DNA from: a virus
Lineage: Duplodnaviria > Caudoviricetes
Direction: 5' to 3' (one strand)
DNA length: 64,000 bases
Virus record (IMG/VR): IMGVR_UViG_3300032243_000867
Coordinates: 201,896 to 265,895 of that record
Shown here: positions 1-64,000 of the stretch, in pieces
Position numbering within the stretch: position 1 is the first letter of the stretch
How the letters are laid out: every line of letters begins with the position of its first letter
Program-made: the position numbers and the translations under genes
The notes under the pieces: model-generated
Told to the model about the DNA's origin: nothing
Database searches by the model: none
The model's input: only the letters and a program-made list of their open reading frames with translations

Positions 1-414
1 GACGATGTCCTCGGCCTCGGCCAGAACGGACTTCGGCACCTTCCACGTCTTCTCCTCCGCGTACCAGCGGGCTCCGATGGCCTTGAGCTTTTCCTTCACG
101 TCGTAGGTGCGACCGCGCACCGGGACGTAGTCGTCTTTAGACGACACCCCCGACAGGATGCGCGTCTCGTCCAAGGAGAGGTACAGAACCGCCCCGCGCA
201 GCACCAGCCCGTTGTTTCCGCCACGGGCACGGTAGAACCGGGTAGCCCGTTCGTTCTCGGGAATCTCGAACGGTTGCGCCTCCCACCAAGTGGAACCGTC
301 CGGGGCGAGGTGCTTGTAAGTACCCGGAGCGCCGAGAAGTTTGGCAATCTCTCCTTCGCTCTTCGGGGGGACGATCTCAGAAGTCTCGCCCGAGACGGGA
401 ATCAAGGTGGACAT
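1..414 (-). CDS. Hypothetical protein, 3'-partial (runs off the window start)
   Basis: Manually translated from ATG 414: MSTLIPVSGETSEIVPP...VRGRTYDVKEKLKAIGARWYAEEKTWKVP. Stop-free for 138 codons; GGGCGTAA lies 8 nt upstream. The C-terminal motif resembles small DUF5710-like phage domains. Confidence 0.7.
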   Translation of the reverse strand, partial: MSTLIPVSGETSEIVPPKSEGEIAKLLGAPGTYKHLAPDGSTWWEAQPFEIPENERATRFYRARGGNNGLVLRGAVLYLSLDETRILSGVSSKDDYVPVRGRTYDVKEKLKAIGARWYAEEKTWKVPKSVLAEAEDIV

Positions 415-422
415 GACCGACG

Positions 423-430
423 TTACGCCC
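423..430 (-). promoter_or_regulatory. GGGCGTAA motif
   Basis: Exact motif 8 nt upstream of ATG 414. Confidence 0.55.
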
Positions 431-447
431 GCGCGTAGGGTAGAGGA

Positions 448-741
448 ATGAACTTGACGGATTCGGAAGAAGTCAGCTTGCGAACCCGCGCCAACCTCGG
501 GCGCAGCTACTTGGGAGTTCCGGCGTTCTTCTTGACCATCGTCGGGGCAACCGTGGCGCTCGTTGCCCCCGTTGCTCACGAACCCGACAAAGCCGTGTAC
601 GGCGTGTACACCTTGGGAGCGGCCTTCGCCCTCTACCTACTCGGTGAGGTGGCGAACTTTCGGCGGGCGCGTGCTCGGGCCATCGTGCAGATGATTGACC
701 GGGAGCGCGCCTTCAGTTCGTCTATGACCCCCTTGGAGTAG
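448..741 (+). CDS. Small membrane protein, two predicted TM helices
   Basis: Hydrophobic stretches YLGVPAFFLTIVGATVALVAPVA and AVYGVYTLGAAFALYLLGEVA; GAGGA just upstream. Confidence 0.55.
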   Translation: MNLTDSEEVSLRTRANLGRSYLGVPAFFLTIVGATVALVAPVAHEPDKAVYGVYTLGAAFALYLLGEVANFRRARARAIVQMIDRERAFSSSMTPLE

Positions 742-748
742 GGAACGA

Positions 749-877
749 ATGCGAAAAGCAGCACAGGCACGGCCCCGTCGAACGAACAGCCCGGAAACGA
801 AAGAGAAAATGCGCCAGTCCGCTATCGAGGCGCATCGCGCTCGACGAGAGAAAACCTCAATGATTTCGGAGGGTTGA
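749..877 (+). pseudogene. 42-aa NUMOD3-like mini-ORF, possible homing endonuclease remnant
   Basis: Manual translation MRKAAQARPRRTNSPETKEKMRQSAIEAHRARREKTSMISEG; SPETKEKMRQS matches the repeats in the 6285-7361 protein. Confidence 0.35.
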
Positions 878-878
878 G

Positions 879-1760
879 ATGTCGTTTGGCTGGCTAGGGT
901 TTTTTCGCGCCGGGGCGTGGCTCTCCTACCGCACTTTCGTCCTTAATCAACGCCGGGACGTAGGCGCGCGTATCACCGCTATCAACGCGGAACTCGACCG
1001 CATTGGGTACGTTCGCATTCTGTACGCGGCGAACGCGAACAACCGGAACGTTCTGACCGAGAGGCGCATCGGGCTAGACGTTACGCCGAACACTTCCATC
1101 GAGCAGCTACTCCGCGCCTACATCGCGGCGGGGGGCAACCCCTTCGACATCTCGATGTTTCTCACCCCAGAATCTATCGAGGTGACGGAGAACGCTTCGG
1201 AACCGAACGCAGACGGGACGCTCTCCCAGACCTCGGTGAGACAGACGCAGCCCTACGGGGGGATCGCTACCTCTGCCACTACCGACCCTGTGACACCCGG
1301 CTTGTATATGGGAGGTTGGCTCCCCCTGTGGAGGTATCCCCCGCGCCGCTTCGGAAACACCGTAAGCTACACGGCCCAGGCTGCGGACATGACCCGGACG
1401 ATTCACGCGACGCGGGAATGGGTGACTCAGGAGATTCGTACCCTTCGGAACGATCTCGAAGCCCGGATCATCAAGCTCATGGATCTCCGCGAACAGCTCA
1501 CCAAGGAGAGGGACGAGCTCCTACCGCAGTCCGTCGCCGGGGCGGTGCCGAGCATTCCATGGTCCGACAACGGTCAGTTTGCCGTGAGCCACAACGTCGC
1601 CCCTATCGTCGAGGGTATCGACGCGGTTTTCTTTCCGACGAAGCTCCCGGACGGGAGGCGGGATTTCGACAACCCGCGTGTGTCGGGTCCGAACCCAGAG
1701 AGTCCGATGCTCCTGGACGACGCGCCGAACGGCGAAGAGGATTTTTGCGCGATTGGTTGA
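879..1760 (+). CDS. Hypothetical virion-module protein
   Basis: 293-aa ORF with genome-typical codon use, heading the baseplate operon. Confidence 0.7.
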   Translation: MSFGWLGFFRAGAWLSYRTFVLNQRRDVGARITAINAELDRIGYVRILYAANANNRNVLTERRIGLDVTPNTSIEQLLRAYIAAGGNPFDISMFLTPESIEVTENASEPNADGTLSQTSVRQTQPYGGIATSATTDPVTPGLYMGGWLPLWRYPPRRFGNTVSYTAQAADMTRTIHATREWVTQEIRTLRNDLEARIIKLMDLREQLTKERDELLPQSVAGAVPSIPWSDNGQFAVSHNVAPIVEGIDAVFFPTKLPDGRRDFDNPRVSGPNPESPMLLDDAPNGEEDFCAIG

Positions 1761-1796
1761 AGCGGTTTCCCCGCTATTGCACGCCCACGGTGAACC

Positions 1797-2900
1797 ATGT
1801 CGCTCGACGTGCAATTGGCTTTTTTGTGCCCCCACCTGATCGGTGAGGAACGGGTTGCTCTGGGTAGCGACCGCCGCACGTTGTACACGTCAAAGCCCAT
1901 CAACGGACCGTCCCTTCTACGAGTGCAGGCCAACGACGGGACGGACATCTCCCCTTACACGGGGCTTGTGACGCTCGCTTCGGTGAAGTCGTACCGCCGC
2001 GAGCCGTACAAGATCACCCTTGCGACCCGAACGCTCGTCGTCGTCTCCCAGACGGGTACGGCCACCGTGACGTTTCCCCAGGGGTACCTATCGGCGGCGC
2101 GGGTAACGGACGCCCTCAACGCCGGGGCGGGGAGCCTCATCGTGGCGGCAGCTTCCACAACGGGCTACGTCACGATCACGGACAAGGGCAATCCCGGACC
2201 CGCTTCGCGCGTGCAACTCTCGGGAAGCGCGCTGGAACCTCTCGGGTTCGACCTTCAATCGGGCGCGAAGGGGCGCACGGTTGTCCCGCCGTGGAGGCTG
2301 TACTCTCGGAACGTCGTGAACCCGCAGGATGCCGTGGATTCCCTCGGGTACTACGTCGGGTTCGATGCCCCCGTATCGCAGAACCCCTACTTCACGGTGA
2401 CGTACACCGTGGCCCCGAACCTGTGCCTTCGGTGCCTGACCACGGAGGTCGAGAACGATTACCGCTTCGACGCGCAGGGCGCGGCGCTGGTGGTGAAGGA
2501 CGAGAACCTCCTGTACCAATCCGTCCTGAAGTACCTTCTCACCGACATCAAATCGAATATGTACCACCCGTGGTACGGAAGCACTCTGAAGTCCCTTATC
2601 GGCACGAAGGTTCTGAGCGGCGCGGCGGCGGGTATCCGTCAGTCGGTGAGCACGGCGCTGTCTACCTTCAAGGCGTTGCAGGACGCCCAAGCGAAGTACC
2701 AACGGATCACGGCCAAGGAGAGACTTTTCTCCGTGGACAACATCGCCGTGGCTCAGTCCCCCGTTGATCCGACGGTGTTCTACGTTCAGGTCAGCGTGCG
2801 AAACTACGCGAACGAACCCGTGGACATCACCATCGCGTACGCGGCACCGGGGACGTTCGCGCTACCGGGCACCAACCAGATCTCACTAGGGAACTATTGA
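1797..2900 (+). CDS. Baseplate wedge protein with C-terminal gp25/sheath-initiator-like domain
   Basis: C-terminal ENLLYQSVLKYLLTDIKSNMYHPWYGSTLKSLIG...FYVQVSVRN resembles the gp25/GPW family; directly upstream of baseplate J. Confidence 0.7.
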   Translation: MSLDVQLAFLCPHLIGEERVALGSDRRTLYTSKPINGPSLLRVQANDGTDISPYTGLVTLASVKSYRREPYKITLATRTLVVVSQTGTATVTFPQGYLSAARVTDALNAGAGSLIVAAASTTGYVTITDKGNPGPASRVQLSGSALEPLGFDLQSGAKGRTVVPPWRLYSRNVVNPQDAVDSLGYYVGFDAPVSQNPYFTVTYTVAPNLCLRCLTTEVENDYRFDAQGAALVVKDENLLYQSVLKYLLTDIKSNMYHPWYGSTLKSLIGTKVLSGAAAGIRQSVSTALSTFKALQDAQAKYQRITAKERLFSVDNIAVAQSPVDPTVFYVQVSVRNYANEPVDITIAYAAPGTFALPGTNQISLGNY

Positions 2901-5900
2901 TGGCCACCTCGGTACAGATTCTCGGTCCCGACAATGTCCTCCGGGAAACCCTCATCTTTAGCACGACGCAGACCGCCCGGTTCTTCACGGGGGTTCTCCC
3001 CGATGACACGGTGGACGTGGAGGTGTCCCTCTTCGGCCAGCCTTTCACCACGGACCCGACGCTGGTCGCGTTTCAGGGCACGGGCTTCGTTGTCCCGAAC
3101 CCCACGGCATACCCCGGCGGGTTGGACCTTTTCTCGGGCGACAACGAGATTCAGGTCCGGGCCGTGTTCCTCTCGGGGACTCGTTCGCCCGCCGCGACCG
3201 CCACGGTGCATCTCCTTCCGGCGAACCAGTCCGAGACTTTCTCCCCTCCCACGGGCGTCACCCTCGAACGTCTGGACGGGTCGGTGAAGGTGACGGTGCT
3301 CGGGCTCTCGGACGCCCGCATTGTCGGATACAACTTCTACGCTTCGTCCACGCAAGGGGGCGGGACGGCGGGTTACTCTCTTCTCAACGTGAACCGGGTG
3401 ACTACGGGGACGCCCGTTCAGAACGTCACCGACCTCTACACCCTCACGGCGGACAACGTAGCTCAGACGGCCACGCCCCTCTACTACCGGGCGGTTATCA
3501 CGCAAGAGAACAGCGCCGAGACGGTTCTATCGACGGACGTAGACTCGCGGGTGGAGATCCCCAGTGCGGTGACGGCTCTTCGGTCTACCGTGACGGTTTC
3601 CTCCGTCGAGACTCTCACCTACTACAGCTTTCAGCACAACCGCTCTGCCTCGGCGCTATCTATCCCCGCCACGATCTTCAACGGGGTGTTCGCTAGCACC
3701 CCGGCGACGGACCTTCTGTACTACGTCTCCACGGCGATCTACTACGACAGCATCCTTCGGGTGGAGTACGAGTCGTACTACTCCACGGAGGTGACGGGGG
3801 CTCCCGCGCAAGTACGCCAACAGATCAACGGCATCACCGCCGTGTCTCGGCAACAGGTTCTGGAGAACGCCATCGCTAGCATCTACCGGCAAAACCCCGA
3901 CATCGCGGTTCAACCGGGCTCGGTGGTGCGGGATACGTTCCTCGACCCGTTCACCACGGAGGCCGAACGTCTCCGTCTCATGCTGGACTACGTGTACCGC
4001 GCGAGTTCGTTCGACACCCTGCTCTTGGTAGACGACCCCTCGGGATCGGGAGTCTCTCAGCCCCCGGCTTCCTCCCCCTACAAGACCGCGCTAGCGGCGG
4101 CGCTGTTCTACGCGAACGTGGACGACGTGCAAAACGTCATCGACGGAAGCTTCGACAAGATCGCCGCGAACTTCGACGTGTTCCGCCTCGCGGGCACCCC
4201 CGCCGTGGGGGAGGTTCGCTTCTACACCTCCGCCGTTCCCTCCCAGACCGTTCAGATTCCTCTGGGAACGGTGGTGAAGGGCGGTGGGGTTGATTTCCGA
4301 ACTACGCGCTCCGCGTCGATGCCGGTGTCCCAGCTCGCTTCGTTCTACAACCCCTCCACCCGCCTTTACTCGGTCACGGTGCCGGTGCGGGCGATCAGCG
4401 TGGGGGCATCTACGAACGTCGGCCCGAACCAACTCACCAACTCGAACGTGTACGGGATGTCCGTTACGAACGATGCGGCGACCTTCGGCGGCGCGGACAT
4501 CGAGACCAATGCGCGTCTCGCCGCCCGCGCCCGGAACTCCCTCGCTTCGGTGGATACGGGTACGACCCTCGGGTATCTCCAAACGGCAGCGGGGGTGCCG
4601 GGAACGATCCAGAACATGGTAGTCCGGGCGGGCGACCCCCTCATGCAGCGGGACTACGACACCACTCTTCAGCGGCACTTGGGCGGGAAGGTAGACGTGT
4701 GGGCGCGGGGGCTCCGCACCGTCACCGTCACGGACTCCTTCGCGTTCACCTACGAACGCCGAGACGGCGTGCAGTTCGTCGTGATCGGCAACCCGATGAA
4801 CTACGTGTTCCGAGCGGTGAGCGAAGAGGTGACGCCCGACAACCCTCTGGCCGCGATGCTGTACTACCCTTCGCTGGACCTGGGGCTGAAGAACGTGACA
4901 ACGGGCACGACGTTCAACCTCACCAACGTCACCTACCTGAACTTCAATACCATCCAGCTCGACGCGACCCTCACGCAACCGCCCGTCACCCTCACGGACA
5001 TCGTGCTAGGGGACTTCCGGTTCCGCCTCGGAAACAAGCACACCTTCGTGCGCCAGCCCGTGAACGCTGTGTCTTCGGTGGTCGGAGACGTTACGGGGTC
5101 GCTAGACTTCGACTTGTTCTCTCTGGTTCACCCGAACGGGCCTCTGGGCCTCGGGTGCAGCACCAAGGCCGGAGACTACCTCCAGATCAACCAGTCCACC
5201 GACCCGGCGGCGGTTACTCCCTCGGGGAACCTCATCCCGGTTTCTTCCGAACCCCACGTCATCACCGGGTTCTACACGGAGTACCTGTACTTCCTCGGTG
5301 CGGAGACTCTCTCCATCGTGGTGAAGGACAACACCAACTCGATTACCTACAAGGGTCCCTACGATCCCAGCGGGTCGCCCGATTACCTCATCGTTGAGGG
5401 CACCTCGACCACGGCGGCGGGTATCAAGCGCACCTCGACCAGCGCGATCCCGGACGGCGCGGTCATTCTCATCTCGTACAGCTACTACGAGAACTTCGCC
5501 GTGACCTACACGACGAACTTGGTGACCTCGGTGCTTCAGCAAGAGCTTGACGACATGGCTCACGCCACAGCGGACGTTCTCGCAAAACAAGCCGTTCTCA
5601 CCCCGGTGGACATCACGGCTACGGTGATTCTGAAGAAGGGCGTGGACCGCGTGAACGCGGACCTCGCGATCCGCAACAATCTCCAGTACCTCGCGGGGAC
5701 GCTCAAGCTCGGTGACCCGATGCGTCGCAGCGACGTGATCGGTGAGATCGACGGGACCGCCGGGGTGTCCTACGTCGTTGTCCCGCTCACAAAAATGGTA
5801 CGGGCGACGGGGTGCCAGATCGTGCGGAACGATCTGGCTACGGGCTCCTTCGCGGACTCGTTCCTCATCCCCGATTGGTCCAACGGCCAGTATCAGACGT

Positions 5901-6265
5901 GGCTGATTCTCGAAGAGCTCACGGCCCCGACCGCTACGGGGGGCGGGCCTATCAACGAGTTTCGTGGGGTGTACCAAGACGACAACGAGCTCACCCTTCA
6001 GTTGTCCGCGCCGCAGAACCTCGCCCTCGCTGGAGGGCAAGCCTACATCATCGGCAGCGAGGGTCAGGTGATCCCCGGTTACGGAACGGGTGCCGTGAAG
6101 AACCGTGTGCTGGTCTCCCTCCCCGTAGGGGACACCCCGACGAACCACACGTACTGGTGTACCTACACCACGTCGGAGGACGTGGGCGACAAGGACATCG
6201 ACCCGAACTCGATGGAGTTCTTGGTGCTGGGTGATGTGCAAATTACGTTTGACGAGGATAGATAG
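2900..6265 (+). CDS. Baseplate J-like (wedge) protein, extended
   Basis: PGSVVRDTFLDP, AGTPAVGEVRF and VTNDAATFGGADIETNARLAARARNSL motifs are typical of Baseplate_J; TGATG overlap with the previous gene. Confidence 0.85.
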   Translation: MATSVQILGPDNVLRETLIFSTTQTARFFTGVLPDDTVDVEVSLFGQPFTTDPTLVAFQGTGFVVPNPTAYPGGLDLFSGDNEIQVRAVFLSGTRSPAATATVHLLPANQSETFSPPTGVTLERLDGSVKVTVLGLSDARIVGYNFYASSTQGGGTAGYSLLNVNRVTTGTPVQNVTDLYTLTADNVAQTATPLYYRAVITQENSAETVLSTDVDSRVEIPSAVTALRSTVTVSSVETLTYYSFQHNRSASALSIPATIFNGVFASTPATDLLYYVSTAIYYDSILRVEYESYYSTEVTGAPAQVRQQINGITAVSRQQVLENAIASIYRQNPDIAVQPGSVVRDTFLDPFTTEAERLRLMLDYVYRASSFDTLLLVDDPSGSGVSQPPASSPYKTALAAALFYANVDDVQNVIDGSFDKIAANFDVFRLAGTPAVGEVRFYTSAVPSQTVQIPLGTVVKGGGVDFRTTRSASMPVSQLASFYNPSTRLYSVTVPVRAISVGASTNVGPNQLTNSNVYGMSVTNDAATFGGADIETNARLAARARNSLASVDTGTTLGYLQTAAGVPGTIQNMVVRAGDPLMQRDYDTTLQRHLGGKVDVWARGLRTVTVTDSFAFTYERRDGVQFVVIGNPMNYVFRAVSEEVTPDNPLAAMLYYPSLDLGLKNVTTGTTFNLTNVTYLNFNTIQLDATLTQPPVTLTDIVLGDFRFRLGNKHTFVRQPVNAVSSVVGDVTGSLDFDLFSLVHPNGPLGLGCSTKAGDYLQINQSTDPAAVTPSGNLIPVSSEPHVITGFYTEYLYFLGAETLSIVVKDNTNSITYKGPYDPSGSPDYLIVEGTSTTAAGIKRTSTSAIPDGAVILISYSYYENFAVTYTTNLVTSVLQQELDDMAHATADVLAKQAVLTPVDITATVILKKGVDRVNADLAIRNNLQYLAGTLKLGDPMRRSDVIGEIDGTAGVSYVVVPLTKMVRATGCQIVRNDLATGSFADSFLIPDWSNGQYQTWLILEELTAPTATGGGPINEFRGVYQDDNELTLQLSAPQNLALAGGQAYIIGSEGQVIPGYGTGAVKNRVLVSLPVGDTPTNHTYWCTYTTSEDVGDKDIDPNSMEFLVLGDVQITFDEDR

Positions 6266-6284
6266 CTTATACCTCTCGGAGGGT

Positions 6285-7361
6285 ATGCGGTTCATCTACG
6301 ACGGTCACGCCAATGAGGGTGGAATCTACCGGATCACCAACCAGATCAACGGTCGGTTCTACATTGGCAGCACTTGTCAGTTCAAGGTGAGATGGGCAAC
6401 CCATCGCCGTGAACTACTCAAGGGGAACCACTGTAACGCATTTCTCCAGAATGACTTCAACAAGTGTGGCGCAGATGCGTTCGTTGTTGAGGTGCTGGAG
6501 GTGATCCCGGACAGGGACTCCCGCCTCTGGGCTGAAGGTGCGCTGATCCGCCAGCACTTCGGAAAGGGGTGTTACAACCTCGAACCTGAAGTAGGCCCCC
6601 ACTATCCAGTGAACTCACGGCCCCGGAAACCGCATACCGAGGCAACCAAGGAAAAAATTCGTCAGGCCAAGCGGGGTAAGAGACTCCCCCCAGAGGTCGA
6701 GGCACAACGTGTAGATGCTGTCCGAGCATCCATGGCAAAACTGAAAGCCACCGGAGGAACCCGTGATTGGGGGGCATCCAAGCGTGGGGTACCTCGAACC
6801 GAGGAAGCCAAGGCCAAAATGCGGGAGTCCGTTGAGCAGCGCCGACAGAATGGGACACTGGTTCTGTCCCCAGAGCAGAGGGATCACCTTCGTCAGGTCA
6901 ACCTCGGCAAAGTCTACGGTCCGCGTAGCGAAGAGACAAAGGCGAAACTGCGGGAGGCCTGGGAGTATCGTCCCAGGGTAGCAACCCGTGGTCCTATGAG
7001 CGAAGAGACCAAGGAGAACATCCGGCGGTCCAAGCTCGGGACCAGCCACACGGAAACGGCACGGGCTAAGATGTCAGCATCACACAAGGGCCGACCGTTG
7101 TCCGACGAGACAAAAGCCAAAATGTCCACCGCACGGAAGGGTCAGGGCACGGGCCGACGCCACTCAGAGGAGACTCGGGCCAAGATGTCGGCTGCGAAGA
7201 AAGGCCGACAGGGACGACCCCTGTCGGATGAGACCAAGGCCAAAATCTCTGCCGCACGGAAAAATCGTAGGTCTGTGCCCCACTCAGAGGAAACGCGGGC
7301 CATGATGTCACTCGCACAACAAAACCGTAGGGCATCCGAGAAGAGTGGGGCTGCACAGTGA
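6285..7361 (+). CDS. Free-standing GIY-YIG homing endonuclease with NUMOD3 repeats
   Basis: GGIYRITNQINGRFYIGST...HRRELLKGNHCNAFLQNDFNKCG nuclease domain, then repeated (H/L/M)SEET(K/R)AK(M/I/L)S motifs; start placed at ATG 6285 after GGAGG. Confidence 0.9.
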   Translation: MRFIYDGHANEGGIYRITNQINGRFYIGSTCQFKVRWATHRRELLKGNHCNAFLQNDFNKCGADAFVVEVLEVIPDRDSRLWAEGALIRQHFGKGCYNLEPEVGPHYPVNSRPRKPHTEATKEKIRQAKRGKRLPPEVEAQRVDAVRASMAKLKATGGTRDWGASKRGVPRTEEAKAKMRESVEQRRQNGTLVLSPEQRDHLRQVNLGKVYGPRSEETKAKLREAWEYRPRVATRGPMSEETKENIRRSKLGTSHTETARAKMSASHKGRPLSDETKAKMSTARKGQGTGRRHSEETRAKMSAAKKGRQGRPLSDETKAKISAARKNRRSVPHSEETRAMMSLAQQNRRASEKSGAAQ

Positions 7362-10300
7362 CAACACCCATCATCCCGAAGTCTCCGGTCCTCTACGGGC
7401 TGTACAGGTTCTTCCCGCCGTCGGTCTACGGGCCAGCGCCGCAGAACCCCGCGCCCTTCAACCTGCACGGGCAGGTGGATCTGGACCGGGTGAAGTCCCT
7501 GGCTGACCAGATCGTGACGGTGTTCCTGAACTCTCTGCCGAGCAACTATGTCTCGCAGGTGAAGGGGCCGTACTACGTCCAGCAGTTCCAAGCAGCGGCG
7601 GAAGAACTCGCGAAGATTCAGGTACTGCTTTCCGACGCCTACGAAGACAGCGACTACGACTTCACCCGCACGGAGGTTCTGTACCAGTTCCTCGCCACGC
7701 TGGTGTTCCCGGACTCGGGGAAGTCTGGGCTACCCCAGATCGACGGGGATCTCACCTACCGTGACTTCCTCAAGCGCATGGTCGCCCTGCTGTTGCAGGG
7801 GTCGAAGTACGTCTCGCTGGTAGGCGGGCTGGAAGCCCTCACCGACGCGAACGTGTCGGTGCTGGAAAAGGTCAAGCATCTTTCCGACCCGGGAATCCTA
7901 TGGACCCTTGCCGACCAGTTCACCTTCGAGGTGGACGTGTCGAACTTCAAGCGCACGGGTACCACCACGGCGATCACCGTCGCCACGCACTACCACACCG
8001 TCACGGTGAACGTATCGGGCACGGGCACCACGGCCTCGGTGCTGTACGACGCGGGCACCGGGCCAGCGCACACGCACACGATCACCGACTTCTTGGTGCA
8101 AGAGGGCGCGGGCACGGGACAAGCCCCGCACACTCACGACCTGATCTCGACGTTCCCCGACCTGCCCATCGTCCTTCAGCGCAACGCGGCGCTGGTGCTC
8201 CAGGCCCTCGATCCGGCCAGCACCTTGTACGAGTACCGAAATCTGTTTCGCGAGAACCTACGGGGGCTCATCACCGACCAAGTGACGGCGATGGACCTGT
8301 CCTCGGGATACTACGAGGACTTCCGGCACGATTGCTCGGGCGTGCGGGAAATCTCGGGCACCGACGGCATCGTGGGCGCGGACCGCTTCCTGTTCCACGA
8401 CCCGACCCTGTCGTTTCGCAGCGTGCGTGTCGGCGCGGAACTGGTCATTCCGGTGCTCCCGCCTCCCGCACCTTCGTCTCACCTACCGCGCGAGAACCGC
8501 TACCGGGTCACGGCGGTGGTGCCCTTCCCCTACGGCGACGACCCCATTCCGCGCGCGTATACCACGTCGCCCACGGGCTTGACGGGATTCGTGACCGTGA
8601 GCGAGGGCGCGTTCACGGATACGACCCAGAACTTCACCCTGTGCGGCGAGGGTGAGACTATCACCCTCACCTCGGGGCCGAACGCAGGCACCTACCTGTT
8701 GGACGTGGCCACGGGGTTGAACGGGGGTCCGTTGGGCAACCCGGCTACTCTCGGACCGTCCACGGGCGTGCGCCCCGTGCCGTCCTACCTCCGGGTGGTG
8801 CCGCGCATTATGACCCCCGGTACGGGCATCACCTACCGGGTGATGGTGGATCACCTCGGCGTGCGCGTGCCGCAGACGGTGACGAACGAAGATGCCGGTT
8901 GGTACTTCTTCGGCCCCGCCGTCACGGACACCCTCTACACGCGCCTCGGGCCTCTGGTGAAGTCTTGGGGTGACGCAACCCCGGCGCAGGTGGCCGACGT
9001 GACGGTGCGGTACGACGGGCTCCCTATCCCCGTCAGTGCCGTCAACCCCTACACGGGGGAAGTCACCCTCGCCGCGCCCGTCGCCCCGTTTGCGCCGGGG
9101 GCTCACACGGTAACGGTGAGCTACCGCTGGTTCATCTCGCCCGTGACGGGGATGGCGGGGTTGAACACCAAGGGGCTCACCCTCAACAAGTGGTCCCTGC
9201 GCGGTGGCCGCAACACAACCACCACCCCGACGCCGACGAGCGTCTATGGCGGTTTCTACACCACCCCGTTTCCCATGGGCGTGACCCTCGGGCGGTTCAA
9301 CCGTCGGGCTCCCTCCCTTCGCATCGCTCACAGGTACATCGGGTTCGAGAAGGGCTACACGGCGAGCCTCAACTCACCGACCACGATGCTCCTCAATCAA
9401 GTGCCGGGGAGAACCTCCGTTCCGTACGCCGTCGCGGACGTATCGCCCCAGAGCTTCCGATACGAGGGTGACGTACTGCCCGCCGCACCGTGGGAGCCCG
9501 TGGGTCCGGTGCTCGGGTCGCTGAATGAGGGGTACTACACCCTCGCGGACAACAGCCCCGCGCAGGTGGGTTACTGGAAGCGGGACTTCGCCCTTCCTAC
9601 CTCCACCACCGTCGCGATGGCCGCACGCTTTCGAGTGGTGAGTGCGAGCCCTGATGGGGTGTTCGCGGGCGTGGGCTTCGGGTTCCACAACAACCGTAGG
9701 CTGTTCTTCGCGGGTGCGTTGCGGGTGCCGAACCCGGTGACGGGAGAGCCTCTTCGGCACATTGGGATTCTCCTCCGTCCGGGAGACGCCTCACTGCGGT
9801 CTTCGTGGACCATCGGGCCGAACGCAGACGGCAAAGTGCAGAAGCTGTCCGCAGGGGCGACCTACGGCACGGTGGCCGTCCCCACGGCCACCGTGCCGAC
9901 ACTGGTCACGGCGGGCGACAAGTTTCAGATTCTCGACGGCACGCAAGCTGGCGTGTACACGATCACGGACTTGTACCTGTCGCGGCGCACGGGGCAGACC
10001 TTCTTGGTCGTTTCACCCCCGTTCCCGGCGAACCCGGAGCTTTTCGGCAACCGGGACGTGACCCTGTACTTCGACACCCCGTGGGATGCGGGGATGTGTA
10101 CGTGGCGTCTGTACGCGAACACCCGTAGTCAATCCGTCACGGTGGTGTTTGGCGGCACGTCGGGGTCTACGACCTCGGTCACGACGAACACCTTGGCTAG
10201 CCCCGCGTACCTCGGCCCGGACGTACTCCCAGAGGGCTACGGGCGGGCGCTCTGGGGCTCCCTCGACCGCATCGCCACGAACACTGCGACGTGGGACTTC

Positions 10301-13000
10301 GTGCGGGTGGCAAGCACACCCGACGGGGGGTACAACTACTCGCGTGGGACGCTGATCGACACCAAGTGGGCGCGGGGCACCGTTACGGTTCTCACCCCGA
10401 TTGCCGGGGACACCCTCACCATTGATGCCTCGCCCGCGCCGATTCTGGGCCCGACCGTCACCCTGACGGCGGGCACCAGTTACTCCATCGGGGCCACGAA
10501 CGTGGACACGGCGACGAACCTCGCCGCCGCGATCAACGCGAGTATCCTCGCCCCGAACTACCTCGAAGCCGCGGCCAACGGCATTCGCGTCACCCTCACT
10601 ACCAACACCAGCGGATCACCCGGCAACGGCATCGGGCTATCTACCGTCAGCGGCGGGCGGCTGGTGCTATCGGGCGCGACCCTCGCGGGCGCAGCGACGG
10701 ACCCGGAGAACGGCGATTGGTACCTAGAAACACCCTTCGGTGACACCCGCGCCTCGGGCAGCACCGTCTCCATCACCAGCACCCCGGCGGAAGCGGGGCT
10801 GGGCACCTACTACGGCTACGGGTACACGGACCCGTTCCTCAACGGGCGACGGGTGACGGCCTTCGACGCGAAGGTATCGGTGCAGCGAGATACGGCGGGC
10901 GTCGGCGGTGCGACCCTTGTGCTGCGCGACACACACAAGGAAGCCCGCCTCGCTACCCTGCGGTGGATCGACAAGGGAGTGCTCGGGAAGTTCATCTTCC
11001 GCACGGATACCGTATCCCTCGTAGGCAGCACCCCGTACTGGCAGCAAGGCTGGGACGGGCTCGCGGGGGACCGTGCGTTTGCCAACGGCCCGGAACAAGT
11101 GCTTCGCGGGGGCGACCTCCCGTGGTCGGTGTTCCGAAACCTCACCCCGTACCACTCCCCCGACGTGGGGAGGTTCTTGGAGTTCCGCCTCGCGGTGGAA
11201 AGCTCGACCCCCGGCGCGCTGGGCCGCATCGGGCTGTCTCTCTCCTGTGAGTTTGGCCCCATCCCCCGCGCCGTGTACCTAGAGTTCCGCACGGGCGGTG
11301 TGACGCTCACCACCGCACCGGGCGCGGGTGCTATCGTAAACGTCGGCGTGCCGTGGGAAGATGGCGCTGCCCGTACCTACCGTGTCACCTACAACGTAGG
11401 TACGAACACCGTTGATCTGCACATCGACGGCGTGGCGGGCGTTCTGGGCGTCGCCCTCGGGCTGTTCTCACCGAGCTCCCTTTCGGGCAGCGCGCAGGTG
11501 CAGTCCGACGTGGTCGCGGGGGCGGGCTTCACGGCCAACCTCCGGGGCTTGTGTTACGGCGGGACGGACGAAGGGGTGTCGGGCCTCGGGCGCACCTTCG
11601 GTATCTACCTCGGCGGCGACCCGCAAGACTTCAACAACTGGCGTATCCCTCGCACGGACGGGCTGAACGTCCCGAACAGCGACCCCTCGTCGGTCATCAC
11701 CCCGATGGATTGGTCGAGCGAGTGCTGGGTGCGGGTGTTCATGGACCCGACCTTCGGCGTGGCCTTCATCCGCCCTGACCTCGCGCCCCCGCCCGGATAC
11801 ACGGGCGACTTCGCCACGCAGTCGATGAACCCCAGCGCCGGGTGGGTGAGGCTGGAGTACGCGAAGCTACCGAGATTGCCCTCCGCCGAACGCTTCGGGG
11901 CCGTTTCTTTCGGCGCACTGAACGCGAACGGCTCGGTGCTCTCGACGTGGAACGACGTGCGGTACCGGGTGTTCACGAACACGTCGGTGGACTACGCGGC
12001 TCCGCAGGGGATGGCCCTGAACCGCTGGAACGTGGTATCCAGCAACGAGTTCGCGCGCGACACCACCCCGGAAGAAGTGGTCGTCGCCAGCGTAACCCGG
12101 TTCCGGGTTTCACTCCGTCCGTGCCACATCTTCGCGGACCGGGTGTTCGCCGTGCGGGTGGGCGGTGTGACGGTGCCGCAGAACCTCTGGCGGTTCAACC
12201 GCGATAGCCAAGAGGTCACTCTGGTGCCGGGGCTCCCTTCGGAGGGCTATCCCGTGAACGTGGTGTTCGCGCCCGGTAGGCCGATCACCACCACCTACCT
12301 GCAATCGCAGCCGTTCGACCAGTCGCAGACGATTCTGAACGAGGGCACGCCGACGTTCCAAGAGTCGCAGTCGGGCACGGCGGCGTATTCCACCATCACC
12401 CTCGATACCGTCTCGGGCGACGGCGGGCGCACCCCCAAGTTCCCGCCCGCTGGCCCCACCGACCCGGAGTACTTCCTTCGGGATCAGTACCTCGTACGGC
12501 AAGCGTCGGACACCGACGCCCTGTACGAGCGCATGGACTTCATCCGCCTCGAAGACGGCGGGCAGCGCGGACGGATCTCCTCGTACTGCGAGGGCGGTCC
12601 CGGCCCGGACGGGACGTGGGCGACGACGGAGTTCGCCTTCGCGGGAGCGGCCTTCACCGACCCCTACGCGGGGCGGGTGCGCCCCCCGGTAGGCGTGCGC
12701 CCCGGTTCGTACCGCTACTCCCTCATGGCCTCGGGGGCTGGGTTCAACGGCGGCGAACTGGGAACCTACTCGTTCGCAAATCCGACAACGGGCGTGGTAG
12801 CGCCCTTCAGCGGGGCTTCTCCCGTCACGACGGGTGCCGAACCTCGGATGCTCTACGCCACGGCACCTTCCTCGGGCGTGGTGCGGGGCACCGACAATGG
12901 GGCCATCTACCGGGAAACCCTGTTCGTCCTTCGCACGGGCGCGGCACCGGGCACGGTCACCGTCTGGACGGGCGGGAGTCCGCAACAGACGTGGGGTTGA
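7358..13000 (+). CDS. Large baseplate/tail structural protein (1880 aa)
   Basis: N-terminus resembles wedge/P2 gpI-like proteins (TYRDFLKRMVALLLQGS); long beta-rich Gly/Thr/Val body; follows baseplate J. Confidence 0.75.
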   Translation: MTTPIIPKSPVLYGLYRFFPPSVYGPAPQNPAPFNLHGQVDLDRVKSLADQIVTVFLNSLPSNYVSQVKGPYYVQQFQAAAEELAKIQVLLSDAYEDSDYDFTRTEVLYQFLATLVFPDSGKSGLPQIDGDLTYRDFLKRMVALLLQGSKYVSLVGGLEALTDANVSVLEKVKHLSDPGILWTLADQFTFEVDVSNFKRTGTTTAITVATHYHTVTVNVSGTGTTASVLYDAGTGPAHTHTITDFLVQEGAGTGQAPHTHDLISTFPDLPIVLQRNAALVLQALDPASTLYEYRNLFRENLRGLITDQVTAMDLSSGYYEDFRHDCSGVREISGTDGIVGADRFLFHDPTLSFRSVRVGAELVIPVLPPPAPSSHLPRENRYRVTAVVPFPYGDDPIPRAYTTSPTGLTGFVTVSEGAFTDTTQNFTLCGEGETITLTSGPNAGTYLLDVATGLNGGPLGNPATLGPSTGVRPVPSYLRVVPRIMTPGTGITYRVMVDHLGVRVPQTVTNEDAGWYFFGPAVTDTLYTRLGPLVKSWGDATPAQVADVTVRYDGLPIPVSAVNPYTGEVTLAAPVAPFAPGAHTVTVSYRWFISPVTGMAGLNTKGLTLNKWSLRGGRNTTTTPTPTSVYGGFYTTPFPMGVTLGRFNRRAPSLRIAHRYIGFEKGYTASLNSPTTMLLNQVPGRTSVPYAVADVSPQSFRYEGDVLPAAPWEPVGPVLGSLNEGYYTLADNSPAQVGYWKRDFALPTSTTVAMAARFRVVSASPDGVFAGVGFGFHNNRRLFFAGALRVPNPVTGEPLRHIGILLRPGDASLRSSWTIGPNADGKVQKLSAGATYGTVAVPTATVPTLVTAGDKFQILDGTQAGVYTITDLYLSRRTGQTFLVVSPPFPANPELFGNRDVTLYFDTPWDAGMCTWRLYANTRSQSVTVVFGGTSGSTTSVTTNTLASPAYLGPDVLPEGYGRALWGSLDRIATNTATWDFVRVASTPDGGYNYSRGTLIDTKWARGTVTVLTPIAGDTLTIDASPAPILGPTVTLTAGTSYSIGATNVDTATNLAAAINASILAPNYLEAAANGIRVTLTTNTSGSPGNGIGLSTVSGGRLVLSGATLAGAATDPENGDWYLETPFGDTRASGSTVSITSTPAEAGLGTYYGYGYTDPFLNGRRVTAFDAKVSVQRDTAGVGGATLVLRDTHKEARLATLRWIDKGVLGKFIFRTDTVSLVGSTPYWQQGWDGLAGDRAFANGPEQVLRGGDLPWSVFRNLTPYHSPDVGRFLEFRLAVESSTPGALGRIGLSLSCEFGPIPRAVYLEFRTGGVTLTTAPGAGAIVNVGVPWEDGAARTYRVTYNVGTNTVDLHIDGVAGVLGVALGLFSPSSLSGSAQVQSDVVAGAGFTANLRGLCYGGTDEGVSGLGRTFGIYLGGDPQDFNNWRIPRTDGLNVPNSDPSSVITPMDWSSECWVRVFMDPTFGVAFIRPDLAPPPGYTGDFATQSMNPSAGWVRLEYAKLPRLPSAERFGAVSFGALNANGSVLSTWNDVRYRVFTNTSVDYAAPQGMALNRWNVVSSNEFARDTTPEEVVVASVTRFRVSLRPCHIFADRVFAVRVGGVTVPQNLWRFNRDSQEVTLVPGLPSEGYPVNVVFAPGRPITTTYLQSQPFDQSQTILNEGTPTFQESQSGTAAYSTITLDTVSGDGGRTPKFPPAGPTDPEYFLRDQYLVRQASDTDALYERMDFIRLEDGGQRGRISSYCEGGPGPDGTWATTEFAFAGAAFTDPYAGRVRPPVGVRPGSYRYSLMASGAGFNGGELGTYSFANPTTGVVAPFSGASPVTTGAEPRMLYATAPSSGVVRGTDNGAIYRETLFVLRTGAAPGTVTVWTGGSPQQTWG

Positions 13001-13036
13001 CCCGCCGTTACCTTGCCTATACTGACCTCATATTAT

Positions 13037-13192
13037 ATGGCAGCGAAGGTTCAAGTGCTCGTCGGATTCGATGCAGACCAGATTGAATGGCTCAAGTCTG
13101 AGAGCCTTCGACGCCGCGTGCCCAGAGCTCAAGTTGTTCGCGAGCTAGTCCTCCGAGAAATGACTCCGCAACCGAAAACGCCCGTCGAATGA
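13037..13192 (+). CDS. Ribbon-helix-helix (CopG-like) protein
   Basis: Manual translation MAAKVQVLVGFDADQIEWLKSESLRRRVPRAQVVRELVLREMTPQPKTPVE; ATGA overlap with tnpB. Confidence 0.6.
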   Translation: MAAKVQVLVGFDADQIEWLKSESLRRRVPRAQVVRELVLREMTPQPKTPVE

Positions 13193-14427
13193 TCTTGCGG
13201 GCCTACAGGGTAGAGCTCGACCCAAACGACCGGCAACGGACGGCCTTTATCCGTCATGCCGGGTCCGTGAGGTTCGTCTACAACTGGGGCCTCGCTACTT
13301 TGATGCAGGACTACGCGGAGCGGAAAGCTGCCACCCCCGAAGGCGAAAAGGTGAAGGGTGGGTTGCGACCTCTCGATCTACAAGCCCGCCTTCCGGCGTT
13401 GAAGATCGAGCACCCGTGGCTCGCGGAAGTTACCGCACAGTCTCTCCAGATGTCTGTTCGCAACCTCGACCGTGCGTTCCGAGGCTTCTTTCGACGGGTG
13501 AAAGCGGGTCTCACTCCCGGATACCCCCGCTTCAAGAAGCGCGGGTTGACCAAGCCCGCGTTCCAATTTGCTCAGAAGGTCAAGGCTACGGGGACTCGCG
13601 TTTGTCTCCCGAAGATCGGACCCGTGCGGTTGAAGCAGCGGGGCTACATCCCCGCAGACCTCCCCCTCAAAACCGTCACCGTCAGGGAGGTTGTGGGGAG
13701 GTGGTTCGTAACGGTTCTGGTTGAGGTTCCAGACCCACCGAAGGTCGAAACGACCGGGGGGATCATTGGGATCGACCTCGGCGTCAAGACCCTCGCCACC
13801 CTATCGGACGGAACGGTCTACCCCAACCCGAAACACCTTGAACGGTCTCAAGATTCCCTAACGCGCCTTCAACGGAAGCTCTCCCGTCAGCAGAAAGGAT
13901 CGAACAGACGGGCCAAGACCAAGGTCCGCATTGCGAAGGCCCACGCACGGATCAGTAACCAACGGGTGGGTAGCCTCCACAAGATGACCAGCGAAGTCGT
14001 GAAAACCAAGCGACCTACGACTATCGTCATCGAGGACTTGAACGTCGCGGGAATGACCCGGAATCGTCGTCTAGCGAGGGCGGTGAGTTCCGCATCGTTC
14101 GCGGAGATTCGTCGTCAACTAACATACAAGTGTGACTGGCACGGGGTGAAACTCGTGGTAGCAGACCGCTTCTATCCGTCCAGCAAGACTTGCAACGGCT
14201 GCGGGGCGGTGAAGAGCGACATCACCTTGGGGGAGCGTACCTACGTCTGCGACCTTTGCGGGTATGTTCGAGACCGAGACGTGAACGCGGCTCTCAACCT
14301 ACGGGGTTGGGGAATGAATTTTCTGGCCGGGGGAACCCCGGCGACTGCTCGCGGAGGAAACGTAAGACCCGAAGCAATTCGGGCAGATTCCGTTGAAACG
14401 AGAACCGATCAGGGGACGGCCCCGTAA
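13189..14427 (+). CDS. tnpB: TnpB RNA-guided endonuclease
   Basis: N-terminal LRAYRVELDPNDRQ HTH; RuvC motifs IGIDLG, IVIEDL and DRDVNAALNL; zinc finger CNGC...CDLC. Confidence 0.93.
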   Translation: MILRAYRVELDPNDRQRTAFIRHAGSVRFVYNWGLATLMQDYAERKAATPEGEKVKGGLRPLDLQARLPALKIEHPWLAEVTAQSLQMSVRNLDRAFRGFFRRVKAGLTPGYPRFKKRGLTKPAFQFAQKVKATGTRVCLPKIGPVRLKQRGYIPADLPLKTVTVREVVGRWFVTVLVEVPDPPKVETTGGIIGIDLGVKTLATLSDGTVYPNPKHLERSQDSLTRLQRKLSRQQKGSNRRAKTKVRIAKAHARISNQRVGSLHKMTSEVVKTKRPTTIVIEDLNVAGMTRNRRLARAVSSASFAEIRRQLTYKCDWHGVKLVVADRFYPSSKTCNGCGAVKSDITLGERTYVCDLCGYVRDRDVNAALNLRGWGMNFLAGGTPATARGGNVRPEAIRADSVETRTDQGTAP

Positions 14428-14461
14428 GCATCGGAGTTCAACGTATCCCGCCTATAAACGG
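14310..14461 (+). ncRNA. Putative TnpB omega-RNA (scaffold plus about 20-nt guide)
   Basis: By analogy with IS200/IS605 elements, the scaffold overlaps the tnpB 3' end and ends at TCAA, and the guide is the flank CGTATCCCGCCTATAAACGG; 5' boundary approximate. Confidence 0.4.
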
Positions 14462-14469
14462 GAGAGGGT

Positions 14470-15120
14470 ATGCGCTACGCCGACCGGGTCAACCGACCCC
14501 GCGAGGGACTCAAGATGGGCTTCGATTTCGGGCACGCCGATGGTGTGGTGTCCCTCAAGGGGACGTACATCATTCACCTCACGGACATCGCCACGGGTGA
14601 AGTTCTCGATCACCGAGAGAAGTCAAACATCGTCACGCTGGACGGCGGGATTCTGGTCGCGTTGCTTCTCGCCTCGGGTCCGACCCCGGTGCCTCCTTCG
14701 CAGCGCGGGCTCACCATGCTCGCCGTGGGCACGGGGGCGACGGGGCCGTTGCTGAACCCCGACGCGCCCGACCCCCGGCAACGGAAGCTCAACAGCGAGC
14801 TCTGGCGCAAGGTTTTCAGCGTTCGCCAGTTCCGCAACTCGACAGGCGGTGCCGTGAGCTATCCCACCAACGTGGTGGACTTCACGGCGACCTTCGGCGC
14901 GGGCGAGGCCGAAGGTCCCCTCAACGAGATGGGCCTGCTACGCACCCTCACCCTCGGGCCGACCCCCGGTACGCCGATTACCCCGGCCCCGGTGTTCCCG
15001 GCATATGACCCGACCGTGGATCTCACGAACTACGACATCCTCGCGAACTACACAACCTTCGGGGTATGCGTGAAACCCGCGAACAGCCTCCTCACCATCA
15101 CTTGGCGGCTTACGACGTGA
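14470..15120 (+). CDS. Tail collar/baseplate protein (DUF3751-like)
   Basis: SNIVTLDG...LAVGTG...LNSELWRK...VDFTATFGAGEAEGPLNEMGL pattern; start may be 14515. Confidence 0.65.
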   Translation: MRYADRVNRPREGLKMGFDFGHADGVVSLKGTYIIHLTDIATGEVLDHREKSNIVTLDGGILVALLLASGPTPVPPSQRGLTMLAVGTGATGPLLNPDAPDPRQRKLNSELWRKVFSVRQFRNSTGGAVSYPTNVVDFTATFGAGEAEGPLNEMGLLRTLTLGPTPGTPITPAPVFPAYDPTVDLTNYDILANYTTFGVCVKPANSLLTITWRLTT

Positions 15121-16451
15121 ACGAGAAGCTCTACGTCCTCGATACTTCCGTTCTCATCCACGACCCCGAAGCTCTGAGGTCGTTCCGCGGCACATCGGTC
15201 GCCATTCCGATCTTCGTGGTGATGGAGCTCGACGACCTCAAGGTGAGCACCCGTCACGAGGTGTCGAGTGCAGCCCGCACGGCTTCGCGGCGCATCGCCC
15301 GCATCGTTTCGCAGGGCGACGTGAACAACCCGAACGGGATCAACGATCTCAAGACCGGGAGCACGTTCTACGTCGTCGGTCAGGACGAGCACTTCGAGAG
15401 CCTCCAGAACACCACCTTGTCCCGCAAGATGGACCTGCTCATCCTCGGCAGCGCCCTGAAGCTACAGGAACGCTTTGCCAACAAAACGGTGGTGCTGGTT
15501 TCCAAGGACGTGAACCTTCGCATTCTCGCCGCCGCCAAGGGCGTCGGGGCGGAGGATTATCGCAAGGACCGGGTGGACCCGAACGAGGTTCCCTCGGGCG
15601 TTCATACCCAGGTGCTCACGGACCCCGATGCCCTTCAGCCCCTCTACGGGGCGGACCCGCCCGATACGGTGCCGTGCGTAGACCTAGACGCGGTGTCCCC
15701 CAACGAGTTCATTCGGTTCACCGGGCAAGGGTTCAGCCCCCAGTTGTTCCGATGGAACGGGACCGCCTTGCGCCCCGCTTCGCGCGGGAAGGGCATGAAG
15801 TTCGAGGCCCGCAACGACGGCCAGCGTATGGCGCTGGACCTATTGATGGACCCGAAGGTCCACCTCGTCGTGCTGAACGGCGCGGCGGGCTCGGGCAAAA
15901 CGCTGCTCAGCCTGATGGCGGGGCTGTACCAGTTGGAACGCCAATACGACAAGATCATCCTGTCGAAGCCCGTGGTGTCGATGGGCCGTGACCTCGGGTA
16001 TCTACCCGGCACCGAGAGCGACAAGATGCACCCGTGGATGTTGTCGTTCTACGACAACCTCGACCAGCTTCTCACCACCGATGCGAAGGAAAACAAGCGC
16101 AAGGGGGTCAAGGAGAAGAACTGGGAGCAACTGATGCAATCGGGGCAGGTGGAAATCCAGCCCATGCACAGCATCCGTGGGCGGTCTATCCCGCGCTCGT
16201 TCATGCTGTTCGACGAGATTCAGAACGCCACCCCCCACGAGGTGAAAACCGTGGTGAGCCGTGCGGCCACGGGGACGAAGGTAGTCCTGTGCGGTGACCC
16301 GTCGCAGATCGACGACCCGTTTCTGGATGCCTTCAGCAACGGGTTGGTACACGCCGCGAAGATGACTCGGGAATCACCCTTGGCCGGGTCGGTCTATCTC
16401 GGTGAGGGCGTCCGCAGCCCACTGGCAGAGCTCGCGGCCAAGTCCCTCTGA
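15117..16451 (+). CDS. phoH: PIN-domain PhoH family ATPase (PhoH2/YlaK-like)
   Basis: YVLDTSVLIHDP and LVSKDVNLRI (PIN); GAAGSGKT, GRDLGYLPG, IRGRSI, DEIQN and GDPSQID (PhoH); GTGA overlap. Confidence 0.92.
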   Translation: MNEKLYVLDTSVLIHDPEALRSFRGTSVAIPIFVVMELDDLKVSTRHEVSSAARTASRRIARIVSQGDVNNPNGINDLKTGSTFYVVGQDEHFESLQNTTLSRKMDLLILGSALKLQERFANKTVVLVSKDVNLRILAAAKGVGAEDYRKDRVDPNEVPSGVHTQVLTDPDALQPLYGADPPDTVPCVDLDAVSPNEFIRFTGQGFSPQLFRWNGTALRPASRGKGMKFEARNDGQRMALDLLMDPKVHLVVLNGAAGSGKTLLSLMAGLYQLERQYDKIILSKPVVSMGRDLGYLPGTESDKMHPWMLSFYDNLDQLLTTDAKENKRKGVKEKNWEQLMQSGQVEIQPMHSIRGRSIPRSFMLFDEIQNATPHEVKTVVSRAATGTKVVLCGDPSQIDDPFLDAFSNGLVHAAKMTRESPLAGSVYLGEGVRSPLAELAAKSL

Positions 16452-16505
16452 CGGCGGGTTTCCCTTCTATCCGCGTACCGTTGCGGAACTCCTCACAGGT
16501 GAACG

Positions 16506-19500
16506 ATGCCCGCTTTCAACCGCTATTACACGCCCCCCGGTTCAGCCGTTCCCTCGTCGGTATCGCGGGATCTGGACCCCGGCGAGTATTCGTGGGACAC
16601 GGTCGTCTACCAGAGTGGGCGACCGATCCTCGACGCGGAGCTCAACCTTGCCCAAGACGCCAGCGAGTACAACCGCACCCTTCTCGCGGGTAAGGCCCTG
16701 CCCTCGGGGTTCATCCGCGGGCAAAGCACCTTTTCCGCGCTGAACGACTACGCCTTCGGGTTGCCCCCCGGCGTGCCCGTGAACTCGTTCATTCTTCCCC
16801 GCTTGCTCGCCAACGTAGCGGGAATGCCCGTGGTGGTGGAGTACACGGGCACGGTCACTCCGAACGCAAACGTAGTAACGCTCCCCGCTGCGACCGCGTA
16901 CGCGGGTCTCCCGGCGAACATCAAGCGCACGGACTTCGTGTTCCTAGAAGTCTGGCGTGCACAGGTAGCACCCTCACCCCGTGCCTACGGGTACGTCCAG
17001 ATCGTGGACTCCCCGTTCGCCATCGCCCCCGGTGACACGATCACCATTGACACGACGGTGTTGGGCGGTGCCCCGGTGGTGCTCGCGGCGGTGGCGGGAG
17101 TTCCCGCCGTGGGGCAGTTCCAGATCGGGGCCAACGCCGACGCGACGGGTGTCAACTTCGCGGCGGCGGTGAACAACCCTGCAAACGGTCTGTTTCCCGA
17201 CGTGACGGCGAACGCCCACAGCTCCAGCATCGTGCAGATCACCGCGGGCACGGGCGGTGTCGTCGGAAACGGCGTCACCCTTGCGGAGAGCACGGCGGGC
17301 GCTCGCATTGTTCTCTCGGGGCCGAATCTCCTCAACGGCGCGAACCGCCCGAACAAGCCCACGCAGGACGCCATCTACCACCACGGCAACGTGGGCTCGC
17401 CCCCGGGTGTGGACCTCCCCGACAACTTGGTCGATCCCGCCCTGAACGTCGAAAGCACCCAACGGGTGCAGGTCCAGTACCGCCTACGGACGTACAGCGA
17501 CGTGGCGGCGGGCATCAACCCCAAGACTCAGCCCGACGGGTTCAGCAATACGAACCTACTGGCGCAGGGCGCGGCGGTCGCCCCCGTTGTGGGCTATCCG
17601 TTCGTCCCCGCCGACGGGGTCACCGTCACGGTTAACTCCGACGCCACGGCCTACGGGTTCGTGGACAACGGGCTGTACATTGCGGGTGATGGGACGGCGG
17701 TAAGCGCCGCTGCGCTGGGAACGGTGGACGGGTTCGTGTACGCGATCCCCGTGTGCTTTGCGTTTCGCCGCAACAACGCGGAGGGCACAGGCGGCTTCGA
17801 TCCGGCGTCGAACGCGAACGGGGCGCTGTCCTACGGGCACGCCGCACCCTTCTTGAACTCGCACCTAGAGACACCCGGCCCGGTCAACATCGCCGCGAAC
17901 GCTTCGGATCGCCCGGACGGGTTGTTCCACGACGTGATTGCGGCGGCGGACGTTCTGGACCTTCGTCGGCACGTCACCCCGCCGGGGTACGACTTCGGCT
18001 CGGAGCTCAAGTACCAGACCCAGTCCCTGCTCGACGCCACCAACCTCTCGTGGCAGGTGGAATCGTCGGACCTCGGGACGATGGGCGCGGGATCGGGCGG
18101 GGAGTCCACCACCCCGATGGTGTGCGACGAGATCGCCCGTCCCGGCAGTCCGGGGTCTGGGGTTTTCGGGGACCGCATCCGCACGTTCGACCACATCGCT
18201 CGTCGGTTTGCTTCTCAGCCCATCGTCGAACGGGTGATCTTCGAGGTGCTACCGAACGCTGTTTCCTACCCCGTGGGCTTCGCGGTGGCGAACTCGGGCA
18301 CGGGGTGGTGCGAGGACGACACCATCTCCCTCGACTTCACGGCGCTGGACGCTTCGACACTACAAGACTGGCTGCTTCCCACGGCGGCGCGGCCCGTGAC
18401 GGGCAACTGGCCCGTTGGGACGAAGGTCACCGACGTTCTGGTGAGCTACCACGATGACGGCCATAGCACCGTTCCCGTGGACCAAGTGGTTCAGTTCAAG
18501 AGCATCACGGGCGTGGGGACCGACGTGGTGACCGTCACCTTGGACCACAACCCGCAGGTAACGAACGTGGCGGCATCGGGGACCATGTTGACCGACCTGT
18601 CATTGGGAGTGAACGGTTCGCAGCGGCGCATCTTCCTAGAGGTTGAGGTCACCTACCCCACGGGTGCGGGGTTGATTCGCACGCCGCGCGCACCCCTCAC
18701 CCCTAGCGCGTCCTCGGGATACGCCCCGTACAACGGCGGGGCGATCATCGAGTTCGACCCTTCGCAGCGCCCCACGGACATGGTGGTGGGGTGGGTGCCG
18801 CAACCGAAGTTCCGCCCGCCGTTCCGAGAGGTTCTCCTCGAACAACAAACCAAGAACGTCGTGGACAGCGTCGTCACGCGGGACCCCGCCACCGTCTACA
18901 CCCCTCGGAGGGTATCCACCACGGTGGGTATGTTGGCGAACGGGGTTGCTCCCGTGAGCGCCACGGTGGGAAGCTCGGAGCGAAAGGTGGTTCTGGGCGC
19001 GGCGGCGGTGGGGCAAAGCCCCGTGCCGGTGAACTACCGACCGCAAGACCCCATCCCCGACTACGGAGCGTCGGGCTACCGTCTCGACGTGTACTACCAA
19101 GGGACCGCCCCGCAGACGTGCGGGGTTCAGCCGGGGGCGATTCCGACGAACCTTCTTCCCCACGGCTTCACCGTCGAACCCCTGGCGGTTTCCAACCACG
19201 TCTGGACGGGTCAAACGGGCGCTGGCTCGGTGGACCTCGCGTTCCCCTACGCGGTGCCCCTCGACAACATCCCGATGGCGAACTTGGTGCCGGGAAGCGA
19301 CCTTGAGTGGTACTTCGCGGCGACGGCCGCGGTGGCGGTATCCGACTTCAACGCCGACACGGGCTCGCTCACCTTGCACCCGATGGTGCCGATGGACGCT
19401 TCGGCCCCGTTGACCCTCGGGGATGTCGCGCACGGAACGAAGATCGACGGGGAGTTCCGCGCCTACTACGACTTCGTGAACGCGGGCGGGTACAAGTCCA

Positions 19501-19742
19501 CGGTGATGGCGCAGCCCTTGTCGGGCGCGACCCGTCACAAAGTGTTCACGACGATGCTCGTTCGCCCCACCACGGCGACGTTGCTCTTCCGCCCTGGTGA
19601 GCTCGTCCTTCTGGTGTTCTCTCGGTGGGCCGTGCTGGACGCCGACAACAAGGTGGTGGTGGCCGACCCGCCCGTGGGGACGGCCTCTTCCATCGTGGCC
19701 GTGTTTCGCACCAAGAACCTTCTACTCACCGCAGGTACCTGA
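16506..19742 (+). CDS. Tail/baseplate structural protein (DUF6519-like N-terminus)
   Basis: RDLDPGEYSWDTVVYQSGRPILDAELNLAQD N-terminus; beta-rich 1078-aa body. Confidence 0.7.
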   Translation: MPAFNRYYTPPGSAVPSSVSRDLDPGEYSWDTVVYQSGRPILDAELNLAQDASEYNRTLLAGKALPSGFIRGQSTFSALNDYAFGLPPGVPVNSFILPRLLANVAGMPVVVEYTGTVTPNANVVTLPAATAYAGLPANIKRTDFVFLEVWRAQVAPSPRAYGYVQIVDSPFAIAPGDTITIDTTVLGGAPVVLAAVAGVPAVGQFQIGANADATGVNFAAAVNNPANGLFPDVTANAHSSSIVQITAGTGGVVGNGVTLAESTAGARIVLSGPNLLNGANRPNKPTQDAIYHHGNVGSPPGVDLPDNLVDPALNVESTQRVQVQYRLRTYSDVAAGINPKTQPDGFSNTNLLAQGAAVAPVVGYPFVPADGVTVTVNSDATAYGFVDNGLYIAGDGTAVSAAALGTVDGFVYAIPVCFAFRRNNAEGTGGFDPASNANGALSYGHAAPFLNSHLETPGPVNIAANASDRPDGLFHDVIAAADVLDLRRHVTPPGYDFGSELKYQTQSLLDATNLSWQVESSDLGTMGAGSGGESTTPMVCDEIARPGSPGSGVFGDRIRTFDHIARRFASQPIVERVIFEVLPNAVSYPVGFAVANSGTGWCEDDTISLDFTALDASTLQDWLLPTAARPVTGNWPVGTKVTDVLVSYHDDGHSTVPVDQVVQFKSITGVGTDVVTVTLDHNPQVTNVAASGTMLTDLSLGVNGSQRRIFLEVEVTYPTGAGLIRTPRAPLTPSASSGYAPYNGGAIIEFDPSQRPTDMVVGWVPQPKFRPPFREVLLEQQTKNVVDSVVTRDPATVYTPRRVSTTVGMLANGVAPVSATVGSSERKVVLGAAAVGQSPVPVNYRPQDPIPDYGASGYRLDVYYQGTAPQTCGVQPGAIPTNLLPHGFTVEPLAVSNHVWTGQTGAGSVDLAFPYAVPLDNIPMANLVPGSDLEWYFAATAAVAVSDFNADTGSLTLHPMVPMDASAPLTLGDVAHGTKIDGEFRAYYDFVNAGGYKSTVMAQPLSGATRHKVFTTMLVRPTTATLLFRPGELVLLVFSRWAVLDADNKVVVADPPVGTASSIVAVFRTKNLLLTAGT

Positions 19743-19747
19743 ACGCC

Positions 19748-22700
19748 ATGCCGCGCACGAACGATCCCTTGGGCATTCTCACGGGCGGTGGGCTCGCGCC
19801 TCCCGGTTCCGTGAGTTCGTCGTCCATCGCTCCCGGTGAAGTCGGCCCGGTGTCGGAGACTCTTGGAGCCCACGTAGGAAACCCCACGGGGGCGCACCCA
19901 GCGAGTGCGATCTCGATCCTCGACCCCTACACCCGGTACTTCATGGGGCCGAACGTCCAGGGAGCCATCAACGAACTCGCGGCGCTGGTACCGCCGCCCA
20001 TGGGCGGTGTGGGAAGCGAGGGGGTGGCGTGGCTGGGCAGCACCAACGTCGGCACGCCCGACTGGGGCATCCTCAAGCTCCACGACGGCATCCTTCCCTT
20101 CACGGGCAACACCCTCGCGGACCCTCACGGCGTGTACCCGTACTACTACCGCGCCCCGGTGACAGACTCGGGCGTGGGGCTGACGGGAACGGGCATTGAG
20201 CCCGCGACGGACCCGACCTTCAACGTGGTGGACGGTCTGTACACGGGCGGCGGGAATGGCGCGGCACACGCGGGCTTCGCGACCCTCTCTAGCTACGGCG
20301 CGGGCTACCCGACGTGGAGGATTCTCTCGGCCATCGCGAACCCCGCCGCCGTGGTGTCTGGAATCGTTTCGCCCTCCGACCGTGGGGTGCTTGCGCTGGT
20401 GAAGTGGCCTTCGGGGGATGAGCCCGCCCCCGCCCCGGCGGCGAACGTAGGGGACATTCAGGCCCGGTGCGTCGCGGCCCTCCTTCTTGGCAAGGGCATC
20501 CTCGACAACGGGTGTGACGGCGAACCGGGCGGGGTTTTCGTCGAAGCCACGGGCGGTCTTCGGGCCATCGCCTCGGCCAAGTACAACGTGAACCCCGCTG
20601 CGGGGTACACGTTCACGCTGGACCTGTCCTCGGTAGGCGGTCCTCCCGCCCCGGTGACGTTCACGGCGGTGGCGGGTGCCCCCGCTAACCCGTACGAGTT
20701 CCAAGTAGGCGGCGGCGCGGCGGCGACGGCGGCGAACTTCGCGCTGGCCCTGAACACCCTGTACTACAGCGAGGTTCTCGCAGCGATTACCAACGGAACG
20801 GATACCGTCACCCTCTACCTGCGGACTCCCGGCACCGTAGGGAACGCTCCGACCACCACCATCACCTGCACGGCGGCACCGGGCGCCATCGGGGTTACGA
20901 ACTTCAACGGCGGGACGGACGCGATTCTCAGCCCGTACGCTTTCCCCGGACGCGCGGCGGGGCAGTACAACCTCGAAGAGATTCACGCGGGTCTTTCGGG
21001 CACAACGGGAACCGATCCCTTCTTCAACCCCGCAGCGGGTCAGGTGAGACTTCTCACCGATCCGGCGGCGGTGACGTTCGCCCCGGCGACGGTTACGGGC
21101 GGTCTGCCCATCTTCGGCGGGACCAGCAAGGCCATCGGCACGGTTACTCCCTTGTCGGGGTTTCCGTTCAGCCTCGGCGGCGGGACGGATGGAAACTTCT
21201 TCGCGTACCGACTGCCCTACCTGAAGGACTACTCGGTGGCCTCGGGGCTGGTGTACACCCCGGCGGCGGAAAAGACCCGGTTCACGACGAAGCTCGCTCC
21301 CGCGAGTGCGGGTGCCCTAACCCAAGCGGGCGACTACGACGACTTCACGACGGACTTCTGGGCCTTCCAGATCGCCCGCTACCGTCACCGATTCGTTCTC
21401 ACCCCCCCTCCCGTTGTGGCGCTCACCCGCGAGGACGGCAACTACGCCCTCGTACACTTCAAAAAGGAAGCGTACTTCGAGGCGTACGTTCGTGACGGGG
21501 TGGTTCCCGCCAGCGATCAGCTATGGTCGGTGAACCTCGTGCGGTGGACGGGAAACGTGCCCCCGTACGACCTGACCGAGAACCTCGTCACCAGCACCCC
21601 CGGAGCCTCCGCGGCCAACCCGGTGAACCGCTCGGAGGTGTTCGAGGACAAGAACGGCACCTTCGTCCCCGCGCCCGCTGGGTTGTTGAGTTTCACTTTG
21701 GGCACGGCGGCGGTTCCGACAAGGATGTACTGCTCGGGCATCGAGTACTACGTCCCCATCGACGTGACCACGGTGAACACGCCGAACGTCGCAATTATCA
21801 ACCTCGCCTTCACCTACAACGGGGTGTTCGACCGTGGGTACCGCTCGCACGACAAGGTGCCCACGGGCGGTCCCCTGTCAACGGACAACCGCAGGTACGC
21901 GCTGAACCAGAACCCGGTGTTCATCTCTCTCGCCTCGTTCAGCTACGAGGGAGATGAGGCCCTCGGGACATCTACTCTCGCGACGGGCTCTCCCGGCGCG
22001 GTCACATTTCCCGCCGAACTGGGGGAGATCCGCCGCCAGCGCATCGAGTTTGGCTACGCGGATTTGACCCCGGCGGCGACCCTTGACCCCGCCGTTGGGG
22101 ACCCGGCCTCCTACGCCTTCTCAGTTGCCCCCTACACGAAGGGAATCTACTTCACGGGCGACCCGAACACCCCGGTGTTCACAACGGATGCGAAGGTGCG
22201 GGTGTTTCTGCGCCGCCCGCTGGTGGTGGACGGCGTGACCGGGTATTCGGAACCCATCGCGGGCGCGAACGTCCCGAACAGCACGGGTGACGTGATCCTG
22301 TACCACTCCATGCAGGAGGGGAACGCGACGGCGACGGTGCCTTACGGGAACCCCTCGAACGCCGCTCTTCGCGGTCTGTCGAAAGAGAAGGACCGCGAGG
22401 AGCGGTTCCTCGACGAGATCTACCGCTACCCGGAGAACTGGGCACCCCTAGCCGTTCCCGCCGACGTGTCGCAGCTACAGGGTCCGGGGCTTCCCTTCGG
22501 CCCCGCGCCCGTATCGGTGCCTGTACGCCCCGACTCTGCCCTCAGTTATGACGGCTGGTACCTGATCGGGTACAACGCGAATGCATTGACGACGGGTGGG
22601 GGGGACCCGAACCTCAACAACGGCCTACAGGTGGCGGGGCTCCCACCGCGCGACCCTTCGTACAAAGAGGGGCTTCTATCTCCCGCCCCGTCGCGCGGGT

Positions 22701-23260
22701 TGCTCATCTACCCGCAGACGGACTACACCTCGGGCTATGTCCCGGTCCAGTCGTTTGGCGCGGCGGCGAACTACTCGGTGCTTACGGGCGACCGGGTATA
22801 CATCCGCGCGTTCGACGCGGACGCGGCCAACGCGGGCCTATCCACGGTGACCTTCCGCCTGTGGGGCGTGGAGCTCACGGACTTCCAATACGCAGCCCTC
22901 ACGGCACCCGGCGCGGTTGGAATGGCCGTGATGGTGAAAGTGCCGGGGCTTACGACGTGGATGGATGCGGGGCGGGCAGACGGCACGGGTCCGTCGAAGC
23001 AGGACATTGCCCTCGACGGCGCGGGGTGCTTGGTGAGCTCCACGGCGGCGACGGACACCGTGTCGCAGATTCGCTACACGGACGTGACGGTGAATCTCTC
23101 GCCCGCCGCGCTGTTCATCAACGGCGAAGGCAAGTGCCCGGTGCTGGTGAAGGTCATCATCAAGGACCACGTAACGGGCAAGGCGCTGAACTTCGTGGGC
23201 GCTGGCGAAACGGCGGCGACGGACACCCTTCGGGGCCTCGTTGGGATCGAGATCCTGTGA
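19748..23260 (+). CDS. Large tail structural protein (about 1170 aa)
   Basis: AHVGNPTGAHPASAI collar-type motif; shares an inserted module with neighbouring genes; start at ATG 19748. Confidence 0.7.
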   Translation: MPRTNDPLGILTGGGLAPPGSVSSSSIAPGEVGPVSETLGAHVGNPTGAHPASAISILDPYTRYFMGPNVQGAINELAALVPPPMGGVGSEGVAWLGSTNVGTPDWGILKLHDGILPFTGNTLADPHGVYPYYYRAPVTDSGVGLTGTGIEPATDPTFNVVDGLYTGGGNGAAHAGFATLSSYGAGYPTWRILSAIANPAAVVSGIVSPSDRGVLALVKWPSGDEPAPAPAANVGDIQARCVAALLLGKGILDNGCDGEPGGVFVEATGGLRAIASAKYNVNPAAGYTFTLDLSSVGGPPAPVTFTAVAGAPANPYEFQVGGGAAATAANFALALNTLYYSEVLAAITNGTDTVTLYLRTPGTVGNAPTTTITCTAAPGAIGVTNFNGGTDAILSPYAFPGRAAGQYNLEEIHAGLSGTTGTDPFFNPAAGQVRLLTDPAAVTFAPATVTGGLPIFGGTSKAIGTVTPLSGFPFSLGGGTDGNFFAYRLPYLKDYSVASGLVYTPAAEKTRFTTKLAPASAGALTQAGDYDDFTTDFWAFQIARYRHRFVLTPPPVVALTREDGNYALVHFKKEAYFEAYVRDGVVPASDQLWSVNLVRWTGNVPPYDLTENLVTSTPGASAANPVNRSEVFEDKNGTFVPAPAGLLSFTLGTAAVPTRMYCSGIEYYVPIDVTTVNTPNVAIINLAFTYNGVFDRGYRSHDKVPTGGPLSTDNRRYALNQNPVFISLASFSYEGDEALGTSTLATGSPGAVTFPAELGEIRRQRIEFGYADLTPAATLDPAVGDPASYAFSVAPYTKGIYFTGDPNTPVFTTDAKVRVFLRRPLVVDGVTGYSEPIAGANVPNSTGDVILYHSMQEGNATATVPYGNPSNAALRGLSKEKDREERFLDEIYRYPENWAPLAVPADVSQLQGPGLPFGPAPVSVPVRPDSALSYDGWYLIGYNANALTTGGGDPNLNNGLQVAGLPPRDPSYKEGLLSPAPSRGLLIYPQTDYTSGYVPVQSFGAAANYSVLTGDRVYIRAFDADAANAGLSTVTFRLWGVELTDFQYAALTAPGAVGMAVMVKVPGLTTWMDAGRADGTGPSKQDIALDGAGCLVSSTAATDTVSQIRYTDVTVNLSPAALFINGEGKCPVLVKVIIKDHVTGKALNFVGAGETAATDTLRGLVGIEIL

Positions 23261-23300
23261 CCCGTTAGAACGACGATATCCCCGCATTCTCGGAGCCCCC

Positions 23301-24818
23301 ATGACTACCCTTCGCACCAAACTGATCCGGCTGGCCCAGGTGCGGCCCGCTCTTCGATCCCAACTGTTGCCCCTGCTCACCAATCGGGTAGCAGGTGAAC
23401 CGACCCCGTTGGAGGTTTGGGAGGCTAGCCGTCCGATGATGCGGGCTGCGATCACCCCGGCTTTTTTTTTGAAGATCAAGCGGTCTCTGAGAACGGCCCC
23501 CCCTGCGGTTCTCGATTTTTTCAACCTCTACAACTGGCTGCAAAAATCGGCTGTGGGGGCACCCCTCCCTGATGGCGGGTTTCAACCCAAGATCAAGGAA
23601 GGAATGGTGGCTCTCTCTCGCTCCCTGCCTCGAATCATGTCTCGGGACATGGCCAACGAGGCCGCGGATGTGTTGAAGGACACCTACGCCCGAACCGTCA
23701 TGCCCATCAAGATGATCGACAAGGGGCGGGGGAGTAAACGAAACTTCGTTGACGTGTCGGACGCTTTGGCGAGTGGGCTCGCCATCGTTCTGAACTCTGC
23801 GGGGCTACCCACGGAGACCTTCGACATCCCCGGCACCGTCAAGTTCGTCGGGCTTCGATCCTCTCAACCGGAGGAGATGAACCCCCCGGTGCCCGAAGCG
23901 GTGGCCCAATCCTTTACCCCGGAAGAAGAATCCCTACCGGGCAAGGCTTTCCAGAACACGAAGGACATCGACGAGCTCTACGAAGGAGTGTCGCAAGCAG
24001 AGGAGTTCCAGCTCGATCTGCTGAACCGAGGAACGGGTCTGGACTCCAAGATCGGAGCGAAGGTGGTCTATCCGGGTCAAAAGGTGGACCTCATGGCTGA
24101 CGCGGGGCCGGTTATTATGATCGGCCCCCGCAAGAAGCGGGAGCGGGTGATCCAAAAAACCCAGGCCGAAGGGGAGGACGTGAACTCCGCTCTGGACTTG
24201 GTGAGGTCTACCGTCGCCGTGGACAACCTCTCTGACGTGCCCCGGGTCGTGAACCTCCTCCGAGAGATGGGGGTCGAGTTCGCCCGAAAGCCCAAGAACA
24301 GGTTCAGCAAGCCTACGGAAGTCGGGTACCGGGACCTGATGTTCAACGTCCGGTATCCCAACGGTCACGTTGGCGAGATTCAAGTGAACGTGAAGTCCAT
24401 GCTCGTCGCTAAGGATCTCGGGCACAAGCTTTACGAGAGGGTTCGCGAAATCGACGCGAAGAAGAAGGCAGAAGGCAATACGGAGCTGACCTTTGAGGAG
24501 CAGCAAACGGTTGATCTCGCCAACGACTCGCAGAAGCGGCTCTACGACGAGGCGTGGCGTCAAGTGTCGGGCGGTGTTGGCGGGGGGTTGCCGAGGCTCG
24601 CTATGGAAAAAACCGCCGAGTCCGTCAAATATTTCGAGTACGAAGACAGACCTGCTCGGGTTGTCCGCGGCAATTTCCCGATCCTCATTACGAGCAAGGG
24701 GGATGAGGTTGTCCTCTACGATCAGCAGAAGTTCTACCTGGAGGCCCATCGCATCTCGGAAGCCCAGTACAACATGATGGTCTTCTCGATCTTCCGACCG
24801 AGCTACAAGAACGGGTGA
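23301..24818 (+). CDS. RelA/SpoT-like nucleotidyltransferase domain protein with N-terminal leader
   Basis: KKRERVIQK...DLVRSTV...KNRF...GYRDLMFNV...EIQV matches RelA_SpoT synthetase-like motifs; GGAG before ATG 23301. Confidence 0.75.
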   Translation: MTTLRTKLIRLAQVRPALRSQLLPLLTNRVAGEPTPLEVWEASRPMMRAAITPAFFLKIKRSLRTAPPAVLDFFNLYNWLQKSAVGAPLPDGGFQPKIKEGMVALSRSLPRIMSRDMANEAADVLKDTYARTVMPIKMIDKGRGSKRNFVDVSDALASGLAIVLNSAGLPTETFDIPGTVKFVGLRSSQPEEMNPPVPEAVAQSFTPEEESLPGKAFQNTKDIDELYEGVSQAEEFQLDLLNRGTGLDSKIGAKVVYPGQKVDLMADAGPVIMIGPRKKRERVIQKTQAEGEDVNSALDLVRSTVAVDNLSDVPRVVNLLREMGVEFARKPKNRFSKPTEVGYRDLMFNVRYPNGHVGEIQVNVKSMLVAKDLGHKLYERVREIDAKKKAEGNTELTFEEQQTVDLANDSQKRLYDEAWRQVSGGVGGGLPRLAMEKTAESVKYFEYEDRPARVVRGNFPILITSKGDEVVLYDQQKFYLEAHRISEAQYNMMVFSIFRPSYKNG

Positions 24819-24839
24819 GATAGAGCCGGGTGTGACCCT

Positions 24840-26018
24840 TCACGCGGGCTCGCGCACCCCGTAGACGCGGGGCTTGTCCTCGGGCACCCCGCCACCGACC
24901 CACACGGGGGCGACCCACTTCAGCGACGCCTTCCGCATCGCAGGGTCGATCCTCTCGCCAGCCTCGGTCTTTCGCGGCCCCACCCGGTAGGTATGCCAGT
25001 GGCCCCGGCGAATGTGCCCCTTCACGGTGCGGGTGCCCGTGAGGTCCGTGTCGCCGCCCGCACTCGTTTCGATGGTCGGGCCGATCCACGTCACCCGGTA
25101 CTTGGGGAGGGCGTCGAGGTCGCGGGCGAGCTTCTTGGCGTCCTTGCCGTTCTTGTGCTTCTTGCGCCCCAGCGCAGTCTCTAGCTCGCGGCGCTTCCCA
25201 TCGTTGTCGGCGCTCTTGGTCTCACACGACGCGCTGTTGATGTACAGCAGGGTGTTGATCACCACCCGCAGGAACGCCTTGACCATGGCCTTGACCTCCC
25301 GCGCGAGCTCCTCGGATTGAGGGATGTTCGCGAGACGGTCACTGATGTTCGCACCGCGGTCATCGAGGATGCCGTTCACCCGCGCGTCGAGGTCCATGCG
25401 GGTGACGGCGGACTCCAGTTCGATGTTCCGCAGGGTGCCTTCGCGAAGCTCGGCCAAGTCGAGGCGCTTCTCCAAGTCGCCGTCGAGGTCCACGGTGCCG
25501 CCGTGACCCAGCTTCATCGAGAACCAGAACGTCGCATCGTCCGTGGGAAACTGCGACCGCTCGTTCGCCGCGCCCCAGATGAGGACGCTCATCACCCCCG
25601 GCTCGGCGGGGTCTTCCATGACGTAGGCACCTTCGACCCGGTGCCACAGGGTGTCACTTCCGCCCCACGCCTTGAGCTTGCTGTCGGGCGTGGCGAGGTA
25701 GAAGCAGGGGAAGGGGAAACGGATGTGCTCCGCACTCACCTCGGAGAGCGAGGTGTTGGCGAACGCCTCCTGCATTCGCGGCCCCAGCACCACCACTTGC
25801 TGCCCTCCGCGCTCGTAAGCGACGGTAGACCGCATCATGTTGTAGGTGGTGCTGTAGGCGCTGACCGTCTGCGCGGGCAGGGGGTTGTCCCCCTGCTTGT
25901 TGAAGGGGTCGTGCAGGATCTTCGACTTGATGTCTTCGGGGAACACCCGCAGCGGGTTGCGCGGGTCCTTGCGGATCATCTCGTAGTGGACGACGGGGCG
26001 GGGGAGGGAAGCGGTCAT
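24840..26018 (-). CDS. Hypothetical protein
   Basis: Long ORF with genome-typical codons; start put at ATG 26018, 8 nt after GGGCGTAA (ATG 26027 is also possible). Confidence 0.75.
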   Translation of the reverse strand: MTASLPRPVVHYEMIRKDPRNPLRVFPEDIKSKILHDPFNKQGDNPLPAQTVSAYSTTYNMMRSTVAYERGGQQVVVLGPRMQEAFANTSLSEVSAEHIRFPFPCFYLATPDSKLKAWGGSDTLWHRVEGAYVMEDPAEPGVMSVLIWGAANERSQFPTDDATFWFSMKLGHGGTVDLDGDLEKRLDLAELREGTLRNIELESAVTRMDLDARVNGILDDRGANISDRLANIPQSEELAREVKAMVKAFLRVVINTLLYINSASCETKSADNDGKRRELETALGRKKHKNGKDAKKLARDLDALPKYRVTWIGPTIETSAGGDTDLTGTRTVKGHIRRGHWHTYRVGPRKTEAGERIDPAMRKASLKWVAPVWVGGGVPEDKPRVYGVREPA

Positions 26019-26026
26019 GGTCTTCA

Positions 26027-26034
26027 TTACGCCC
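26027..26034 (-). promoter_or_regulatory. GGGCGTAA motif
   Basis: 8 nt upstream of ATG 26018. Confidence 0.55.
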
Positions 26035-26068
26035 CTCTGGACGTTGGAAGGCCGAGGATACTGACAGG

Positions 26069-26566
26069 CTAGAAGCCGAGATACTCGATCTCGGAGTCGT
26101 CCAGCGTGTGGATCACGGCGCGCGAACGAAGCTCCCCCGTCTTCTCGTCCACGAAGGGCTGGTCGTCCTTGAGGTTGCGGAGGATGAGGTCGAGGCGCTT
26201 CACCTCTGCCGTCTCGGAGGTGATGAGCTCCTTCTCGGTCACGAGGTTGGCGATCACCCCAGCGGGCACCACCGTCTCCTTGGTCTGCTTGCCCGAAGAA
26301 GTGTTGCTGTTCGGGATCGAGTAGGACATCTTGATACCTCCGCCCCGGCGCTGGTCCTGCGAGTACTGCACGATGAGGTCAGACAGGGCCTCGGGGGTGA
26401 TCTCGTTCTCGCGGGTGATCTTGTCGATGCGGCCCCGGCGCTCCTCGATCTTCGCTCGCACCGCCTCGACCTTGCGGTTCATCGCCTCGCGGATCTGCCC
26501 ACTCGTGAACTTGTTGTACTGAACTCCACGGAACATGTCGTCTACCTCGTTGAAAGCGCCCATCAT
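26069..26566 (-). CDS. Hypothetical coiled-coil protein
   Basis: 165-aa ORF with AAAGGAG RBS. Confidence 0.75.
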   Translation of the reverse strand: MMGAFNEVDDMFRGVQYNKFTSGQIREAMNRKVEAVRAKIEERRGRIDKITRENEITPEALSDLIVQYSQDQRRGGGIKMSYSIPNSNTSSGKQTKETVVPAGVIANLVTEKELITSETAEVKRLDLILRNLKDDQPFVDEKTGELRSRAVIHTLDDSEIEYLGF

Positions 26567-26588
26567 GGGTGCTCCTTTCCACGGGTAG

Positions 26589-26596
26589 TTACGCCC
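26589..26596 (-). promoter_or_regulatory. GGGCGTAA motif
   Basis: 22 nt upstream of ATG 26566; its TAA is also the stop of the upstream gene. Confidence 0.5.
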
Positions 26597-26861
26597 GCCA
26601 TCGTAGGCGCGCGGGGCCTCGTAGGCGCTTCACCAGCCTCTCGGCCCGTTGGGCGTCACCCCTCCCGTCGAACGGCCCGTACACCACCCCAAGCTCCCAC
26701 GGTCGCCATCGTTGGGTGAACCGCGCGCCCCCAGAGAGTTCTCCGTTGTGCTGGCGCACCCGCCGGGGCACGTCGTTGGTACACCCGACGTAGGTGACGG
26801 CGCGGACGGTGCTGACGAGGACGTAGACGTGCCACGGGCTAGTGCTTCTATCGCCGTTCAT
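26589..26861 (-). CDS. SLX1/UPF0213-like GIY-YIG nuclease
   Basis: WHVYVL...[35 protein letters not shown]. Confidence 0.85.
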
Positions 26862-26865
26862 AGGT

Positions 26866-28230
26866 ATGGCCCTCTACCCGCAGCCGCCGTTGAACACGAT
26901 GGTCGTGTCGCCCTTCGGCAAGGGCGTGTTGGACATCCGTTGGGATGACCCTTCGCTTATCGGCGCGAACACCGAGTACAACGTGGTGGGCGTGAACGTC
27001 TACCGTAGCGAGGCGAGCGACCGGGGGCCGTTCAAGCGGCTCAACTCTTACCCAGTGAGCGGGACGTTCTTCCGCGACTTCACCGACATCGCACAAGTGT
27101 CGCGGGAAGTCATCCCGTGGGACGGCGGGTGGCAATCGAAGGGCGACGCACCGAACGTCCTGCGGTGGACGTTCAAGACCCGGTACCCCATCGCGAAACC
27201 GCGCTTCCAAGGTGTGCCCGCGAACTCCCCGGACGACGTGCTGGTGACCATCGACGGGGTGCCCGCGTGGGTGGGGTCGGTATTCGGGCAGACGGGTGAG
27301 GTCACGATTCAGGCCATCACGGACCTAGACCCCCGCGACGACCGCAACGTGTACTCCCCGCTTCCCGGCCCGAACAGCGAGGTGGCCGTCACCTACTACA
27401 CGGCCCGGAACATCTTGTTCCCGAACACGATGATCGACCGCAAGCTGTTCTACCGTGTGACCACGGTGGCGGTCGCGGAAGGATCAACCACGGGCTACGT
27501 TGAGACGCCGTTGGATCAGACGATGCCCGCGTCGGATATGCAGATCGAGCAACTCGACTACATCTGGCGCGAGGCCATGCGTCGCAACCGCTGGATCTTG
27601 GAACAGGGCGGGGAGCGCGTGAAGCTCTTCGTTCAGAAGGTCAGCGGGATGCCCTGCCCGTGTCGCAGCGAGACCGATCCGCAATCCCGCGCCTACAACA
27701 AGCAGCCCAGCAACAGGTGCCGGGTCTGCTACGGGACGGGATTTGTTGGCGGGTACGAGGGTCCGTACGACATCTTGGTGGCCCCAGACGACGCCGAGAA
27801 GAGAATCTCGCAGACGCCGAACGGACGGAGAAAAGAGCACAGCTACGAGGTGTGGATGAGCTTCTCGCCCATCATCTCGATGCGCGACTTCGTCCTCAAG
27901 CAGAACAACGAGCGGTACAGCGTTGGCCCGGTACGCCGTCCCACGAACCGTGGCAACGTGATGCAGCAGCACTTCAACATCGCGTACATCGACCCGAACG
28001 ACATCCGGTACGACGTACCCGTGGAAATCGTGCTGGCGTCGCCGAACCTCCCGTGGCCGCAGACCCGGTACCCCTACCGCCCGTACCGTGAGACCTACGA
28101 CAAACAGACGGGAGCACCGTGGTCCGTCACGCCCGACGCGGTGTTCCCCATGTCCACGGACAAAGGCAACGTGCCGGATGGCGTGCAGATCAGAGGACGT
28201 GCGGGCACTTTTGAAAATCAGAACTACTAA
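26866..28230 (+). CDS. Putative neck/head-closure protein with FN3-like N-terminus and zinc finger
   Basis: LDIRWDDP...VVGVNVYRS (FN3-like); GGERVKLF...CPC...[13 protein letters not shown]...[10 protein letters not shown] as seen in large-phage neck proteins. Confidence 0.6.
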
Positions 28231-28403
28231 ACAGGTGAACAGTGGTCATCAGCTATCTATCACCGGGTCTGTGCGAGGCGTGGTCCACCAAGGGCCTCGG
28301 CACCTACGCAGACCAACCCTTCCCCAAGGGGTCGGTGCTTGCCGTCTTCGGCGGCGAGGTGCTTCTCCCCCTACGTCGCCAACTTGATTGAGGAAACACG
28401 AAC

Positions 28404-28799
28404 ATGACACCACTTCGATCCAGACTCATCCGCCTTGCGTATCAGAACCCGTCGATGCGGCCCCACATCCTCCCGATGCTAATGGAAGGAGATCGCACGG
28501 CGACGGAGAACCACAAACTCCCTGAAGATCCTTGGCGGTACTTCAAGAAGGTACCGGGCACCATTCTCGTGGACCTGAAGGACCTCACCCCGACCCGTGC
28601 TCGCGAGAAGGGGATCGCCAATGCCAACAGGTATATGTGGCAAGCGTACAACGGCGACACGGAGAAGAGGAAGCCCATCTCACTCAAGGACAACGGAGAC
28701 GGCACCTATACGGTTCTCGACGGCAACTCGACCTACGCGAATGCCGTGGCAAGCGGCTGGAAGAAGATCCCCGGCGTGGTCGAGGAGTCTGATCACTAG
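28404..28799 (+). CDS. ParB/Srx-like domain protein with N-terminal leader
   Basis: VDLKDLTPTR...KPISLKDNGDGTYTVLDGNSTYANAVASGWKKIPGVV; GAGGAA RBS. Confidence 0.65.
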   Translation: MTPLRSRLIRLAYQNPSMRPHILPMLMEGDRTATENHKLPEDPWRYFKKVPGTILVDLKDLTPTRAREKGIANANRYMWQAYNGDTEKRKPISLKDNGDGTYTVLDGNSTYANAVASGWKKIPGVVEESDH

Positions 28800-28872
28800 G
28801 CACTCCGTCTGAGATGCGGTCAAACACCTGATCAGTGGTTTGCGGTGACTGCCCGATAACCCGACCGTAGGT

Positions 28873-29274
28873 ATGGCTGCAACGCGCGAGTATGACGGTG
28901 TCTGTGTGAGGGTGATCGACGGCGACACGCTCGTGCTACGCCTCACGCACACCTTCACCCAAGAAGTAGACTTCGGCTTCCACGTCAAGGACACGATGGC
29001 GCTCACCAAGACTGCTGAAGTCACCTTCCGGCTCAACGGAATCAACACCCCGGAAGTGACGGGTCCGTCGAGGGCTGTGGGCCTCGCCGCGAAGGCGGCG
29101 CTGGAGGGGATGCTCGTCGGGAAGCCCTTACGGGTGACCTCCCACAAGGCCGACAAGTACGGGCGCTGGCTCGCGGACATCTGCGTCCAAGGGGAGACGG
29201 TCAGCGTCAACCAGCGGATGATCGACGGGAAGTTCGCCCTGCCGTGGGACGGTAACGGTCCCAAGCCCGTCTAG
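28873..29274 (+). CDS. Thermonuclease (SNase) family nuclease
   Basis: VRVIDGDTL, FRLNGINTPE, DKYGRWLADI, VNQRMI. Confidence 0.9.
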   Translation: MAATREYDGVCVRVIDGDTLVLRLTHTFTQEVDFGFHVKDTMALTKTAEVTFRLNGINTPEVTGPSRAVGLAAKAALEGMLVGKPLRVTSHKADKYGRWLADICVQGETVSVNQRMIDGKFALPWDGNGPKPV

Positions 29275-29633
29275 CCGTTCGACGGCGGGGGCAACGTCCC
29301 GTAGGTGAATCGCACGGCGGGGATAGTGCCCCGCCCTTCCCGCAACGCCCGCGCCACACGGTGGTAGCCGTCCATCAGCCATCCGGCTGGGTGGAGGATG
29401 ATGGGATACGAGAGGTCGGCGTCGATCACCCGCTCCATCTCGGTTATGACCATCGGGTGCGAGTCATCCCGACAGTGACGTAGCCACCCGTAGGAGAGGG
29501 TGACTTCTTCAAGGGTGTCGAGGCGAACCTCGGTCACGGGGAGGCCCTTCGATGCCTCCCACAGTCTCGGGACTACCCAGCTTTCGCGGCAACCGTCGGG
29601 AGTCGCCCACGAACAGGTGTGCCCCTCGGACAT
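29271..29633 (-). CDS. ParB N-terminal-like domain protein
   Basis: ADLSYPIILHPAGWLMDGYHRVARALREGRGTIPAVRF. Confidence 0.7.
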   Translation of the reverse strand: MSEGHTCSWATPDGCRESWVVPRLWEASKGLPVTEVRLDTLEEVTLSYGWLRHCRDDSHPMVITEMERVIDADLSYPIILHPAGWLMDGYHRVARALREGRGTIPAVRFTYGTLPPPSNG

Positions 29634-30013
29634 CAGTCCCACTTCCCCGGCCCGCTGTAGGACATGAGGACTTCTCCGTCCTTGGTGCGCTTGAACACCT
29701 TGACCCGCACGCCCAGCGCCCGGGCCAACTGATTGGCGACCACGAGGTCGGATACCTCGTGCAAGAACTTCCCAGCGCGCGTGCGGAGGACGTAGTCCCT
29801 CGGACCCGTGACGGGCTGTAGACCCGTGGCGTCGTCGTCGTCGAGGATCGCCTCGAAATCGAGGTCGGTCTGGGCTAGCTTGGGGGCGGGCTTCTTGGCT
29901 ACCGCGACCTTTGCCTTCTTCTTGGCGGGAGCCTTCTTGGCGGGAGCCTTCTTGGCGGGAGCCTTCTTGGCGGGAGCCTTCTTGGCGGGAGCCTTCTTCT
30001 TCGTCTGGGCCAT
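29633..30013 (-). CDS. Histone H1-like protein with PAKKA repeats
   Basis: KKKAPAKKAPAKKAPAKKAPAKKAPAKKK N-terminus followed by an acidic segment. Confidence 0.75.
   Translation of the reverse strand: MAQTKKKAPAKKAPAKKAPAKKAPAKKAPAKKKAKVAVAKKPAPKLAQTDLDFEAILDDDDATGLQPVTGPRDYVLRTRAGKFLHEVSDLVVANQLARALGVRVKVFKRTKDGEVLMSYSGPGKWD
29918..29992. repeat. Five perfect 15-bp tandem repeats (CTTCTTGGCGGGAGC)
   Basis: Read directly; encodes APAKK x5 on the minus strand. Confidence 0.95.
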
Positions 30014-30035
30014 CACTTCACCATACGGGGCGGGG

Positions 30036-30638
30036 TCACCCCGGAAGATTTGAAGCCTCTGGAGTCAGTTCATTGCCGAACCGATCCCACCCGTTGATCG
30101 TACTCCCACGGGCAAACATCTCCAGTCTTCTTACGCCCGGTCCGAACAGGGACTCGATTCTTGCCCGCACCTCAACGGGCTTTTGCGAGTGTGCCCCGCG
30201 AGGTGCCAGCACCACCTGTCCGACGCCCTCGTCGAACACGGGCAATGGGCGTCCAAGTTTCTGGGTGCTCCCGACCAGCACCAGTTCTGTCGTGGGCTTC
30301 ACCACCGTAGGGCGCACGCCTTGACCGTGGATCACTTTGCCACTCACGGTGGTCTTTACCCACACGAAGGCCACGCCTCGGTAGACGAAACCCCACTGTT
30401 CCATGAGCTTCATTGCGGCGTCGAGACGAGGGCACGTCGCCCACATCAGCAGGACGGCCCGGTTGCGGCACTTCGCCCGGACGGGCATCGCCGCTAGGTC
30501 CGCATCGGACATCAACCCGTAGTGCTTCCCGGCGGCACCGTACTTGTCGGACTCCCCGTAGTAGTACCAAGGGGGGTCCGCGTACACCACGTCGTAGGCG
30601 TCCTCAGGGATGTCGTTGAAGTCGGTGAAGATTGTCAC
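30036..30638 (-). CDS. MT-A70 family N6-adenine methyltransferase
   Basis: YDVVYADPPW, LLMWAT, WGFVYRGVAFVWVK, HSQKP, LEMFARG. Confidence 0.9.
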   Translation of the reverse strand: MTIFTDFNDIPEDAYDVVYADPPWYYYGESDKYGAAGKHYGLMSDADLAAMPVRAKCRNRAVLLMWATCPRLDAAMKLMEQWGFVYRGVAFVWVKTTVSGKVIHGQGVRPTVVKPTTELVLVGSTQKLGRPLPVFDEGVGQVVLAPRGAHSQKPVEVRARIESLFGPGVRRLEMFARGSTINGWDRFGNELTPEASNLPG

Positions 30639-31588
30639 AGGGAGAAGAAGTCAAGGACATTTTCGTCCGTCGCCTTGTCGAACACTCCCCCCGGATACCG
30701 TGGGTCCACGGGACCGATCTCTGCCGTGGCGCGCTTCGCATCCCCCTTCACGAACACCAGCACCATCTGGTGCCTCATGCCCGCCTTGCGGCTGGCCTCG
30801 AACTGGCGTGTCACCCGAAGGCGCAAGGTGCCTACGGAGTTCACGAGAACGAACTGGTTGTAAAACAGGGCCCCGGCTTCCTCAAAGGCCCTCACCGTTT
30901 CCCCCGTGAAGTCGAACATACTGCCGTCCTTCAGACGGTAGTTCCCCACGACGAACGCTGCGAAACGGTTGGGCTTGAGGTACTTCAGGGTGTGCTGGAT
31001 GATCGTCCGGTAGGTGGCCACGAAGTCCCGGTGGGACATGTTGGACAAGTCCTTCGGGTCGTCGCTGTACACCTCCAAGTCGCCATAGGGGGGGCAGGAG
31101 AACACGAAATCGTAGAGCGCCCCCTCGGGCAAGAGGGTAGGGATGTTCGAGCTATCCCCGCAAACCCACTTGACGTCGGCTTCAGGGCACACGACTTGGT
31201 ATTGGGTGAGGTTCTCCGTCACCTGTTCCGGCCTCAAGTCCACCCCGGTATAGCTGCGGCCCAGCCTTCCAGCTACCACCCCACGGGTGCTGCCCCCTGC
31301 GAACGGATCGAGGATAGAACCCGTGTTGGGGGTGAACCAGCGGTACATCATCTCGCACAGCACCGGGTCGAACGTGCTGGTAGTTCCAGCACTCTCGAAC
31401 TGGGACTGGAGGAAGTCCTCTATCTCCTTATCGCCGTAGGTAAGGGCTACGTCACGGCCTGACGCACTGTTGATGCCCAACTCATCCCACAGCCTCACCC
31501 GAGCGCGCCACGGACCTTGAACGGTGTCCAAGACGCTGAACGGTGGAATGATGAATCTGTCGAACAGGGCCCCACTTTTCTCGTCCAT
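30635..31588 (-). CDS. DNA methyltransferase (N4-C/N6-A type)
   Basis: FDPVLCEMMYRWF, ILDPFAGGSTRG (SAM binding), FSCPPYGDLEVYSDDP (catalytic). Confidence 0.88.
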   Translation of the reverse strand: MDEKSGALFDRFIIPPFSVLDTVQGPWRARVRLWDELGINSASGRDVALTYGDKEIEDFLQSQFESAGTTSTFDPVLCEMMYRWFTPNTGSILDPFAGGSTRGVVAGRLGRSYTGVDLRPEQVTENLTQYQVVCPEADVKWVCGDSSNIPTLLPEGALYDFVFSCPPYGDLEVYSDDPKDLSNMSHRDFVATYRTIIQHTLKYLKPNRFAAFVVGNYRLKDGSMFDFTGETVRAFEEAGALFYNQFVLVNSVGTLRLRVTRQFEASRKAGMRHQMVLVFVKGDAKRATAEIGPVDPRYPGGVFDKATDENVLDFFSL

Positions 31589-32469
31589 CACTTCACCAGC
31601 CTCGGAAGAGTTACGCCTGTCTGCCCTTGATACTTGCCCTTGCGGTCGGCGTAGGAGGTTTTGCAGGGGGAGGGGGATCGCAGGAAGATGAACTGACACG
31701 CGCCCTCGTTGGCGTAGAGCTTCGCGGGCAGGGGCGTGGTGTTCGAGAACTCCAGCGTGACGTACCCTTCCCACTCGGGTTCCAGCGGGGTCACGTTCAC
31801 GATGATGCCGCACCGGGCATAGGTGGACTTCCCGACGCACACCACCAGCACGTCCCGGGGGATGCGGAACCGTTCGACGGTGCGGCCCAGAACGAAGCTG
31901 TTGGGCGGGATGATCACGTATCCCTCGGTCGCCCGCACATCTACGAAGCCTCGGTCGTCAAAGCCCTTCGGGTCGATCACGGCACCGTAGGTGTTCGTGA
32001 ACACCTTGAACTCGTCGGCCACCCTCGCGTCATACCCGTAGGAACTCACCCCGTAGGACAGCACCCGTTGATCGTCGCGCTTCGAGACTTGCGAGCTCTC
32101 ATAGGGGGTGATCATCCCGGCTTGGGCGAGCGCGGTGATCTCGTGGTCTGGGAGGATGCCGGGAGCGCCCTTGGGGAACTCGACCTTCGCATCGCCGTCC
32201 ACGGGACGAAAGCGTTCTTTCAGCATCTCCCGCACGTCCTCCAGCTTCGCCACCACCTCATCGCGCGCATCCTCGTCCGCCTCAAGCTCTTGAAGAGCCG
32301 ACTCGATCCCCTCAAGGGCGCTCTCCCCGTTGGCATCTTCGGCCTCCAGCACGTTGTCGAGGGCTTCCTGCGCGCACTCCTCAAACGTGCGGTTGCCCAT
32401 CAAAAACTGCGTGAAGGCGTAGTCCGTAAGCGGGTTGATTTTTTCGGCCCAGTAGCGGATGTCCCTCAT
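31588..32469 (-). CDS. dcd: dCTP deaminase with an acidic N-terminal extension of about 110 aa
   Basis: [54 protein letters not shown]. Confidence 0.93.
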
Positions 32470-32605
32470 CGTCACCTCCACAGCACAAACCACGTCACGC
32501 CAAAATAGCCTACCGCCCAAGCGCCTACGACAAGGGGCACGAGATTCCAGAGGTTGACCTCGTCGGGGGGTTCCTCGGTCGGTTCGTCTCGCGTCCAGCC
32601 TTCAT

Positions 32606-32851
32606 TCATGCCACAGGGTGCATATAGGCGAGCACCCGTGCCGCGAGCGCATGGGCGCGGCAGTGGACGTACTCACCTTTCACCTCGGCGGGCATCCCGG
32701 CCACGAGGATCGTTTCGTCGAAGGTCTTACCTCCCACGGCGACCGTGACGTACAGGGAGTCGGTGTCTCGCTCCTCGGCGCGGATCGTAGCCCCGTGGGG
32801 GGTGAGGTGTGCGTCGAGAACGCCTTGGGCCTCTTCGATCAGTGTGCTCAC
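32606..32851 (-). CDS. Hypothetical protein
   Basis: 81-aa ORF, GTGA overlap with the upstream gene. Confidence 0.6.
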   Translation of the reverse strand: MSTLIEEAQGVLDAHLTPHGATIRAEERDTDSLYVTVAVGGKTFDETILVAGMPAEVKGEYVHCRAHALAARVLAYMHPVA

Positions 32852-33075
32852 GGTGTCACGTCCTTCGCCTTGGCTTCGATCCAGAATTTGTCCCCACGAC
32901 GGACGACCTTCTCCCCGGCCTCACGAAGCACCCGGATGTCTCGGCTCAGAGTCCGGTCCGACACGCCCAATTCCTCTGCCGTGCCGTAGAGGCAGATGCG
33001 CTCCCCCCGGTCGAGCCGACGCAGGAGGTGGATAGCCCGGAGGGTCTGTTGGCTGGCACCTTTCGGTCGCCCCAT
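32848..33075 (-). CDS. HTH DNA-binding protein (HTH_11-like)
   Basis: MGRPKGASQQTLRAIHLL...TAEELGVSDRTLSRDIRVLREAG; start reassigned to ATG 33075. Confidence 0.75.
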   Translation of the reverse strand: MGRPKGASQQTLRAIHLLRRLDRGERICLYGTAEELGVSDRTLSRDIRVLREAGEKVVRRGDKFWIEAKAKDVTP

Positions 33076-33479
33076 CACTTCATCCCCAGCAGGGCGAGGA
33101 GGTCGTGACCGCCCGTGTTCTTGGCGGGGGCCGTTTTCCGGGCGGGCGGTGTGGGTGACTCGGGGGTTTTGACGACGGGGCGAGCCGCCTCGACGGGCGC
33201 TTTCACGGAGGCGGCGGGAGCCTTCTTTTCCCGCGCGCTCTCGGGCGCGGCTTCGGATGTGCCCTTGGGCGGGTCCGGGAGCCGTTGACTCTCGGGGTCT
33301 CGCTTCTGTCCGTCTCTCACAACGGACGCCATGGCATTCCCGCACGGGTCGCAGTAGGGAGACCACTCGCAGTCCTCGTCCGGGAACGTCTTGAGGGACA
33401 TAGTGGCATACGTCCCGTCCCGGCAGAGACGGCAATACGGGTGAGGACTCGGGGGCAGGGGGGCCTGTCGTTTCTTCAT
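33075..33479 (-). CDS. Zinc-finger protein with Pro/Ala/Lys-rich tail
   Basis: CRLC...CDPC pair. Confidence 0.6.
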   Translation of the reverse strand: MKKRQAPLPPSPHPYCRLCRDGTYATMSLKTFPDEDCEWSPYCDPCGNAMASVVRDGQKRDPESQRLPDPPKGTSEAAPESAREKKAPAASVKAPVEAARPVVKTPESPTPPARKTAPAKNTGGHDLLALLGMK

Positions 33480-33482
33480 ACC

Positions 33483-33668
33483 CTAGCTCGCCATCAATCG
33501 GAGGTAATCCATCACGAGGGCGGAAACGCAGTCCTCCAGGGGGAGATTCGGGTCGTCGTGCCCCGACTTCACGAGAATCTCTCGAAGAGAGTTTTCCCAG
33601 CTGAGTGACTCGTCGAGGTACTTCACCAGTGCGTTCATCAGCATCTCGTTTGCTTCCGCGTCTTCCAT
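33483..33668 (-). CDS. Hypothetical protein (61 aa)
   Basis: MEDAEANEMLMNALV...; ATG 7 nt after GGGCGTAA. Confidence 0.55.
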   Translation of the reverse strand: MEDAEANEMLMNALVKYLDESLSWENSLREILVKSGHDDPNLPLEDCVSALVMDYLRLMAS

Positions 33669-33675
33669 GCGGACT

Positions 33676-33683
33676 TTACGCCC
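33676..33683 (-). promoter_or_regulatory. GGGCGTAA motif
   Basis: 7 nt upstream of ATG 33668. Confidence 0.55.
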
Positions 33684-33702
33684 GAGAGCGTGAAATCCCC
33701 CG

Positions 33703-34422
33703 ATGCCGAAACGCCTCCCCTGGACGCCCGAAGAGCTGGAAGATTTGCGGAGACTCTGCGAGAAGCGGAAGAACCACCGCCTCGACTGGAAGAAGATTCT
33801 CAAACGGTTTCCCGACCGTTCCGTTCACGCGATCAACAAGCGGATGCACCTACACGGGATGTGCAAACCCCGGTCCTGGACACCGCGCGAGGATGAAACC
33901 CTCCTCCTGAACTGGAACGATTCGGCCCTCGCCTCTCTGAAAAAGTACCTTCCGGGCAGGACGAAGGACGGAATCTACGGGCGAGCGCGGAAGCTGGGTC
34001 TGAGCGCGGGAACGCCCCAAGGGATGATCTCTTTGAAGTCGTTGTCGGAGGACCCGGCATGGGGGTACGACTACTACAAAACCCTGCGGATTCTTCAAAC
34101 GGCGGGCATCGTCGTGAGGCGATTTGGTTACACGGGAAACAAGAGCGGGGTTCGGTACGTCGAACGGGACGGGGCCCGCCGCGCCGCTGTGGAGTGGGAA
34201 CGAAAGATTGCCGAAGAGCGGGTCGGGAAAGAGACTCCGAAGGAGGCCGCGGCGAGGTTGCACGTTCGCCCGAGCACTTTTCGAGATTGGCTGACCCTAG
34301 AGGGTATGCTCCCCCCGAAGAGCCGCGAGAACAAGCGGCTGTTCTGGGCCGTGCCCGAAGTGTTCGACCGGGTGTACGCGAAGTACGGGGCTAACCGCCC
34401 GACGCGGACTGAATCTCCCTAG
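33703..34422 (+). CDS. Tandem Myb/SANT-like repeat DNA-binding protein with C-terminal HTH
   Basis: WTPEELEDL...WKKILKRFPDRSVHAINKR and WTPREDETL...LPGRTKDGIYGRARKLGL; TPKEAAARLHVRPSTFRDW. Confidence 0.7.
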   Translation: MPKRLPWTPEELEDLRRLCEKRKNHRLDWKKILKRFPDRSVHAINKRMHLHGMCKPRSWTPREDETLLLNWNDSALASLKKYLPGRTKDGIYGRARKLGLSAGTPQGMISLKSLSEDPAWGYDYYKTLRILQTAGIVVRRFGYTGNKSGVRYVERDGARRAAVEWERKIAEERVGKETPKEAAARLHVRPSTFRDWLTLEGMLPPKSRENKRLFWAVPEVFDRVYAKYGANRPTRTESP

Positions 34423-36946
34423 CCACAATGTCGATGAGAATAGAGGGAGCCGACCCCGCGACAAAGACCAGCCCGCCCGCGTAGGCTTTCGGACCTTCCT
34501 GGGGTTTTTCCCGCGCTGAGACGAGCCCCGATACGATCCCAGAGGTTCCGTTCGTGATGAGCACTAGCACCTTCGCGCTCGGAAAAGAAATCTGGTAGGG
34601 GATGTCCAGCAGGGTTTCGATGCGCCGGATGAGTTCCTGAATCTCCCGCACCCGTTGCTCCAGGAAGTCGATCACGCGGGTGATCCCGTCGGATACGTCT
34701 TCCCCCCCGGCGAACAACGTGTTGAAGAACCCGTCCACTTTGTTGAGAACGGTGAGCACCGCGCCCGTCGGGGCGCGCGGGGCGAACACTCTCTTCGAGA
34801 CCCAAGTCCCCCCTGCCGTGGAGGCGGTCTGGCTAGAGGTGAGGGCGAGAACGGTCGCCGCCTTCTCGTAGATTTCGTCCGGGATCAAGTCCCGGACGAA
34901 CCAGTATTGCGGCTGCGCTCCGCGGGAGGGGCCGATGACCGGGGAACTGTCAAGGGACGTGGGGTGGTAGGTGATCCCGAAGGTTCCTTCGAGCCACTTC
35001 GCGCGGATTTCCTCCAGAACGGCAGCGGGGGTTCCGCTGGGGTTGCTGTAGTACAGGCGGGTGGTGTTACGGTTGCGGGAGAGGGGCGTGTTGACGTTCG
35101 TGGACAGGAGGGACTGTAGGATCGTGTACCGAAGAGCGGGGTTCCCGCTTGCGACGGACGTAGGGCTATCCGACCATTTCCAATTCACCAAGTCTTCGAG
35201 AGTCGGCTGAAGAGAGTCGAGGAGGTCTTGCGAGAGGACCCCTTGGGTACGGATGTATGCGTCTGCGGCGGCTGAGATACGGGGGTACAGATCCGATACG
35301 AACCCGTTCGGTGACTCGGTAGACGGGCGCTGGTTGTAGTAGTTTTCTGGGGTGGGGATGAGCAGCTTCTGACTGATCTCGGTCGCAACGGACTCCAGAC
35401 CCGTGGGCTGGTAGGTTCTGTCAGGCGGGGGATTCTGACCGCCCGATACCGGGTCGGGTGTGTCGAGGTCGCTGCGGGAGAGGGTGACGATAGCGAGGGC
35501 CGTTTGTAGAGCCTGGGCGTAGAGGTTCTGTTGAGCGTTGGGGATGGCGATTTCGACAACCTCACTGGGCGTGCCGAGGTCGCTTGCGCCGAGGGGCTCG
35601 GGATCGCCAGAAATCACAACCGGGTTGAGGTTGACGATGGTCTGATCACTACTCGTCCAACGCTGCGGCTTCCATTGAGCGGAGCGAAAGTTGTTTTCGT
35701 CTACACGGTTCGACACCGGGATCACCCGGACGTACACCGAGCGAGGGCGCTCCTTCAAGGACGGGTCGAACTCCCCGTTCACGATGGGGCAGTACCAAGG
35801 GAGGTCCGTCTCCGAGAGGGTGATGGAGTAGTTCCCACCCATGATTCCCTGGGCGATGGCTTCAGCCTTGGTGACGAAAAATCGCTTCTGGTTGTAGTAC
35901 GTTTCGCCCGTCTTACCGAATGCCTTGCGGATCACCTCGGGCGTGCGGGCATCCCGGTAGAAGTACAGGGGGTGGGAACCGCTATCAAGGTTCGTTCCGG
36001 GAGTGAAACCCGGAGGCCATTGAACCGGGGGTTCAATGAGGATGGCGTCTTCCCCGCCGAAGATCACAAGGGGCTGTCCGGTGGTGCTGGTCTGGTATTG
36101 GCCCGTGGTGAAGGCTTGTGTGTTCCCGCCTCCCGTGGGGCTGGGGGTATTTCCAATACCCGTACCCGAGGGGGCGGGGCCGATCCACGCAGCGGTGAAG
36201 CCCTGGGGGTAGCAGGACACTTCGACGATGAACCCGCAAGGAGGAACGGTGGGCTGAGCGTCTTGGCTGTTTCCGTTCGGGGCCGGGGCGGTGTTCCAGA
36301 CGATCTGGGTGCGGGTTCTTCCGAGCAGGGACGAAAGGGCAAGAGTGAAGTCCTGGGCCGTGGATGCGTCCGGGCTGGTGTACTCAGCCCGGAGGTTCAC
36401 CGCAACGGGGAGGGAAAGGTCGTTCCCATCAAACGACAGACCGAGGAGGGTGGCGAAAGACCGAAGGAGTTGACGCAGGGGGCCGAAGCGCGAGGTGTCG
36501 ATCAGGTCGTCGATGAAAGAGATGTCCACCCCGATGTAGAAGAACAAAGCCAGCACCGTGGCCGAGTTCGTGTAGTCCGGGCGGTTGGGGTCGCTGCGGT
36601 CGTTGAGCCTTTGGAGCATCCGGCGCTCGTAGGCCCGGTATCCGCCCTTGAGCCCCGCGGTTCCTTGTCTGAGTAACCGGAGGTCCCCGAGGTTCGCGTA
36701 GACCCCGAGGCTGAAGAGGTCTTGGATGAGGCTTCGTAGTTGGTCGAGAATCTCTCGGACGAGCGCGCGAGCAGGGTTCAGGTTCGAGGTGACGAAGGTC
36801 TTGGCGATCTCACCGACTTCCAGAGCGATGCTGAGAGCTTCGTTGAGAATCTCCAGAAAGCTCTTGGCCGCTTCAATAGCCGCAACGGCTTCCTCCGAGA
36901 CGAGCTGAATATCCAGCCCTCCCCACGTCGCTACGGTGCTTGGCAT
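34391..36946 (-). CDS. Virion-module structural protein (851 aa)
   Basis: Long ORF with helical termini, last gene of the minus-strand structural block. Confidence 0.7.
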   Translation of the reverse strand: MPSTVATWGGLDIQLVSEEAVAAIEAAKSFLEILNEALSIALEVGEIAKTFVTSNLNPARALVREILDQLRSLIQDLFSLGVYANLGDLRLLRQGTAGLKGGYRAYERRMLQRLNDRSDPNRPDYTNSATVLALFFYIGVDISFIDDLIDTSRFGPLRQLLRSFATLLGLSFDGNDLSLPVAVNLRAEYTSPDASTAQDFTLALSSLLGRTRTQIVWNTAPAPNGNSQDAQPTVPPCGFIVEVSCYPQGFTAAWIGPAPSGTGIGNTPSPTGGGNTQAFTTGQYQTSTTGQPLVIFGGEDAILIEPPVQWPPGFTPGTNLDSGSHPLYFYRDARTPEVIRKAFGKTGETYYNQKRFFVTKAEAIAQGIMGGNYSITLSETDLPWYCPIVNGEFDPSLKERPRSVYVRVIPVSNRVDENNFRSAQWKPQRWTSSDQTIVNLNPVVISGDPEPLGASDLGTPSEVVEIAIPNAQQNLYAQALQTALAIVTLSRSDLDTPDPVSGGQNPPPDRTYQPTGLESVATEISQKLLIPTPENYYNQRPSTESPNGFVSDLYPRISAAADAYIRTQGVLSQDLLDSLQPTLEDLVNWKWSDSPTSVASGNPALRYTILQSLLSTNVNTPLSRNRNTTRLYYSNPSGTPAAVLEEIRAKWLEGTFGITYHPTSLDSSPVIGPSRGAQPQYWFVRDLIPDEIYEKAATVLALTSSQTASTAGGTWVSKRVFAPRAPTGAVLTVLNKVDGFFNTLFAGGEDVSDGITRVIDFLEQRVREIQELIRRIETLLDIPYQISFPSAKVLVLITNGTSGIVSGLVSAREKPQEGPKAYAGGLVFVAGSAPSILIDIVAREIQSASGG

Positions 36947-36947
36947 A

Positions 36948-37157
36948 TTAGCTTGTCTTCTCCCCCGGGATGCCGTCCACCATTAGGCAGAGCATTTCGG
37001 CGGAGGTGTGTGAGTTGTTCATGCTTGACTGGAGTATCTCGATGGAAGCGCCTTCTTTTACCGCCGCATCGAAAGCCTCCGAAGCGGCATGAAAGTCTTC
37101 CGCCCTCCCGCTGAGTAGGAACGCGAAGTAAGCATCCGTGAAGTCGGAGAGACTCAT
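36948..37157 (-). CDS. Hypothetical protein (69 aa)
   Basis: MSLSDFTDAYFAF...; ATGA overlap with the upstream gene. Confidence 0.5.
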   Translation of the reverse strand: MSLSDFTDAYFAFLLSGRAEDFHAASEAFDAAVKEGASIEILQSSMNNSHTSAEMLCLMVDGIPGEKTS

Positions 37158-37387
37158 GCCCCGCCCCCGTTCTTCATTCTCTCCCTCTGCTCCAAGGCGG
37201 CTTCCAGCTTGGACCGGCTCTCCGCGAGTTCCGTCTGAAGTAGTTCTCGGAGCTTCATCAGAAGTTCTCGGTTCTTCTGAATCGTCGGAAGCTCGTTGAT
37301 GTCTACGGGTTGGGTCTCCACCCATCGGGCATCTTCGGGCTTCAGCCCAAGAGCCTCTAGCCTCTTGAGCATTTCGGGGTCGATCAC
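37154..37387 (-). CDS. Small coiled-coil protein
   Basis: 77-aa ORF with GTGA and ATGA overlaps on both sides. Confidence 0.65.
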   Translation of the reverse strand: MIDPEMLKRLEALGLKPEDARWVETQPVDINELPTIQKNRELLMKLRELLQTELAESRSKLEAALEQRERMKNGGGA

Positions 37388-40300
37388 GGCAGCTTCTCCA
37401 CGGACTGTACGGTAAGCAGGGCTCTCTCAGCTTCGGCTTCGCGCTTGGGGCGTTCGATGTCGAAGCGGCGGATGCTTTCTAGGCTACCCGTCACGCGGTT
37501 CACGCGCAGGTCCAGCCATGCGTACCGGGTCGCGCGGAGCTTGTCCCGCCCGTCGAGGGCTTCATTCACCCGGTCCACCAGCACGGGTCGCCCCACTCCG
37601 TTCGAGAGGTCGGCATACGGGGTCACGGGGAGTGCCGCGTAGCGCGGCCCCACGGTGTCCAGCCGGTAGTCAAGGCACCAGAAGCGGCGGTCGAGGATAG
37701 AGAGACAATCCCGCACGTTCGAGAACGGCGATACCGTCCAGTTGCCGATCAGCCCCAAGAGGTACGGGTTGGTGAGCAGCCCCAGACCGCTTTCGGGGTC
37801 GGTGGTCAACCCGAGGTCGGTGATGTGCTGGTCGCGTTGGAACAAGAAGTACGTCCCGTACTTGAACCGCACGGCGCGGATCTCTTCCATCCACGACAGC
37901 ATTCGTTCGCGCATGGAAAGGATGAGCTCGACCGTCTTCGAGGAGAGCAGGGAGGTCGGTCGGATCACCCGGTACGCGAAGGGCTCGACGGACTTGAACG
38001 TGGTCGTGTACGAGTTGCCCACGGGCGGGGCGGTCTCGCGCAGGTCCATCTGCCCTTCCGTACCGCCCGTGAGCCCGCTGGCGTGGACAGTGGGGTAGAC
38101 GGTGTAGGCGTTCGTGCCCGATCCGAAGGTCACGTCCCCGCCGTTGTTGCCCGCGAGTCCTCCGATGGCTTCGACGGTGAGCTGGGTAGCCGTGCGGGAG
38201 ACGACCCGGTAGTAGCCCCGGTTGTCGTCGGCGCGGGCGGGGCTTCCCGCTGCGTAGTTCGCCCTACCCGTCACGGCGTTGTCGCCGTAGGGGCGTCGCC
38301 CGTACTGCGGCGGGGTAGTAGAACCCGCGGGGGTGGTAAGGGTTCCCGCCGGGTCGATGACGACGATGTCGCCCTCAGCTACCCCTGCCGCCGTGTAGTT
38401 CACCGTGGTGTCGGTGTCCCCGATCTTGTTCGTAGCCGGGGCGCGTCCGCCCGTTTGTGCCACGAGGTTCGCGGGTCTGTTGATCAGCACCCGGTCGGTC
38501 GCGTAGCCGAGAAGTTCCTCGTTGGATTGCTCGTGCGGGACGGGCGGAACCTTCAGGTACACCTCGAAGCGCGCACCGGGGGCGACCGTCACCTTGCGGG
38601 ACAGAGTGAGGGTACGGGCTCCCGTGACCTTCACCACCTCTGCCCGTGCGGCGATCACCCCCGAAGCGTTGATGAAACGCACCTCGTCGCCGGGGTTCAC
38701 GTTCACGAGCTTGCTGGTGAAGTCGCCCAGTTGGGTAGCGGTTCCGCCCACGGTTGCCACGGGGGGCACCGCGCCGTCCACGGCGTCGGCGGTGAGAACC
38801 CCGTACCCGCCCGAAGCGGTGACGGTGGAGACGATGCCACGGCGGATCTCGTAGCTGTACCGCAGGGACAGCAGGGCTTCCGCGAACGAGTTGCCGAGGT
38901 CATGGAAGCGGCGCGGGCGGCGCACTTCGATCTGGCCCACCTCAAGGTACGAGTTTCCTGCTACCGGGACGCTGGTCATGTACGTGGTGAGGCGACGTAC
39001 GCCGACGCGGGACGTAGTGCTGGTGTTGCCCGCGTCCACGACGTTGCGATAGATGGGGTCCGCGAGGGTGTTGCCCGTGCGCGGGAACGAGGGCTCGACG
39101 TAGATGCCCGCCGCGCCCGAATAGTCCACCGTCCAAGCGTCACCGGGCAAGAAGCACCGCGCACCGTCGATGGCGAACGGCGGAGGGTACACGCCCGTAG
39201 GGGTGTGCAAGCGGTCCCAATCGGTGCCCGCAGTGTAGATACTGGTGATGTCCATCACGCCGGGGATCTCGTCGTACACGGGCGCGGACAGGGGTAGGAA
39301 CGTCTCCGAGGTGAGCTTGATCTTCTCGTACACGTCCACCTTCGAGGTGGCTGGCGGAACGTAGCTGAGAAACCCGAGCGTACTGGCCGTCCAATTGAGG
39401 GTGTTCGCGCCGCGCGTTGCTTGAAGGGTTCGCAGCCCGTAGGCTGAGTTCGGGCTCGCGCCGTCACCGCCGTTGCAATAGCCGGGGAGGTTCTCCGGGA
39501 TGCCGTCCCCGTGCGGGTTCAGCGGGATCATCGTGAAGCCCGACACCTTCAGGCCCGCCTGTGCGGCGGTTGCGAAGGCCGCTCCCGAGATGGCGAGCCC
39601 CTGCCCGTCTTGGTAGTTGTTCAGCCCCGTGAAATCCATGGTTACGGGGTTGAAGCCCGTGTAATCGGCGCTCACGATGCTGGAGGCGAACGTCGCGGGG
39701 ACAGGGCTATTCAACCCCGCCTCGTTGACGATCACGAACACCCGCCCAGCGGGTGGGAAGGTGTGCGTTTGTGCGGTGGCCGTTCCCGCCCAGTTCTTCG
39801 ACGGCGGGAGGGAAGGGATCTCCGACACGATCAGGTTCGTGGCGGTTGCCGTTACCACCGTGGGGAACGCCACCGGGAGCCAGCCCGAGGAATAGTCCCC
39901 CGCGCCATCGGGCACGGTGTACGTCACGTCGCGCCGTTCCAACCCGCCGCCGGAAGCGATCACTCCCCGTACGAGGTGCGTTCCCACCTTGCCGTTCTGC
40001 GCGGCCTTCGTGTACGCCGGGTCTTCGCTGTTCGACCGAAGGGTTACGATGTCGCCGGGGAGCACGCTGGCCGTCGCCCCCGTGAGCGTGGCCGAGGGAA
40101 TGAAGCGGTTGTCCCCCCATGAGAACGTGTGCGCCACGGGCGTGCCGTCGATACGGTCCGTGTACACGTCGGCGGTGAGGATCGCGTTCGTGGTGTTTTG
40201 CCGTGAGGACGGGGCGGCGCTGAACGTGATGTTCGTACCCGGGATAGCGATATTCCCGTGCCCCTCGAAGGGCATGGTCTTCAGGGCGAACACCCCGGTG

Positions 40301-43300
40301 CCCGTTTCGGCCCCCACACCGAAGGTGCCCGTGGTGAAGGGCGCATAGTTACGCTGGAGGAACGTGAAAGGGACGCCCCCGTTGACGTTCGCAGCGCGGT
40401 TGACCGTGTTGTAGATGTCGGCGGTGCCTACGGGGACGGTCGTTTCGTAGGTGGACAGGGCGCGCACCACTTCGAGGCGGCACTCGACGGACTCCGCCGC
40501 CGGGTTCACCGCCCCGCGCTCGCGGGCGCTGCGGGTGTCCACGGGGCCGGATACGGTCAGCCGGTCACCCTCGATAACGTAGGCGGCGGACTTCACCGCT
40601 ACGAGGTCGATGGTGAAGTCCAGCGGGTCAAGATCGGTCACGCCTCCGTAGGCGGCGAAGTCGAACACCGGGACGGCGGTTTCGACGGTGAGCTTCGTGG
40701 TGTTGAAGAAGCACGGGCCTACGCTTGGAACGAACGACCCGCCGTTGTCGCCCGATACGTCGAACACGCACGCCGTGATAACGGGGTTCGGGGCGTTCAA
40801 TCGCATGATGAACGTCGCGGCGGGAGCGAACGTGCCCGAAGCCTTCATCACGTTGATGCGAATTTCCGAAGGCTGGTCGGACGAGGTGAAGAAGGTGTTG
40901 AACCCGCCCGTGGGGGGGACGGCCCCGCCGCCGCCGTTGTTGTCGTCGAACACGAGGTTCGGCACGCCGATGAGCTCGAACGTCGTGCGGTAGTTCGGCC
41001 CGAAGGGGGCCTGCTTCACCCGGATGCCCGTGGTATGGGGAGCGGGAAAGGGCGGGTCGGCTTCGATGAACGTCTGGATCGCCGTGACGTTCAGGTCGAT
41101 CAGGCTGTTCTTGTCGGTGCGAGAGATGAACCGTGGGGGTTCGATGACCTTCGCCCCGTAGTCCACCGCCCCCACGGTGAGGATGCCCTGCGACCCGTTG
41201 GGGAGACCGCCCGTGCCTTGTTGGACGAACACGAGGTCGTAGGGGTTCACCGTGCCCACGCCCGAGTGCGCGGCGAACGGGGGGTCAAGGGTGACCGAAG
41301 CCCGAAGGGCGGCGGGTGCGGTAGGGAGGCTGTTGACCGCCCCGGCGTTGTCGAGGATCTCGTCCGGGTACGCGGCTTCCAGCGCGTACGGCGGGTACCC
41401 CGGGGCGGGCGGGTTCGCGGGCGGCGTCACCGTATCTACGGTGTAGAAGTCCACGCCCGCCGTGAAGGCGTCCCCAAGAACGGCGAGCTCCGTGGGGGCG
41501 ATCTGGTAGTAGGGCAGGGAGTAATCCCCCGAGTCGAGACGGGATGCACCCCGTAGGGCCGGGATGTTTGACGGGCTCACGTCTCCGTTCTGGAACGTCA
41601 CCCGAGCTTGAAGGTTGCGAAGCGGGGCGGGGGGCTTCTGGCCGAAGATTTCCTTCAGCCCGAAGAGGTTGGGGTCGCTGAACGACGGCAGGGTGATGTC
41701 TACTAGCTCGCCCGAGCGCCCGTCCAACCCCACGTCCGTTCCCGTGCGGTAGGCGGGAAGGGACTGCGAGAAGGCCGCGAGTTCGGCGTTCGTCGGCGGG
41801 TCGGACACGGCGGGGAGCACCGCGCCCGTGGTAGGAACCACGAACAGGGTGTCCCCCTTCTCGACCAGCGCAGCGGTGAGGGGCACGCCGTTCGCCGGGG
41901 CCGTGAGGCGCACGAGATTGCCCACGTTCGCCGCGGTGATCAGGACCGTTGCCCCCGCCGCGTCGTAGGTCTTCAGCGTGACGTAGCACCCTTGGAGGAC
42001 CGTATCGACGAACACCCCCGCATACACGGGTTGCCCGCCCACGGTGATTGTCGTGCCCGCGTAGCCCAGCCCGTAAACCGCCCCGTCGGGGGTTCCCAGT
42101 GATAGTTGGTCGCCGGGGGCGAAGGGCGGCGTGTGAAGGCTGGGGTCGCCCGTAGACAGGTCGTACAGGCCCGAGGTGCCCGTGCCGTTGGAGTACAGCA
42201 GGGCCGTGTCGGGCGTGCCGTTGGACTTCAGCGGGAACTGATCGAGGGGGAGCACCGTCGCCGCGAAGGCGGGTCGAATGACCGGGGGGACGGCGCTGAG
42301 GTAGCCCGAGGGCGAGAACGAGAAGATGCGGGCGCGGGCGAGACGATCTTGCACCGTGGCCCCGAGCACCGACGTGAGGTTGCCCCGCACGGGGTTGCTC
42401 AACCGCGCGATGGCTTTCCCGTTGGTGGACTGAAGGTCGATGACGGGCGGCGACGCGAACAGGTCTAGAAGCAGCTTCCCGTAGCTGTACACCCCGTTGT
42501 TGCCCGTGGTCGGGTCGTACCCGATGCCGGGGTCGGTGGTAGTAAACGCTTCCGTGCGTTCGGGGTACAGCCGCGAGAAGGCCGAAGGCTGGGACAGCCC
42601 CCGGTACACGCCGTAGGAGGACACCTTGAAGTGGATGAGCCCCGTGAGGGATACCGTGGTGCCGGTGAGGCCGTTGAGCACAACGTCGTCAACGTCGTTC
42701 TTGATGGCGCGGTATTGGGCGTTTTGAAGCGTTCCGAGGGCGTTCGCGGAGAGGGCCAGACCCTCGACCGCCCCGCCCGTGAGCGTCGCGCTGTACGGGT
42801 TGACGATGGGGTCGGTGGCGAGAAGCGCGACGGGCACCGTGCGGTAGCCGTTCCAGACTTCGTTCCACACGTTGCGGGCGTTGACCGCCCCAGTGATGCC
42901 GTCCTCGTATCCCGGCGGCGTCCACGGGTCGCCCACCCCCATCCACATACGGAGCTTGCCGTCGCGGTCACCCACGGGGTTGCCCGCGATGTTCTCCAAC
43001 ACCTGCTCGAACGAGGTGATCACCCCGTTGAAGTAGCGGAGGAACGTACGGGTCACCCGGTCACGGGACACGAGGTCTTGCCGCTCGGATGTCAGCCCCG
43101 CCGTGCCTTGCGTGGACGGGGAGTTCTTGGGGAATCCCCCCACCGAGGGGTTCGTGCCCGAGGCGTTGCGGGTGACCCCCTGCACGATGCTCCGCGCCGT
43201 CTCCGTGATGTACGCGGGGAGAGGTAGCGACCGTGCATAGAAGCTATCGGGCGAATCGAACGTGTAGGTGGCGGTGAGGGTCGCACCCAGCCTCCCGTTG

Positions 43301-46300
43301 CTATCGCTGGGCGGGTCGATGTAGCCCGCCGATGCGCTCACCCGTGGGTACTGCACTTTGCCCTGAAACACGAACGGGGCGAGAGTGCCTTGCACGGTGC
43401 GGTAGAACTGCAACGAGGACAGGGCCGGGAGGCCCCGCGTGCGCGGTTCCAGCAGGGTGAGCGTGCCCGCCGAAGGGTCCAGTTGGTAGTCTCGCCCTTC
43501 CGTAAGCGTCGCGCCGGGGACGGTGCCTTCGTACAGGACCACCTCGTAGGGCTCGGTGCCAACGAACGCGCCCGCGCCGATGAACACCGTTGCGCCTTCC
43601 GAGTACACCGGGCGCACGGAGATGCGGACGTAGTTCGGGCTCATTCCCGAGGTCCAGGTCATCTGGATGGGGGACGGCGACCCGAGGGTGATGTCGGTGA
43701 ACGCCCCGTCTACGAACTCTCCCTTGGCGATGAGGAAGGGCACCCCGAAGAGTTCGAGGACGTGACCCGTCACCGCGTACCGGGTGAGATCCCCCTCGAA
43801 GCGCACGACGTTCTGGCCCTTGGTGAGGGGCTGGAAGGCCGGGACGCTAGCCAACCCGTAGGCCGCGGTGAGCAGGGGCAGGAACCCCGCGTCGGCACCC
43901 GTCGCGACGGGCGACCCCACGGGGTCCACCGTGGGTGTGATGGCCCGGTCGGTGAGGAGGTTGATGGGCGGTTCGCTAGGGGAGAGCGTGCCCACGCTCT
44001 TCGTCGGCGTCGGGTACACCGTGACGGTGGTGATGTCCGCGGGAAGGCCGCTGTAGACGGACGCCTTGATGTAGGTGAGGTAGTTGCTGATACGAAGAAT
44101 GCGCCCCGGCACCATGTCCGCAGTGCGGTCGCCGTCGAGATTGAACGTCGAGACGTTGGCTTCAAGGCGGAACGGCGGACGCCACACGGGGCCTTGAGAC
44201 ACCGTGTAGGAGGTTTCGCCGCCCGAGGCTTCGTACACCCCGTAGGTGATCAGCACCTTCGTCGCGGGGTCGTTGACGGCTTTCACCAATGAGATGGTGT
44301 TGTTCGACGGGGTGACCGTGCAGCCCTTGGGGAACCCGTACGTCACCAACGTCGCCCCCACGTACACCGAGGGCTCTACGTCTGTGTCGATGGTGCGCCC
44401 CACCGCGTTGAACGAGTAAAGCTGCGAGCTGACGCGCGCCGCGGCTTCGCGACGGACGATCACGGGCAGGAACTCCGTCACCTGCACGGGTTTCCCGTCA
44501 CTGTCTAGGTACAGCGCGCCCGAGTCGGGCACGGCGCGGTAGTAGGTGACCTCGACCAGTTGCCCGGTCTGTACCGGGCGCTCGAAGGAGAACGCCCCGA
44601 GGATCGGGTTCAAGAACACCGTCTCGAAGGTCTGGAGGTCAACGAGGTAGATGCGGTCGGTTCTGAGGGACAGCCCCGCAACGCTCACCGCACCCGTAAA
44701 CGGGCTGATCTCAGCTTCACCCGCCGGGACGTTCGCAGACGGCAGTACCTCTTCGCGGTACGTCACCGTGGCCGATTGATAGTTGGCCTTCACCGTCGCG
44801 CCGAAGCGGAGCTCCCCGTCCGTCGTGCGGTACTGCACTACGTTCGCGGGGATGGGGGCGAGGAAGTTCGGCACGGGCAAGAGGTCCACGCCGTGGGCGA
44901 ACACCTTGGTGCCCACGACAACGCTGAACGACCCGGTGGTGAAACGATCCCCCGCCGCGGGAACGTTCAGCGCCCCGTCTGCGACGGACCCGAGAACGGA
45001 ACTGGTGAGAATGGTCGCCGGGAAGTTCGCGCCTGTGAGCCCGTACCGCACGGCGAGGGAGCGACCCGAGTTCGCCGTGGGGAGGTCAACGGGCGACGGG
45101 GCGGCGGGGGCCGTGCCCAGAAGGGTCAGCAACCGCACTTCGTACGGTTCGCTGGAGAGGTGGTTGAAGTCCCGGTAGACGGCATCGCCCAGCACGGCGG
45201 GGTTGATCGTTCCCGGCGCGACCCCGTCATAGAGCTCCCACGCGACGTTGCCCGTGCTGGCGGCGATGAAGTCCGGGGTGACGGTGATGGTGGGGGCGGT
45301 AGAAGCCGTGACCGTGTACGAGCCCGCGTTCGCGCCCGAGGTCACCTTCAAGCGGTCGCCCGCGCTGGCCGTGATGGTGAGGGACGTATCGGTGAGAGTG
45401 TTGGGAAGGGTGATCGCCCCACGGTAGCCCGATTGCTTCAGTTCACCGATGCGGGTGACCAGCACCGCCTCGCCCGAGCCCGAAGGCACCAAGAAGTCCG
45501 TCCCGAGGGTGAGCGTCTGCGCCGCCCCGCCCGTCGCGGACACCTTGAGGTATCCCCCCATCGCCGGGTAGAAAGTGGACGGAACCACCCCCGCGTTGCC
45601 GAGGTTGATGGATGAGACGGGCGATAGAACCTGCCCCGCGAACGAGAAGGTGGACAGCCATCCGAAGCGTGACTGGTCGAACTGGTAAACGGCGTCCTTC
45701 CAAGGTTTGACGGTGGTGCTGAGACGCAGCGTGTTCGGGGATGCAACGCCCGACAGGGAGAAGAACTCCCCCACGTCGTAGCCCGCGATGTCCTCGCGCG
45801 GCGGGTAGCTCAGGAGCTGGTACGGGATGGTTTGAAGGTCTTCCGATAGGGCCGCGTCCGTCACCCGATAGGTAGCCCGCACGTCGGGGGCGCTTTGCGA
45901 CCCGTCGAGATTGTTCGGGCTGCGGGACAGCCCGAAGGCGAGGCCCGTATCGGGGAGCCAGTTCGGGTCCGTGGCGGTGTGCGTTCCCGCGCTGGGGTTG
46001 GAGACGCGCCACCCGGGCGGGTACCCCATCGCGCGGCACCCGTCCTCGTTGAAGCCCACGGCCACGGTGCCCGTGGGGTTGTTCGATGCGATGTACAGGT
46101 AGCCCGAGAGAACGCCCGCCGTGCCCGCCCCAGCCATGATGGCATTGAGGGCGACGGCCACCGTCGCGGCGGGTACGTTCGTTCCCGCCGCGGGTGAGTA
46201 GTTGAAAGCGGTGCCGTCCACCGAGAAGGTGAACGTCTCGGTGCCCGCGAAGGTGAACGTGTCGCGGGTGCGCGAAAACACCCTTGCACCGTCGGGGTAC

Positions 46301-48066
46301 GAGGCCGGGGTGAGGAGGGCCTGGACGAAGTACAGGGTTTTGCCGCTGATGGCTTGAGCAAGGGCGTAGCCCACCCGTACGATCCCCGTGTTGAGGGCGA
46401 CGTAAGCCGTGTCGAGCGGGAGGGAGAAGATGTCCGTGGGAAGGTCGGCGTCGTAGTTGACTGTGACGATCTTGGCGATGCGCCCCGCACGGGTAAACAG
46501 GTAGGCGTCACCGAAGCCGGGGGAAAGCCTCTCCACCAGCCCCGACGACAAGGGTCGGGGTTGTACGGGCAACGTGGGGTTGGGGGCGTTGCCTGTACCG
46601 TCGGGCACCCGGACGATTCCCGAGATGCCCGTGCCGGGGAGCCCCGCGGCGGCGGGGATCACATAGTCCGATCCCCAAGAGGTGAGGGTGACGGGGGCCT
46701 GTACGGGCTGCGGGTAGAGGTTGAGGGCTACGCCGTCGTACCGAAGGCTCGCGTCGAGGTACAGCGGGTCGAAGGCGGGGGCGGCGGGGTTGGCCTTCGC
46801 CACGTCCGTTGGGTCCAGCTTCACCCGCCCCGTGGAAAGTGACACGCCCGCTTCGCCCGGATTGACGGCGAGGCCCGCGAGGGCGGTTTCGTTGGCGACG
46901 GTGATGACGGTGAGGGGTGCGCGATTGCCGATGCGAAGAATCGGTCGGTCCGTCGGGCCGGGGACGGGAGAGATGTAGTGCGGACCGCCCAGCAAGGGGC
47001 CGACCACGCCGTCGTTCATGGCCGCGAAGTCGCGGGGTGAGTACCAGAGGGCCTCGCCCTCGTGCGCGGCGATGAACGCCGGGTTCCACGCGATCTCTCC
47101 CGAGTCGCTACCGATCACGCCCGCGAGGGCCGGGGACACGGAGCCGAAGTCATAGCTGGCGTTCGCCACGTCGTCGGCTACCACCAGCACGCCGCTGTAC
47201 GAAACCCCCGTCACCACGGGGTAAGAAGCCTCGTCGGGCGAGTTTCCGAGGCGCAGCATCGCGTACTGCCCTGTGGTGGCCGTGCCCGGAAGGTAGCTGC
47301 CGAGGGGTGCGGTGGGGACGGGCGACAGGGTGTACCGGGAGCCTGCCGAGGACAGGAGCTTGCCGAGGTTCTTGGTTGCCCCGCCCTTGAAGGGCTCCCA
47401 TTTGCGGTGCGCGGCGTTCCAGCCGAAGCGGGCCGCACCGGGATCATTCCGCGTCCAGTTGAACGTCGCGGGGCCTACCGTGTAGGTGACTGAGGTGAAG
47501 GTGTCACCGCGCGAGGCGCTCACGGCGACGGGCGCAGAAGCCGGGACGTTTACCGCCGCGCGCACGGTGGCGGTGTCGTTCAGTTTGACCGTGCCCGACA
47601 CCGGGTCGAGGGTGAAGTCTGGAGACGTAAACGTGACCTTGGTGGAGGTCCCGCCCCGCACATAGACCATGCTGGCGACCGAGGCGACGTTCGCTCCACC
47701 GTCGTCGGTGACTACCACCCGCTGCGTGCCGTCCGTGAGAACGCCCGACGTGGGCACGGTCGGGTCGTTGACCGTGAGCGTGCCCGTGGGGATTGCCACC
47801 GTGCCGTCCGTGGACGTTGTGCCGGGGGCGACGGTCAGCGGTCCCGAGGTGTTCGCCCACAGCAGGTACTCAACGGTCTGCCCGCTTTCACTCAGCGTCG
47901 CGCGGTACCGCGCGCCGTTGATGTCCGTGACCGTGGCCGTGGGGTACGCAGGGGTGGGGGAGGTGAACACCGCACGGGACACGCCCGAGGAGACCTCGCC
48001 CGTCGTGTCCGCGTTGCTGGTCGAGGCCCGAGCGCCCGGAAGTACCTGACCGTCGAAGTTGCCCAT
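37384..48066 (-). CDS. Giant tail/baseplate structural protein (3560 aa)
   Basis: Uninterrupted 10.7-kb ORF rich in Gly/Thr/Ala/Val/Pro beta-type sequence; no enzyme motif recognised. Confidence 0.75.
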   Translation of the reverse strand: MGNFDGQVLPGARASTSNADTTGEVSSGVSRAVFTSPTPAYPTATVTDINGARYRATLSESGQTVEYLLWANTSGPLTVAPGTTSTDGTVAIPTGTLTVNDPTVPTSGVLTDGTQRVVVTDDGGANVASVASMVYVRGGTSTKVTFTSPDFTLDPVSGTVKLNDTATVRAAVNVPASAPVAVSASRGDTFTSVTYTVGPATFNWTRNDPGAARFGWNAAHRKWEPFKGGATKNLGKLLSSAGSRYTLSPVPTAPLGSYLPGTATTGQYAMLRLGNSPDEASYPVVTGVSYSGVLVVADDVANASYDFGSVSPALAGVIGSDSGEIAWNPAFIAAHEGEALWYSPRDFAAMNDGVVGPLLGGPHYISPVPGPTDRPILRIGNRAPLTVITVANETALAGLAVNPGEAGVSLSTGRVKLDPTDVAKANPAAPAFDPLYLDASLRYDGVALNLYPQPVQAPVTLTSWGSDYVIPAAAGLPGTGISGIVRVPDGTGNAPNPTLPVQPRPLSSGLVERLSPGFGDAYLFTRAGRIAKIVTVNYDADLPTDIFSLPLDTAYVALNTGIVRVGYALAQAISGKTLYFVQALLTPASYPDGARVFSRTRDTFTFAGTETFTFSVDGTAFNYSPAAGTNVPAATVAVALNAIMAGAGTAGVLSGYLYIASNNPTGTVAVGFNEDGCRAMGYPPGWRVSNPSAGTHTATDPNWLPDTGLAFGLSRSPNNLDGSQSAPDVRATYRVTDAALSEDLQTIPYQLLSYPPREDIAGYDVGEFFSLSGVASPNTLRLSTTVKPWKDAVYQFDQSRFGWLSTFSFAGQVLSPVSSINLGNAGVVPSTFYPAMGGYLKVSATGGAAQTLTLGTDFLVPSGSGEAVLVTRIGELKQSGYRGAITLPNTLTDTSLTITASAGDRLKVTSGANAGSYTVTASTAPTITVTPDFIAASTGNVAWELYDGVAPGTINPAVLGDAVYRDFNHLSSEPYEVRLLTLLGTAPAAPSPVDLPTANSGRSLAVRYGLTGANFPATILTSSVLGSVADGALNVPAAGDRFTTGSFSVVVGTKVFAHGVDLLPVPNFLAPIPANVVQYRTTDGELRFGATVKANYQSATVTYREEVLPSANVPAGEAEISPFTGAVSVAGLSLRTDRIYLVDLQTFETVFLNPILGAFSFERPVQTGQLVEVTYYRAVPDSGALYLDSDGKPVQVTEFLPVIVRREAAARVSSQLYSFNAVGRTIDTDVEPSVYVGATLVTYGFPKGCTVTPSNNTISLVKAVNDPATKVLITYGVYEASGGETSYTVSQGPVWRPPFRLEANVSTFNLDGDRTADMVPGRILRISNYLTYIKASVYSGLPADITTVTVYPTPTKSVGTLSPSEPPINLLTDRAITPTVDPVGSPVATGADAGFLPLLTAAYGLASVPAFQPLTKGQNVVRFEGDLTRYAVTGHVLELFGVPFLIAKGEFVDGAFTDITLGSPSPIQMTWTSGMSPNYVRISVRPVYSEGATVFIGAGAFVGTEPYEVVLYEGTVPGATLTEGRDYQLDPSAGTLTLLEPRTRGLPALSSLQFYRTVQGTLAPFVFQGKVQYPRVSASAGYIDPPSDSNGRLGATLTATYTFDSPDSFYARSLPLPAYITETARSIVQGVTRNASGTNPSVGGFPKNSPSTQGTAGLTSERQDLVSRDRVTRTFLRYFNGVITSFEQVLENIAGNPVGDRDGKLRMWMGVGDPWTPPGYEDGITGAVNARNVWNEVWNGYRTVPVALLATDPIVNPYSATLTGGAVEGLALSANALGTLQNAQYRAIKNDVDDVVLNGLTGTTVSLTGLIHFKVSSYGVYRGLSQPSAFSRLYPERTEAFTTTDPGIGYDPTTGNNGVYSYGKLLLDLFASPPVIDLQSTNGKAIARLSNPVRGNLTSVLGATVQDRLARARIFSFSPSGYLSAVPPVIRPAFAATVLPLDQFPLKSNGTPDTALLYSNGTGTSGLYDLSTGDPSLHTPPFAPGDQLSLGTPDGAVYGLGYAGTTITVGGQPVYAGVFVDTVLQGCYVTLKTYDAAGATVLITAANVGNLVRLTAPANGVPLTAALVEKGDTLFVVPTTGAVLPAVSDPPTNAELAAFSQSLPAYRTGTDVGLDGRSGELVDITLPSFSDPNLFGLKEIFGQKPPAPLRNLQARVTFQNGDVSPSNIPALRGASRLDSGDYSLPYYQIAPTELAVLGDAFTAGVDFYTVDTVTPPANPPAPGYPPYALEAAYPDEILDNAGAVNSLPTAPAALRASVTLDPPFAAHSGVGTVNPYDLVFVQQGTGGLPNGSQGILTVGAVDYGAKVIEPPRFISRTDKNSLIDLNVTAIQTFIEADPPFPAPHTTGIRVKQAPFGPNYRTTFELIGVPNLVFDDNNGGGGAVPPTGGFNTFFTSSDQPSEIRINVMKASGTFAPAATFIMRLNAPNPVITACVFDVSGDNGGSFVPSVGPCFFNTTKLTVETAVPVFDFAAYGGVTDLDPLDFTIDLVAVKSAAYVIEGDRLTVSGPVDTRSARERGAVNPAAESVECRLEVVRALSTYETTVPVGTADIYNTVNRAANVNGGVPFTFLQRNYAPFTTGTFGVGAETGTGVFALKTMPFEGHGNIAIPGTNITFSAAPSSRQNTTNAILTADVYTDRIDGTPVAHTFSWGDNRFIPSATLTGATASVLPGDIVTLRSNSEDPAYTKAAQNGKVGTHLVRGVIASGGGLERRDVTYTVPDGAGDYSSGWLPVAFPTVVTATATNLIVSEIPSLPPSKNWAGTATAQTHTFPPAGRVFVIVNEAGLNSPVPATFASSIVSADYTGFNPVTMDFTGLNNYQDGQGLAISGAAFATAAQAGLKVSGFTMIPLNPHGDGIPENLPGYCNGGDGASPNSAYGLRTLQATRGANTLNWTASTLGFLSYVPPATSKVDVYEKIKLTSETFLPLSAPVYDEIPGVMDITSIYTAGTDWDRLHTPTGVYPPPFAIDGARCFLPGDAWTVDYSGAAGIYVEPSFPRTGNTLADPIYRNVVDAGNTSTTSRVGVRRLTTYMTSVPVAGNSYLEVGQIEVRRPRRFHDLGNSFAEALLSLRYSYEIRRGIVSTVTASGGYGVLTADAVDGAVPPVATVGGTATQLGDFTSKLVNVNPGDEVRFINASGVIAARAEVVKVTGARTLTLSRKVTVAPGARFEVYLKVPPVPHEQSNEELLGYATDRVLINRPANLVAQTGGRAPATNKIGDTDTTVNYTAAGVAEGDIVVIDPAGTLTTPAGSTTPPQYGRRPYGDNAVTGRANYAAGSPARADDNRGYYRVVSRTATQLTVEAIGGLAGNNGGDVTFGSGTNAYTVYPTVHASGLTGGTEGQMDLRETAPPVGNSYTTTFKSVEPFAYRVIRPTSLLSSKTVELILSMRERMLSWMEEIRAVRFKYGTYFLFQRDQHITDLGLTTDPESGLGLLTNPYLLGLIGNWTVSPFSNVRDCLSILDRRFWCLDYRLDTVGPRYAALPVTPYADLSNGVGRPVLVDRVNEALDGRDKLRATRYAWLDLRVNRVTGSLESIRRFDIERPKREAEAERALLTVQSVEKLP

Positions 48067-48093
48067 CGCGATACCTTACGCGGGGCGATAGGT

Positions 48094-48672
48094 TTACACG
48101 GGAACCGAGGTGGACACTCCCACAGATGAACTGGGTCCCAACGGGCCGGTGGGGGCGACGGCACCGATGCCCGTGCCCGTGATCACCACGGTGGCGATGC
48201 CCGCTGCGAGGGCATCGTAGAAAGCCGGAACGGTCGATCCCGTCCCGCCCTGCACGGCACAAGCGGCACTGTGCGCCGTGCGAAGGGCTATGGACAGGGC
48301 GGGGATGTTGGCGCTCACCACCCGAGACACGTCCGTGCCCGTTCCTACGCCTACGCTCACCCCCGCGTAGGGGAGGCCCGCTAGGCCCGCCGTAAGGCCC
48401 GCTGCGAGGGTGGCGGCGAGGGCGGGAACGTTCGGCCCGTGCAGTGCTCCCATAGCCCCCAGCACCAGCGGGGGCGTCCCGGCGAAGGCAAGGGTGCCCG
48501 TGACGGTGCCCGCTCCTACCACACCCGTGGTGACACCCGTGAGGGTCACCCCCGCGGGCAACCACGTCACCGTGGCATTGGCGATGGCTTGGCAAAGGAG
48601 GTCGAAGGTGGGACCGCCGGGGAAGGGCGCGGAGGTGCGGAGGGCGGCGGCGAGAACGGCGGGGGGGATCAT
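48094..48672 (-). CDS. Small Gly/Ala/Thr-rich structural protein
   Basis: 192-aa ORF heading the minus-strand structural block. Confidence 0.65.
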   Translation of the reverse strand: MIPPAVLAAALRTSAPFPGGPTFDLLCQAIANATVTWLPAGVTLTGVTTGVVGAGTVTGTLAFAGTPPLVLGAMGALHGPNVPALAATLAAGLTAGLAGLPYAGVSVGVGTGTDVSRVVSANIPALSIALRTAHSAACAVQGGTGSTVPAFYDALAAGIATVVITGTGIGAVAPTGPLGPSSSVGVSTSVPV

Positions 48673-48673
48673 C

Positions 48674-49411
48674 TCAACGAACGATACGCCATTGGGCCAT
48701 ACCGTCGCGGGCCAGAATGCCCTTCGCGATGAGGTTCCGGGTGATCTCGCTGACGGCGGAGCGCACGCTTTCGCCCGTGAGGTTCGCGTTCACCGTGTGG
48801 TACCATTCGGAGATTTCGGGCCGGTTGACCACGCTCTTGGTCGAGAACCGATCCAGAAACGCGCGTTCACGAGGCGCGAGGCGGTAGTGGCTGTACCGTT
48901 TGTTGTTAGGCAGAACCGTAGGGGCGGCGGGTTCGGCCACGGGAGCCGTGGGTTCGGCCACGGGAGCCGTGGGTTCGTTGAACTGCCAGCGGTCGGGGCC
49001 GATGGCCTTGAGGACGCCTTCGCTCACGAGGGACTTCGTGATTTCGAGCGACATGGTCATCATGGAGTTCCGCGCGATCCCCGGCGACATGGCACGCTTG
49101 TACCACTCGTTGATCTCTTCGCGGGTCACGGTGCCCTTCGGGGCGAACTGGTCGATCACCCGGCACCAACGGGGCTGGAGGTTCAGGTGCGCCCAGCGCC
49201 GAGAAGGAATGGCATCCGACCCGTACCCCGCAGCGGTTACGGGGAGGGTCAGAGACGCGGCTACCTGTGCGATCTTCGTCAGCGGTTCGAGCTCCTCGCG
49301 GTAGCTGGCGAGGATGGCTTCGGCCTCCGCGATGTCGGTTTTCAGTTGCGCGATGCGGCGGGTGACGACTTCGTTGATTGCGGTAAGGGCGCTAGGTGTG
49401 GTGCTGTTCAC
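48674..49411 (-). CDS. Coiled-coil protein with two winged-helix-like repeats
   Basis: Two internal repeats of R-x-x-I-x-x-WY...EIT-x-x-L-x-x-x-G...W; N-terminus paralogous to 49469-49909. Confidence 0.7.
   Translation of the reverse strand: MNSTTPSALTAINEVVTRRIAQLKTDIAEAEAILASYREELEPLTKIAQVAASLTLPVTAAGYGSDAIPSRRWAHLNLQPRWCRVIDQFAPKGTVTREEINEWYKRAMSPGIARNSMMTMSLEITKSLVSEGVLKAIGPDRWQFNEPTAPVAEPTAPVAEPAAPTVLPNNKRYSHYRLAPRERAFLDRFSTKSVVNRPEISEWYHTVNANLTGESVRSAVSEITRNLIAKGILARDGMAQWRIVR
48929..48977. repeat. 21-bp tandem repeat, about 2.3 copies
   Basis: GGGTTCGGCCACGGGAGCCGT at 48929 and 48950 plus a partial copy; encodes the inter-domain linker EPTAPVA. Confidence 0.9.
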
Positions 49412-49461
49412 TGGAATCCTCGATTCTTGGGGTTAGGTTCAAGGCACTTGGCCTGATTGCA

Positions 49462-49469
49462 TTACGCCC
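49462..49469 (-). promoter_or_regulatory. GGGCGTAA motif
   Basis: In the intergenic gap, 50 nt upstream of start 49411. Confidence 0.45.
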
Positions 49470-49909
49470 TACGGGACGATCTTCCACGACCCCTCGTCGT
49501 GGGGGATGATGAACCCTTTGGCGGTGAGGTGCCGAGTCATATTGCAGATTTCAACCCCGAGGGAACGGGGGAGAATCTTGGGGTTCACCGCACGCCGATA
49601 CCACCCGGCAATGTCCTCGCGGGTGAAAGGCTTGGACCACTTGGCGAAGTGATTGACCGCTCTCTGGTAACGGGGCGGAAGGCGGTAGGGGTTGTACCGA
49701 TTGCGTCTGGGCGGGACGGGCTCCGTGACTGGGGCGGGAATCGCCGCCGCCGCAGGGGCACCCGCACCCGTCACCTGTGTGACTTTGAGCAACAAAGCAA
49801 TCTCCTCGCGGTAGCGGGCGAGGGTGGCTTCGGCCTCCGCGATGTCGGTTTTCAGTTGCTCGACGCGGCGGGTGACGACTTCGTTGATTGCGGTAAAGGC
49901 GCTGGACAT
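49469..49909 (-). CDS. Coiled-coil protein with one winged-helix-like domain (paralog of 48674-49411)
   Basis: AINEVVTRRVEQLKTDIAEAEA is shared; start at ATG 49909. Confidence 0.7.
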   Translation of the reverse strand: MSSAFTAINEVVTRRVEQLKTDIAEAEATLARYREEIALLLKVTQVTGAGAPAAAAIPAPVTEPVPPRRNRYNPYRLPPRYQRAVNHFAKWSKPFTREDIAGWYRRAVNPKILPRSLGVEICNMTRHLTAKGFIIPHDEGSWKIVP

Positions 49910-49960
49910 GGTGTTGTTTTTCTTTACAACAGAGGCGTGAATCCTGAATGCTTTTCGCAC

Positions 49961-50347
49961 TCACATTTCTGTAGGCCCATGCAGGAACCACGGGGTGAGG
50001 GCCGGGACGTACTCGACCTTGGGGTGTGGGGGCTCCGAGCCCGTGCGCTTCTTGACTTTGGCGAGCACGTCTTCAAGGGACCGCCCGACGTGGACGAAAT
50101 CGTCCAAGGGCCACACGAGGTGGTCGCCGTAGTGCCAAGCGGTGCCCGCGCGCACGGGGACCATCACCTTCTTCGCCCCCGGTTGGCACTCCGCGAGGTT
50201 CCACGGAGACACCTGTCCCATGCGCTTTCCCCCGCCGGGTTCGGCCCATGCGGGGCAGTAGGGGCACGTCCAGAAATCTGTGTTCTTGTAGAGCTTTTCA
50301 CAGGGAGTGCCACACAACGGGCACGTCCAGAAATGATCGCAGTTCAT
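49961..50347 (-). CDS. Zinc-finger protein
   Basis: Duplicated FWTCPxC motifs. Confidence 0.6.
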   Translation of the reverse strand: MNCDHFWTCPLCGTPCEKLYKNTDFWTCPYCPAWAEPGGGKRMGQVSPWNLAECQPGAKKVMVPVRAGTAWHYGDHLVWPLDDFVHVGRSLEDVLAKVKKRTGSEPPHPKVEYVPALTPWFLHGPTEM

Positions 50348-50562
50348 AGGCCAACTTTCGACGGGTCACGGGGTTCCCTTCCCCGAAGGGCGCACCGAAA
50401 CCCGGCATCGTCGAGACGGCACGCAGGCCCGTACGTGTCGCGAGACGCGGCGCGCACCCTCGACGGTACGTTGCTGTACCAACCGCCGCCGCGTTGGACG
50501 CGAAGGCGGGTGTCGGTCGGGTTTGTTTCGTAGGGAGCGGGGGTCTTTCGTGATCTTGCCAT
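50344..50562 (-). CDS. Stand-alone DGR-type variable-region mini-protein C15
   Basis: MARSRKTPAPYETNPTDTRLRVQRGGGWYSNVPSRVRAASRDTYGPACRLDDAGFRCALRGREPRDPSKVGL; GGGCGTAA 7 nt upstream. Confidence 0.8.
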   Translation of the reverse strand: MARSRKTPAPYETNPTDTRLRVQRGGGWYSNVPSRVRAASRDTYGPACRLDDAGFRCALRGREPRDPSKVGL

Positions 50563-50569
50563 ACCCCCG

Positions 50570-50577
50570 TTACGCCC
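50570..50577 (-). promoter_or_regulatory. GGGCGTAA motif
   Basis: 7 nt upstream of ATG 50562. Confidence 0.55.
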
Positions 50578-50611
50578 TACAGGTCTTCGGGGTCTTCCAA
50601 CATCGCCCCCG

Positions 50612-51055
50612 TCAGAACGTCGCACGTCGCACGTTGGCGAAGGGTAGATTCGTGAGGTCGGCCTCTACGCGGGGAGAGTACTCGGTGGAACCGCAGAAGG
50701 GGCAGGGCTCGCCCGTGTCATGGGCGACATGGTGACACTGCGCGCAGAAGTGCTCCGTGATGCACCCCTCGTCGTCGCACGCATAACACCGCTGTCCCAC
50801 CGTGTGGATGTACGTCCGGGTGGCGATAGCGCCGCACTCGCCGCACTTGGGGAGGTGCTGGCGCAGCAAGGAATCCATCGCCTCGACACGGCGTACCAAC
50901 TCCCGTGCGATCTCCAAGATCTCCGGTCCCGAGGAGTCCACGGGCGCACCGAGGGCTTCACCGATGGCGATGATCTCGTCCAAGTGACGGGCGTCGTCCC
51001 GCAGGGCTTGTTCCAGCAGTTCTTCTTGGGGGGAGTGAATCCGTCGCGGGGTCAC
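50612..51055 (-). CDS. Cys-rich zinc-finger protein
   Basis: CGEC, CYAC, CAQC, CPFC motifs. Confidence 0.65.
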   Translation of the reverse strand: MTPRRIHSPQEELLEQALRDDARHLDEIIAIGEALGAPVDSSGPEILEIARELVRRVEAMDSLLRQHLPKCGECGAIATRTYIHTVGQRCYACDDEGCITEHFCAQCHHVAHDTGEPCPFCGSTEYSPRVEADLTNLPFANVRRATF

Positions 51056-51405
51056 GGTTCACCCCGCTTGGCCCGCAGCTTGGCGCAGTGATCTTCCCAC
51101 ACCCTCGCGGACTCTTCGTCTGACAGGGGCTCTACTTCCACGGTCACCTTCACCCGCATCACCGGGAGGGCCTTGCGGGCGGTGAGTTCGCGGTACTCGT
51201 CCCTCAAGTCCTTGAAGTAGCCGTCCTCGTCCACCTCGTCCTCAAACGCCATAGGGGCCGACGCACGGACGGTTGAACCCCCTGCGTCGAGGACGAAGGC
51301 GCTGATGCCCTTCATCACGGTCTCGTCGGTCCCGAGCCCGTAGATGTAGTTCTCCTCGTAGTCGGCCACGCACAGGGCGTGGCCCTCAAACTTGCTCGTG
51401 CCCAT
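51052..51405 (-). CDS. Hypothetical acidic protein
   Basis: Start reassigned to ATG 51405 (TGATG overlap). Confidence 0.6.
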   Translation of the reverse strand: MGTSKFEGHALCVADYEENYIYGLGTDETVMKGISAFVLDAGGSTVRASAPMAFEDEVDEDGYFKDLRDEYRELTARKALPVMRVKVTVEVEPLSDEESARVWEDHCAKLRAKRGEP

Positions 51406-51944
51406 CACTTCGCACGATACACAGAGAGCCCGTCGTGAATCCCCGACCACTGAGGAAGGCAGACGCACTGCTCCTCGCTCCAGTGCTCGTCGAGGATGCG
51501 ATGGAACTCGTCGTCGGCGGTGCAGCCCCCGGAGCCCTCACCGACGTACACGAGGGTGCTCCCGCCCGCCTCCATGAAGCGAAGGAGGCACTCCGTGCCC
51601 ATCGGCGTGGCATACGGGGGCCACACCAACATGAGCGCGTGGTCCTTGTGCGCGCGGGTGATTACGTCGCACGTCCCCTCCGACACGGGGTGCCAGAGCT
51701 TGCCCGTGGCCCCATCAGAATGGTCTCCCGGTTCGCGGTCGTAGCACTCGACGGTGCCGCCCGCTTCGGCAATGAGGCTGGCCCAGTAGCCGTTCCCGGC
51801 CCCAAGCTCGATGACGGGTTTGCAGAGTCCGACGATGGTCGCGATGGCACGGTCGTCGGGGATCGCCCATGCGTACTCGGCCACGAGGGCGGCACGGGCA
51901 CTCCACCCTCGCTCCCGTTGGGCGCGGAGTTCGTAGGCGTTCAT
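51405..51944 (-). CDS. Class I SAM-dependent methyltransferase-like protein
   Basis: YAWAIPD...VIELGAGNGYWASL...LMLVWPP...LVYVGEGSGGCTA. Confidence 0.8.
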   Translation of the reverse strand: MNAYELRAQRERGWSARAALVAEYAWAIPDDRAIATIVGLCKPVIELGAGNGYWASLIAEAGGTVECYDREPGDHSDGATGKLWHPVSEGTCDVITRAHKDHALMLVWPPYATPMGTECLLRFMEAGGSTLVYVGEGSGGCTADDEFHRILDEHWSEEQCVCLPQWSGIHDGLSVYRAK

Positions 51945-52138
51945 GCACGCACCGCGTGACCTTTGCAGGGCTCGTTTGCCGCCGCTTGCCCCGGTTCTGT
52001 TGACAGGTAGTACAGGGTGTAGTGAGCCCCGCACTTCTCACAGCAGATACGGGTCGGGAGGCTGGACCCGCCGTGGAGCTCCAGCCCCGGCTTCACCCTC
52101 CAGACGTGCGCCCCGTCGTCGATTTTGGACTCACTCAC
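51941..52138 (-). CDS. Small hypothetical protein sharing its first codons with cassette C13
   Basis: VSESKIDDG...CCEKCG; GTGA overlap with C14. Confidence 0.55.
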   Translation of the reverse strand: MSESKIDDGAHVWRVKPGLELHGGSSLPTRICCEKCGAHYTLYYLSTEPGQAAANEPCKGHAVRA

Positions 52139-52326
52139 GGTTTTACTTTCCTCTCACATCCCACACGCGCGCACCGAAACCCCAGGTTGTCGAACCGGTA
52201 CGTCGGACCGTCCCCGCGACGGTCCGCGACGCGCACCCTCGACGGATAGCTGACGCCCCAGCTACCGCCGTGGCTGAGGCGGTGAAGGGTGTCGGAGGTG
52301 GGTTGCTTGGTGGTGGGGGGGTTCAT
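52135..52326 (-). CDS. DGR-type variable-region mini-protein C14
   Basis: MNPPTTKQPTSDTLHRLSHGGSWGVSYPSRVRVADRRGDGPTYRFDNLGFRCARVGCERKVKP. Confidence 0.8.
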   Translation of the reverse strand: MNPPTTKQPTSDTLHRLSHGGSWGVSYPSRVRVADRRGDGPTYRFDNLGFRCARVGCERKVKP

Positions 52327-52334
52327 ACGGGTAC

Positions 52335-52342
52335 TTACGCCC
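52335..52342 (-). promoter_or_regulatory. GGGCGTAA motif
   Basis: 8 nt upstream of the C14 ATG; its TAA is the C13 stop. Confidence 0.5.
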
Positions 52343-52505
52343 GGGGTTCCCTTCCCCGCAGCGCGCACCGAAAACCGAGGCTGCTGTCCCGGAGCGTCGG
52401 CCCGATCCTGTTACGGAACGCGACGCGCACCCTCGACGGATCGCGGTCGTCCCAGCCACCGCCGCGGAAGACGCGGAGGCGGGTGTCGGTCTTGGACTCA
52501 CTCAC
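52335..52505 (-). CDS. DGR-type variable-region mini-protein C13
   Basis: VSESKTDTRLRVFRGGGWDDRDPSRVRVAFRNRIGPTLRDSSLGFRCALRGREPRA; GTGA overlap. Confidence 0.8.
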   Translation of the reverse strand: MSESKTDTRLRVFRGGGWDDRDPSRVRVAFRNRIGPTLRDSSLGFRCALRGREPRA

Positions 52506-52933
52506 GGCTTCACCACGGGCCACGGCACGAGGTTGCCGTCCCAATCAATCGACCGCCAGTACCACACATGGAGTCGGGGGTTCTTTCGCTGGTAGGCGGC
52601 GTACTTCTTGGCCGTCTCGCCGCCCATCACCCGGCAACACGGGCCACCAGAGCGGTGGTCGAAGCTGACCAAGAAGTCCCCTCCGTTGTCGTCGTGCGCG
52701 TCCACCTCCTCGTCGGTGGGGGGCACCGTGCGGTAGTCCTTCGCAGTGAGGGTGGCCTCTCGCAGCACCGTGCGGGCATCGAGCACCTCGATGCCCAAGA
52801 GCTTCCCGTCCGCGTCGTAGTCGATCACGAACGGGCCGTGGGTGTCCCGTCGCACGGACTCACTGGGACGGGTGCCGTCCGGGTTGACGTGCAGGTAGGC
52901 GGCGTTGGCTTCGGCGTCGTATGTGAGTCTCAT
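52502..52933 (-). CDS. DUF2283-like domain protein
   Basis: MRLTYDAEANAAYL...FVIDYDADGKLLGIEVLDA. Confidence 0.75.
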   Translation of the reverse strand: MRLTYDAEANAAYLHVNPDGTRPSESVRRDTHGPFVIDYDADGKLLGIEVLDARTVLREATLTAKDYRTVPPTDEEVDAHDDNGGDFLVSFDHRSGGPCCRVMGGETAKKYAAYQRKNPRLHVWYWRSIDWDGNLVPWPVVKP

Positions 52934-52957
52934 GGCTCTTTTAGAAGATACCGCGGG

Positions 52958-53119
52958 TCATCGCGGCATCTTTCCCGGTAGGTGCGTGCGAAAGCCCAGC
53001 GCACTGTTACATCCCGAGGGCACGCGCGAATGGCGAGCAGACGCGAGCACCCACGACGGATCGTCGTAGAGCCAAGGGCTACTGCGGAAGACGCGAAAGG
53101 CTTTGACCGACGGCTTCAC
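52958..53119 (-). CDS. DGR-type variable-region mini-protein C12 (GFRTHL subfamily; not in the ORF track)
   Basis: Manual translation VKPSVKAFRVFRSSPWLYDDPSWVLASARHSRVPSGCNSALGFRTHLPGKMPR; GTGA overlap. Confidence 0.72.
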   Translation of the reverse strand: MKPSVKAFRVFRSSPWLYDDPSWVLASARHSRVPSGCNSALGFRTHLPGKMPR

Positions 53120-53625
53120 GGCTTCGCCCACGCCTCCGCGAGCACCTCCGCAGGGGCCACGTCACCGTGTCGGGTGGCGAGGTCCGTGGCCCACTCCATC
53201 ACCAGACGCGGGTAATCCCGTGCCTCGGTCCCGTAGGGGACCAGCACCGCCGGGATCACCCCCATCGGGTCGCCGCCGCACTCGCGCGCCGTGGGGTGAT
53301 CGTAGGTATCGAACGCGGTGCGGGACGGGTCACCGGGCCACGGGATCTCCCCGGTCTTCGTCCACCCCCGCGCCACCAGCACCCGCCGCATCGCGTCGGG
53401 CGAGGTGGCCTTGAGGGAGTCCTTGTCGAGACCCGCGAGGGCACGAACCGCACGGAGCAACTGCCCCTGCCCCGCCGCCTCGTGACGGTAGAGGGCAGCT
53501 TGGGCGCGGTGTACCGTGGCTTCACAGTAACGGAGGTCACGGGGTGTCAGCTTCCCTTGGGCAAACAGTTCCGTGCCTTCCGCGAGGTCTTCGAGGGCTT
53601 GGGCGAGGGGGAGCTTCGGGTCCAT
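53116..53625 (-). CDS. Hypothetical protein
   Basis: 169-aa ORF, GGGCGTAA 8 nt upstream. Confidence 0.7.
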   Translation of the reverse strand: MDPKLPLAQALEDLAEGTELFAQGKLTPRDLRYCEATVHRAQAALYRHEAAGQGQLLRAVRALAGLDKDSLKATSPDAMRRVLVARGWTKTGEIPWPGDPSRTAFDTYDHPTARECGGDPMGVIPAVLVPYGTEARDYPRLVMEWATDLATRHGDVAPAEVLAEAWAKP

Positions 53626-53633
53626 GCCCGACG

Positions 53634-53641
53634 TTACGCCC
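53634..53641 (-). promoter_or_regulatory. GGGCGTAA motif
   Basis: 8 nt upstream of ATG 53625. Confidence 0.55.
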
Positions 53642-53807
53642 GTGGATGGGAGTCGTGACTGCGATTGAGGGTGGGACGTTCTACTACGAGAACGAACACG
53701 GGTCGGAAGTAGCTGGCGGTGACCCTACGGCATGGTGGCGATGAACTAGGGGGTCATCCGGCTGGCCCATGCCAACCCGGCGTTGCGACCGCACCTGTTG
53801 CCGTTGC

Positions 53808-54026
53808 TCACCCGTTGGTGAGCAGGGAGACCACGGCGGGACCGTGCTTCAGCGGGCACGTCTCCCATGCCCCGGTCGTGTACGGGTACACGCCGAAGAG
53901 AGCGCCCGTGAGGCGGCACTCTGGCGGGTGACCGTCGATGGCCACGGAGTCGTCGCGGAAGGGGCACGAGTTGCACCCTTCGACGGACACCCCCGTCACC
54001 GTCACCGTAGGCACCTTGGGGGTCAC
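53808..54026 (-). CDS. Small Cys-containing protein
   Basis: VTPKVPTV...GCNSCPF...PECRL...TCPL; GTGA overlap. Confidence 0.55.
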   Translation of the reverse strand: MTPKVPTVTVTGVSVEGCNSCPFRDDSVAIDGHPPECRLTGALFGVYPYTTGAWETCPLKHGPAVVSLLTNG

Positions 54027-55576
54027 CGCAGCAGCTTCGCGGCTTGATCGAGGGTGACCTTGCCCGCTGCGAGAAGTCCCAGCGCCCAGTTCGTCCGGGC
54101 CGCGTCCTTCAGCCCCAGAACGTCCCGAGCCTGTTCGACGGTGAACACCCCATCGCGGACGGCTTCCAGCGTCCACACCCGCTCGTCGCCCGTCTCGGTA
54201 GCCGGGGCGGGCGGGGGGAGGACACCGAGCTTCTCGGCGGCGAAGTCGAACGCCTCCGAGAGATTGCGGCACTTCCGCCACTTCTCTTCGATGAGGTCGA
54301 AGGCTTGGCGGGGGACGCCAATATCGTCGCCGTGCTTCCGCACCAGCGGGTGGTCGGACACCCCTTGGTACACGCTGGCGACGTGAATGTGGAGCTCGCT
54401 GGCCAGATCTTCCAGCGAGACCATCTCCCACACCGGGTCACGGTCCACCACGTCGGGCGTCCCGTCCGTCTCACCCGCTTCCTCCGGGGTCAGCGGGGCG
54501 ATGTGGTCGGTCCACGAAGTCTCGCTGGGCACGGAGGTCGGGGGCACAGGTGCGCCCGCACGCTTGAGGGCTTCCTCGACGGTGAGGCCCGACTCCCGCA
54601 GGGCGCGGATGCGCTTGAGGTCGGCACGGGTGAGGCACCACTTGCCGTCTACCTTCACGGCAGGGAACCCATCGCGGTTGATGGCCGTGAGCAGGATGCC
54701 CGTGTCCGTCAAGCCCAGCGCAGCGGCAGCTTCCTCGACGGTGAAGGCGTCCATCGCGTCGGAGTTGGGGTCGTCCAGCGTCGGGGCTTCCTGCTTCTTT
54801 TCGATGGGGAAGGGTCCCTTCAAGAAGGGGTTGGGGATGTATCCCTCGCGGACCTTGCGAGGGTCGGGCTCCGCTCCCGTAACGGCGGCGGTGGGCGGCG
54901 CTTCGGGCGCGTACAGGTGCTCGGCGGACACGATGGGGATCTCCGCGAACTTTTGTCGGACGGCCTCGCACGCCGCGTGAAACAGCAGCCCGTCAGACAT
55001 GGCTTCGTGAAGGGCCATGAACACTTCACGGCGGATCTCCCCGCCGTGCGAGGGGAGAAGCCCGGTATCGAGAGCCCCCTTGGCCACGACCGCCGACACT
55101 TGGAAGGTATCCGCGAGGTCGTCGGCACGGAACACCGTCTGCGTGAACACGGGCACCCGGTAATGCCGGGGCACGGTGTAATGCCGGGGCACGGTCGCCT
55201 TGGGGTCGGGCTTCACGAAGTTCGGGGCGGGTGCAGGGCGCGGCGGAACCACGGGCGGGGCAGGGGCGGTGTCGATCTCGTCCAGCCACGACTTCCCCGT
55301 GGTGGGCGAAGGTGCGACGGCGTCGGACTCACGGGCGACCTCCTCGGCGTTCGCACGGCTGAGGTCCAGGTAGACGGGGGTGCGGCGCGAAGCCTGGTCC
55401 CGGTGCGTGCGGCACAGGTGCGTCAGATATGCTTTGATGGAACGGTCGGGGGCGCTGGGAACTTCGGCCCGGAGGGAGGAGAAAAATTCCTCGGCGGTGG
55501 CAGTGTTCTGGAACGCCCGTTCGACGGCTTGCTTCTCGGCATCGGACCACTTGGACTTGGGACGAAACTCTGACAT
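54023..55576 (-). CDS. Multi-HTH (excisionase/MerR-like) DNA-binding protein
   Basis: FTVEEAAAALGL...FPAVKVDGKWCLTRADL, SLEDLASELHIHVASVY, FTVEQARDVLGL. Confidence 0.7.
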   Translation of the reverse strand: MSEFRPKSKWSDAEKQAVERAFQNTATAEEFFSSLRAEVPSAPDRSIKAYLTHLCRTHRDQASRRTPVYLDLSRANAEEVARESDAVAPSPTTGKSWLDEIDTAPAPPVVPPRPAPAPNFVKPDPKATVPRHYTVPRHYRVPVFTQTVFRADDLADTFQVSAVVAKGALDTGLLPSHGGEIRREVFMALHEAMSDGLLFHAACEAVRQKFAEIPIVSAEHLYAPEAPPTAAVTGAEPDPRKVREGYIPNPFLKGPFPIEKKQEAPTLDDPNSDAMDAFTVEEAAAALGLTDTGILLTAINRDGFPAVKVDGKWCLTRADLKRIRALRESGLTVEEALKRAGAPVPPTSVPSETSWTDHIAPLTPEEAGETDGTPDVVDRDPVWEMVSLEDLASELHIHVASVYQGVSDHPLVRKHGDDIGVPRQAFDLIEEKWRKCRNLSEAFDFAAEKLGVLPPPAPATETGDERVWTLEAVRDGVFTVEQARDVLGLKDAARTNWALGLLAAGKVTLDQAAKLLR

Positions 55577-55627
55577 GGGTACTCCTGCGCCCCGGAGGGA
55601 TTGTCAACCAAGGTGGGGCGAGAACCT

Positions 55628-55635
55628 TTACGCCC
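55628..55635 (-). promoter_or_regulatory. GGGCGTAA motif
   Basis: Left motif of a divergent pair; 51 nt upstream of start 55576. Confidence 0.5.
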
Positions 55636-55724
55636 GATCCGTCATCCATTTGATGACCCCCCCCGGTTCTCTCGCTAGGGGTGCCGAGAAGCCCCTGGCA
55701 CCCCTCCCCCCCCCGACCACCACA

Positions 55725-55732
55725 GGGCGTAA
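55725..55732 (+). promoter_or_regulatory. GGGCGTAA motif
   Basis: 9 nt upstream of ATG 55742. Confidence 0.55.
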
Positions 55733-55741
55733 GCTAACCCC

Positions 55742-56164
55742 ATGAAGCTCATCCCCGCCCTCTTCGCAGCCCTCGCCTACACAGGGGCACAGCGCCTCCA
55801 ACGCCTCGCCCACCGCATCGAACCCAACCTCCCCGCCCGTATCTACGTCACGGGTGACCTGTGGTGTCACCTCCCCGACCGCAAGCGCCTCGTGCTCTCA
55901 CGATGCTCGATGCCCGAAGAGGTCCGCGCCGTCCACCGCCACCCGCTGTTCACCGTCGCCGTGGTCGAAGAACCCGACGGCGAAATGTCAGCCCTGTTCC
56001 TCATCAACGCCAACGAGTCCCCCTACGTGATGTGGGGCCGGGACGAAGACGGCTACGAGATCAACGAGGACGACATCCCCGACGCACCCGAGGCAGACAT
56101 GGACGCCCTCATCCGCGCCGCCAGCAGCCTCCCCAAGAACGACCCCTCCTCCCTGCTCAACTGA
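55742..56164 (+). CDS. Hypothetical protein
   Basis: 140-aa ORF after the motif. Confidence 0.65.
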   Translation: MKLIPALFAALAYTGAQRLQRLAHRIEPNLPARIYVTGDLWCHLPDRKRLVLSRCSMPEEVRAVHRHPLFTVAVVEEPDGEMSALFLINANESPYVMWGRDEDGYEINEDDIPDAPEADMDALIRAASSLPKNDPSSLLN

Positions 56165-56243
56165 CAGCGCGCCACGGGCAACCCCTACCGAGAAACAACC
56201 GCGACGCCCGAAGCCCGCCAAACATACGAAGCACTGGCCTTCG

Positions 56244-56251
56244 GGGCGTAA
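56244..56251 (+). promoter_or_regulatory. GGGCGTAA motif
   Basis: 9 nt upstream of ATG 56261. Confidence 0.55.
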
Positions 56252-56260
56252 CACCCCGCC

Positions 56261-56998
56261 ATGACACCCACCGCGTACATACAAGCGGGCACCGTGAAAG
56301 GCTACCTCTCAGAGTCGTGCGCCCTCGCGGCAGCAGACCTCACCCTCCGAGGCTACCGGGTGATCCCCTTCGCCCGTAACAAACTCCCCCCCACCGTCAC
56401 CCCCGACACCCCCGTGAAAGGAGACACGGGAGCCGTGAAGGCCATCTACGAATGGACCTTCAAGACCCCCTACCCCAACGTGGACATCCCCACGGCCCTC
56501 AAACCCCTCGCCCACCGTAGGGTGTGGAAAACCACGCTGGGCGTACTGCGGGCACGGGAACGAGCACACCCCCATAGCACAGAGAAAATCTTCGTGAAGC
56601 CCCTCAACGAAGCCAAGGCGTTCCACGCGAGGGGTTTCCGGTACGCCGCCAACGGCCTCTGCCTGTTCCCAGACGACTACCCGATCCTCGCCCAAGAGTA
56701 CCTGCACTTCAGCCGCGAGGAACGGTTCTTCATCGGACCCCGGGGCGTCCGTAAAGACCCCACCCAGCACCGAGAACTCCGTGCCTACGCCGAGAAAGCG
56801 TACCGGGCGTGGAAAGCCGAAGCCCCCGGAGCCTACGTCCTCGACGTGGGATGGTGCGGCAAAGGACACCCCGCCGTCGTCGAAGTCAACAGCGTGCTCA
56901 CCGCAGGACGCTTCGACATGGTCACCAACCCCGGTGCCCTGCTCATCGCAGCGTGGAAGAGCTACGCCCACTACGCAGAACACGGAACCTTCCGGTAA
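56261..56998 (+). CDS. ATP-grasp domain protein (R2K/DUF4343-like)
   Basis: IPTALKPLAHRRVWKTTL, IFVKP, AQEYLHFSREERFFI, AYVLDVG...VVEVN. Confidence 0.75.
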   Translation: MTPTAYIQAGTVKGYLSESCALAAADLTLRGYRVIPFARNKLPPTVTPDTPVKGDTGAVKAIYEWTFKTPYPNVDIPTALKPLAHRRVWKTTLGVLRARERAHPHSTEKIFVKPLNEAKAFHARGFRYAANGLCLFPDDYPILAQEYLHFSREERFFIGPRGVRKDPTQHRELRAYAEKAYRAWKAEAPGAYVLDVGWCGKGHPAVVEVNSVLTAGRFDMVTNPGALLIAAWKSYAHYAEHGTFR

Positions 56999-57022
56999 CG
57001 AAACTATCGGCACCCCCCCGGT

Positions 57023-57520
57023 ATGCACCCCCACGAAGCCGCATTCCTAGACTTCCTGAAGAAACGCCCCGCCGCCCCCACGAAGAATCGTTCCGGCGTG
57101 CTCCCCTCCCTCGTGCTACCGGGGCAACCTACGGGACCGCTCGCCCGAGCCCTGAACACGGTGCGAACGCAAGGGACGCAATCCGTCAAGGTCACCGATT
57201 GGGAAACCCGCGACAACGGGGGCACCCTGATCGTGGACTTCGACGTGTACTACGAAGCACCCTCGCAACTTATCAACTACGAGAGATCCTACCAACGGGC
57301 GCTGCAACCCCTCGCAAGGGAAATCTCGGAACTACTCAACGCCCCCGCCACCGTCACCGTGAACTATGACATGGAACGGTCCCTTAGCGAAGAACTAGAC
57401 CCCGAGTTCGGTGCCCCCTACCGGGTGACCCTCAAAGTCCCCCGAGGTGCCGCTACCAACCCGATGCAACCGTCCCCCCTGCGGGTAGCCCGCCGGTACG
57501 CCTCGCGCACCCGCCGCTAG
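57023..57520 (+). CDS. Hypothetical protein ending in RVARRY
   Basis: 165-aa ORF. Confidence 0.6.
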   Translation: MHPHEAAFLDFLKKRPAAPTKNRSGVLPSLVLPGQPTGPLARALNTVRTQGTQSVKVTDWETRDNGGTLIVDFDVYYEAPSQLINYERSYQRALQPLAREISELLNAPATVTVNYDMERSLSEELDPEFGAPYRVTLKVPRGAATNPMQPSPLRVARRYASRTRR

Positions 57521-57717
57521 TACCCGTCCCGATACCAGCCCCCGCCCTTCAGTAAGAACCCCGCACCCGTAGACGGAACGATCAACCGTCGAACGGCACC
57601 GTTGCACACACCCTCACCCACGGAGACGGTACACACCGTGTCGGAAGGATCCGTGATGCGCTGCACCTTCTCGTACTGAATGTGGCACTTCGGGCACTGG
57701 TAGGTGTAGGTCGGCAT
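57517..57717 (-). CDS. FmdB-family zinc-ribbon protein
   Basis: MPTYTYQCPKCH...C...CNG...FLLKGGGWYRDGY. Confidence 0.85.
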   Translation of the reverse strand: MPTYTYQCPKCHIQYEKVQRITDPSDTVCTVSVGEGVCNGAVRRLIVPSTGAGFLLKGGGWYRDGY

Positions 57718-58189
57718 ATAAACCTTCCTTGAGTTGAAAATTCGGTTACTATACCGCCCCGTTGCGAAGACAGGGAAAGGGAGAGAGAAGAGAGGGAGTT
57801 CGAGGGAGTCCGCTATCATCCCCGAGAAGAGGCAAGGGGGACGGTCGGGCGGATAAACCGTGGGAATCCCGTCAAAACAAGGGCGGGGGGCGGTATGTGC
57901 AAGGGTGTATTACCTTCGCCCCGGCCTAGTTCCTACACCTGCCGCGAAGCGGCACCTGTGGGAACGATGGCCGATGGCTTGGGTTCGAGACGGTACATAG
58001 GGGTGCGGGGTCTGAACCCGCGTCGAAGTCAGGAGAAAAAAAATGCAAGCGGAAAACGGCGCGGTTTCCGGGTCTTTCATCTGGAATCACTGGAGCGTAG
58101 AGGTTCCCTTTCGTTCTCGTCGGGTCCTTCCTCGTCGGGGTTCTTCGGTACGGGTTCTTCCCGGCAATCCGTCTCTTCCTCTGCGGGTG

Positions 58190-58747
58190 ATGCTGGGGGA
58201 GATGTCTCGGAGGATGAACGGGGGTCTGAACGGTACTGCGCTCGGGATCGACCTGGGTTCACGGGGTCACGAGGTGCGGAAGCTTTTCTACGCCGGGGGT
58301 TTTACCGGGACTCTGGTACGGGAGGGCATCGACCCCGAGGAGTTTCTTCAGGAGGTCTACCGTGGGCTTCTCGCTCGCAACCGTGGAACGTGCCCGTGGG
58401 ATGCGAAGAAATCGTCCTTCGGTCACTACGTTCACATCGTCATTCGGTGCGTACTCAGTAACTACCTGCGGCGGGAGCGGTTGAGGGATTCTCGCGAGGG
58501 GGTGACCGAGGACGGGGAGCTTCCGGCGGTGGAGGGTTCCATCAGCGGGGGCGGGGGTACGGAGTTTCGGGATTTGCTGGAGGCCCTGTACGGGGAGGGG
58601 GAGGAGCGGGACCAGGCGGAGCGGTTTTTATCTGCGCTGTACGCGGGGATGAGTCGGCGGGAGGCTCTCTCGGCGGTGGGCGGGCGCGAAGAATGGGGTC
58701 ATCGCGTTCTGGCCGAGGTTCGTTCTGCTCTAAACGAAAGTTCGTAG
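58190..58747 (+). CDS. ECF-like RNA polymerase sigma factor
   Basis: Region-2-like DPEEFLQEVYRGLL...WDAKKSSFGHYVHIVIRCVLSNYLRRER; region-4-like C-terminal helices; start uncertain (58043, 58190 or 58202). Confidence 0.65.
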   Translation: MLGEMSRRMNGGLNGTALGIDLGSRGHEVRKLFYAGGFTGTLVREGIDPEEFLQEVYRGLLARNRGTCPWDAKKSSFGHYVHIVIRCVLSNYLRRERLRDSREGVTEDGELPAVEGSISGGGGTEFRDLLEALYGEGEERDQAERFLSALYAGMSRREALSAVGGREEWGHRVLAEVRSALNESS

Positions 58748-58832
58748 CGTCGGGAGGGGGGCGGGGTCGTCGGAGGCGGTATCCCGCTAGGGGCAAAACC
58801 TCACCCGTGGGGGGGCGGGGGTTCCCCCGGCG

Positions 58833-59156
58833 CTACGAATCTTCGTTTCGGTTGCTGACGTAAGCGCAGACGGCCCACGCGAGTACGGCGGCGATCCAGA
58901 TTGCGTTGGTGGCGGTGGTTTCGTAGCGGTAGGCGAGGAGTGCCGTTGGGACGGCGAGGTAGGAGGCGGCGGTTTCGTGGGGATTGAGCCGGGGGGGTTC
59001 GCCCCGGTGGTGGGTGGAGATGGCGGTGTAGGCGGCGAGGGCACAGGTGACGAGGTGCCAGAATTTTCCGGGGCTGTGGGGTTCTTCGTGCAGTCGGTAG
59101 GCGGCACCGAGGGTGGCCCCTACGGTAAGAACTCGCGCGATGCGGCTGCTGGTCAT
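58833..59156 (-). CDS. Small membrane protein
   Basis: Several hydrophobic segments; AGGA upstream. Confidence 0.55.
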   Translation of the reverse strand: MTSSRIARVLTVGATLGAAYRLHEEPHSPGKFWHLVTCALAAYTAISTHHRGEPPRLNPHETAASYLAVPTALLAYRYETTATNAIWIAAVLAWAVCAYVSNRNEDS

Positions 59157-59183
59157 CGGGGCATCCTACCTAGGATGCGGGGT

Positions 59184-59447
59184 TTATAGCAGCGGCAGGT
59201 GAAGCCCTACCCACGACCCTAGGGACCCGCCCACCATCAGCCCGATCCATTGGGAGCGCCGCCCGTCTTCGACAAGGCGTTTGATGATTGAGACGTTCAG
59301 CGCCGTACTCAGTACGTCCGTGATCAGCGCGAAGCGGAAGTGTCCTACTGCGGTGGAGCGGACATTCAAGTACCACAGCAGGTGGTAGACGAATTGGGCG
59401 ACCGCGACCGCTAGCGGGGAGGACATAGCCTTGTCCGTGGGGTTCAC
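59184..59447 (-). CDS. Small membrane protein sharing its start with cassette C11
   Basis: VNPTDKAMSS... with hydrophobic helices; GTGA overlap with C11. Confidence 0.6.
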   Translation of the reverse strand: MNPTDKAMSSPLAVAVAQFVYHLLWYLNVRSTAVGHFRFALITDVLSTALNVSIIKRLVEDGRRSQWIGLMVGGSLGSWVGLHLPLL

Positions 59448-59617
59448 GTTCGGGGTTCCCTACCCCGAAGGACGCACCGAAACCCGAGGTTGTTGTCCTG
59501 GTACGCAGGCTCGTCCGCGTTGCGAATGGCCGCGCGCACCCTCGACGGTCCATAGTTGTGCCAACAGCCGCCGCCGCGGAAGACGCGGTCGGAGGTGGTG
59601 GTGTCCGTGGGGTTCAC
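59444..59617 (-). CDS. DGR-type VR mini-protein C11
   Basis: VNPTDTTTSDRVFRGGGCWHNYGPSRVRAAIRNADEPAYQDNNLGFRCVLRGREPRT. Confidence 0.82.
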   Translation of the reverse strand: MNPTDTTTSDRVFRGGGCWHNYGPSRVRAAIRNADEPAYQDNNLGFRCVLRGREPRT

Positions 59618-59784
59618 GTTCGGGGTTCCCTTCCCCGCAGCGCGCACCGAAACCCGATGTTGTTGATACGGTCCGCAGGCACGTACGTGAAGCGAGACGC
59701 GGCGCGCACCCACGACGGTACGTAGTTGCCCCAACTGCCGCCGCGGTAGACGCGGGTGTCGGAGGGCTTGGTAGGAGGGTTCAT
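59614..59784 (-). CDS. DGR-type VR mini-protein C10
   Basis: MNPPTKPSDTRVYRGGSWGNYVPSWVRAASRFTYVPADRINNIGFRCALRGREPRT. Confidence 0.85.
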   Translation of the reverse strand: MNPPTKPSDTRVYRGGSWGNYVPSWVRAASRFTYVPADRINNIGFRCALRGREPRT

Positions 59785-59933
59785 ACTCGGGGTTGCCTTA
59801 CTGACAGGTGGGTTCGGAACCCGACGTATTTGTCTCGGGTCTCGGAAGAAATATCCGAGACCTCGTCCGCCGCGCGCACGTAGAGGGGGCGCTCGATGAC
59901 CCAACTTCCTCCGCGTACCATGCGGCGTTTCAT
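59781..59933 (-). CDS. DGR-type VR mini-protein C9 (GFRTHL subfamily; not in the ORF track)
   Basis: Manual translation MKRRMVRGGSWVIERPLYVRAADEVSDISSETRDKYVGFRTHLSVRQPRV. Confidence 0.78.
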   Translation of the reverse strand: MKRRMVRGGSWVIERPLYVRAADEVSDISSETRDKYVGFRTHLSVRQPRV

Positions 59934-60076
59934 CGCGGGCACCGGCACCGGGCTCGGAGGCGGAAGCCCACGGTGGTGTTGCGGTAGACAGGTTCCTTTC
60001 GCACGCGCGCGGGGACGGCGCGGGGGTCGTTGCCGAAGCTGTAGCTCCGCAGGGTGAGAGTCCCCGGTGGGTTCAT
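59930..60076 (-). CDS. Diverged VR mini-protein C8
   Basis: MNPPGTLTLRSYSFGNDPRAVPARVRKEPVYRNTTVGFRLRARCRCPR. Confidence 0.65.
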   Translation of the reverse strand: MNPPGTLTLRSYSFGNDPRAVPARVRKEPVYRNTTVGFRLRARCRCPR

Positions 60077-60225
60077 CGCGGTGCCCTCATCGTCAGGTGC
60101 GTACGGAATCCCAGTAGGCGTCCATATCGCTCCGGTCCGTAGATGTGGGCCACGGTGCTGGTCCCCAGCCATTTCGGGTCATCGCTACGAAGGCATCCCC
60201 CACGGGTGACGTTCTGGTTGTTCAC
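60073..60225 (-). CDS. VR mini-protein C7 (GFRTHL subfamily)
   Basis: VNNQNVTRGGCLRSDDPKWLGTSTVAHIYGPERYGRLLGFRTHLTMRAPR. Confidence 0.72.
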   Translation of the reverse strand: MNNQNVTRGGCLRSDDPKWLGTSTVAHIYGPERYGRLLGFRTHLTMRAPR

Positions 60226-60455
60226 GGGTCGCTCCGATTGGTGTCGGTCCAGTGTTCGAGGTCGGTGGTGTCGAGGATGTCCGTGCAAACGTCAGCGGGC
60301 GGGGTCACCTCTCGGTGTTCCCCGCCCGCCGTGATCGTGTCCGCCCACGCGAAGGACGCTCCCGCGTCCGGGTCGTAGCCGTGCCCTACCCGGACGGTGA
60401 CCACTTCGGGGTTCGCCCGGAGGTAGTCCCGTGCCCAGTCACTCGCCCGCGTCAT
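60222..60455 (-). CDS. Hypothetical protein (77 aa)
   Basis: MTRASDWARDYLRANPEVV...; coupled to C7 by GTGA. Confidence 0.6.
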   Translation of the reverse strand: MTRASDWARDYLRANPEVVTVRVGHGYDPDAGASFAWADTITAGGEHREVTPPADVCTDILDTTDLEHWTDTNRSDP

Positions 60456-60723
60456 GGGAAGGGTTACGCTGCTTGAGGTAGGCGCGGAGGATGTTCGCGG
60501 CGCTATTCGCCGCGTCATCGCAGTAGCCCACGAACTCCTGCGCGTCTTCGCCGTTCTCCACCACGCCGTCGAGGGCGGCGAGGGCCTGACCCGCAATTTT
60601 GCGGGCGGCGAGGGCGTGGAACCCCGTGCTCGCCGGGTCACTTCGGTGAAGCGAATCGAGGAGGACCGAGCACTGGAGGCTGAAGCTGACGGTGTTGACC
60701 GCGTACTGGATCTCGTTGTTCAT
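60439..60723 (-). CDS. Hypothetical helical protein
   Basis: 94-aa ORF with GAAGGG RBS. Confidence 0.65.
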   Translation of the reverse strand: MNNEIQYAVNTVSFSLQCSVLLDSLHRSDPASTGFHALAARKIAGQALAALDGVVENGEDAQEFVGYCDDAANSAANILRAYLKQRNPSHDAGE

Positions 60724-60753
60724 GGTGTGTCCCTTCGTGTGTGTGCGTTGCGT

Positions 60754-60972
60754 TCAGACGGTGCGGGTGTACCAGTTGCCGCCCTTGAGGACGACGCGGC
60801 GCGGTTGCCAGCCTTTGCTGGTCTGCACTTCGAGGCGCGAACCCGTGGGGGCGAACTGCACGGTGCGGGCGAAGCGGGCGGGCACCCGCCGCGCCCCCTT
60901 GTGGGAGCCCGTGTGGATTTCGCACTGGGCGAGGTGGGTGCCATCGGGGGAGATGAGCTTCAACGTGTTCAT
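60754..60972 (-). CDS. Hypothetical basic protein
   Basis: 72-aa ORF with AGGA RBS. Confidence 0.6.
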   Translation of the reverse strand: MNTLKLISPDGTHLAQCEIHTGSHKGARRVPARFARTVQFAPTGSRLEVQTSKGWQPRRVVLKGGNWYTRTV

Positions 60973-60984
60973 GGTGTGTGTTTC

Positions 60985-61167
60985 CTAGTGTGTGCGGGGT
61001 TGCCTCGCCCGAAGGGCGCACCGAAACCCCAGGTTGTCGTCACGGCACGCAGGCACGTCCGCGCCGCGAGACGCGGCGCGCACCCTCGACGGTACGTTGC
61101 TGTACCAACAGCCTTCGCGTTGGACGCGAAGGCGGGTGTCGGAGGTGGGTTTGGTGGTGGGCTTCAC
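60985..61167 (-). CDS. DGR-type VR mini-protein C6
   Basis: VKPTTKPTSDTRLRVQREGCWYSNVPSRVRAASRGADVPACRDDNLGFRCALRARQPRTH. Confidence 0.85.
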   Translation of the reverse strand: MKPTTKPTSDTRLRVQREGCWYSNVPSRVRAASRGADVPACRDDNLGFRCALRARQPRTH

Positions 61168-61343
61168 GTTCGGGGTTCCCTTCCCCGCAGCGCGCACCGA
61201 AACCCGATGTTGTTGCACCGGTTCGCAGGCACGTACGTGAAGCGAGACGCGGCGCGCACCCACGACGGTCCGTTGAAGTACCCACCGCCGCCGCGGTAGA
61301 CGCGGGGGCGGGTGTCGGAGGTGGGTTTGGTGGTGGGCTTCAC
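61164..61343 (-). CDS. DGR-type VR mini-protein C5
   Basis: VKPTTKPTSDTRPRVYRGGGGYFNGPSWVRAASRFTYVPANRCNNIGFRCALRGREPRT. Confidence 0.85.
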   Translation of the reverse strand: MKPTTKPTSDTRPRVYRGGGGYFNGPSWVRAASRFTYVPANRCNNIGFRCALRGREPRT

Positions 61344-61516
61344 GTTCGGGGTTCCCTTCCCCGCAGCGCGCACCGAAACCCCAGGTCGCCGTACCGGTTC
61401 GCAGGCCCGTTCGTGTTGCGAGACGCCGCGCGCACCCACGACGGAGCATTGTTGTGCCAACTGCCGCCGCGGTCGACGCGGAGGCGGGTGTCGGAGGGCT
61501 TGGTAGGGGGCTTCAC
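61340..61516 (-). CDS. DGR-type VR mini-protein C4
   Basis: VKPPTKPSDTRLRVDRGGSWHNNAPSWVRAASRNTNGPANRYGDLGFRCALRGREPRT. Confidence 0.85.
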   Translation of the reverse strand: MKPPTKPSDTRLRVDRGGSWHNNAPSWVRAASRNTNGPANRYGDLGFRCALRGREPRT

Positions 61517-61686
61517 GTTCGGGGTTCCCTTCCCCGCAGCGCGCACCGAAACCCCAGGTCGCCGTACCGGTTCGCAGGCCCGTTCGTGTTGCGAGACGCC
61601 GCGCGCACCCACGACGGTGCATAGTTCCAACAGCCGCCGCGGCCGACGCGGAGACGGGTGTCGGAGGGCTTGGTAGGGGGGTTCAT
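61513..61686 (-). CDS. DGR-type VR mini-protein C3
   Basis: MNPPTKPSDTRLRVGRGGCWNYAPSWVRAASRNTNGPANRYGDLGFRCALRGREPRT. Confidence 0.85.
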   Translation of the reverse strand: MNPPTKPSDTRLRVGRGGCWNYAPSWVRAASRNTNGPANRYGDLGFRCALRGREPRT

Positions 61687-61865
61687 ACTCGGGGTTCCCT
61701 TCCCCGCAGCGCGCACCGAAACCCCAGGTGGAGGAGCCGGAGCGCAGGCACGCCCGAGTTGCGAGACGCCGCGCGCACCCACGACGGTGCATAGTTCCAA
61801 CAGCCGCCGCGGACGACGCGGAGACGGGTGTCGGTCTTGGGTTGCTTGGTGGTGGGGGGGTTCAT
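61683..61865 (-). CDS. DGR-type VR mini-protein C2
   Basis: MNPPTTKQPKTDTRLRVVRGGCWNYAPSWVRAASRNSGVPALRLLHLGFRCALRGREPRV. Confidence 0.85.
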   Translation of the reverse strand: MNPPTTKQPKTDTRLRVVRGGCWNYAPSWVRAASRNSGVPALRLLHLGFRCALRGREPRV

Positions 61866-62038
61866 ACTCGGGGTTCCCTTACTGACAGGTGGGTGCGAAA
61901 ACTCATGTCGGTTTCGCGCCACTCGGGCTCGTACGAGCCCCGGTCGGCGGGCCGCATGAACGGGGCGTAGGAGAGTCCCCAACCTCCTCCCACCAGTACG
62001 CGGGGGAGGTTGGGGTCCGGGGGCTGTGCCCGTCTCAT
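61862..62038 (-). CDS. VR mini-protein C1 (FRTHL subfamily), coupled to the FGE scaffold
   Basis: MRRAQPPDPNLPRVLVGGGWGLSYAPFMRPADRGSYEPEWRETDMSFRTHLSVREPRV; its ATG overlaps the scaffold TGA. Confidence 0.78.
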   Translation of the reverse strand: MRRAQPPDPNLPRVLVGGGWGLSYAPFMRPADRGSYEPEWRETDMSFRTHLSVREPRV

Positions 62039-62868
62039 TTGTGGACGGTGCTGGTCCACTCCCAGACGTTGCCGCTCATGTCGAGCAGCCCGTAGGGGGA
62101 GGCACCCTTCGGGCGGGCGGGGGTGCCGTCCGGGTTGACGCACGGGGCCGTGCGTTCCTTCTGGGTGCGGATGGACGACCAGCACAGGTCGTCCGTCGGG
62201 GCCTCGTTGCCCCACGGAAACTTCCGACCGTCCCAACCGCGTGCGGCGTGCTCCCATTCCTCCTCGGTGGGGAGGCCGACACCGGCCCACTTCGCGAACT
62301 CACAGGCGTCCCAGTAGGAGACTTCCACCACCGGGTGGTCGATGAGGTCCACCGTCGCGCCCGACTGGTCCGTGGCGGTCGTGGGCTTCAGGTCTTTCCC
62401 GCACGCCGTGGCGTACCAGTTCCACTGGCGCACGGTGGTGGGGGTCTGCGCCATGAACCCACCGGGGACTCTCACCTTCCGGCGCGTTTGAGACTCGTCG
62501 TCCCCCATCTCGAACGCCGTGGCCGGGGGGACGTAGCACATGGGCAGGGTGTTGCCGTCGGGGAGGACGTGATGCACCACCCACGGGGTTCCGCCCAGCT
62601 CCGCGAGCGTGGGCCAGATCTCGCGGACCTCGCCGTCGTCGTCCTCCAGGCGGGGGACGCACCCGTAGGTGCGGTGGACGCGAAACGTCCAGACCTCCTT
62701 GGAGGTGAGCACCCGCACGCCCGTGATTCCCGCCGGGAGGTTCCCGGCGATTTGGCGGATCACCGACATCACCTCGTCGAGGTGATCGCCGGAGGGCAAT
62801 CGGAAGTCGGGCTCGATGTCGAGCCATTGGCCGAGACATGATTCGATGAAGCACCCTTGGATTTCCAT
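62035..62868 (-). CDS. FGE-sulfatase/C-type-lectin-fold protein lacking its C-terminal variable region
   Basis: FEMG, QTPTTVRQW, HPVVEVSYWDACEFAKWAG, LPTEEEWEHAARG, FPWGN, SPYGLLDMSGNVWEW, then a stop after TSTVHK; GGAGA RBS before ATG 62868. Confidence 0.9.
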   Translation of the reverse strand: MEIQGCFIESCLGQWLDIEPDFRLPSGDHLDEVMSVIRQIAGNLPAGITGVRVLTSKEVWTFRVHRTYGCVPRLEDDDGEVREIWPTLAELGGTPWVVHHVLPDGNTLPMCYVPPATAFEMGDDESQTRRKVRVPGGFMAQTPTTVRQWNWYATACGKDLKPTTATDQSGATVDLIDHPVVEVSYWDACEFAKWAGVGLPTEEEWEHAARGWDGRKFPWGNEAPTDDLCWSSIRTQKERTAPCVNPDGTPARPKGASPYGLLDMSGNVWEWTSTVHK

Positions 62869-62890
62869 TCGTTCTCTCCGTGTGTGTGAG

Positions 62891-62898
62891 TTACGCCC
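62891..62898 (-). promoter_or_regulatory. GGGCGTAA motif upstream of the FGE scaffold operon
   Basis: 22 nt upstream of ATG 62868. Confidence 0.55.
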
Positions 62899-62900
62899 GG

Positions 62901-63056
62901 TCACGGGCGGGGGGCGGGGGTTTCGGCGGGTGGGGCGGGGGCGTTCTGCGCTTCGAGCGCAGCCGCGATGCGCTCCAGGGCGCGGGCGATACGGGGGAGG
63001 GTCCCCTCGTAGTAGACGCGACCCATCATCGTCTGCCAGAACCCGGGGCCGCTCAC
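62901..63056 (-). CDS. Small hypothetical protein
   Basis: VSGPGFWQTMMGRVYYEGTLPRIARALERIAAALE; GTGA overlap. Confidence 0.6.
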   Translation of the reverse strand: MSGPGFWQTMMGRVYYEGTLPRIARALERIAAALEAQNAPAPPAETPAPRP

Positions 63057-63469
63057 GCCGCCACCTCCTCGTAGTGGTAGTTCACGTCCACGTCGGGCGG
63101 GCACTCCCGGTTGCCGGGGTAGTGCCGGATCGAAGCGAGGGCGACCCGCACGGTGCCGTCGGCGCAGCGGACGCGCGCCCGGATGTACGATTGCCCGTTG
63201 GTGTCGAGCACCTCCAGAACCTCCACCGGGGCGGGCACCTCGCCGCCGCAGTCGTCGCCGCCGTGCAGGTCCACGAGGAAGGCGAGGGCCTCGCCCGTCT
63301 TGAGGTCGCGAAGCGCCTCGACGTACATCTGGTCGATCATCGCCTCGCGGTCGTACGCCGCGTCTCGCTCGCCGTAGTACGCCTCCATCTCGGCGAGGTC
63401 CTGTTCGGACGGTTCGTACGCCTGGACGGCGCGGTCTTCGGCCTCGAAGCGGTAGCGGTCTTCGTTCAT
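63053..63469 (-). CDS. Hypothetical acidic protein
   Basis: 138-aa ORF, AAGGAGG RBS, ATGA overlap. Confidence 0.7.
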   Translation of the reverse strand: MNEDRYRFEAEDRAVQAYEPSEQDLAEMEAYYGERDAAYDREAMIDQMYVEALRDLKTGEALAFLVDLHGGDDCGGEVPAPVEVLEVLDTNGQSYIRARVRCADGTVRVALASIRHYPGNRECPPDVDVNYHYEEVAA

Positions 63470-63618
63470 CGGTCCTCCTTACGTTTGCGGTTGGTGGGCG
63501 GCGGGGCGGCGGGCTGGCGGCGACGTTCGAGCCAGCCGTCCACCAGCCCCATGAGGGCTAGTGCCGCCGCGCAGTAGGCGGAGATGCCCGCCAACTCGGT
63601 GTCGGTGATCACGGTCAT
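63466..63618 (-). CDS. Small single-TM protein
   Basis: MTVITDTELAGISAYCAAALALMGLVDGW...; GGGAGG RBS. Confidence 0.55.
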   Translation of the reverse strand: MTVITDTELAGISAYCAAALALMGLVDGWLERRRQPAAPPPTNRKRKEDR

Positions 63619-63671
63619 CCTCCCCTTCGCCCCCCTAACCGGACGGGAGGGGGGTCTATTAGTGGGAATCG

Positions 63672-63750
63672 TTAGCGCCCCGACGCGGAATCGAACCGCG
63701 CACACCCGCCCCCGGTTCAGCCGGGGGCGCGCGCCTCCTCGACCGTCGCC
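63672..63750 (-). ncRNA. tRNA-like element (degenerate)
   Basis: Perfect T-arm CGCGG-TTCGATT-CCGCG (63684-63700) preceded by an 8-bp hairpin GCCCCCGG-CTGAA-CCGGGGGC; no canonical D-arm or acceptor stem found. Confidence 0.25.
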
Positions 63751-63817
63751 TCGCCTCGCGCCCAACTGCGCGCCGGGATTGGAGGGGATGCCCGCCAAGT
63801 TGCTTGGCGGGACGCTG

Positions 63818-64000
63818 TCACTCGACGAGCGCAGCCTCGACTACCTCCCACGGCACCGCGCAACGCACGGCGGCGGCGTCGGCGGCGGAGTCGTCGGCGT
63901 AGTAGGCGGCGCGGGCGGCGGCGCGGGCGTAGACGGCGGCGGCGTCGGCGGCGTCGGCGGCGTCGTAGTAGGCGGCGCGGGCGGCGGCGTGGGAGGCGGC
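63818..64000 (-). CDS. Ala-rich low-complexity protein, 5'-partial
   Basis: Manual translation ...AASHAAARAAYYDAADAADAAAVYARAAARAAYYADDSAADAAAVRCAVPWEVVEAALVE-stop. Confidence 0.65.
   Translation of the reverse strand, partial: AASHAAARAAYYDAADAADAAAVYARAAARAAYYADDSAADAAAVRCAVPWEVVEAALVE

Follow-up and report, generated by a model that had tools for sequence, protein, structure and literature searches.

Tandem phage mini-genes with the signature of DGR variable repeats and a probable cellular template

DGRs are regarded as self-contained elements, in which a reverse transcriptase (RT), Avd, a template (TR) and one or a few nearby targets lie in a single genome. The Bordetella phage BPP-1, for example, has its own avd-TR-brt beside a single variable repeat (VR) in the full-length tail-fibre protein Mtd; in the laboratory, a plasmid-borne avd-brt-TR donor homes into a VR with IMH and hairpin on a donor-less phage (Guo et al. 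2011, PMC3240598). In multicellular bacteria, DGRs of 'clade 5' diversify the sensor domains (CLec/FGE) of putative conflict systems (Dore et al. 2024, PMC10907252; Kaur et al. 2020, PMC7159879), and cellular DGRs of this kind have trans-diversified remote targets within one genome (PMC10907252). Multi-target DGRs, with many VRs per template and duplicated VR-bearing genes, have also been described (Wu et al. 2018, PMC5758913). Silent-cassette variation (Neisseria pilS, Borrelia vls) involves tandem partial copies near one complete or 'expression' copy, mosaic cassettes and a copy number that varies between strains.

We analysed a stretch of 64,000 nucleotides from a large freshwater phage (the window; positions 201,896 to 265,895 of the phage record IMGVR_UViG_3300032243_000867, here G000). 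The minus strand between positions 59444 and 62038 holds two tandem arrays of translationally coupled mini-ORFs of 48-60 aa that contain only the C-terminal lobe of the FGE-sulfatase/C-type-lectin fold (Pfam positions 204-254), and a truncated FGE 'body' gene (positions 12-193; Table 1) precedes both arrays. Like BPP-1, this phage has CLec-fold VRs at ORF 3' ends, a GC-rich element and a predicted inverted repeat after the VR, and adenine-specific changes; unlike BPP-1, it has about 28 tails and no donor, and separate ORFs encode the parts of its CLec/FGE domain. The matching TR, RT and bAvd are of the 'clade 5' kind, with an operon bAvd-RT-TR and targets in which a C-terminal FGE-type VR is fused to caspase, TIR or kinase domains. 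Here, however, the acceptor VRs lie in a phage genome without RT, Avd or TR, and they are stand-alone tandem mini-genes (~57 aa) rather than the C-termini of large sensor proteins. A limited literature search found no published report of a cellular DGR template matching viral VRs. The locus resembles multi-target DGRs in its many VRs per template and its duplicated VR-bearing genes, but differs in its unusual VR number (13 hypervariable VRs in 266 kb), minimal size, stop-start tandem coupling and lack of an RT. The features listed above for silent-cassette systems are all found here. Unlike pilS and vls cassettes, however, each unit has its own ATG or GTG start overlapping the upstream stop, so it does not qualify as a silent cassette, and the diversity of the phage cassettes carries a DGR signature instead of being simply a fixed archive. 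The tandem spacings are 2 mod 3 in 77 of 77 cases, so that the frame strictly steps by -1 from one unit to the next, and 72 of the 77 junctions are ATGA or GTGA. The cassettes, with their own coupled start codons and this regular progression, therefore look expressed rather than silent.

Table 1. Features of the body-tail locus (window coordinates)
Feature	Position	Strand	Description
Body gene	62035..62868	-	Truncated FGE-sulfatase/CLec 'body'; PF03781, 111 bits, profile positions 12-193 of 255
Tail H0	61862..62038	-	Conserved 'GFRT-type' tail, 58 aa; first after body; tail HMM 78 bits; ORF checked
Array H	60985..61865	-	Five hypervariable 'GFRC-type' VR mini-ORFs; PF03781 profile positions 204-254
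H1	61683-61865	-	Hypervariable 'GFRC' tail; ORF checked
H2	61513-61686	-	Hypervariable 'GFRC' tail; ORF checked
H3	61340-61516	-	Hypervariable 'GFRC' tail; ORF checked
H4	61164-61343	-	Hypervariable 'GFRC' tail; ORF checked
H5	60985-61167	-	Hypervariable 'GFRC' tail; ORF checked
Inter-array genes	60222..60972	-	Three small non-cassette genes (72, 94, 77 aa); conserved anchor block between arrays H and G
Array G, conserved part	59781..60225	-	'GFRT/GFRL-type' tails G1-G3; ORFs checked
G1	60073-60225	-	Conserved tail
G2	59930-60076	-	Conserved tail
G3	59781-59933	-	Conserved tail
Array G, hypervariable part	59444..59784	-	VR mini-ORFs; tandem repeat, period 170
G4	59614-59784	-	Hypervariable 'GFRC' tail; ORF checked
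G5	59444-59617	-	Hypervariable 'GFRC' tail; ORF checked
Further stand-alone tails	50344..53161	-	Same family; stops 50344, 52135, 52335, 52958; tail HMM 80-88 bits

The cassettes of the preliminary description are real, and their ORF coordinates held on re-checking. Array H is a tandem repeat of period 176 (4.8 copies) in which start codons overlap the preceding stops. The further stand-alone tails are counted in our codon tables. Roughly half of the phage's tails are hypervariable. Each unit consists of a short Pro/Thr-rich leader, ~38 TR-homologous codons and a GC-rich 3' end in which the next unit already has its ribosome-binding site and overlapping start codon. Within this tail-only ORF, the VR is 3'-terminal and ends 9-10 codons short of the stop. 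After the common GGTGCGCGC, phage VRs read (T)GCGGGG, as do the VRs of the bacterial MAG described below, versus GCGAGG in the TR. Directly after these candidate IMH bases, the sequence is predicted to fold into a hairpin (5-bp GC stem, 7-nt loop), and the same bases encode RGREPR and the ribosome-binding site of the next ORF. The conserved tails are retained between strains: orthologues of H0 are near-identical in six related contigs (L024, L025, L103, L117, L124, L126), and G1-G3 are nearly unchanged among strains with flanks 96-97.5% identical, with orthologues recognisable in the more distant L105 and L129. The 94-aa product of the anchor block has an exact copy in 35 blocks of our collection, and the adjoining arrays vary in number and content. 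None of the three inter-array genes matched a Pfam family above threshold; we considered these small ORFs as Avd candidates and rejected them for lack of Pfam support.

An independently found TR served as the reference for 59 distinct hypervariable cassettes of this phage and its relatives. Mismatches occurred in 55.6% of cells at the 26 TR adenines (850/1530) and in 6.1% at the 88 non-A positions (318/5190; Mann-Whitney p = 2.2e-14); substitutions at the adenines were A>T (386), A>G (349) and A>C (115). Thus, the 59 cassettes have a cognate TR and differ from it mainly at its adenines, as DGR VRs do. This bears out the adenine-mutagenesis signature that the preliminary description had proposed from variable codons in the window, and the codon pattern itself extends to 14 cassettes in this genome and to all 59 distinct cassettes when relatives are included. 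Ten codon columns have three or four bases at positions 1 and 2 and C at position 3. Of 588 codons in these columns, 566 end in C, whereas the phage's codon usage would give 426 for the same amino acids, and K, E, M, W and P are nearly missing. The framework codons CCG TCG, GTG CGC and GGG TTT CGG TGC are near-invariant, including their third positions. The non-adenine bases of the cassettes, in rare codons too, are conserved across phages that have diverged in their other genes. Overall, ~6% of non-A positions deviate from the TR and ~10% vary between cassettes. Codon changes that do not derive from adenine are few, and include those already listed as exceptions in the preliminary description: CAA (Gln) in three related cassettes, GAA in H5 and GGG in H4. 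Some cassettes have non-A changes together with altered 3' ends.

The natural TR is located at L133:1163-1276, directly downstream of an RT gene (RVT_1, PF00078, 53 bits), in the MAG of a freshwater 'delta proteobacterium' (Myxococcota-like), with a convergent FGE target nearby. A template with an RT adjacent is what the preliminary description had suggested looking for, and the 111-nt template that it had reconstructed from the cassettes equals the natural TR at 110 of 111 positions, the exception being AGG versus TGG at the PS[R/W]V codon. Less closely related DGRs whose RTs belong to this family do have AGG at this codon, and the template associated with the phage may therefore depart from the MAG TR at this base. 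Searches with TR-specific patterns carrying AGG at this codon gave no viral match, and two metagenome matches were chance hits in unrelated genes. The TR is 91% identical to G4 over 116 nt. The MAG's own VRs differ from its TR at 14-16 of 26 A sites and at 0-2 of 85 other sites, and the targets diversified from the TR are caspase-FGE and FGE genes. The MAG is fragmented (1849 contigs), and its RT-TR contig is 2.5 kb long. It has a bAvd-like ORF, and bAvd lies directly upstream of RTs that are 97% and 81% identical. In other samples, a bAvd-RT with 97% identity precedes the start of the same TR. Within the MAG's order (151 genomes), the TR was found in that MAG alone, the next best match being 82% identical. 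The matching RT lineage occurs in bacterial contexts, with bAvd-RT beside kinase, TIR or caspase-FGE genes, on contigs of up to 605 kb in Polyangiales-type MAGs. A host link between the phage and the MAG is circumstantial: they share a habitat type and one study, and GC content is 64% versus 70-71%.

Framework codons and body genes diverge differently. Synonymous identity of the framework is 0.84-0.90 (~0.86) at any phage distance, the same within one genome as between distant phages, whereas that of the body gene falls from 0.96 to 0.54 with phage distance. Some pairs of cassettes, even between distant phages, agree at all 88 non-A positions yet differ at 46-62% of A sites. Cassettes are 86-91% identical to the MAG's TR and VRs, and the body is 69-75% identical to MAG FGE genes. 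The likeness of the cassettes to bacterial DNA is limited to the TR-homologous segment in 59/59; it is about 70% in the body.

Our population data are Logan assembler contigs, which break inside the repeat arrays. When the window is compared with L128, a 97.5%-identical strain, an orthologous cassette in the hypervariable part of array G (59444..59784) shows changes at 12 of 26 A sites and at 2 of 88 others, and recombination may have contributed; outside the TR homology, 13 of 96 leader and junction positions are changed, versus about 3% in the flanks. Mosaic cassettes have blocks of 'variable' codons in common (e.g. H2/H3 and H5/G000:41755). Together, the mosaics and the divergence of leaders and junctions indicate that recombination accounts for some of the divergence between strains. 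Several samples share identical cassettes (P0016 in 7 contigs; the window's arrays in L125), which are hence stable on some time scale. L104 versus L105, and L117 versus L118/L119, proved to be re-assemblies or re-samplings of one strain, identical except in a register-shifting 12-nt repeat, and these comparisons are therefore uninformative on VR stability. An extra cassette in L121 relative to L120 was rejected as a recent duplication since L120 has a run of N there. The fourth cassette was left out of the L121-L122 comparison: its variable codons and leader differ, it lies at a contig end, and paralogue collapse is possible.

We regard it as very probable that the cassettes were written by a DGR whose template is outside the phage. 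An ordinary paralogue family under diversifying selection, without a retroelement, could in principle show raised non-synonymous divergence in binding loops, since positive selection on tandem genes has this effect; it would not predict third positions of variable codons fixed at C, an amino-acid repertoire that is that of NNC codons, variation that follows the adenines of the independently found TR, or framework synonymous sites without drift, and we consider it extremely improbable. The preliminary description had reported no visible RT or Avd in the window and had placed the donor elsewhere in the phage, in the host, or among what was lost. The absence holds for the whole record and beyond: in G000 (265,895 bp) and three related phage records (328 kb; together G000-G003) we found no PF00078 match, no match to the MAG RT, no PF22296 (bAvd) and no TR. 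A motif scan of FGE-bearing viral loci (L027-L102) found no RT, and a cassette pattern scan of viral contigs matched only the three related IMG/VR records. A DGR of the phage's own, with RT, Avd and TR in an unassembled part of the genome, would fit with a record that CheckV rates as 59% complete and IMG/VR as linear, and contigs often break at TR/VR repeats. Nevertheless, the ends of the G000 record are adjacent in three independent relatives (L103, L124 and L126), which makes the genome essentially complete, and the settings of the matching RT lineage are bacterial. An essentially complete phage genome without RT, bAvd or TR implies that the donor is outside the phage; a location elsewhere in the phage is now very unlikely, and the TR sits in a bacterial MAG.

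The more serious alternative, which we still judge rather unlikely, is that the cassettes are captured relics, diversified in a bacterium or in an ancestral DGR-bearing element and then acquired, and are now altered only by duplication, unequal crossing-over and gene conversion, with no present retrohoming on phage DNA. The lack of RT, bAvd and TR in a complete phage genome is consistent with this scenario, as are the identical cassettes in different samples and the non-A changes and altered 3' ends of some cassettes, and the mosaics and copy-number variation point to recombination. However, relics should accumulate synonymous drift in the framework, whose identity stays constant at all distances while that of the body drops; capture by recombination would leave ragged end points, whereas in every cassette the bacterial likeness is confined to the TR-homologous segment. 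Such a history would also need repeated capture or strong gene conversion across co-infecting phages. Overall, we favour the reading that these are orphan DGR VRs, probably templated by a cellular and likely host DGR, shuffled by duplication and recombination, and predicted to complete the body. That they are written on the phage in trans, and that this is ongoing, we regard as quite possible, while leaning slightly against it.

The complete PF03781 domain (profile ~1-255) is not encoded in one polypeptide at this locus. The body is 277 aa from its ATG (the longest frame starts from a GTG at 62904) and ends in ...GNVWEWTSTVHK, its TGA stop overlapping the ATG of the first tail. Relatives have the same body/tail split with an ATGA or GTGA overlap, and their body proteins are 57-98% identical. 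We rejected a programmed -1 frameshift joining body to tail: what is conserved is the start codon, not a slippery site, the junction being CAC AAA TGA here and CAC AAG TGA in L117. A predicted complex of body and tail gave an ipSAE of 0.87 (best control, 0.01) with about 215 contacts; among solved complexes 51 of 78 attain this ipSAE mark, and among mismatched pairs 2 of 108. The prediction may just recall the intact FGE fold. Judging from this model, tails probably complement the truncated body.

In the reading we favour, each unit would be a DGR variable repeat packaged as a separate gene, written by mutagenic retrohoming from a cellular DGR lineage of the MAG type. The simplest setting would be a phage replicating in a cell that expresses bAvd-RT-TR, the host element acting in trans on phage DNA. 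Subsequent reshuffling by tandem duplication, unequal crossing-over and gene conversion would explain why cassette number and mosaic content differ by strain. The mini-proteins are predicted to be translated by stop-start coupling and to dock non-covalently on the one truncated FGE body, for which many alternative binding tips would then be available to complete it.

This arrangement departs from the self-contained DGR in that the acceptor side is uncoupled from the donor across two genomes, one of them bacterial and the other that of an essentially complete 266-kb phage. With its target domain split, one scaffold gene could be completed by dozens of separately encoded variable tips, and the matching donor belongs to a cellular DGR lineage that is believed to act on the immune-like sensors of multicellular bacteria, diversifying them. 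We tentatively propose that a virus may keep a large repertoire of acceptor VRs without a retroelement, and that a host DGR may rewrite them during infection, in cross-genome, cell-to-phage mutagenic retrohoming. Since the host DGR diversifies caspase-, TIR- and kinase-linked FGE proteins, which are proposed antigen sensors, the phage mini-proteins, or body and tail together, could mimic the hypervariable sensor tips of the host; if so, they would serve counter-defence rather than adsorption. Sequences are known for donor (bAvd-RT-TR) and recipients (cassettes plus 3' elements) alike, which makes the proposal directly testable. If a host element does write phage DNA, hypermutation machinery would be a resource shared between virus and host, or a battleground between them, and a template match could be used as a host-assignment marker for uncultured phages.

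Two tandem arrays of mini-ORFs of 48-60 aa, each verified by translation, lie on the minus strand between 59444 and 62038, with periods of ~170 and ~176 nt. Upstream of array H is a gene whose product matches only part of the FGE-sulfatase domain, and the mini-ORFs match PF03781 positions 204-254; hence, the domain is split into one "body" and many alternative "tails". The TGA of the body gene overlaps the ATG of the first tail, H0, and later tails begin with an ATG or GTG that overlaps the preceding stop. Across all related arrays collected, each of the 77 distinct spacings between units equals 2 mod 3 and 72 of the 77 junctions read ATGA or GTGA, and this stop-start arrangement would make sense only for translated units. 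Both the split and the overlap are preserved in relatives whose body proteins are 57-98% identical. With a tail HMM, we identified ~28 tails across eight clusters of the record, as against a single body. A conserved "GFRT" class (H0 and G1-G3) is nearly identical between strains, and a second, "GFRC" class (H1-H5, G4 and G5) is hypervariable. Some cassettes in five related phage loci (L126, L128, L129, L130 and L131) join a hypervariable core, similar to a DGR template repeat (TR), to the conserved-class end GFRT HLPVRQPRV, indicating that the two classes recombine at the GFR codons. We also noted a 94-aa protein with no assigned function that is letter-for-letter conserved in 35 blocks of the public collection; the flanking cassette arrays vary in number and content among these blocks, making its gene a useful anchor in strain-resolved studies.

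Coordinates of the principal features in the phage window and in two contigs (L132, L133) of a bacterial MAG
Feature	Location	Strand	Remarks
IS-type transposase (phrog_506, 382 bits)	window 13189-14427	+	PHROG match; adjoins PhoH-like gene
PhoH-like gene	window 15066-16451		adjoins transposase
Single open frame, 3560 aa	window 37384-48066	-	
94-aa protein	window 60439-60723	-	
FGE body gene	window 62035-62868	-	PF03781 (FGE-sulfatase) positions 12-193 of 255, then stop; array H follows
Reverse transcriptase (RT)	L133		RVT_1, 53 bits
TR, adenine-rich copy of cassette core	L133:1163-1276		directly after RT stop
Full-length FGE gene	L133	convergent	3' end is a variable repeat (VR)
Caspase-FGE protein with further VR	L132:4284-6068	-	

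We compared codons among 14 cassettes of the phage genome and among 59 distinct cassettes from the phage and its relatives. In both sets, ten columns of codons show changes at positions 1 and 2 but keep C at position 3; 566 of 588 codons in these columns end in C, whereas the phage's codon usage would predict 426 for these amino acids. The framework codons hardly vary, third positions included, even where the codon is rare for the genome (TTT, CCT, CGT, TCT). At the ten AAC-derived codons, A-to-C changes are ~15 times rarer at the second position (5/588) than at the first (76/588), and Thr, Pro, Ala and TCC-encoded Ser are consequently almost absent; RT context bias or selection could be responsible. 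One cassette subgroup, ending GFRCAR(G/V)G(S/C)ERKVKP and preceded by VSESKTD leaders (window 52135-52544; whole record, 71090-71571; L026:9378-11247), has framework differences (GTC for GCC, CCG ACG for CCT GCG) that may reflect a second template. GCC/GCG, CGT/CGG and TTT/TTC are further polymorphisms in the framework.

A search of species-representative bacterial genomes with framework bases only matched two contigs, L132 and L133, of one 8.1 Mb MAG, "uncultured delta proteobacterium KT_bin-2017". Measured against the L133 TR, the two MAG VRs have 16 and 14 differences at its 26 adenines (A sites) but 2 and 0 at the 85 other sites, indicating a canonical DGR in the MAG. The preliminary description had reconstructed a template from the cassettes, and the L133 TR core is the same at 110 of 111 bases, the sole mismatch being TGG for AGG. 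Its account of single-position variation at NGT, GNA, NGG, NCG and GNG codons also holds in the cassette alignments, as does the enrichment of variation that it predicted at template adenines: phage cassettes mismatch the L133 TR at 55.6% of A cells and 6.1% of cells elsewhere (p = 2.2e-14), a test that is not circular, since this TR was found independently. Changes at TR adenines comprise 386 A>T, 349 A>G and 115 A>C. A second TR, partly assembled, adjoins a bAvd-like gene on another contig of the MAG (G004:C145).

One location suggested for the donor was elsewhere in the phage. We detected no RVT_1 domain, match to the MAG RT or bAvd across the record and three related IMG/VR records (328 kb together), and a BLAST search with cassettes found no adenine-rich copy in the whole record, all matches being coding cassettes. 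The window is the final 64 kb of a 265,895-bp record, a tailed phage by PHROG matches (baseplate wedge, PhoH, transposase), that IMG/VR labels linear. Despite a CheckV completeness of 59%, the genome appears essentially complete at ~266 kb, since in three related phage loci (L103, L124 and L126) the homologue of position ~303 directly adjoins that of position ~265,626. With an essentially complete genome and no donor genes, a donor elsewhere in the phage is unlikely. The assembly break of the record is within a repeat-rich gene; its two ends (1-420 of the record and 63500-64000 of the window) both contain a diverged element of ~100 nt, which is part of a CGG/Ala-Asp-Tyr repeat gene. In another relative, a DUF6745 protein (L117:13320-14462, minus strand) contains a run of 12-nt (AVxG-type) repeats whose register shifts between two otherwise identical assemblies, giving 52 "mismatches" in 200 nt. 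Large ORFs near the 3560-aa frame (1880, 1211 and 1078 aa) had no PHROG match.

Relatives of the RT are found in bAvd-RT operons of Polyangiales, Polyangiaceae and Sandaracinaceae MAGs, in some cases on contigs that span 360-605 kb; the targets of these operons are TIR/kinase-FGE or caspase-FGE proteins. RTs from other samples with 97% identity to the MAG RT precede the same TR start; where RTs are ~72% identical, TR DNA is only ~77% identical. Of the 151 genomes compared from the order of the MAG, only KT_bin-2017 has this TR, the next best match being 82%. Hence, the phage cassettes match one particular bacterial DGR lineage. That lineage (the caspase-FGE locus of L132, and loci L139 and L140) diversifies caspase-FGE and TIR-kinase-FGE proteins, an architecture proposed for hypervariable immune sensors. 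Previous work has described DGRs of this kind in multicellular bacteria, where they diversify putative antigen sensors, and has reported targets diversified in trans (PMC10907252). The phage and the MAG RT were both found in freshwater and lake runs, with one study in common, and the phage has a GC content of 64%, compared with 70-71% in L132 and L133; the host link between the phage and this lineage is circumstantial.

Framework codons have a synonymous identity of 0.84-0.90, whether compared within one genome or between distant phages; in the same comparisons, the body gene drops from 0.96 to 0.54. In some pairs of cassettes, with distant phages among their sources, all 88 non-A sites agree but 46-62% of A sites differ. 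Relative to the MAG, cassettes are 86-91% identical and the body 69-75%, and cassette similarity stops at the borders of TR homology. The flat framework identity, the pairs with no non-A differences and the restriction of similarity to TR homology argue that, once the phage lineages had split, the cassettes continued to be kept in register with the template. Strains with 96-97.5% identity in the flanking block have hypervariable cassettes that differ in number and version, and one pair of orthologues is mismatched at 12 of 26 A sites and 2 of 88 non-A sites. Recombination clearly contributes to such differences. Counting against current activity, cassettes are mosaics in which blocks of variable codons recur, divergence in leaders and junctions exceeds that of the flanks, and identical cassettes are found again across samples.

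At their 3' ends, the cassettes retain a GC-rich element of the VR type, (T)GCGGGG, as opposed to GCGAGG in the TR, directly followed by a predicted 5-bp GC hairpin. BPP-1 needs an IMH and hairpin to accept cDNA, and an in-cell donor can home into donor-less phage (PMC3240598). On the best reading, a host bAvd-RT-TR would act in trans to rewrite the cassettes of the phage, which would afterwards be spread and reshuffled through unequal crossing-over and duplication of arrays. For the mini-proteins, docking onto the body is predicted, which would thereby gain a complete FGE fold. Predicted complexes of body and tail gave an ipSAE of 0.87 in three runs (best control, 0.01). Among solved complexes, 51 of 78 attain this mark, as do 2 of 108 mismatched pairs; the score favours likeness to the intact FGE fold, short of proof of binding.

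The VR/TR logic of DGRs, CLec and FGE targets, and trans targets within one genome are already known. In the literature searched, we found no description of VR arrays in a complete, retroelement-free phage genome that match a cellular DGR template, of a split target domain, or of minimal, translationally coupled VR genes. Given the immune-like sensors diversified by the matching host DGR, a counter-defence role for the mini-proteins, as mimics of host sensor tips, is conceivable, and equally so a role in receptor binding. If ~28 tips can be exchanged on one body, binding specificities would be multiplied with no need for an RT in the virion genome.

Follow-up and report, generated by a model that had tools for sequence, protein, structure and literature searches.

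FGE-type variable proteins of DGRs, namely Treponema denticola TvpA (PDB 2Y3C) and the FGS domains (Kaur et al. 2020, PMC7159879), have the fold family PF03781 in common with the phage locus described here. The known targets of this type are single polypeptides, in which the variable region (VR) is located at the protein's own C-terminus and a cassette of reverse transcriptase (RT) and template repeat (TR) is located nearby. DGRs with multiple VRs are also described (Yan et al. 2019, PMC6642488; Thiohalocapsa PB-PSB1, Dore et al. 2024, PMC10907252). They are similar to the present locus in having many VRs per genome and evidence that VR-bearing units were duplicated, with some VRs adjacent within one gene. 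They are different from it in that each VR, according to these descriptions, forms part of a complete CLec domain or of a full target gene, one kind of which is a 'short CLec-only target'. Neither of the two papers mentions ORFs that consist of a VR alone, or a partner gene that is truncated.

In the pilE/pilS system of Neisseria, the vlsE system of Borrelia and shufflons, the cassettes are untranslated, and an expression gene that is itself complete receives copies of them. The present locus is similar to these systems in that it contains tandem, partial and mosaic copies with conserved flanks and variable centres, beside a gene from which such segments are absent. Among phage protein families, a match is found only to that of the FGE-like 'kinase' of Microcystis phage Ma-LMM01 (phrog_18508), which is ~32% identical to the phage genes analysed here.

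Unlike the known FGE-type DGR targets, this locus contains the VR segment as a separate gene, present in 26 copies, together with a truncated body, and no RT, TR or Avd is found in the virus record and three related fragments. The separate multi-copy VR genes and the truncated body are new with respect to those targets.

The scaffold gene and the mini-genes

The window, which is the whole stretch of DNA analysed, consists of 64,000 nt (positions 201,896 to 265,895) of IMG/VR record IMGVR_UViG_3300032243_000867. This virus record is 265,895 bp long and 59% complete, with ~41% of the genome missing. The scaffold gene and all mini-ORFs of the window are located on the minus strand. The features are listed below, with mini-gene coordinates given from start to stop; T and C denote the stable and hypervariable classes respectively.

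62035..62868, minus: truncated FGE/CLec-fold scaffold, 277 aa, ATG at 62868 to TGA at 62035
62038-61862, minus: m1, 58 aa, T-class; ATG overlaps the scaffold stop (AAATGA)
61865-61683, minus: m2, C-class
61686-61513, minus: m3, C-class
61516-61340, minus: m4, C-class
61343-61164, minus: m5, C-class
61167-60985, minus: m6, C-class
60222..60972, minus: three small FGE-unrelated genes (72, 94 and 77 aa) separating two mini-gene arrays
60225-60073, minus: m7, 50 aa, T-class
60076-59930, minus: m8, 48 aa, T-class
59933-59781, minus: m9, 50 aa, T-class
59784-59614, minus: m10, 56 aa, C-class
59617-59444, minus: m11, 57 aa, C-class
59184..59447, minus: 87-aa hydrophobic, possibly membrane protein, marking the array end
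53119-52958, minus: m12, 53 aa, T-class; GTG overlaps the stop of an unrelated 169-aa gene
52505-52335, minus: m13, 56 aa, C-class; follows an unrelated 143-aa gene
52326-52135, minus: m14, 63 aa, C-class; in the same group as m13, behind the unrelated 143-aa gene
50562-50344, minus: m15, 72 aa from ATG 50562, C-class; upstream GTG at 50625

The scaffold consists of an N-terminal domain of ~110 aa, for which no family match is found, and an FGE core; an alternative start, GTG at 62904, gives a protein of 289 aa. The scaffold matches Pfam FGE-sulfatase (PF03781) at profile positions 12-193 of 255 (E 9e-32, 111 bits, cut-off 23.3), and its fold model has solved FGE structures as its closest matches and is also similar to TvpA. 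The protein terminates with GNVWEWTSTVHK, immediately followed by the stop codon, six residues past GNVWEW. The RVxRGGSW...GFR segment is absent from the scaffold polypeptide and is encoded by separate ORFs. The sequence-only reading had claimed this truncation and had also claimed that the mini-ORFs encode exactly the missing segment. Both claims are borne out: the mini-ORFs that score in Pfam match FGE-sulfatase positions ~200-254 of 255 with E values of ~1e-6 (~204-254 for m2-m6), and phrog_18508, a single model of 266 positions, is split here over the scaffold (38-198) and a mini-protein (216-264). A profile of the mini-ORFs aligns with the C-terminal ~45 residues of FGEs of known structure and of TvpA (2Y3C), and it is in the last ~45 residues of the TvpA/FGS DGR proteins, with which the mini-proteins align, that the VR is held.

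The catalytic Cys pair of true formylglycine-generating enzymes is C336/C341 in human FGE. In the alignment with the mini profile, the solved FGE of S. coelicolor has LCHDSYC at the matching place. An enzymatic role of the phage proteins seems unlikely from their sequences, because a CxxxxC pair after GGSW is found in no mini-protein.

The numbers of mini-ORFs in the sequence-only reading, 11 in the interval that begins with the scaffold gene and 15 in the window, are confirmed, as is the overlap of the m1 ATG with the scaffold stop. The 11 mini-ORFs encode 48-60 aa, and all 15 encode 48-72 aa. They do not form an uninterrupted run, however, as the three unrelated genes split m1-m6 from m7-m11. 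These three genes are syntenic in relatives and have no PHROG match. The gene for the 87-aa protein starts with a GTG that overlaps the m11 stop, and the protein begins with the mini-gene leader NPTD; its position is conserved in the related loci L001 and L084, and no family match is found in Pfam or PHROG. The mini-genes m2-m6 (60985..61865) encode 57-60 aa each and are chained by ATGA/GTGA stop-start overlaps. Their products end with GFRCALRGREPR(T/V), except that of m6, which ends with GFRCALRARQPRTH, and the tails of m7, m8 and m9 are GFRTHL/GFRLRA.

When the 265,895-bp record is searched with the profile built from the 15 mini-ORFs, 26 copies are detected (E 1e-7 to 1e-28), all of which are intact. 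Only one FGE N-terminal part, and no complete FGE gene, is found in this record. The claim that the mini-genes lie downstream of the scaffold is correct for the interval, but other copies are dispersed over the record: mini-genes occur in at least seven places, behind unrelated genes, and therefore do not constitute a dedicated scaffold operon. The starts of 13 of the 15 mini-ORFs overlap the preceding stop as ATGA or GTGA, and a purine-rich stretch is located upstream of the starts. With their conserved starts on preceding stops, upstream purines and intact copies, the mini-ORFs look like translated genes as far as sequence features can tell.

Conservation of the split gene

All of the 45 full-length homologous scaffold clusters (43-94% identity) are truncated and end 5-13 aa after GNVWEW. 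In L001, L004, L005 and L006, which have the same type of scaffold and are the four such relatives read at the DNA level, the scaffold stop overlaps the ATG or GTG of an m1-type mini-gene, so that the arrangement sought in other phages, a GNVWEW-stop gene followed by a mini-ORF, does exist. In relatives the junction reads AAGTGA or TAGTGA, and the A-to-G change does not alter the scaffold protein and preserves a start codon. Orthologues of m1 are located at the scaffold junction in these four relatives and in L084, with DNA identities of 95-97% in four of the five and a diverged sequence in L004. In L001 and L084, the DNA identity is 97-99% for m7 and m8 and 84-92% for m9, and m12 is 97.5% identical in L007. 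A further 61 stand-alone homologues of the mini-proteins have 53-80 aa, and the only longer close relative is an over-extended call of 124 aa. In IMG/VR, C-class mini-genes are present only on three contigs, all of which also contain a scaffold gene. No close relative contains a gene fused in the normal order.

The region is high in GC and yields many long chance ORFs, as might be expected if the locus had arisen through an error of assembly or sequencing, or were a pseudogene in decay in which ORFs occur by chance. The probability of this explanation is negligible, and it is refuted by independent assemblies and by conservation. The same layout is present in ENA, JGI, NCBI and Logan assemblies, the profile E values go down to 1e-28, and the truncation persists in homologues with identities as low as 43%. 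The junction is not a sequencing error. The split gene is real and conserved, not an artefact. One exact mini-protein recurs on seven contigs from several samples; two such recurrent loci are identical over 5.6 kb, and thus no ongoing change is visible at the consensus level.

The last ~130 nt of the scaffold gene and m1 are 92-100% identical in DNA between phages in which the 5' halves of the gene are only ~60% identical. This identity could reflect a recoding signal, and m1 is in the −1 frame overlapping the scaffold stop, as would be the case if programmed −1 frameshifting joined the scaffold and m1 into a normal FGE-domain protein, the other mini-ORFs being a separate matter. Such frameshifting is very improbable. 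The junction, which is CACAAATGA, CACAAGTGA or CACTAGTGA in relatives, contains no slippery heptamer and always keeps a start codon, and in L007 a few nucleotides separate the scaffold stop from the start of the next mini-gene. In L301, an independent phage lineage, a truncated FGE gene of 162 aa again has a plain GTGA overlap of its stop, here with a gene for a protein of four tip modules.

Variation of the mini-genes and search for DGR machinery

The stable class (m1, m7-m9 and m12) is 84-99% identical in DNA between relatives. The hypervariable class has the pattern 'PSWVRAASR...GFRCALRGREPR', and its number and sequences differ between genomes whose flanking sequences are ~90-95% identical. 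The VR-like parts of 34 C-class mini-genes from six genomes were aligned. None of the 59 conserved nucleotide columns is A, as compared with 85 of 499 (17%) in the scaffold gene (Fisher P 6e-5). Codons at the hypervariable positions have the form NNC, which can encode 298 of the 303 residues at these positions, and 50 of the 61 four-fold codons there end in C (42% genome-wide); codons with a single variable position (nCG, GnG and nGG) are also present. The hypervariable positions coincide with AAC codons of bona fide template repeats, and the NNC codon/adenine footprint is common to these mini-genes and the TvpA/FGS DGR proteins. Judged by sequence comparison, the variable positions of the mini-ORFs are canonical DGR VR positions with a footprint of adenine mutagenesis. 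Confinement of variation to template adenines is thus seen as a footprint, without a template for comparison. Mini-gene copies also differ from one another by indels, which DGR homing does not produce.

RT is found neither as a Pfam RVT_1 match in the 59%-complete record or the related IMG/VR fragments G001-G003, nor with a custom profile of 62 DGR reverse transcriptases, for which the best E value in the record is 0.83 and nothing is detected in the fetched related loci. No match to Avd (PF05635) is found in G000-G003. The 266-kb record contains no template repeat, none of the 26 copies being Asn-rich, and pattern scans of IMG/VR and JGI metagenomes give only template repeats of unrelated DGRs. 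The designation of the locus as a DGR target in the sequence-only reading therefore stands in part: it rests on the footprint, because no RT, Avd or TR is found in the record and the three related fragments. RT and template may be located in the missing ~41% of the genome, or may have been lost.

DGR targets are described as having, 3' of the VR, a GC-rich IMH together with a hairpin whose stem is 7-10 bp long and whose loop is a 4-nt GRNA (PMC3240598). The repeat 3' of the C-class mini-genes, CGGGG-AAGGGAA-CCCCG, has a 5-bp stem and a 7-nt loop (8 bp and 5 nt for m11) and does not match this description as a DGR hairpin. The inverted repeat folds no better than shuffled sequence (Z-scores −0.9 to +0.65).

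The copies are tandem, in the same orientation and with conserved flanks and variable centres, they change rapidly in number, and some are mosaic: the 3' halves of m3 and m4 are identical, and those of m5 and m10 have long stretches in common. These properties are those of a silent-cassette bank, from which the mini-genes would donate sequence, by recombination or retrohoming, to a single site of expression, such as the m1 position, as in pilE/pilS or vlsE. Nevertheless, a cassette bank is quite unlikely. Silent cassettes have no need of translation signals, whereas each copy here is intact, with a stop and its own ATG or GTG translationally coupled to the preceding stop, and a complete recipient gene for expression is absent. 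In addition, the scaffold-adjacent copy m1 is the most conserved copy, not the most variable one, and dispersed copies are coupled to unrelated genes.

Possible completion of the scaffold by mini-proteins

A complex model was made of scaffold residues 100-289 with m1 only, together with three controls. As predicted by the sequence-only reading, m1 is placed as the missing part of the fold, with a score of 0.92, as compared with 0.46 for the best control. Of 80 solved complexes, 58 attain this mark, as do 2 of 110 mismatched pairs; these counts are only rough because own alignments were used. Model runs agree in at least 97% of the contacts (~212), with a partner pLDDT of at least 80, and the tightest contacts are those of the m1 SFR motif with scaffold residues 151-156, 191-204 and 280-283. 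Because the FGE fold has been solved as a single chain, this model shows compatibility with the fold, not binding, and its score may reflect memory of the solved fold. m1 is likely the cognate C-terminal piece of the scaffold.

It is somewhat probable that the locus encodes a split CLec/FGE ligand-binding module of a huge-phage clade, which is completed in trans by many alternative tips. One gene encodes the body of the domain and ends just before the last ~55 residues, which comprise core strands (RVxRGGxW ... GFR) and the loops of the binding surface of DGR variable proteins. Separately translated mini-proteins, 26 in the record and encoded in part by arrays chained through stop/start overlaps, would supply this segment, and each would insert into a scaffold molecule and complete the fold. 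If the mini-proteins are interchangeable in this way, an infected cell would hold mixed complexes with a common body and differing binding surfaces. The stable class (m1, m7-m9, m12) would represent fixed specificities, and the hypervariable class would owe its diversity to adenine mutagenesis of the DGR type and to copies being gained and lost rapidly.

Tip modules also occur in other arrangements. In the natural fusions P0103 and P0104, a scaffold paralogue is preceded in frame by a mini-protein, and the m15 leader MARSRKTPAPYETNPTD is also present in P0103. P0183 and P0230 are FGE cores carrying 8-9 tandem tip modules, and P0188, P0198 and P0220 consist only of 3-4 tandem tip modules. The existence of proteins made only of tip modules would be consistent with mini-proteins that act alone or with non-scaffold partners, such as host FGS/CLec-domain proteins, the scaffold being separate and self-sufficient and the common ancestry only history. 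The scattering of mini-genes behind unrelated genes, their ratio of 26 to one scaffold gene, and the AF2 model of P0103, in which the fused mini-protein is left unplaced, point in the same direction. Such independence has an appreciable but low probability. A 45-55-aa piece of the FGE core with the RVxRGGxW and GFR strands is unlikely to fold alone, and the scaffold without these strands is an incomplete fold. The strict co-occurrence of the two parts in IMG/VR, the conserved stop/start overlap with the scaffold and the tandem-module protein directly following the truncated scaffold in L301 also argue against it, as does the m1 complex model, with possible memory of the solved fold.

Completion of the scaffold in trans may, more tentatively, be part of a combinatorial recognition by non-covalent domain completion, in which a constant CLec/FGE body is combined with dozens of co-expressed, retroelement-diversified tips. 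If this is the case, one phage genome would present many binding specificities at any one time as a standing repertoire, in which useful variants would be archived through gain and loss of copies. The covalent versions, namely the FGE cores carrying 8-9 tandem tips, and likewise the L301 lineage, would then represent further forms of this principle.

As the mini-genes outnumber the scaffold gene 26 to one, the majority of the mini-proteins might lack a scaffold to pair with.

Anatomy and conservation of the split locus

The scaffold gene encodes a truncated FGE-sulfatase protein (PF03781), whose Pfam coverage is confined to positions 12-193 of the 255 positions of the profile. It is followed on its 3' side by mini-genes m1-m6, each of which encodes a C-terminal tip segment, three unrelated small genes, mini-genes m7-m11 and a gene for an 87-aa hydrophobic protein. 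The genes at the two ends of this series are as follows.

62868 (ATG) to 62035 (TGA), minus strand: FGE-sulfatase scaffold gene, C-terminus GNVWEWTSTVHK followed by the stop
59184-59447, minus strand: 87-aa hydrophobic, possibly membrane protein, whose GTG overlaps the m11 stop and which begins with NPTD

The 87-aa protein ends the array at a position that is kept in relatives, and its NPTD is the leader of the mini-genes. Four further mini-genes are located at 50-53 kb of the window. The ATG or GTG start overlaps the preceding stop codon in 13 of the 15 mini-genes, and the conserved mini-gene tail (...CGG GGA AGG GAA CCC CGA) forms a purine-rich stretch 13-18 nt upstream of the next start. 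A profile of the 15 mini-genes detects 26 copies in the record, with everything else at noise level; the remaining 11 copies form four further clusters, each behind unrelated genes. The N-terminal part of FGE is detected by Pfam only once in the record. The sequence-only reading, which described a truncated scaffold with mini-ORFs, is accurate. The 11 downstream mini-ORFs that it counted are present, with one correction: they form two arrays, m1-m6 and m7-m11. In-frame read-through from the scaffold TGA to m3 is excluded, because a second TGA and another stop break that frame.

The search with the scaffold yields 45 clusters that span its full length at 43-94% identity, and the C-terminus lies 5-13 residues past GNVWEW in all of them. 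The nearest complete FGE proteins align to the FGE part of the scaffold alone. The same gene order is observed in the independently assembled syntenic loci L001, L004, L005, L006, L084 and L297, so that further genes ending shortly after GNVWEW and followed by mini-genes, for which a search had been proposed, are found in syntenic relatives. The junction between the scaffold gene and the first mini-gene reads AAATGA in this record, AAGTGA in L001, L004, L005 and L297, and TAGTGA in L006, with the stop and overlapping start kept at every one of them; in the related locus L007, a gap of a few nucleotides precedes the next mini-gene. A frameshift fusion of the scaffold and m1 is unlikely, because a slippery site is absent at all junctions compared (this record, L001, L004-L007 and L297). 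The search with m3 yields 61 homologues that stand alone, 53-80 aa long and often several to a contig, and the only homologue among longer proteins is one over-extended 124-aa call. The split is not an artefact, because gene order is shared by independent assemblies and the truncation by 45 of 45 clusters. The split layout is real, conserved and unusual.

Two classes of mini-genes and the origin of their diversity

The stable class consists of m1, m7, m8, m9 and m12, with tails GFRTHL or GFRLRA. Their DNA is 84-99% identical to that of the relatives' orthologues (95-99% for m1, m7, m8 and m12). The differences among stable mini-genes are too few for dN/dS to be informative. Positions 61870-62160 of the window, which cover m1 and the final ~130 nt of the scaffold gene, are 92-100% identical in DNA to L005 and L006, while the 5' part of the scaffold gene is only ~60% identical to them. 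This high identity could reflect synonymous-site constraint or recent exchange. The conservation of m7, m8 and m12 is much like that of the scaffold 3' end and m1.

The hypervariable class, which includes m2-m6, shares the framework RVxRGGxW....PSWVRAASR....PAxR....GFRCALRGREPR, and varies in number and sequence among genomes with 90-95% identical flanks. Five copies follow m1 in this record, three in L001 and two in L084; two, three and eight copies, respectively, follow m9. A codon alignment of 34 such mini-genes, drawn from six genomes, has NNC codons at the hypervariable columns, where an NNC codon can account for 298 of the 303 residues. C is the last base of 50 of the 61 four-fold codons in these columns, as compared to 42% genome-wide, and variation in the remaining variable codons is limited to one position (nCG, GnG, nGG, NNT). 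None of the 59 conserved nucleotide columns in the VR-like stretch is A; in the scaffold gene, A occupies 85 of 499 (P 6e-5). The variable positions match the AAC codons of bona fide template repeats, of which JGI metagenomes yielded at least 120, with the translation RGGSWNNN..N.R.ANRNRN.P.NRNNN[IL]GFRC. The synonymous-site identity of the framework between this phage and L005/L006 is ~0.8, as compared to 0.6 for the scaffold gene, which fits either copying from a shared template or DNA-level constraint. This footprint suggests that the diversity of the hypervariable mini-genes likely originates from DGR-type mutagenesis.

Neither RVT_1 nor Avd is detected in the record or three related fragments, and our own profile from 62 DGR reverse transcriptases gives no match in the record or in the fetched related loci. 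An Asn-rich template is not found in the record. A scan of IMG/VR with the template-repeat pattern detects one unrelated DGR and otherwise nothing, and none of the at least 120 canonical template repeats listed from JGI metagenomes has the framework of this lineage. The machinery may lie elsewhere in the genome, because all records are fragments. Along with its absence from these records, three observations count against an active DGR: mini-gene copies are distinguished by insertions and deletions, loci of the same strain are identical across samples, and the inverted repeat 3' of the mini-genes differs from the described hairpin (PMC3240598), so that a part as DGR recognition element is not supported.

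Proposed completion of the FGE fold by a mini-protein

The scaffold and one mini-protein together make up one contiguous FGE profile, and the mini-proteins align with the final ~45 residues of solved FGE structures and of TvpA. Judged from this alignment, core strands lie in the residues equivalent to the mini-protein, and neither part should manage without them. In IMG/VR, hypervariable mini-genes are confined to three contigs, all of which also carry the scaffold. A multimer prediction of the 62035-62868 product with each peptide had been suggested; carried out for m1 only, with scaffold residues 100-289, it passes with a score of 0.92, as compared to 0.46 for the best control. Among solved complexes, 58 of 80 attain the score mark, as compared to 2 of 110 among mismatched pairs; these counts calibrate it only roughly because our own alignments were used. 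At least 97% of the contacts are shared between runs, and the pLDDT of the partner is at least 80. What the model establishes is the compatibility of the two pieces with a complete FGE fold; binding does not follow from it, because the FGE fold has been solved as a single chain.

Mini-protein and scaffold paralogue also occur in one chain, and the split layout recurs in another lineage.

L007:5629-6717: stop-less mini-gene running in frame into a scaffold paralogue (proteins P0103 and P0104), order tip-linker-body
L301:6174-7225: truncated 162-aa FGE gene, then P0188 (188 aa, four tandem tip modules), GTGA overlap

In P0103 and P0104, the mini-protein is located in frame upstream of the scaffold paralogue, and two clusters with 85% mutual identity retain this order. 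AF2 predicts the core of P0103 with pLDDT 80-95, and its N-terminal mini part undocked with pLDDT 24-48, using alignments A4 and A5, which are poor in the mini part; A5 misplaces scaffold N-domains on the mini columns, and A3 and A6 were misaligned and left out. With such alignments, the undocked mini part is not counted as evidence. L301, a 12-kb phage-like ENA contig, shows the split layout in a second lineage. The DNA of modules 1 and 2 of its P0188 differs solely at positions 1-2 of NNC-type codons (one NNT). The 781 representatives obtained by profile search (E up to 1e-10) include small proteins of 3-4 modules as well as FGE cores that carry 8-9 tip modules in tandem. P0183, P0230, P0193, P0215 and P0220 contain 4-9 tandem VR-like modules per chain, and in some of them an FGE core flanks the modules on one side or on both. 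We know of no description of this tandem architecture.

Taken together, the likeliest reading, slightly more probable than not, is a split CLec/FGE binding module for which many alternative tips would complete the fold in trans. Its main rival, mini-proteins that function without the scaffold, is rather improbable.

Relation to known systems and gene surroundings

Outside vertebrate immunity, targeted hypervariation of proteins is known mainly from DGR variable proteins. To our knowledge, the variable region lies within the protein that it diversifies, one per domain, in every described DGR case. By membership tests, this locus falls outside intact FGE domains, complete DGRs and silent-cassette systems, but its fold, variable positions and mutational footprint are like those of a DGR target. 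If the trans-completion reading is true, a variable segment that is detached, multiplied and translated as a mini-protein of its own would be a new route to building a repertoire. Diversity would be held as many co-expressed genes per genome, not scattered over a population, and the system would represent natural split-protein complementation with interchangeable parts, relevant to binder engineering. FGE-type DGR variable proteins, multi-VR DGRs and adjacent VRs in one gene have been described (PMC7159879, PMC6642488, PMC10907252); VR-only genes beside a truncated body were not found described in the literature. According to a survey from 2021, 224 jumbo phages lack FGS domains (PMC7824862), a gap that the FGE/FGS-bearing clade found here fills.

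The window is the final 64 kb of a 265,895-bp IMG/VR record with 59% completeness (CheckV) and a GC content of ~64%. Among named records, the nearest is that of an uncultured huge phage of 485 kb, in which the PhoH-PIN protein is 69% identical and a scaffold match is absent. None of 50,697 phage records matches the locus by megablast, and the GTDB genomes searched contain only ordinary cellular FGE proteins, which give no pointer to the host. The mini-gene arrays lie within a block of small genes, away from structural genes.

Other genes of the window
2897-6265: Baseplate J
15066-16451, plus strand: PIN-PhoH fusion
23241-24818, plus strand: weak, sub-threshold RelA/SpoT-like match
31588-32520, minus strand: dCTP-deaminase-like protein
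37384-48066, minus strand: 3560-aa open reading frame without Pfam match
56261-56998, plus strand: R2K ATP-grasp protein

The end of the record (63584-64000) is G-rich and of low complexity, and encodes Gly/Val or Pro/Thr runs depending on the frame. This stretch may be the reason why the assembly halts ~1 kb past the scaffold gene.

Follow-up and report, generated by a model that had tools for sequence, protein, structure and literature searches.

We found that C3, one of a row of small genes near the end of a large uncultured phage genome, is probably a true recombinant cassette. Its structure points to a tandem duplication that produced C3 and its neighbour C4, followed by a conversion patch from the upstream neighbour C2, with both events acting on stand-alone mini-genes that would have been written by a DGR. 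The window, by which we mean the whole stretch of DNA that was analysed, is the last 64 kb of the 265,895-bp virus record of this phage, which is estimated to be 59% complete.

The cassettes follow a scaffold gene (62035-62904, minus strand) that encodes a 289-aa protein with a truncated FGE/C-type-lectin fold. Its match to Pfam FGE-sulfatase covers profile positions 12-193 of 255 (E=9e-32), and its C terminus reads ...GNVWEWTSTVHK, without the RGGSW...GFR segment. No other FGE N-terminal part occurs in the 266-kb record. The missing profile positions, 204-254, are matched by C2 (61683-61865, minus strand, 60 aa) and C5 (61164-61343, minus strand, 59 aa). Array 1, directly after the scaffold, consists of six ORFs of 57-60 aa, C1-C6, at 60985-62038 on the minus strand, and three small genes separate it from array 2, which consists of five ORFs of 48-57 aa, C7-C11, at 59444-60225. 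About 26 cassettes of this kind are present in the whole record, in six places. Every cassette is a stop-free ORF of its own (48-60 aa), and the scaffold ORF ends before the variable segment. Within the arrays, each start codon is an ATG or GTG contained in a 4-nt RTGA (ATGA/GTGA) overlap on the preceding stop, and the ATG of C1 (61862-62038, minus strand; 58 aa, of the ...SFRTHL class) overlaps the stop of the scaffold itself (ATGA). The intact ORFs and the RTGA overlaps suggest that the mini-genes may be translated and that their products may dock on the scaffold. The frame moves by -1 at every RTGA junction, which brings C3 back into the scaffold frame; across 61513-62904 this frame has 522 open codons and one TGA, which is probably an effect of high GC content. 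Elsewhere in the window we noted a transposase-like gene (13189-14427; phrog_506, E=7e-114), a PhoH-like gene (15066-16451; phrog_2765) and a weak baseplate match at 1797-2900. A GC-rich CGG/12-nt/66-nt repeat occupies 63867-64000, up to the end of the record, and may mark an assembly break.

The earlier note on this DNA had called recombination a second layer of cassette diversity, and a template from outside the record confirmed the first layer, adenine-specific variation of the DGR type. We inferred the template by putting A at the variable positions of the cassette alignment and searched with the resulting 26-mer, which had exactly one match among bacterial and archaeal genomes. The match, L082 (CAISKJ010000074.1), comes from a MAG with the title "uncultured delta proteobacterium" and is a contig 2,470 bp in length. 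A reverse transcriptase (RT) occupies 71-1138 of this contig and is followed by a template repeat at about 1166-1281; the opposite strand encodes a full-length FGE target (1815-2456, minus strand) that has a variable region (VR) of its own. The inferred template thus corresponds to a real DGR template beside an RT. Among solved structures, the L082 target comes nearest to FGE (E about 6e-18), with a weak match to TvpA 2Y3C (E=2.6e-4), and it has GNVWEWTSTV exactly at the point where the phage scaffold ends. The contig may be either a clue to the host or a mis-binned phage fragment.

Comparing the cassettes with the L082 template over 116 nt (26 adenines and 90 other positions) revealed a strong adenine signature. 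C10 (59614-59784, minus strand, 56 aa), from the second array, differed from the template at 11 adenines and nowhere else, fitting the bacterial repeat at all non-adenine positions. The differences at adenines and elsewhere numbered 12 and 2 for C5, 17 and 4 for C2, 11 and 4 for C3, 10 and 4 for C4, and 16 and 2 for the MAG's own VR. Because the cassettes depart from a real template almost only at adenines, the raw variation that was shuffled is of DGR origin. The four non-adenine differences are the same in C2, C3 and C4, and the two in C5 are others, which suggests that at least two template alleles may have written this cassette repertoire. Complete agreement with a distant template at non-adenine positions has served as a criterion for diversification in trans (PMC10907252). 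We found a template matching the cassettes only in the 2.5-kb bacterial MAG contig; neither the 266-kb record nor any of three relatives, genomes that are 13-59% complete, yielded an RVT_1. DGR targets can carry a GC-rich hairpin just downstream of the VR, with a 7-10 bp stem and a 4-nt GRNA loop (PMC3240598). No such canonical hairpin was found downstream of the cassettes, where the best candidate has a 5-bp CGGGG/CCCCG stem and a 7-nt loop and the folding energy does not surpass that of shuffles (z about -0.3).

We next describe the fine structure of C3 (61513-61686, minus strand, 57 aa), whose mosaic nature is seen both in a decomposition based on the longest exact match that each position finds in the rest of the record and in the pattern of marker sites. 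The earlier note had reported that C3 is identical to C4 (61340-61516, minus strand, 58 aa) over 110 nt and to C2 over 55 nt, and both tracts are exactly as described. The first (61508-61617 vs 61335-61444) extends through the 3' variable half and the tail, across the GTGA junction and 5 nt into the next leader; the second (61588-61642 vs 61758-61812) lies in the variable region. Each is a maximal exact match with a mismatch on either side, and they overlap by 30 nt (61588-61617), which defines the breakpoint interval. The one-codon deletion said to be common to C2 and C3 is also there: these two cassettes have two of the three AAC-type codons, and the others and the bacterial template keep three. 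Read along the gene, C3 consists of a C1/C2-like junction with an ATG start context (61676-61701, by longest exact match), a C4-type leader (61655-61680, identical to 61485-61510), a C2-type 5' variable patch and the C4-identical 3' half, with overlaps of 30, 10 and 5 nt between successive source tracts. From 5' to 3', the sites that distinguish C2 from C4 read Q PPPP QQQQQQQ PxPPPP Qx14 in C3, with P for C2-like and Q for C4-like states. The C2-like part extends at most over 61588-61664 (61588-61642 equal 61758-61812, and 61644-61664 equal 61814-61834) and, by its markers, at least over 61618-61654. The description of this part as half of a VR has to be given up, since it is an internal patch of 37-77 nt and contains, at 61643, a base private to C3 (in a GGC codon).

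The breakpoint interval coincides with the one stretch of the VR that adenine-specific mutagenesis leaves alone. Its 30 nt correspond to the longest adenine-free stretch of the template (27 nt, CCGTCGTGGGTGCGCGCCGCGTCTCGC) plus an unmutated AAC. Because adenine mutagenesis cannot vary it, the 27-nt core is identical in nearly all cassettes, and it offers the best homology inside the VR as well as its longest interval free of markers. The coincidence of breakpoint and core is therefore expected and is no independent test of recombination.

Tests on the cassette alignments supported recombination as a further source of diversity, to different degrees for the different pairs. When the 14 class-A cassettes in the 266-kb record are compared in pairs, exact matches generally reach 42 nt at most and lie mainly in the conserved tail. 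The outliers above 42 nt are C3-C4 (105 nt inside the cassette), C6 and a remote cassette (72 nt), C2-C3 (55 nt), C5-C10 (52 nt), and C11 and another remote cassette (49 nt). We used two permutation tests, one that shuffles the order of all polymorphic sites and a stricter one that is confined to template-adenine sites and permutes states within columns, keeping site-specific preferences. The C3-C4 tract exceeded the background in both (p=0.0035, pair and global, for all polymorphic sites; global p<0.0004 for adenine sites), and the tandem duplication of C3 and C4 is strongly supported. C2-C3 stood out at the level of the pair only: p was 0.003 for the pair and 0.32 globally with all sites, and 0.0017 and 0.13 with adenine sites, a test that leaves out the shared codon deletion and a shared T in the leader. 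Four gametes were present in 30 of the 66 pairs of informative non-adenine sites, with Rm at least 4-6 in 116 nt. Because mutagenesis cannot create non-adenine markers that show four gametes, recombination among the cassettes, or among their templates, is general.

The C2 patch in C3 is probable and moderately supported. Its markers are two shared A-to-T changes, the codon deletion, a T/C difference in the leader and one retained A. It is possible to accept the C3/C4 duplication alone and to explain the likeness of the C3 5' half to C2 by coincidence or convergent selection (Cys TGT, Tyr TAT and loss of AAC). TGT and TAT/TAC do occur at those codons in 4-5 of 13 cassettes. The deletion, too, lies in an AAC run that appears prone to indels, because the cassette g71401 has an independent 3-nt gap near, but not at, the site of the C2/C3 deletion, and the C2-C3 resemblance is not significant once corrected over all pairs. 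Against coincidence, the pair p values are low even before the indel and the leader T are added, C2 is physically adjacent to C3 and is the record's best match for the stretch (55 + 21 nt with one mismatch), and the identity extends to synonymous positions (GCA, vs GCT in C4). We consider a chance or convergent likeness improbable and favour a patch from C2.

Exchange across arrays was also examined. The earlier note had seen a peptide, RAASRFTYVPA...NNIGFR, common to C5 and C10. This identity exists, but its value as evidence of recombination does not hold: the unmutated template itself encodes precisely RAASR, PA and NNIGFR, and the shared derived states, TTC, TAC and GTG, amount to four A-to-T changes, with GTG frequent among the cassettes. 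Although the VR of C5 is broadly like that of C10 and the pair gives p=0.0085 with all sites and 0.009 with adenine sites, the global p is 0.39-0.55, and we rejected C5/C10 as a case of cross-array recombination. Better examples are C6 and C11. C6 (60985-61167, minus strand, 60 aa) is a second clean mosaic, which joins a C5-type junction and leader (75 nt exact) to a VR with 72 nt identical to a cassette at genome 41743-42087 (adenine-site global p<0.0004). These two cassettes, about 220 kb apart, are alike in nearly all adenine-site states, and their differences fall in the last four variable codons, a polarity that 3'-anchored partial rewriting would be expected to produce. C11 (59444-59617, minus strand, 57 aa) shares 49 nt of its 3' variable half exactly with a cassette at genome 71383-71571 (adenine-site global p=0.015), and the 5' halves are different.

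The number of cassettes differs between this phage and its relatives. After C1, there is one class-A cassette in the relative L001, there are two in L002 and there are five in the present record. In both relatives, whose scaffold proteins are 73-74% identical to the present one, the first cassette after C1 has an ATG start and a C3/C4-type leader. C1 itself is identical to L002:6822-6998 at 171 of 177 nt, with scaffold proteins only 73% identical; this first tip is thus far more conserved than the scaffold gene that precedes it.

From the observed tracts, their statistics, the adenine signature and the difference in copy number, we infer the order and direction of events, as well as the recombination machinery and any functional effect. 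The ancestor would have had one cassette with the 'PPTKPSDT' leader directly after C1, as the relatives still have. Tandem duplication of a 173/176-nt unit, comprising leader, VR, tail and GTGA junction, would then have given C3 and C4. Such a duplication accounts for the C4-like leader of C3, for the identical 3' half and for the 110-nt identity that reaches 5 nt into the next cassette; the duplicated units are now 173 and 176 nt long and are five substitutions and one codon indel apart. A non-reciprocal conversion patch of 37-77 nt, probably from the upstream neighbour C2 into C3, would have replaced part of the 5' variable half, with its 3' boundary within the 27-30-nt adenine-free core, which offers homology. 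A single change at the adenine site 61643 would have come later.

Two simpler crossovers did not fit. A single unequal crossover of C2 and C4 in the 30-nt overlap predicts either C2-[C4 5' + C2 3']-C4 or a deletion hybrid that replaces its parents, and was rejected because the polarity of C3 is the opposite, its leader is of the C4 type and both parents are intact. Had the duplication arisen by crossover in the conserved tails of 36-41 nt, C3 would have an ATGA tail junction; C3 ends in GTGA, and the duplication boundaries lie just past the start codon, with microhomology only. The earlier proposal that recombination expands the array and shuffles VR halves is therefore retained in its main part, with C3 as a recombinant of its neighbours, an array grown by duplication and variable-region halves exchanged on top of DGR-type variation, but not as a single crossover.

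We also considered whether the three cassettes could have become different without any exchange, if C2, C3 and C4 came from one cassette whose differing halves were rewritten from the template by partial retrohoming. According to the Bordetella phage model, cDNA integrates with a fixed 3' end, at the IMH, and only its 5' end can vary (PMC3240598). Consistent with rewriting, all four substitutions between C3 and C4 within the VR are at template adenines, the 5' variable half of C4 is unique and has no donor in the record, and in two pairs, C2 with C3 and C6 with its remote cassette, a common 5' half stands beside a different 3' part, as 3' anchoring with a variable 5' end would have it. C3 and C4 have the opposite polarity, however, being the same at every adenine site of the 3' half and different in the 5' 37-77 nt, and C11 and its remote partner are likewise shared 3' and different 5'. 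Rewriting also leaves the leader of C2 different, with two indels, despite the 5' half it has in common with C3; it needs at least three events, compared with two in the favoured history; and the four-gamete rule is broken by non-adenine markers. We regard rewriting by retrohoming alone as an unlikely source of the C3 pattern and keep to duplication followed by conversion. The absence of any divergence between the 3' halves of C3 and C4 further means that neither copy has been rewritten since the duplication.

Finally, C3 could be a chimera or a mis-resolved repeat from short-read metagenome assembly, as the record is a metagenomic virus contig and the array has a period of 170-180 nt with a 110-nt exact repeat. 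Yet C3 cannot be spelled from the other cassettes: of the 21-mers in 61500-61700, 181 in all, 54 occur nowhere else in the record. These C3-specific 21-mers start at 61500-61507, 61623-61643, 61645-61654 and 61661-61675, and they cover the junction between the C3 tail and the C4 leader as well as the private base at 61643. With source tracts that overlap by 30, 10 and 5 nt, a de Bruijn mis-join would presumably call for k no greater than 31, or even no greater than 11, and should not arise in a graph built with the usual k values; both 'parents' are present and intact. Searches for further copies retrieved no independent assembly of the locus. A C3-specific 57-mer had no match in viral contigs and a C2-specific 37-mer had none in metagenome contigs; a conserved C1 36-mer matched only the relative's own contig, and a cassette-tail 32-mer only the L002 contig. 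In an exact protein look-up, C1 and C10 were found on two contigs each, and C2, C3 and three longer overlapping ORFs had no exact copy in the protein collection. The 94-aa protein between the arrays (60442-60723) has an exact copy on 12 contigs (JGI, ENA and Logan), which indicates that near-identical phages have been assembled elsewhere; this neighbour had no match in viral contigs and none in GenBank phages. An assembly artefact seems to us very improbable, and we treat C3 as a genuine cassette.

The arrays resemble several known systems in part. Gene conversion and tandem duplication in paralog arrays, such as Neisseria opa/pilS and the chicken Ig V pseudogenes, leave short identity tracts with divergent flanks, kinship that is incongruent from segment to segment, changes in copy number and breakpoints in conserved stretches between hypervariable ones. 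Likewise, the phage arrays have over-long identity tracts, incongruent segments (P-Q-P-Q in C3, and C6 and C11) and a copy number that varies among relatives. They differ in that the units are complete mini-ORFs of ~175 nt with their own RTG start, not silent cassettes feeding one site, and in that the variation was first written by adenine-specific retro-mutagenesis. In antigenic variation of the silent-cassette type (pilE/pilS and vlsE), donors have no starts and become expressed only once moved into a single expression site, but every phage cassette has an ATG or GTG start and an RTGA overlap. A possible further parallel is with polymorphic-toxin loci (CDI cdiA-CT and Rhs orphans), which consist of a long gene followed by a row of alternative C-terminal modules, with recombination patchworks. 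The phage array differs from these in having no toxin or immunity pair, in the starts that its cassettes have of their own and in lacking homology between the cassettes and the 3' end of the scaffold for swapping in.

With FGE-type CLec proteins and multi-VR DGRs (TvpA 2Y3C; PMC3521204, PMC10907252), the phage cassettes share variability in the C-terminal 50 FGE-sulfatase residues, a nearly adenine-only departure from a template and the presence of several targets through duplication. Unlike a DGR target with its VR at the C terminus inside the target ORF, the phage has its variable segment in ORFs apart from the scaffold, and the corresponding RT and template belong to a bacterial MAG and not to the phage record. 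A 2012 survey of DGRs reported up to four VRs (PMC3521204), compared with about 26 copies in the phage record. Published work describes how DGR targets are duplicated and how entire CLec domains recombine onto new N termini (PMC3521204, PMC10907252); exchange within the VR between stand-alone cassettes or paralogs is not described in either of these papers.

The process seen here is gene conversion of the ordinary kind, acting on a tandem array, and a mosaic copy in such an array would be routine by itself; what is unusual is the substrate, and the interest lies in DGR-type VRs that a large phage carries as mini-genes standing on their own. The C3 mosaic indicates that these tip units are duplicated and exchanged as modules, with the boundary of exchange in the adenine-free core, and the identity of the C3 and C4 3' halves sets a bound on current DGR activity in this lineage. 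Solved structures of DGR variable proteins show variable residues from the whole C-terminal region exposed to solvent, where together they make up a single binding site (PMC6328139). Because both VR halves form one binding surface in those proteins, the C3 hybrid should, by analogy, be a new tip. If the tips dock on the shared scaffold, recombination would multiply the repertoire created by retro-mutagenesis. We tentatively suggest, as a possibility that we rate below our account of C3 itself, a two-tier system serving one receptor-binding scaffold, in which tips would be written by a DGR, possibly that of the host acting in trans during infection, and would then be duplicated and re-assorted by short-tract conversion that hinges on the adenine-free core. 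If this is true, recombination would keep making new tips even without a reverse transcriptase.
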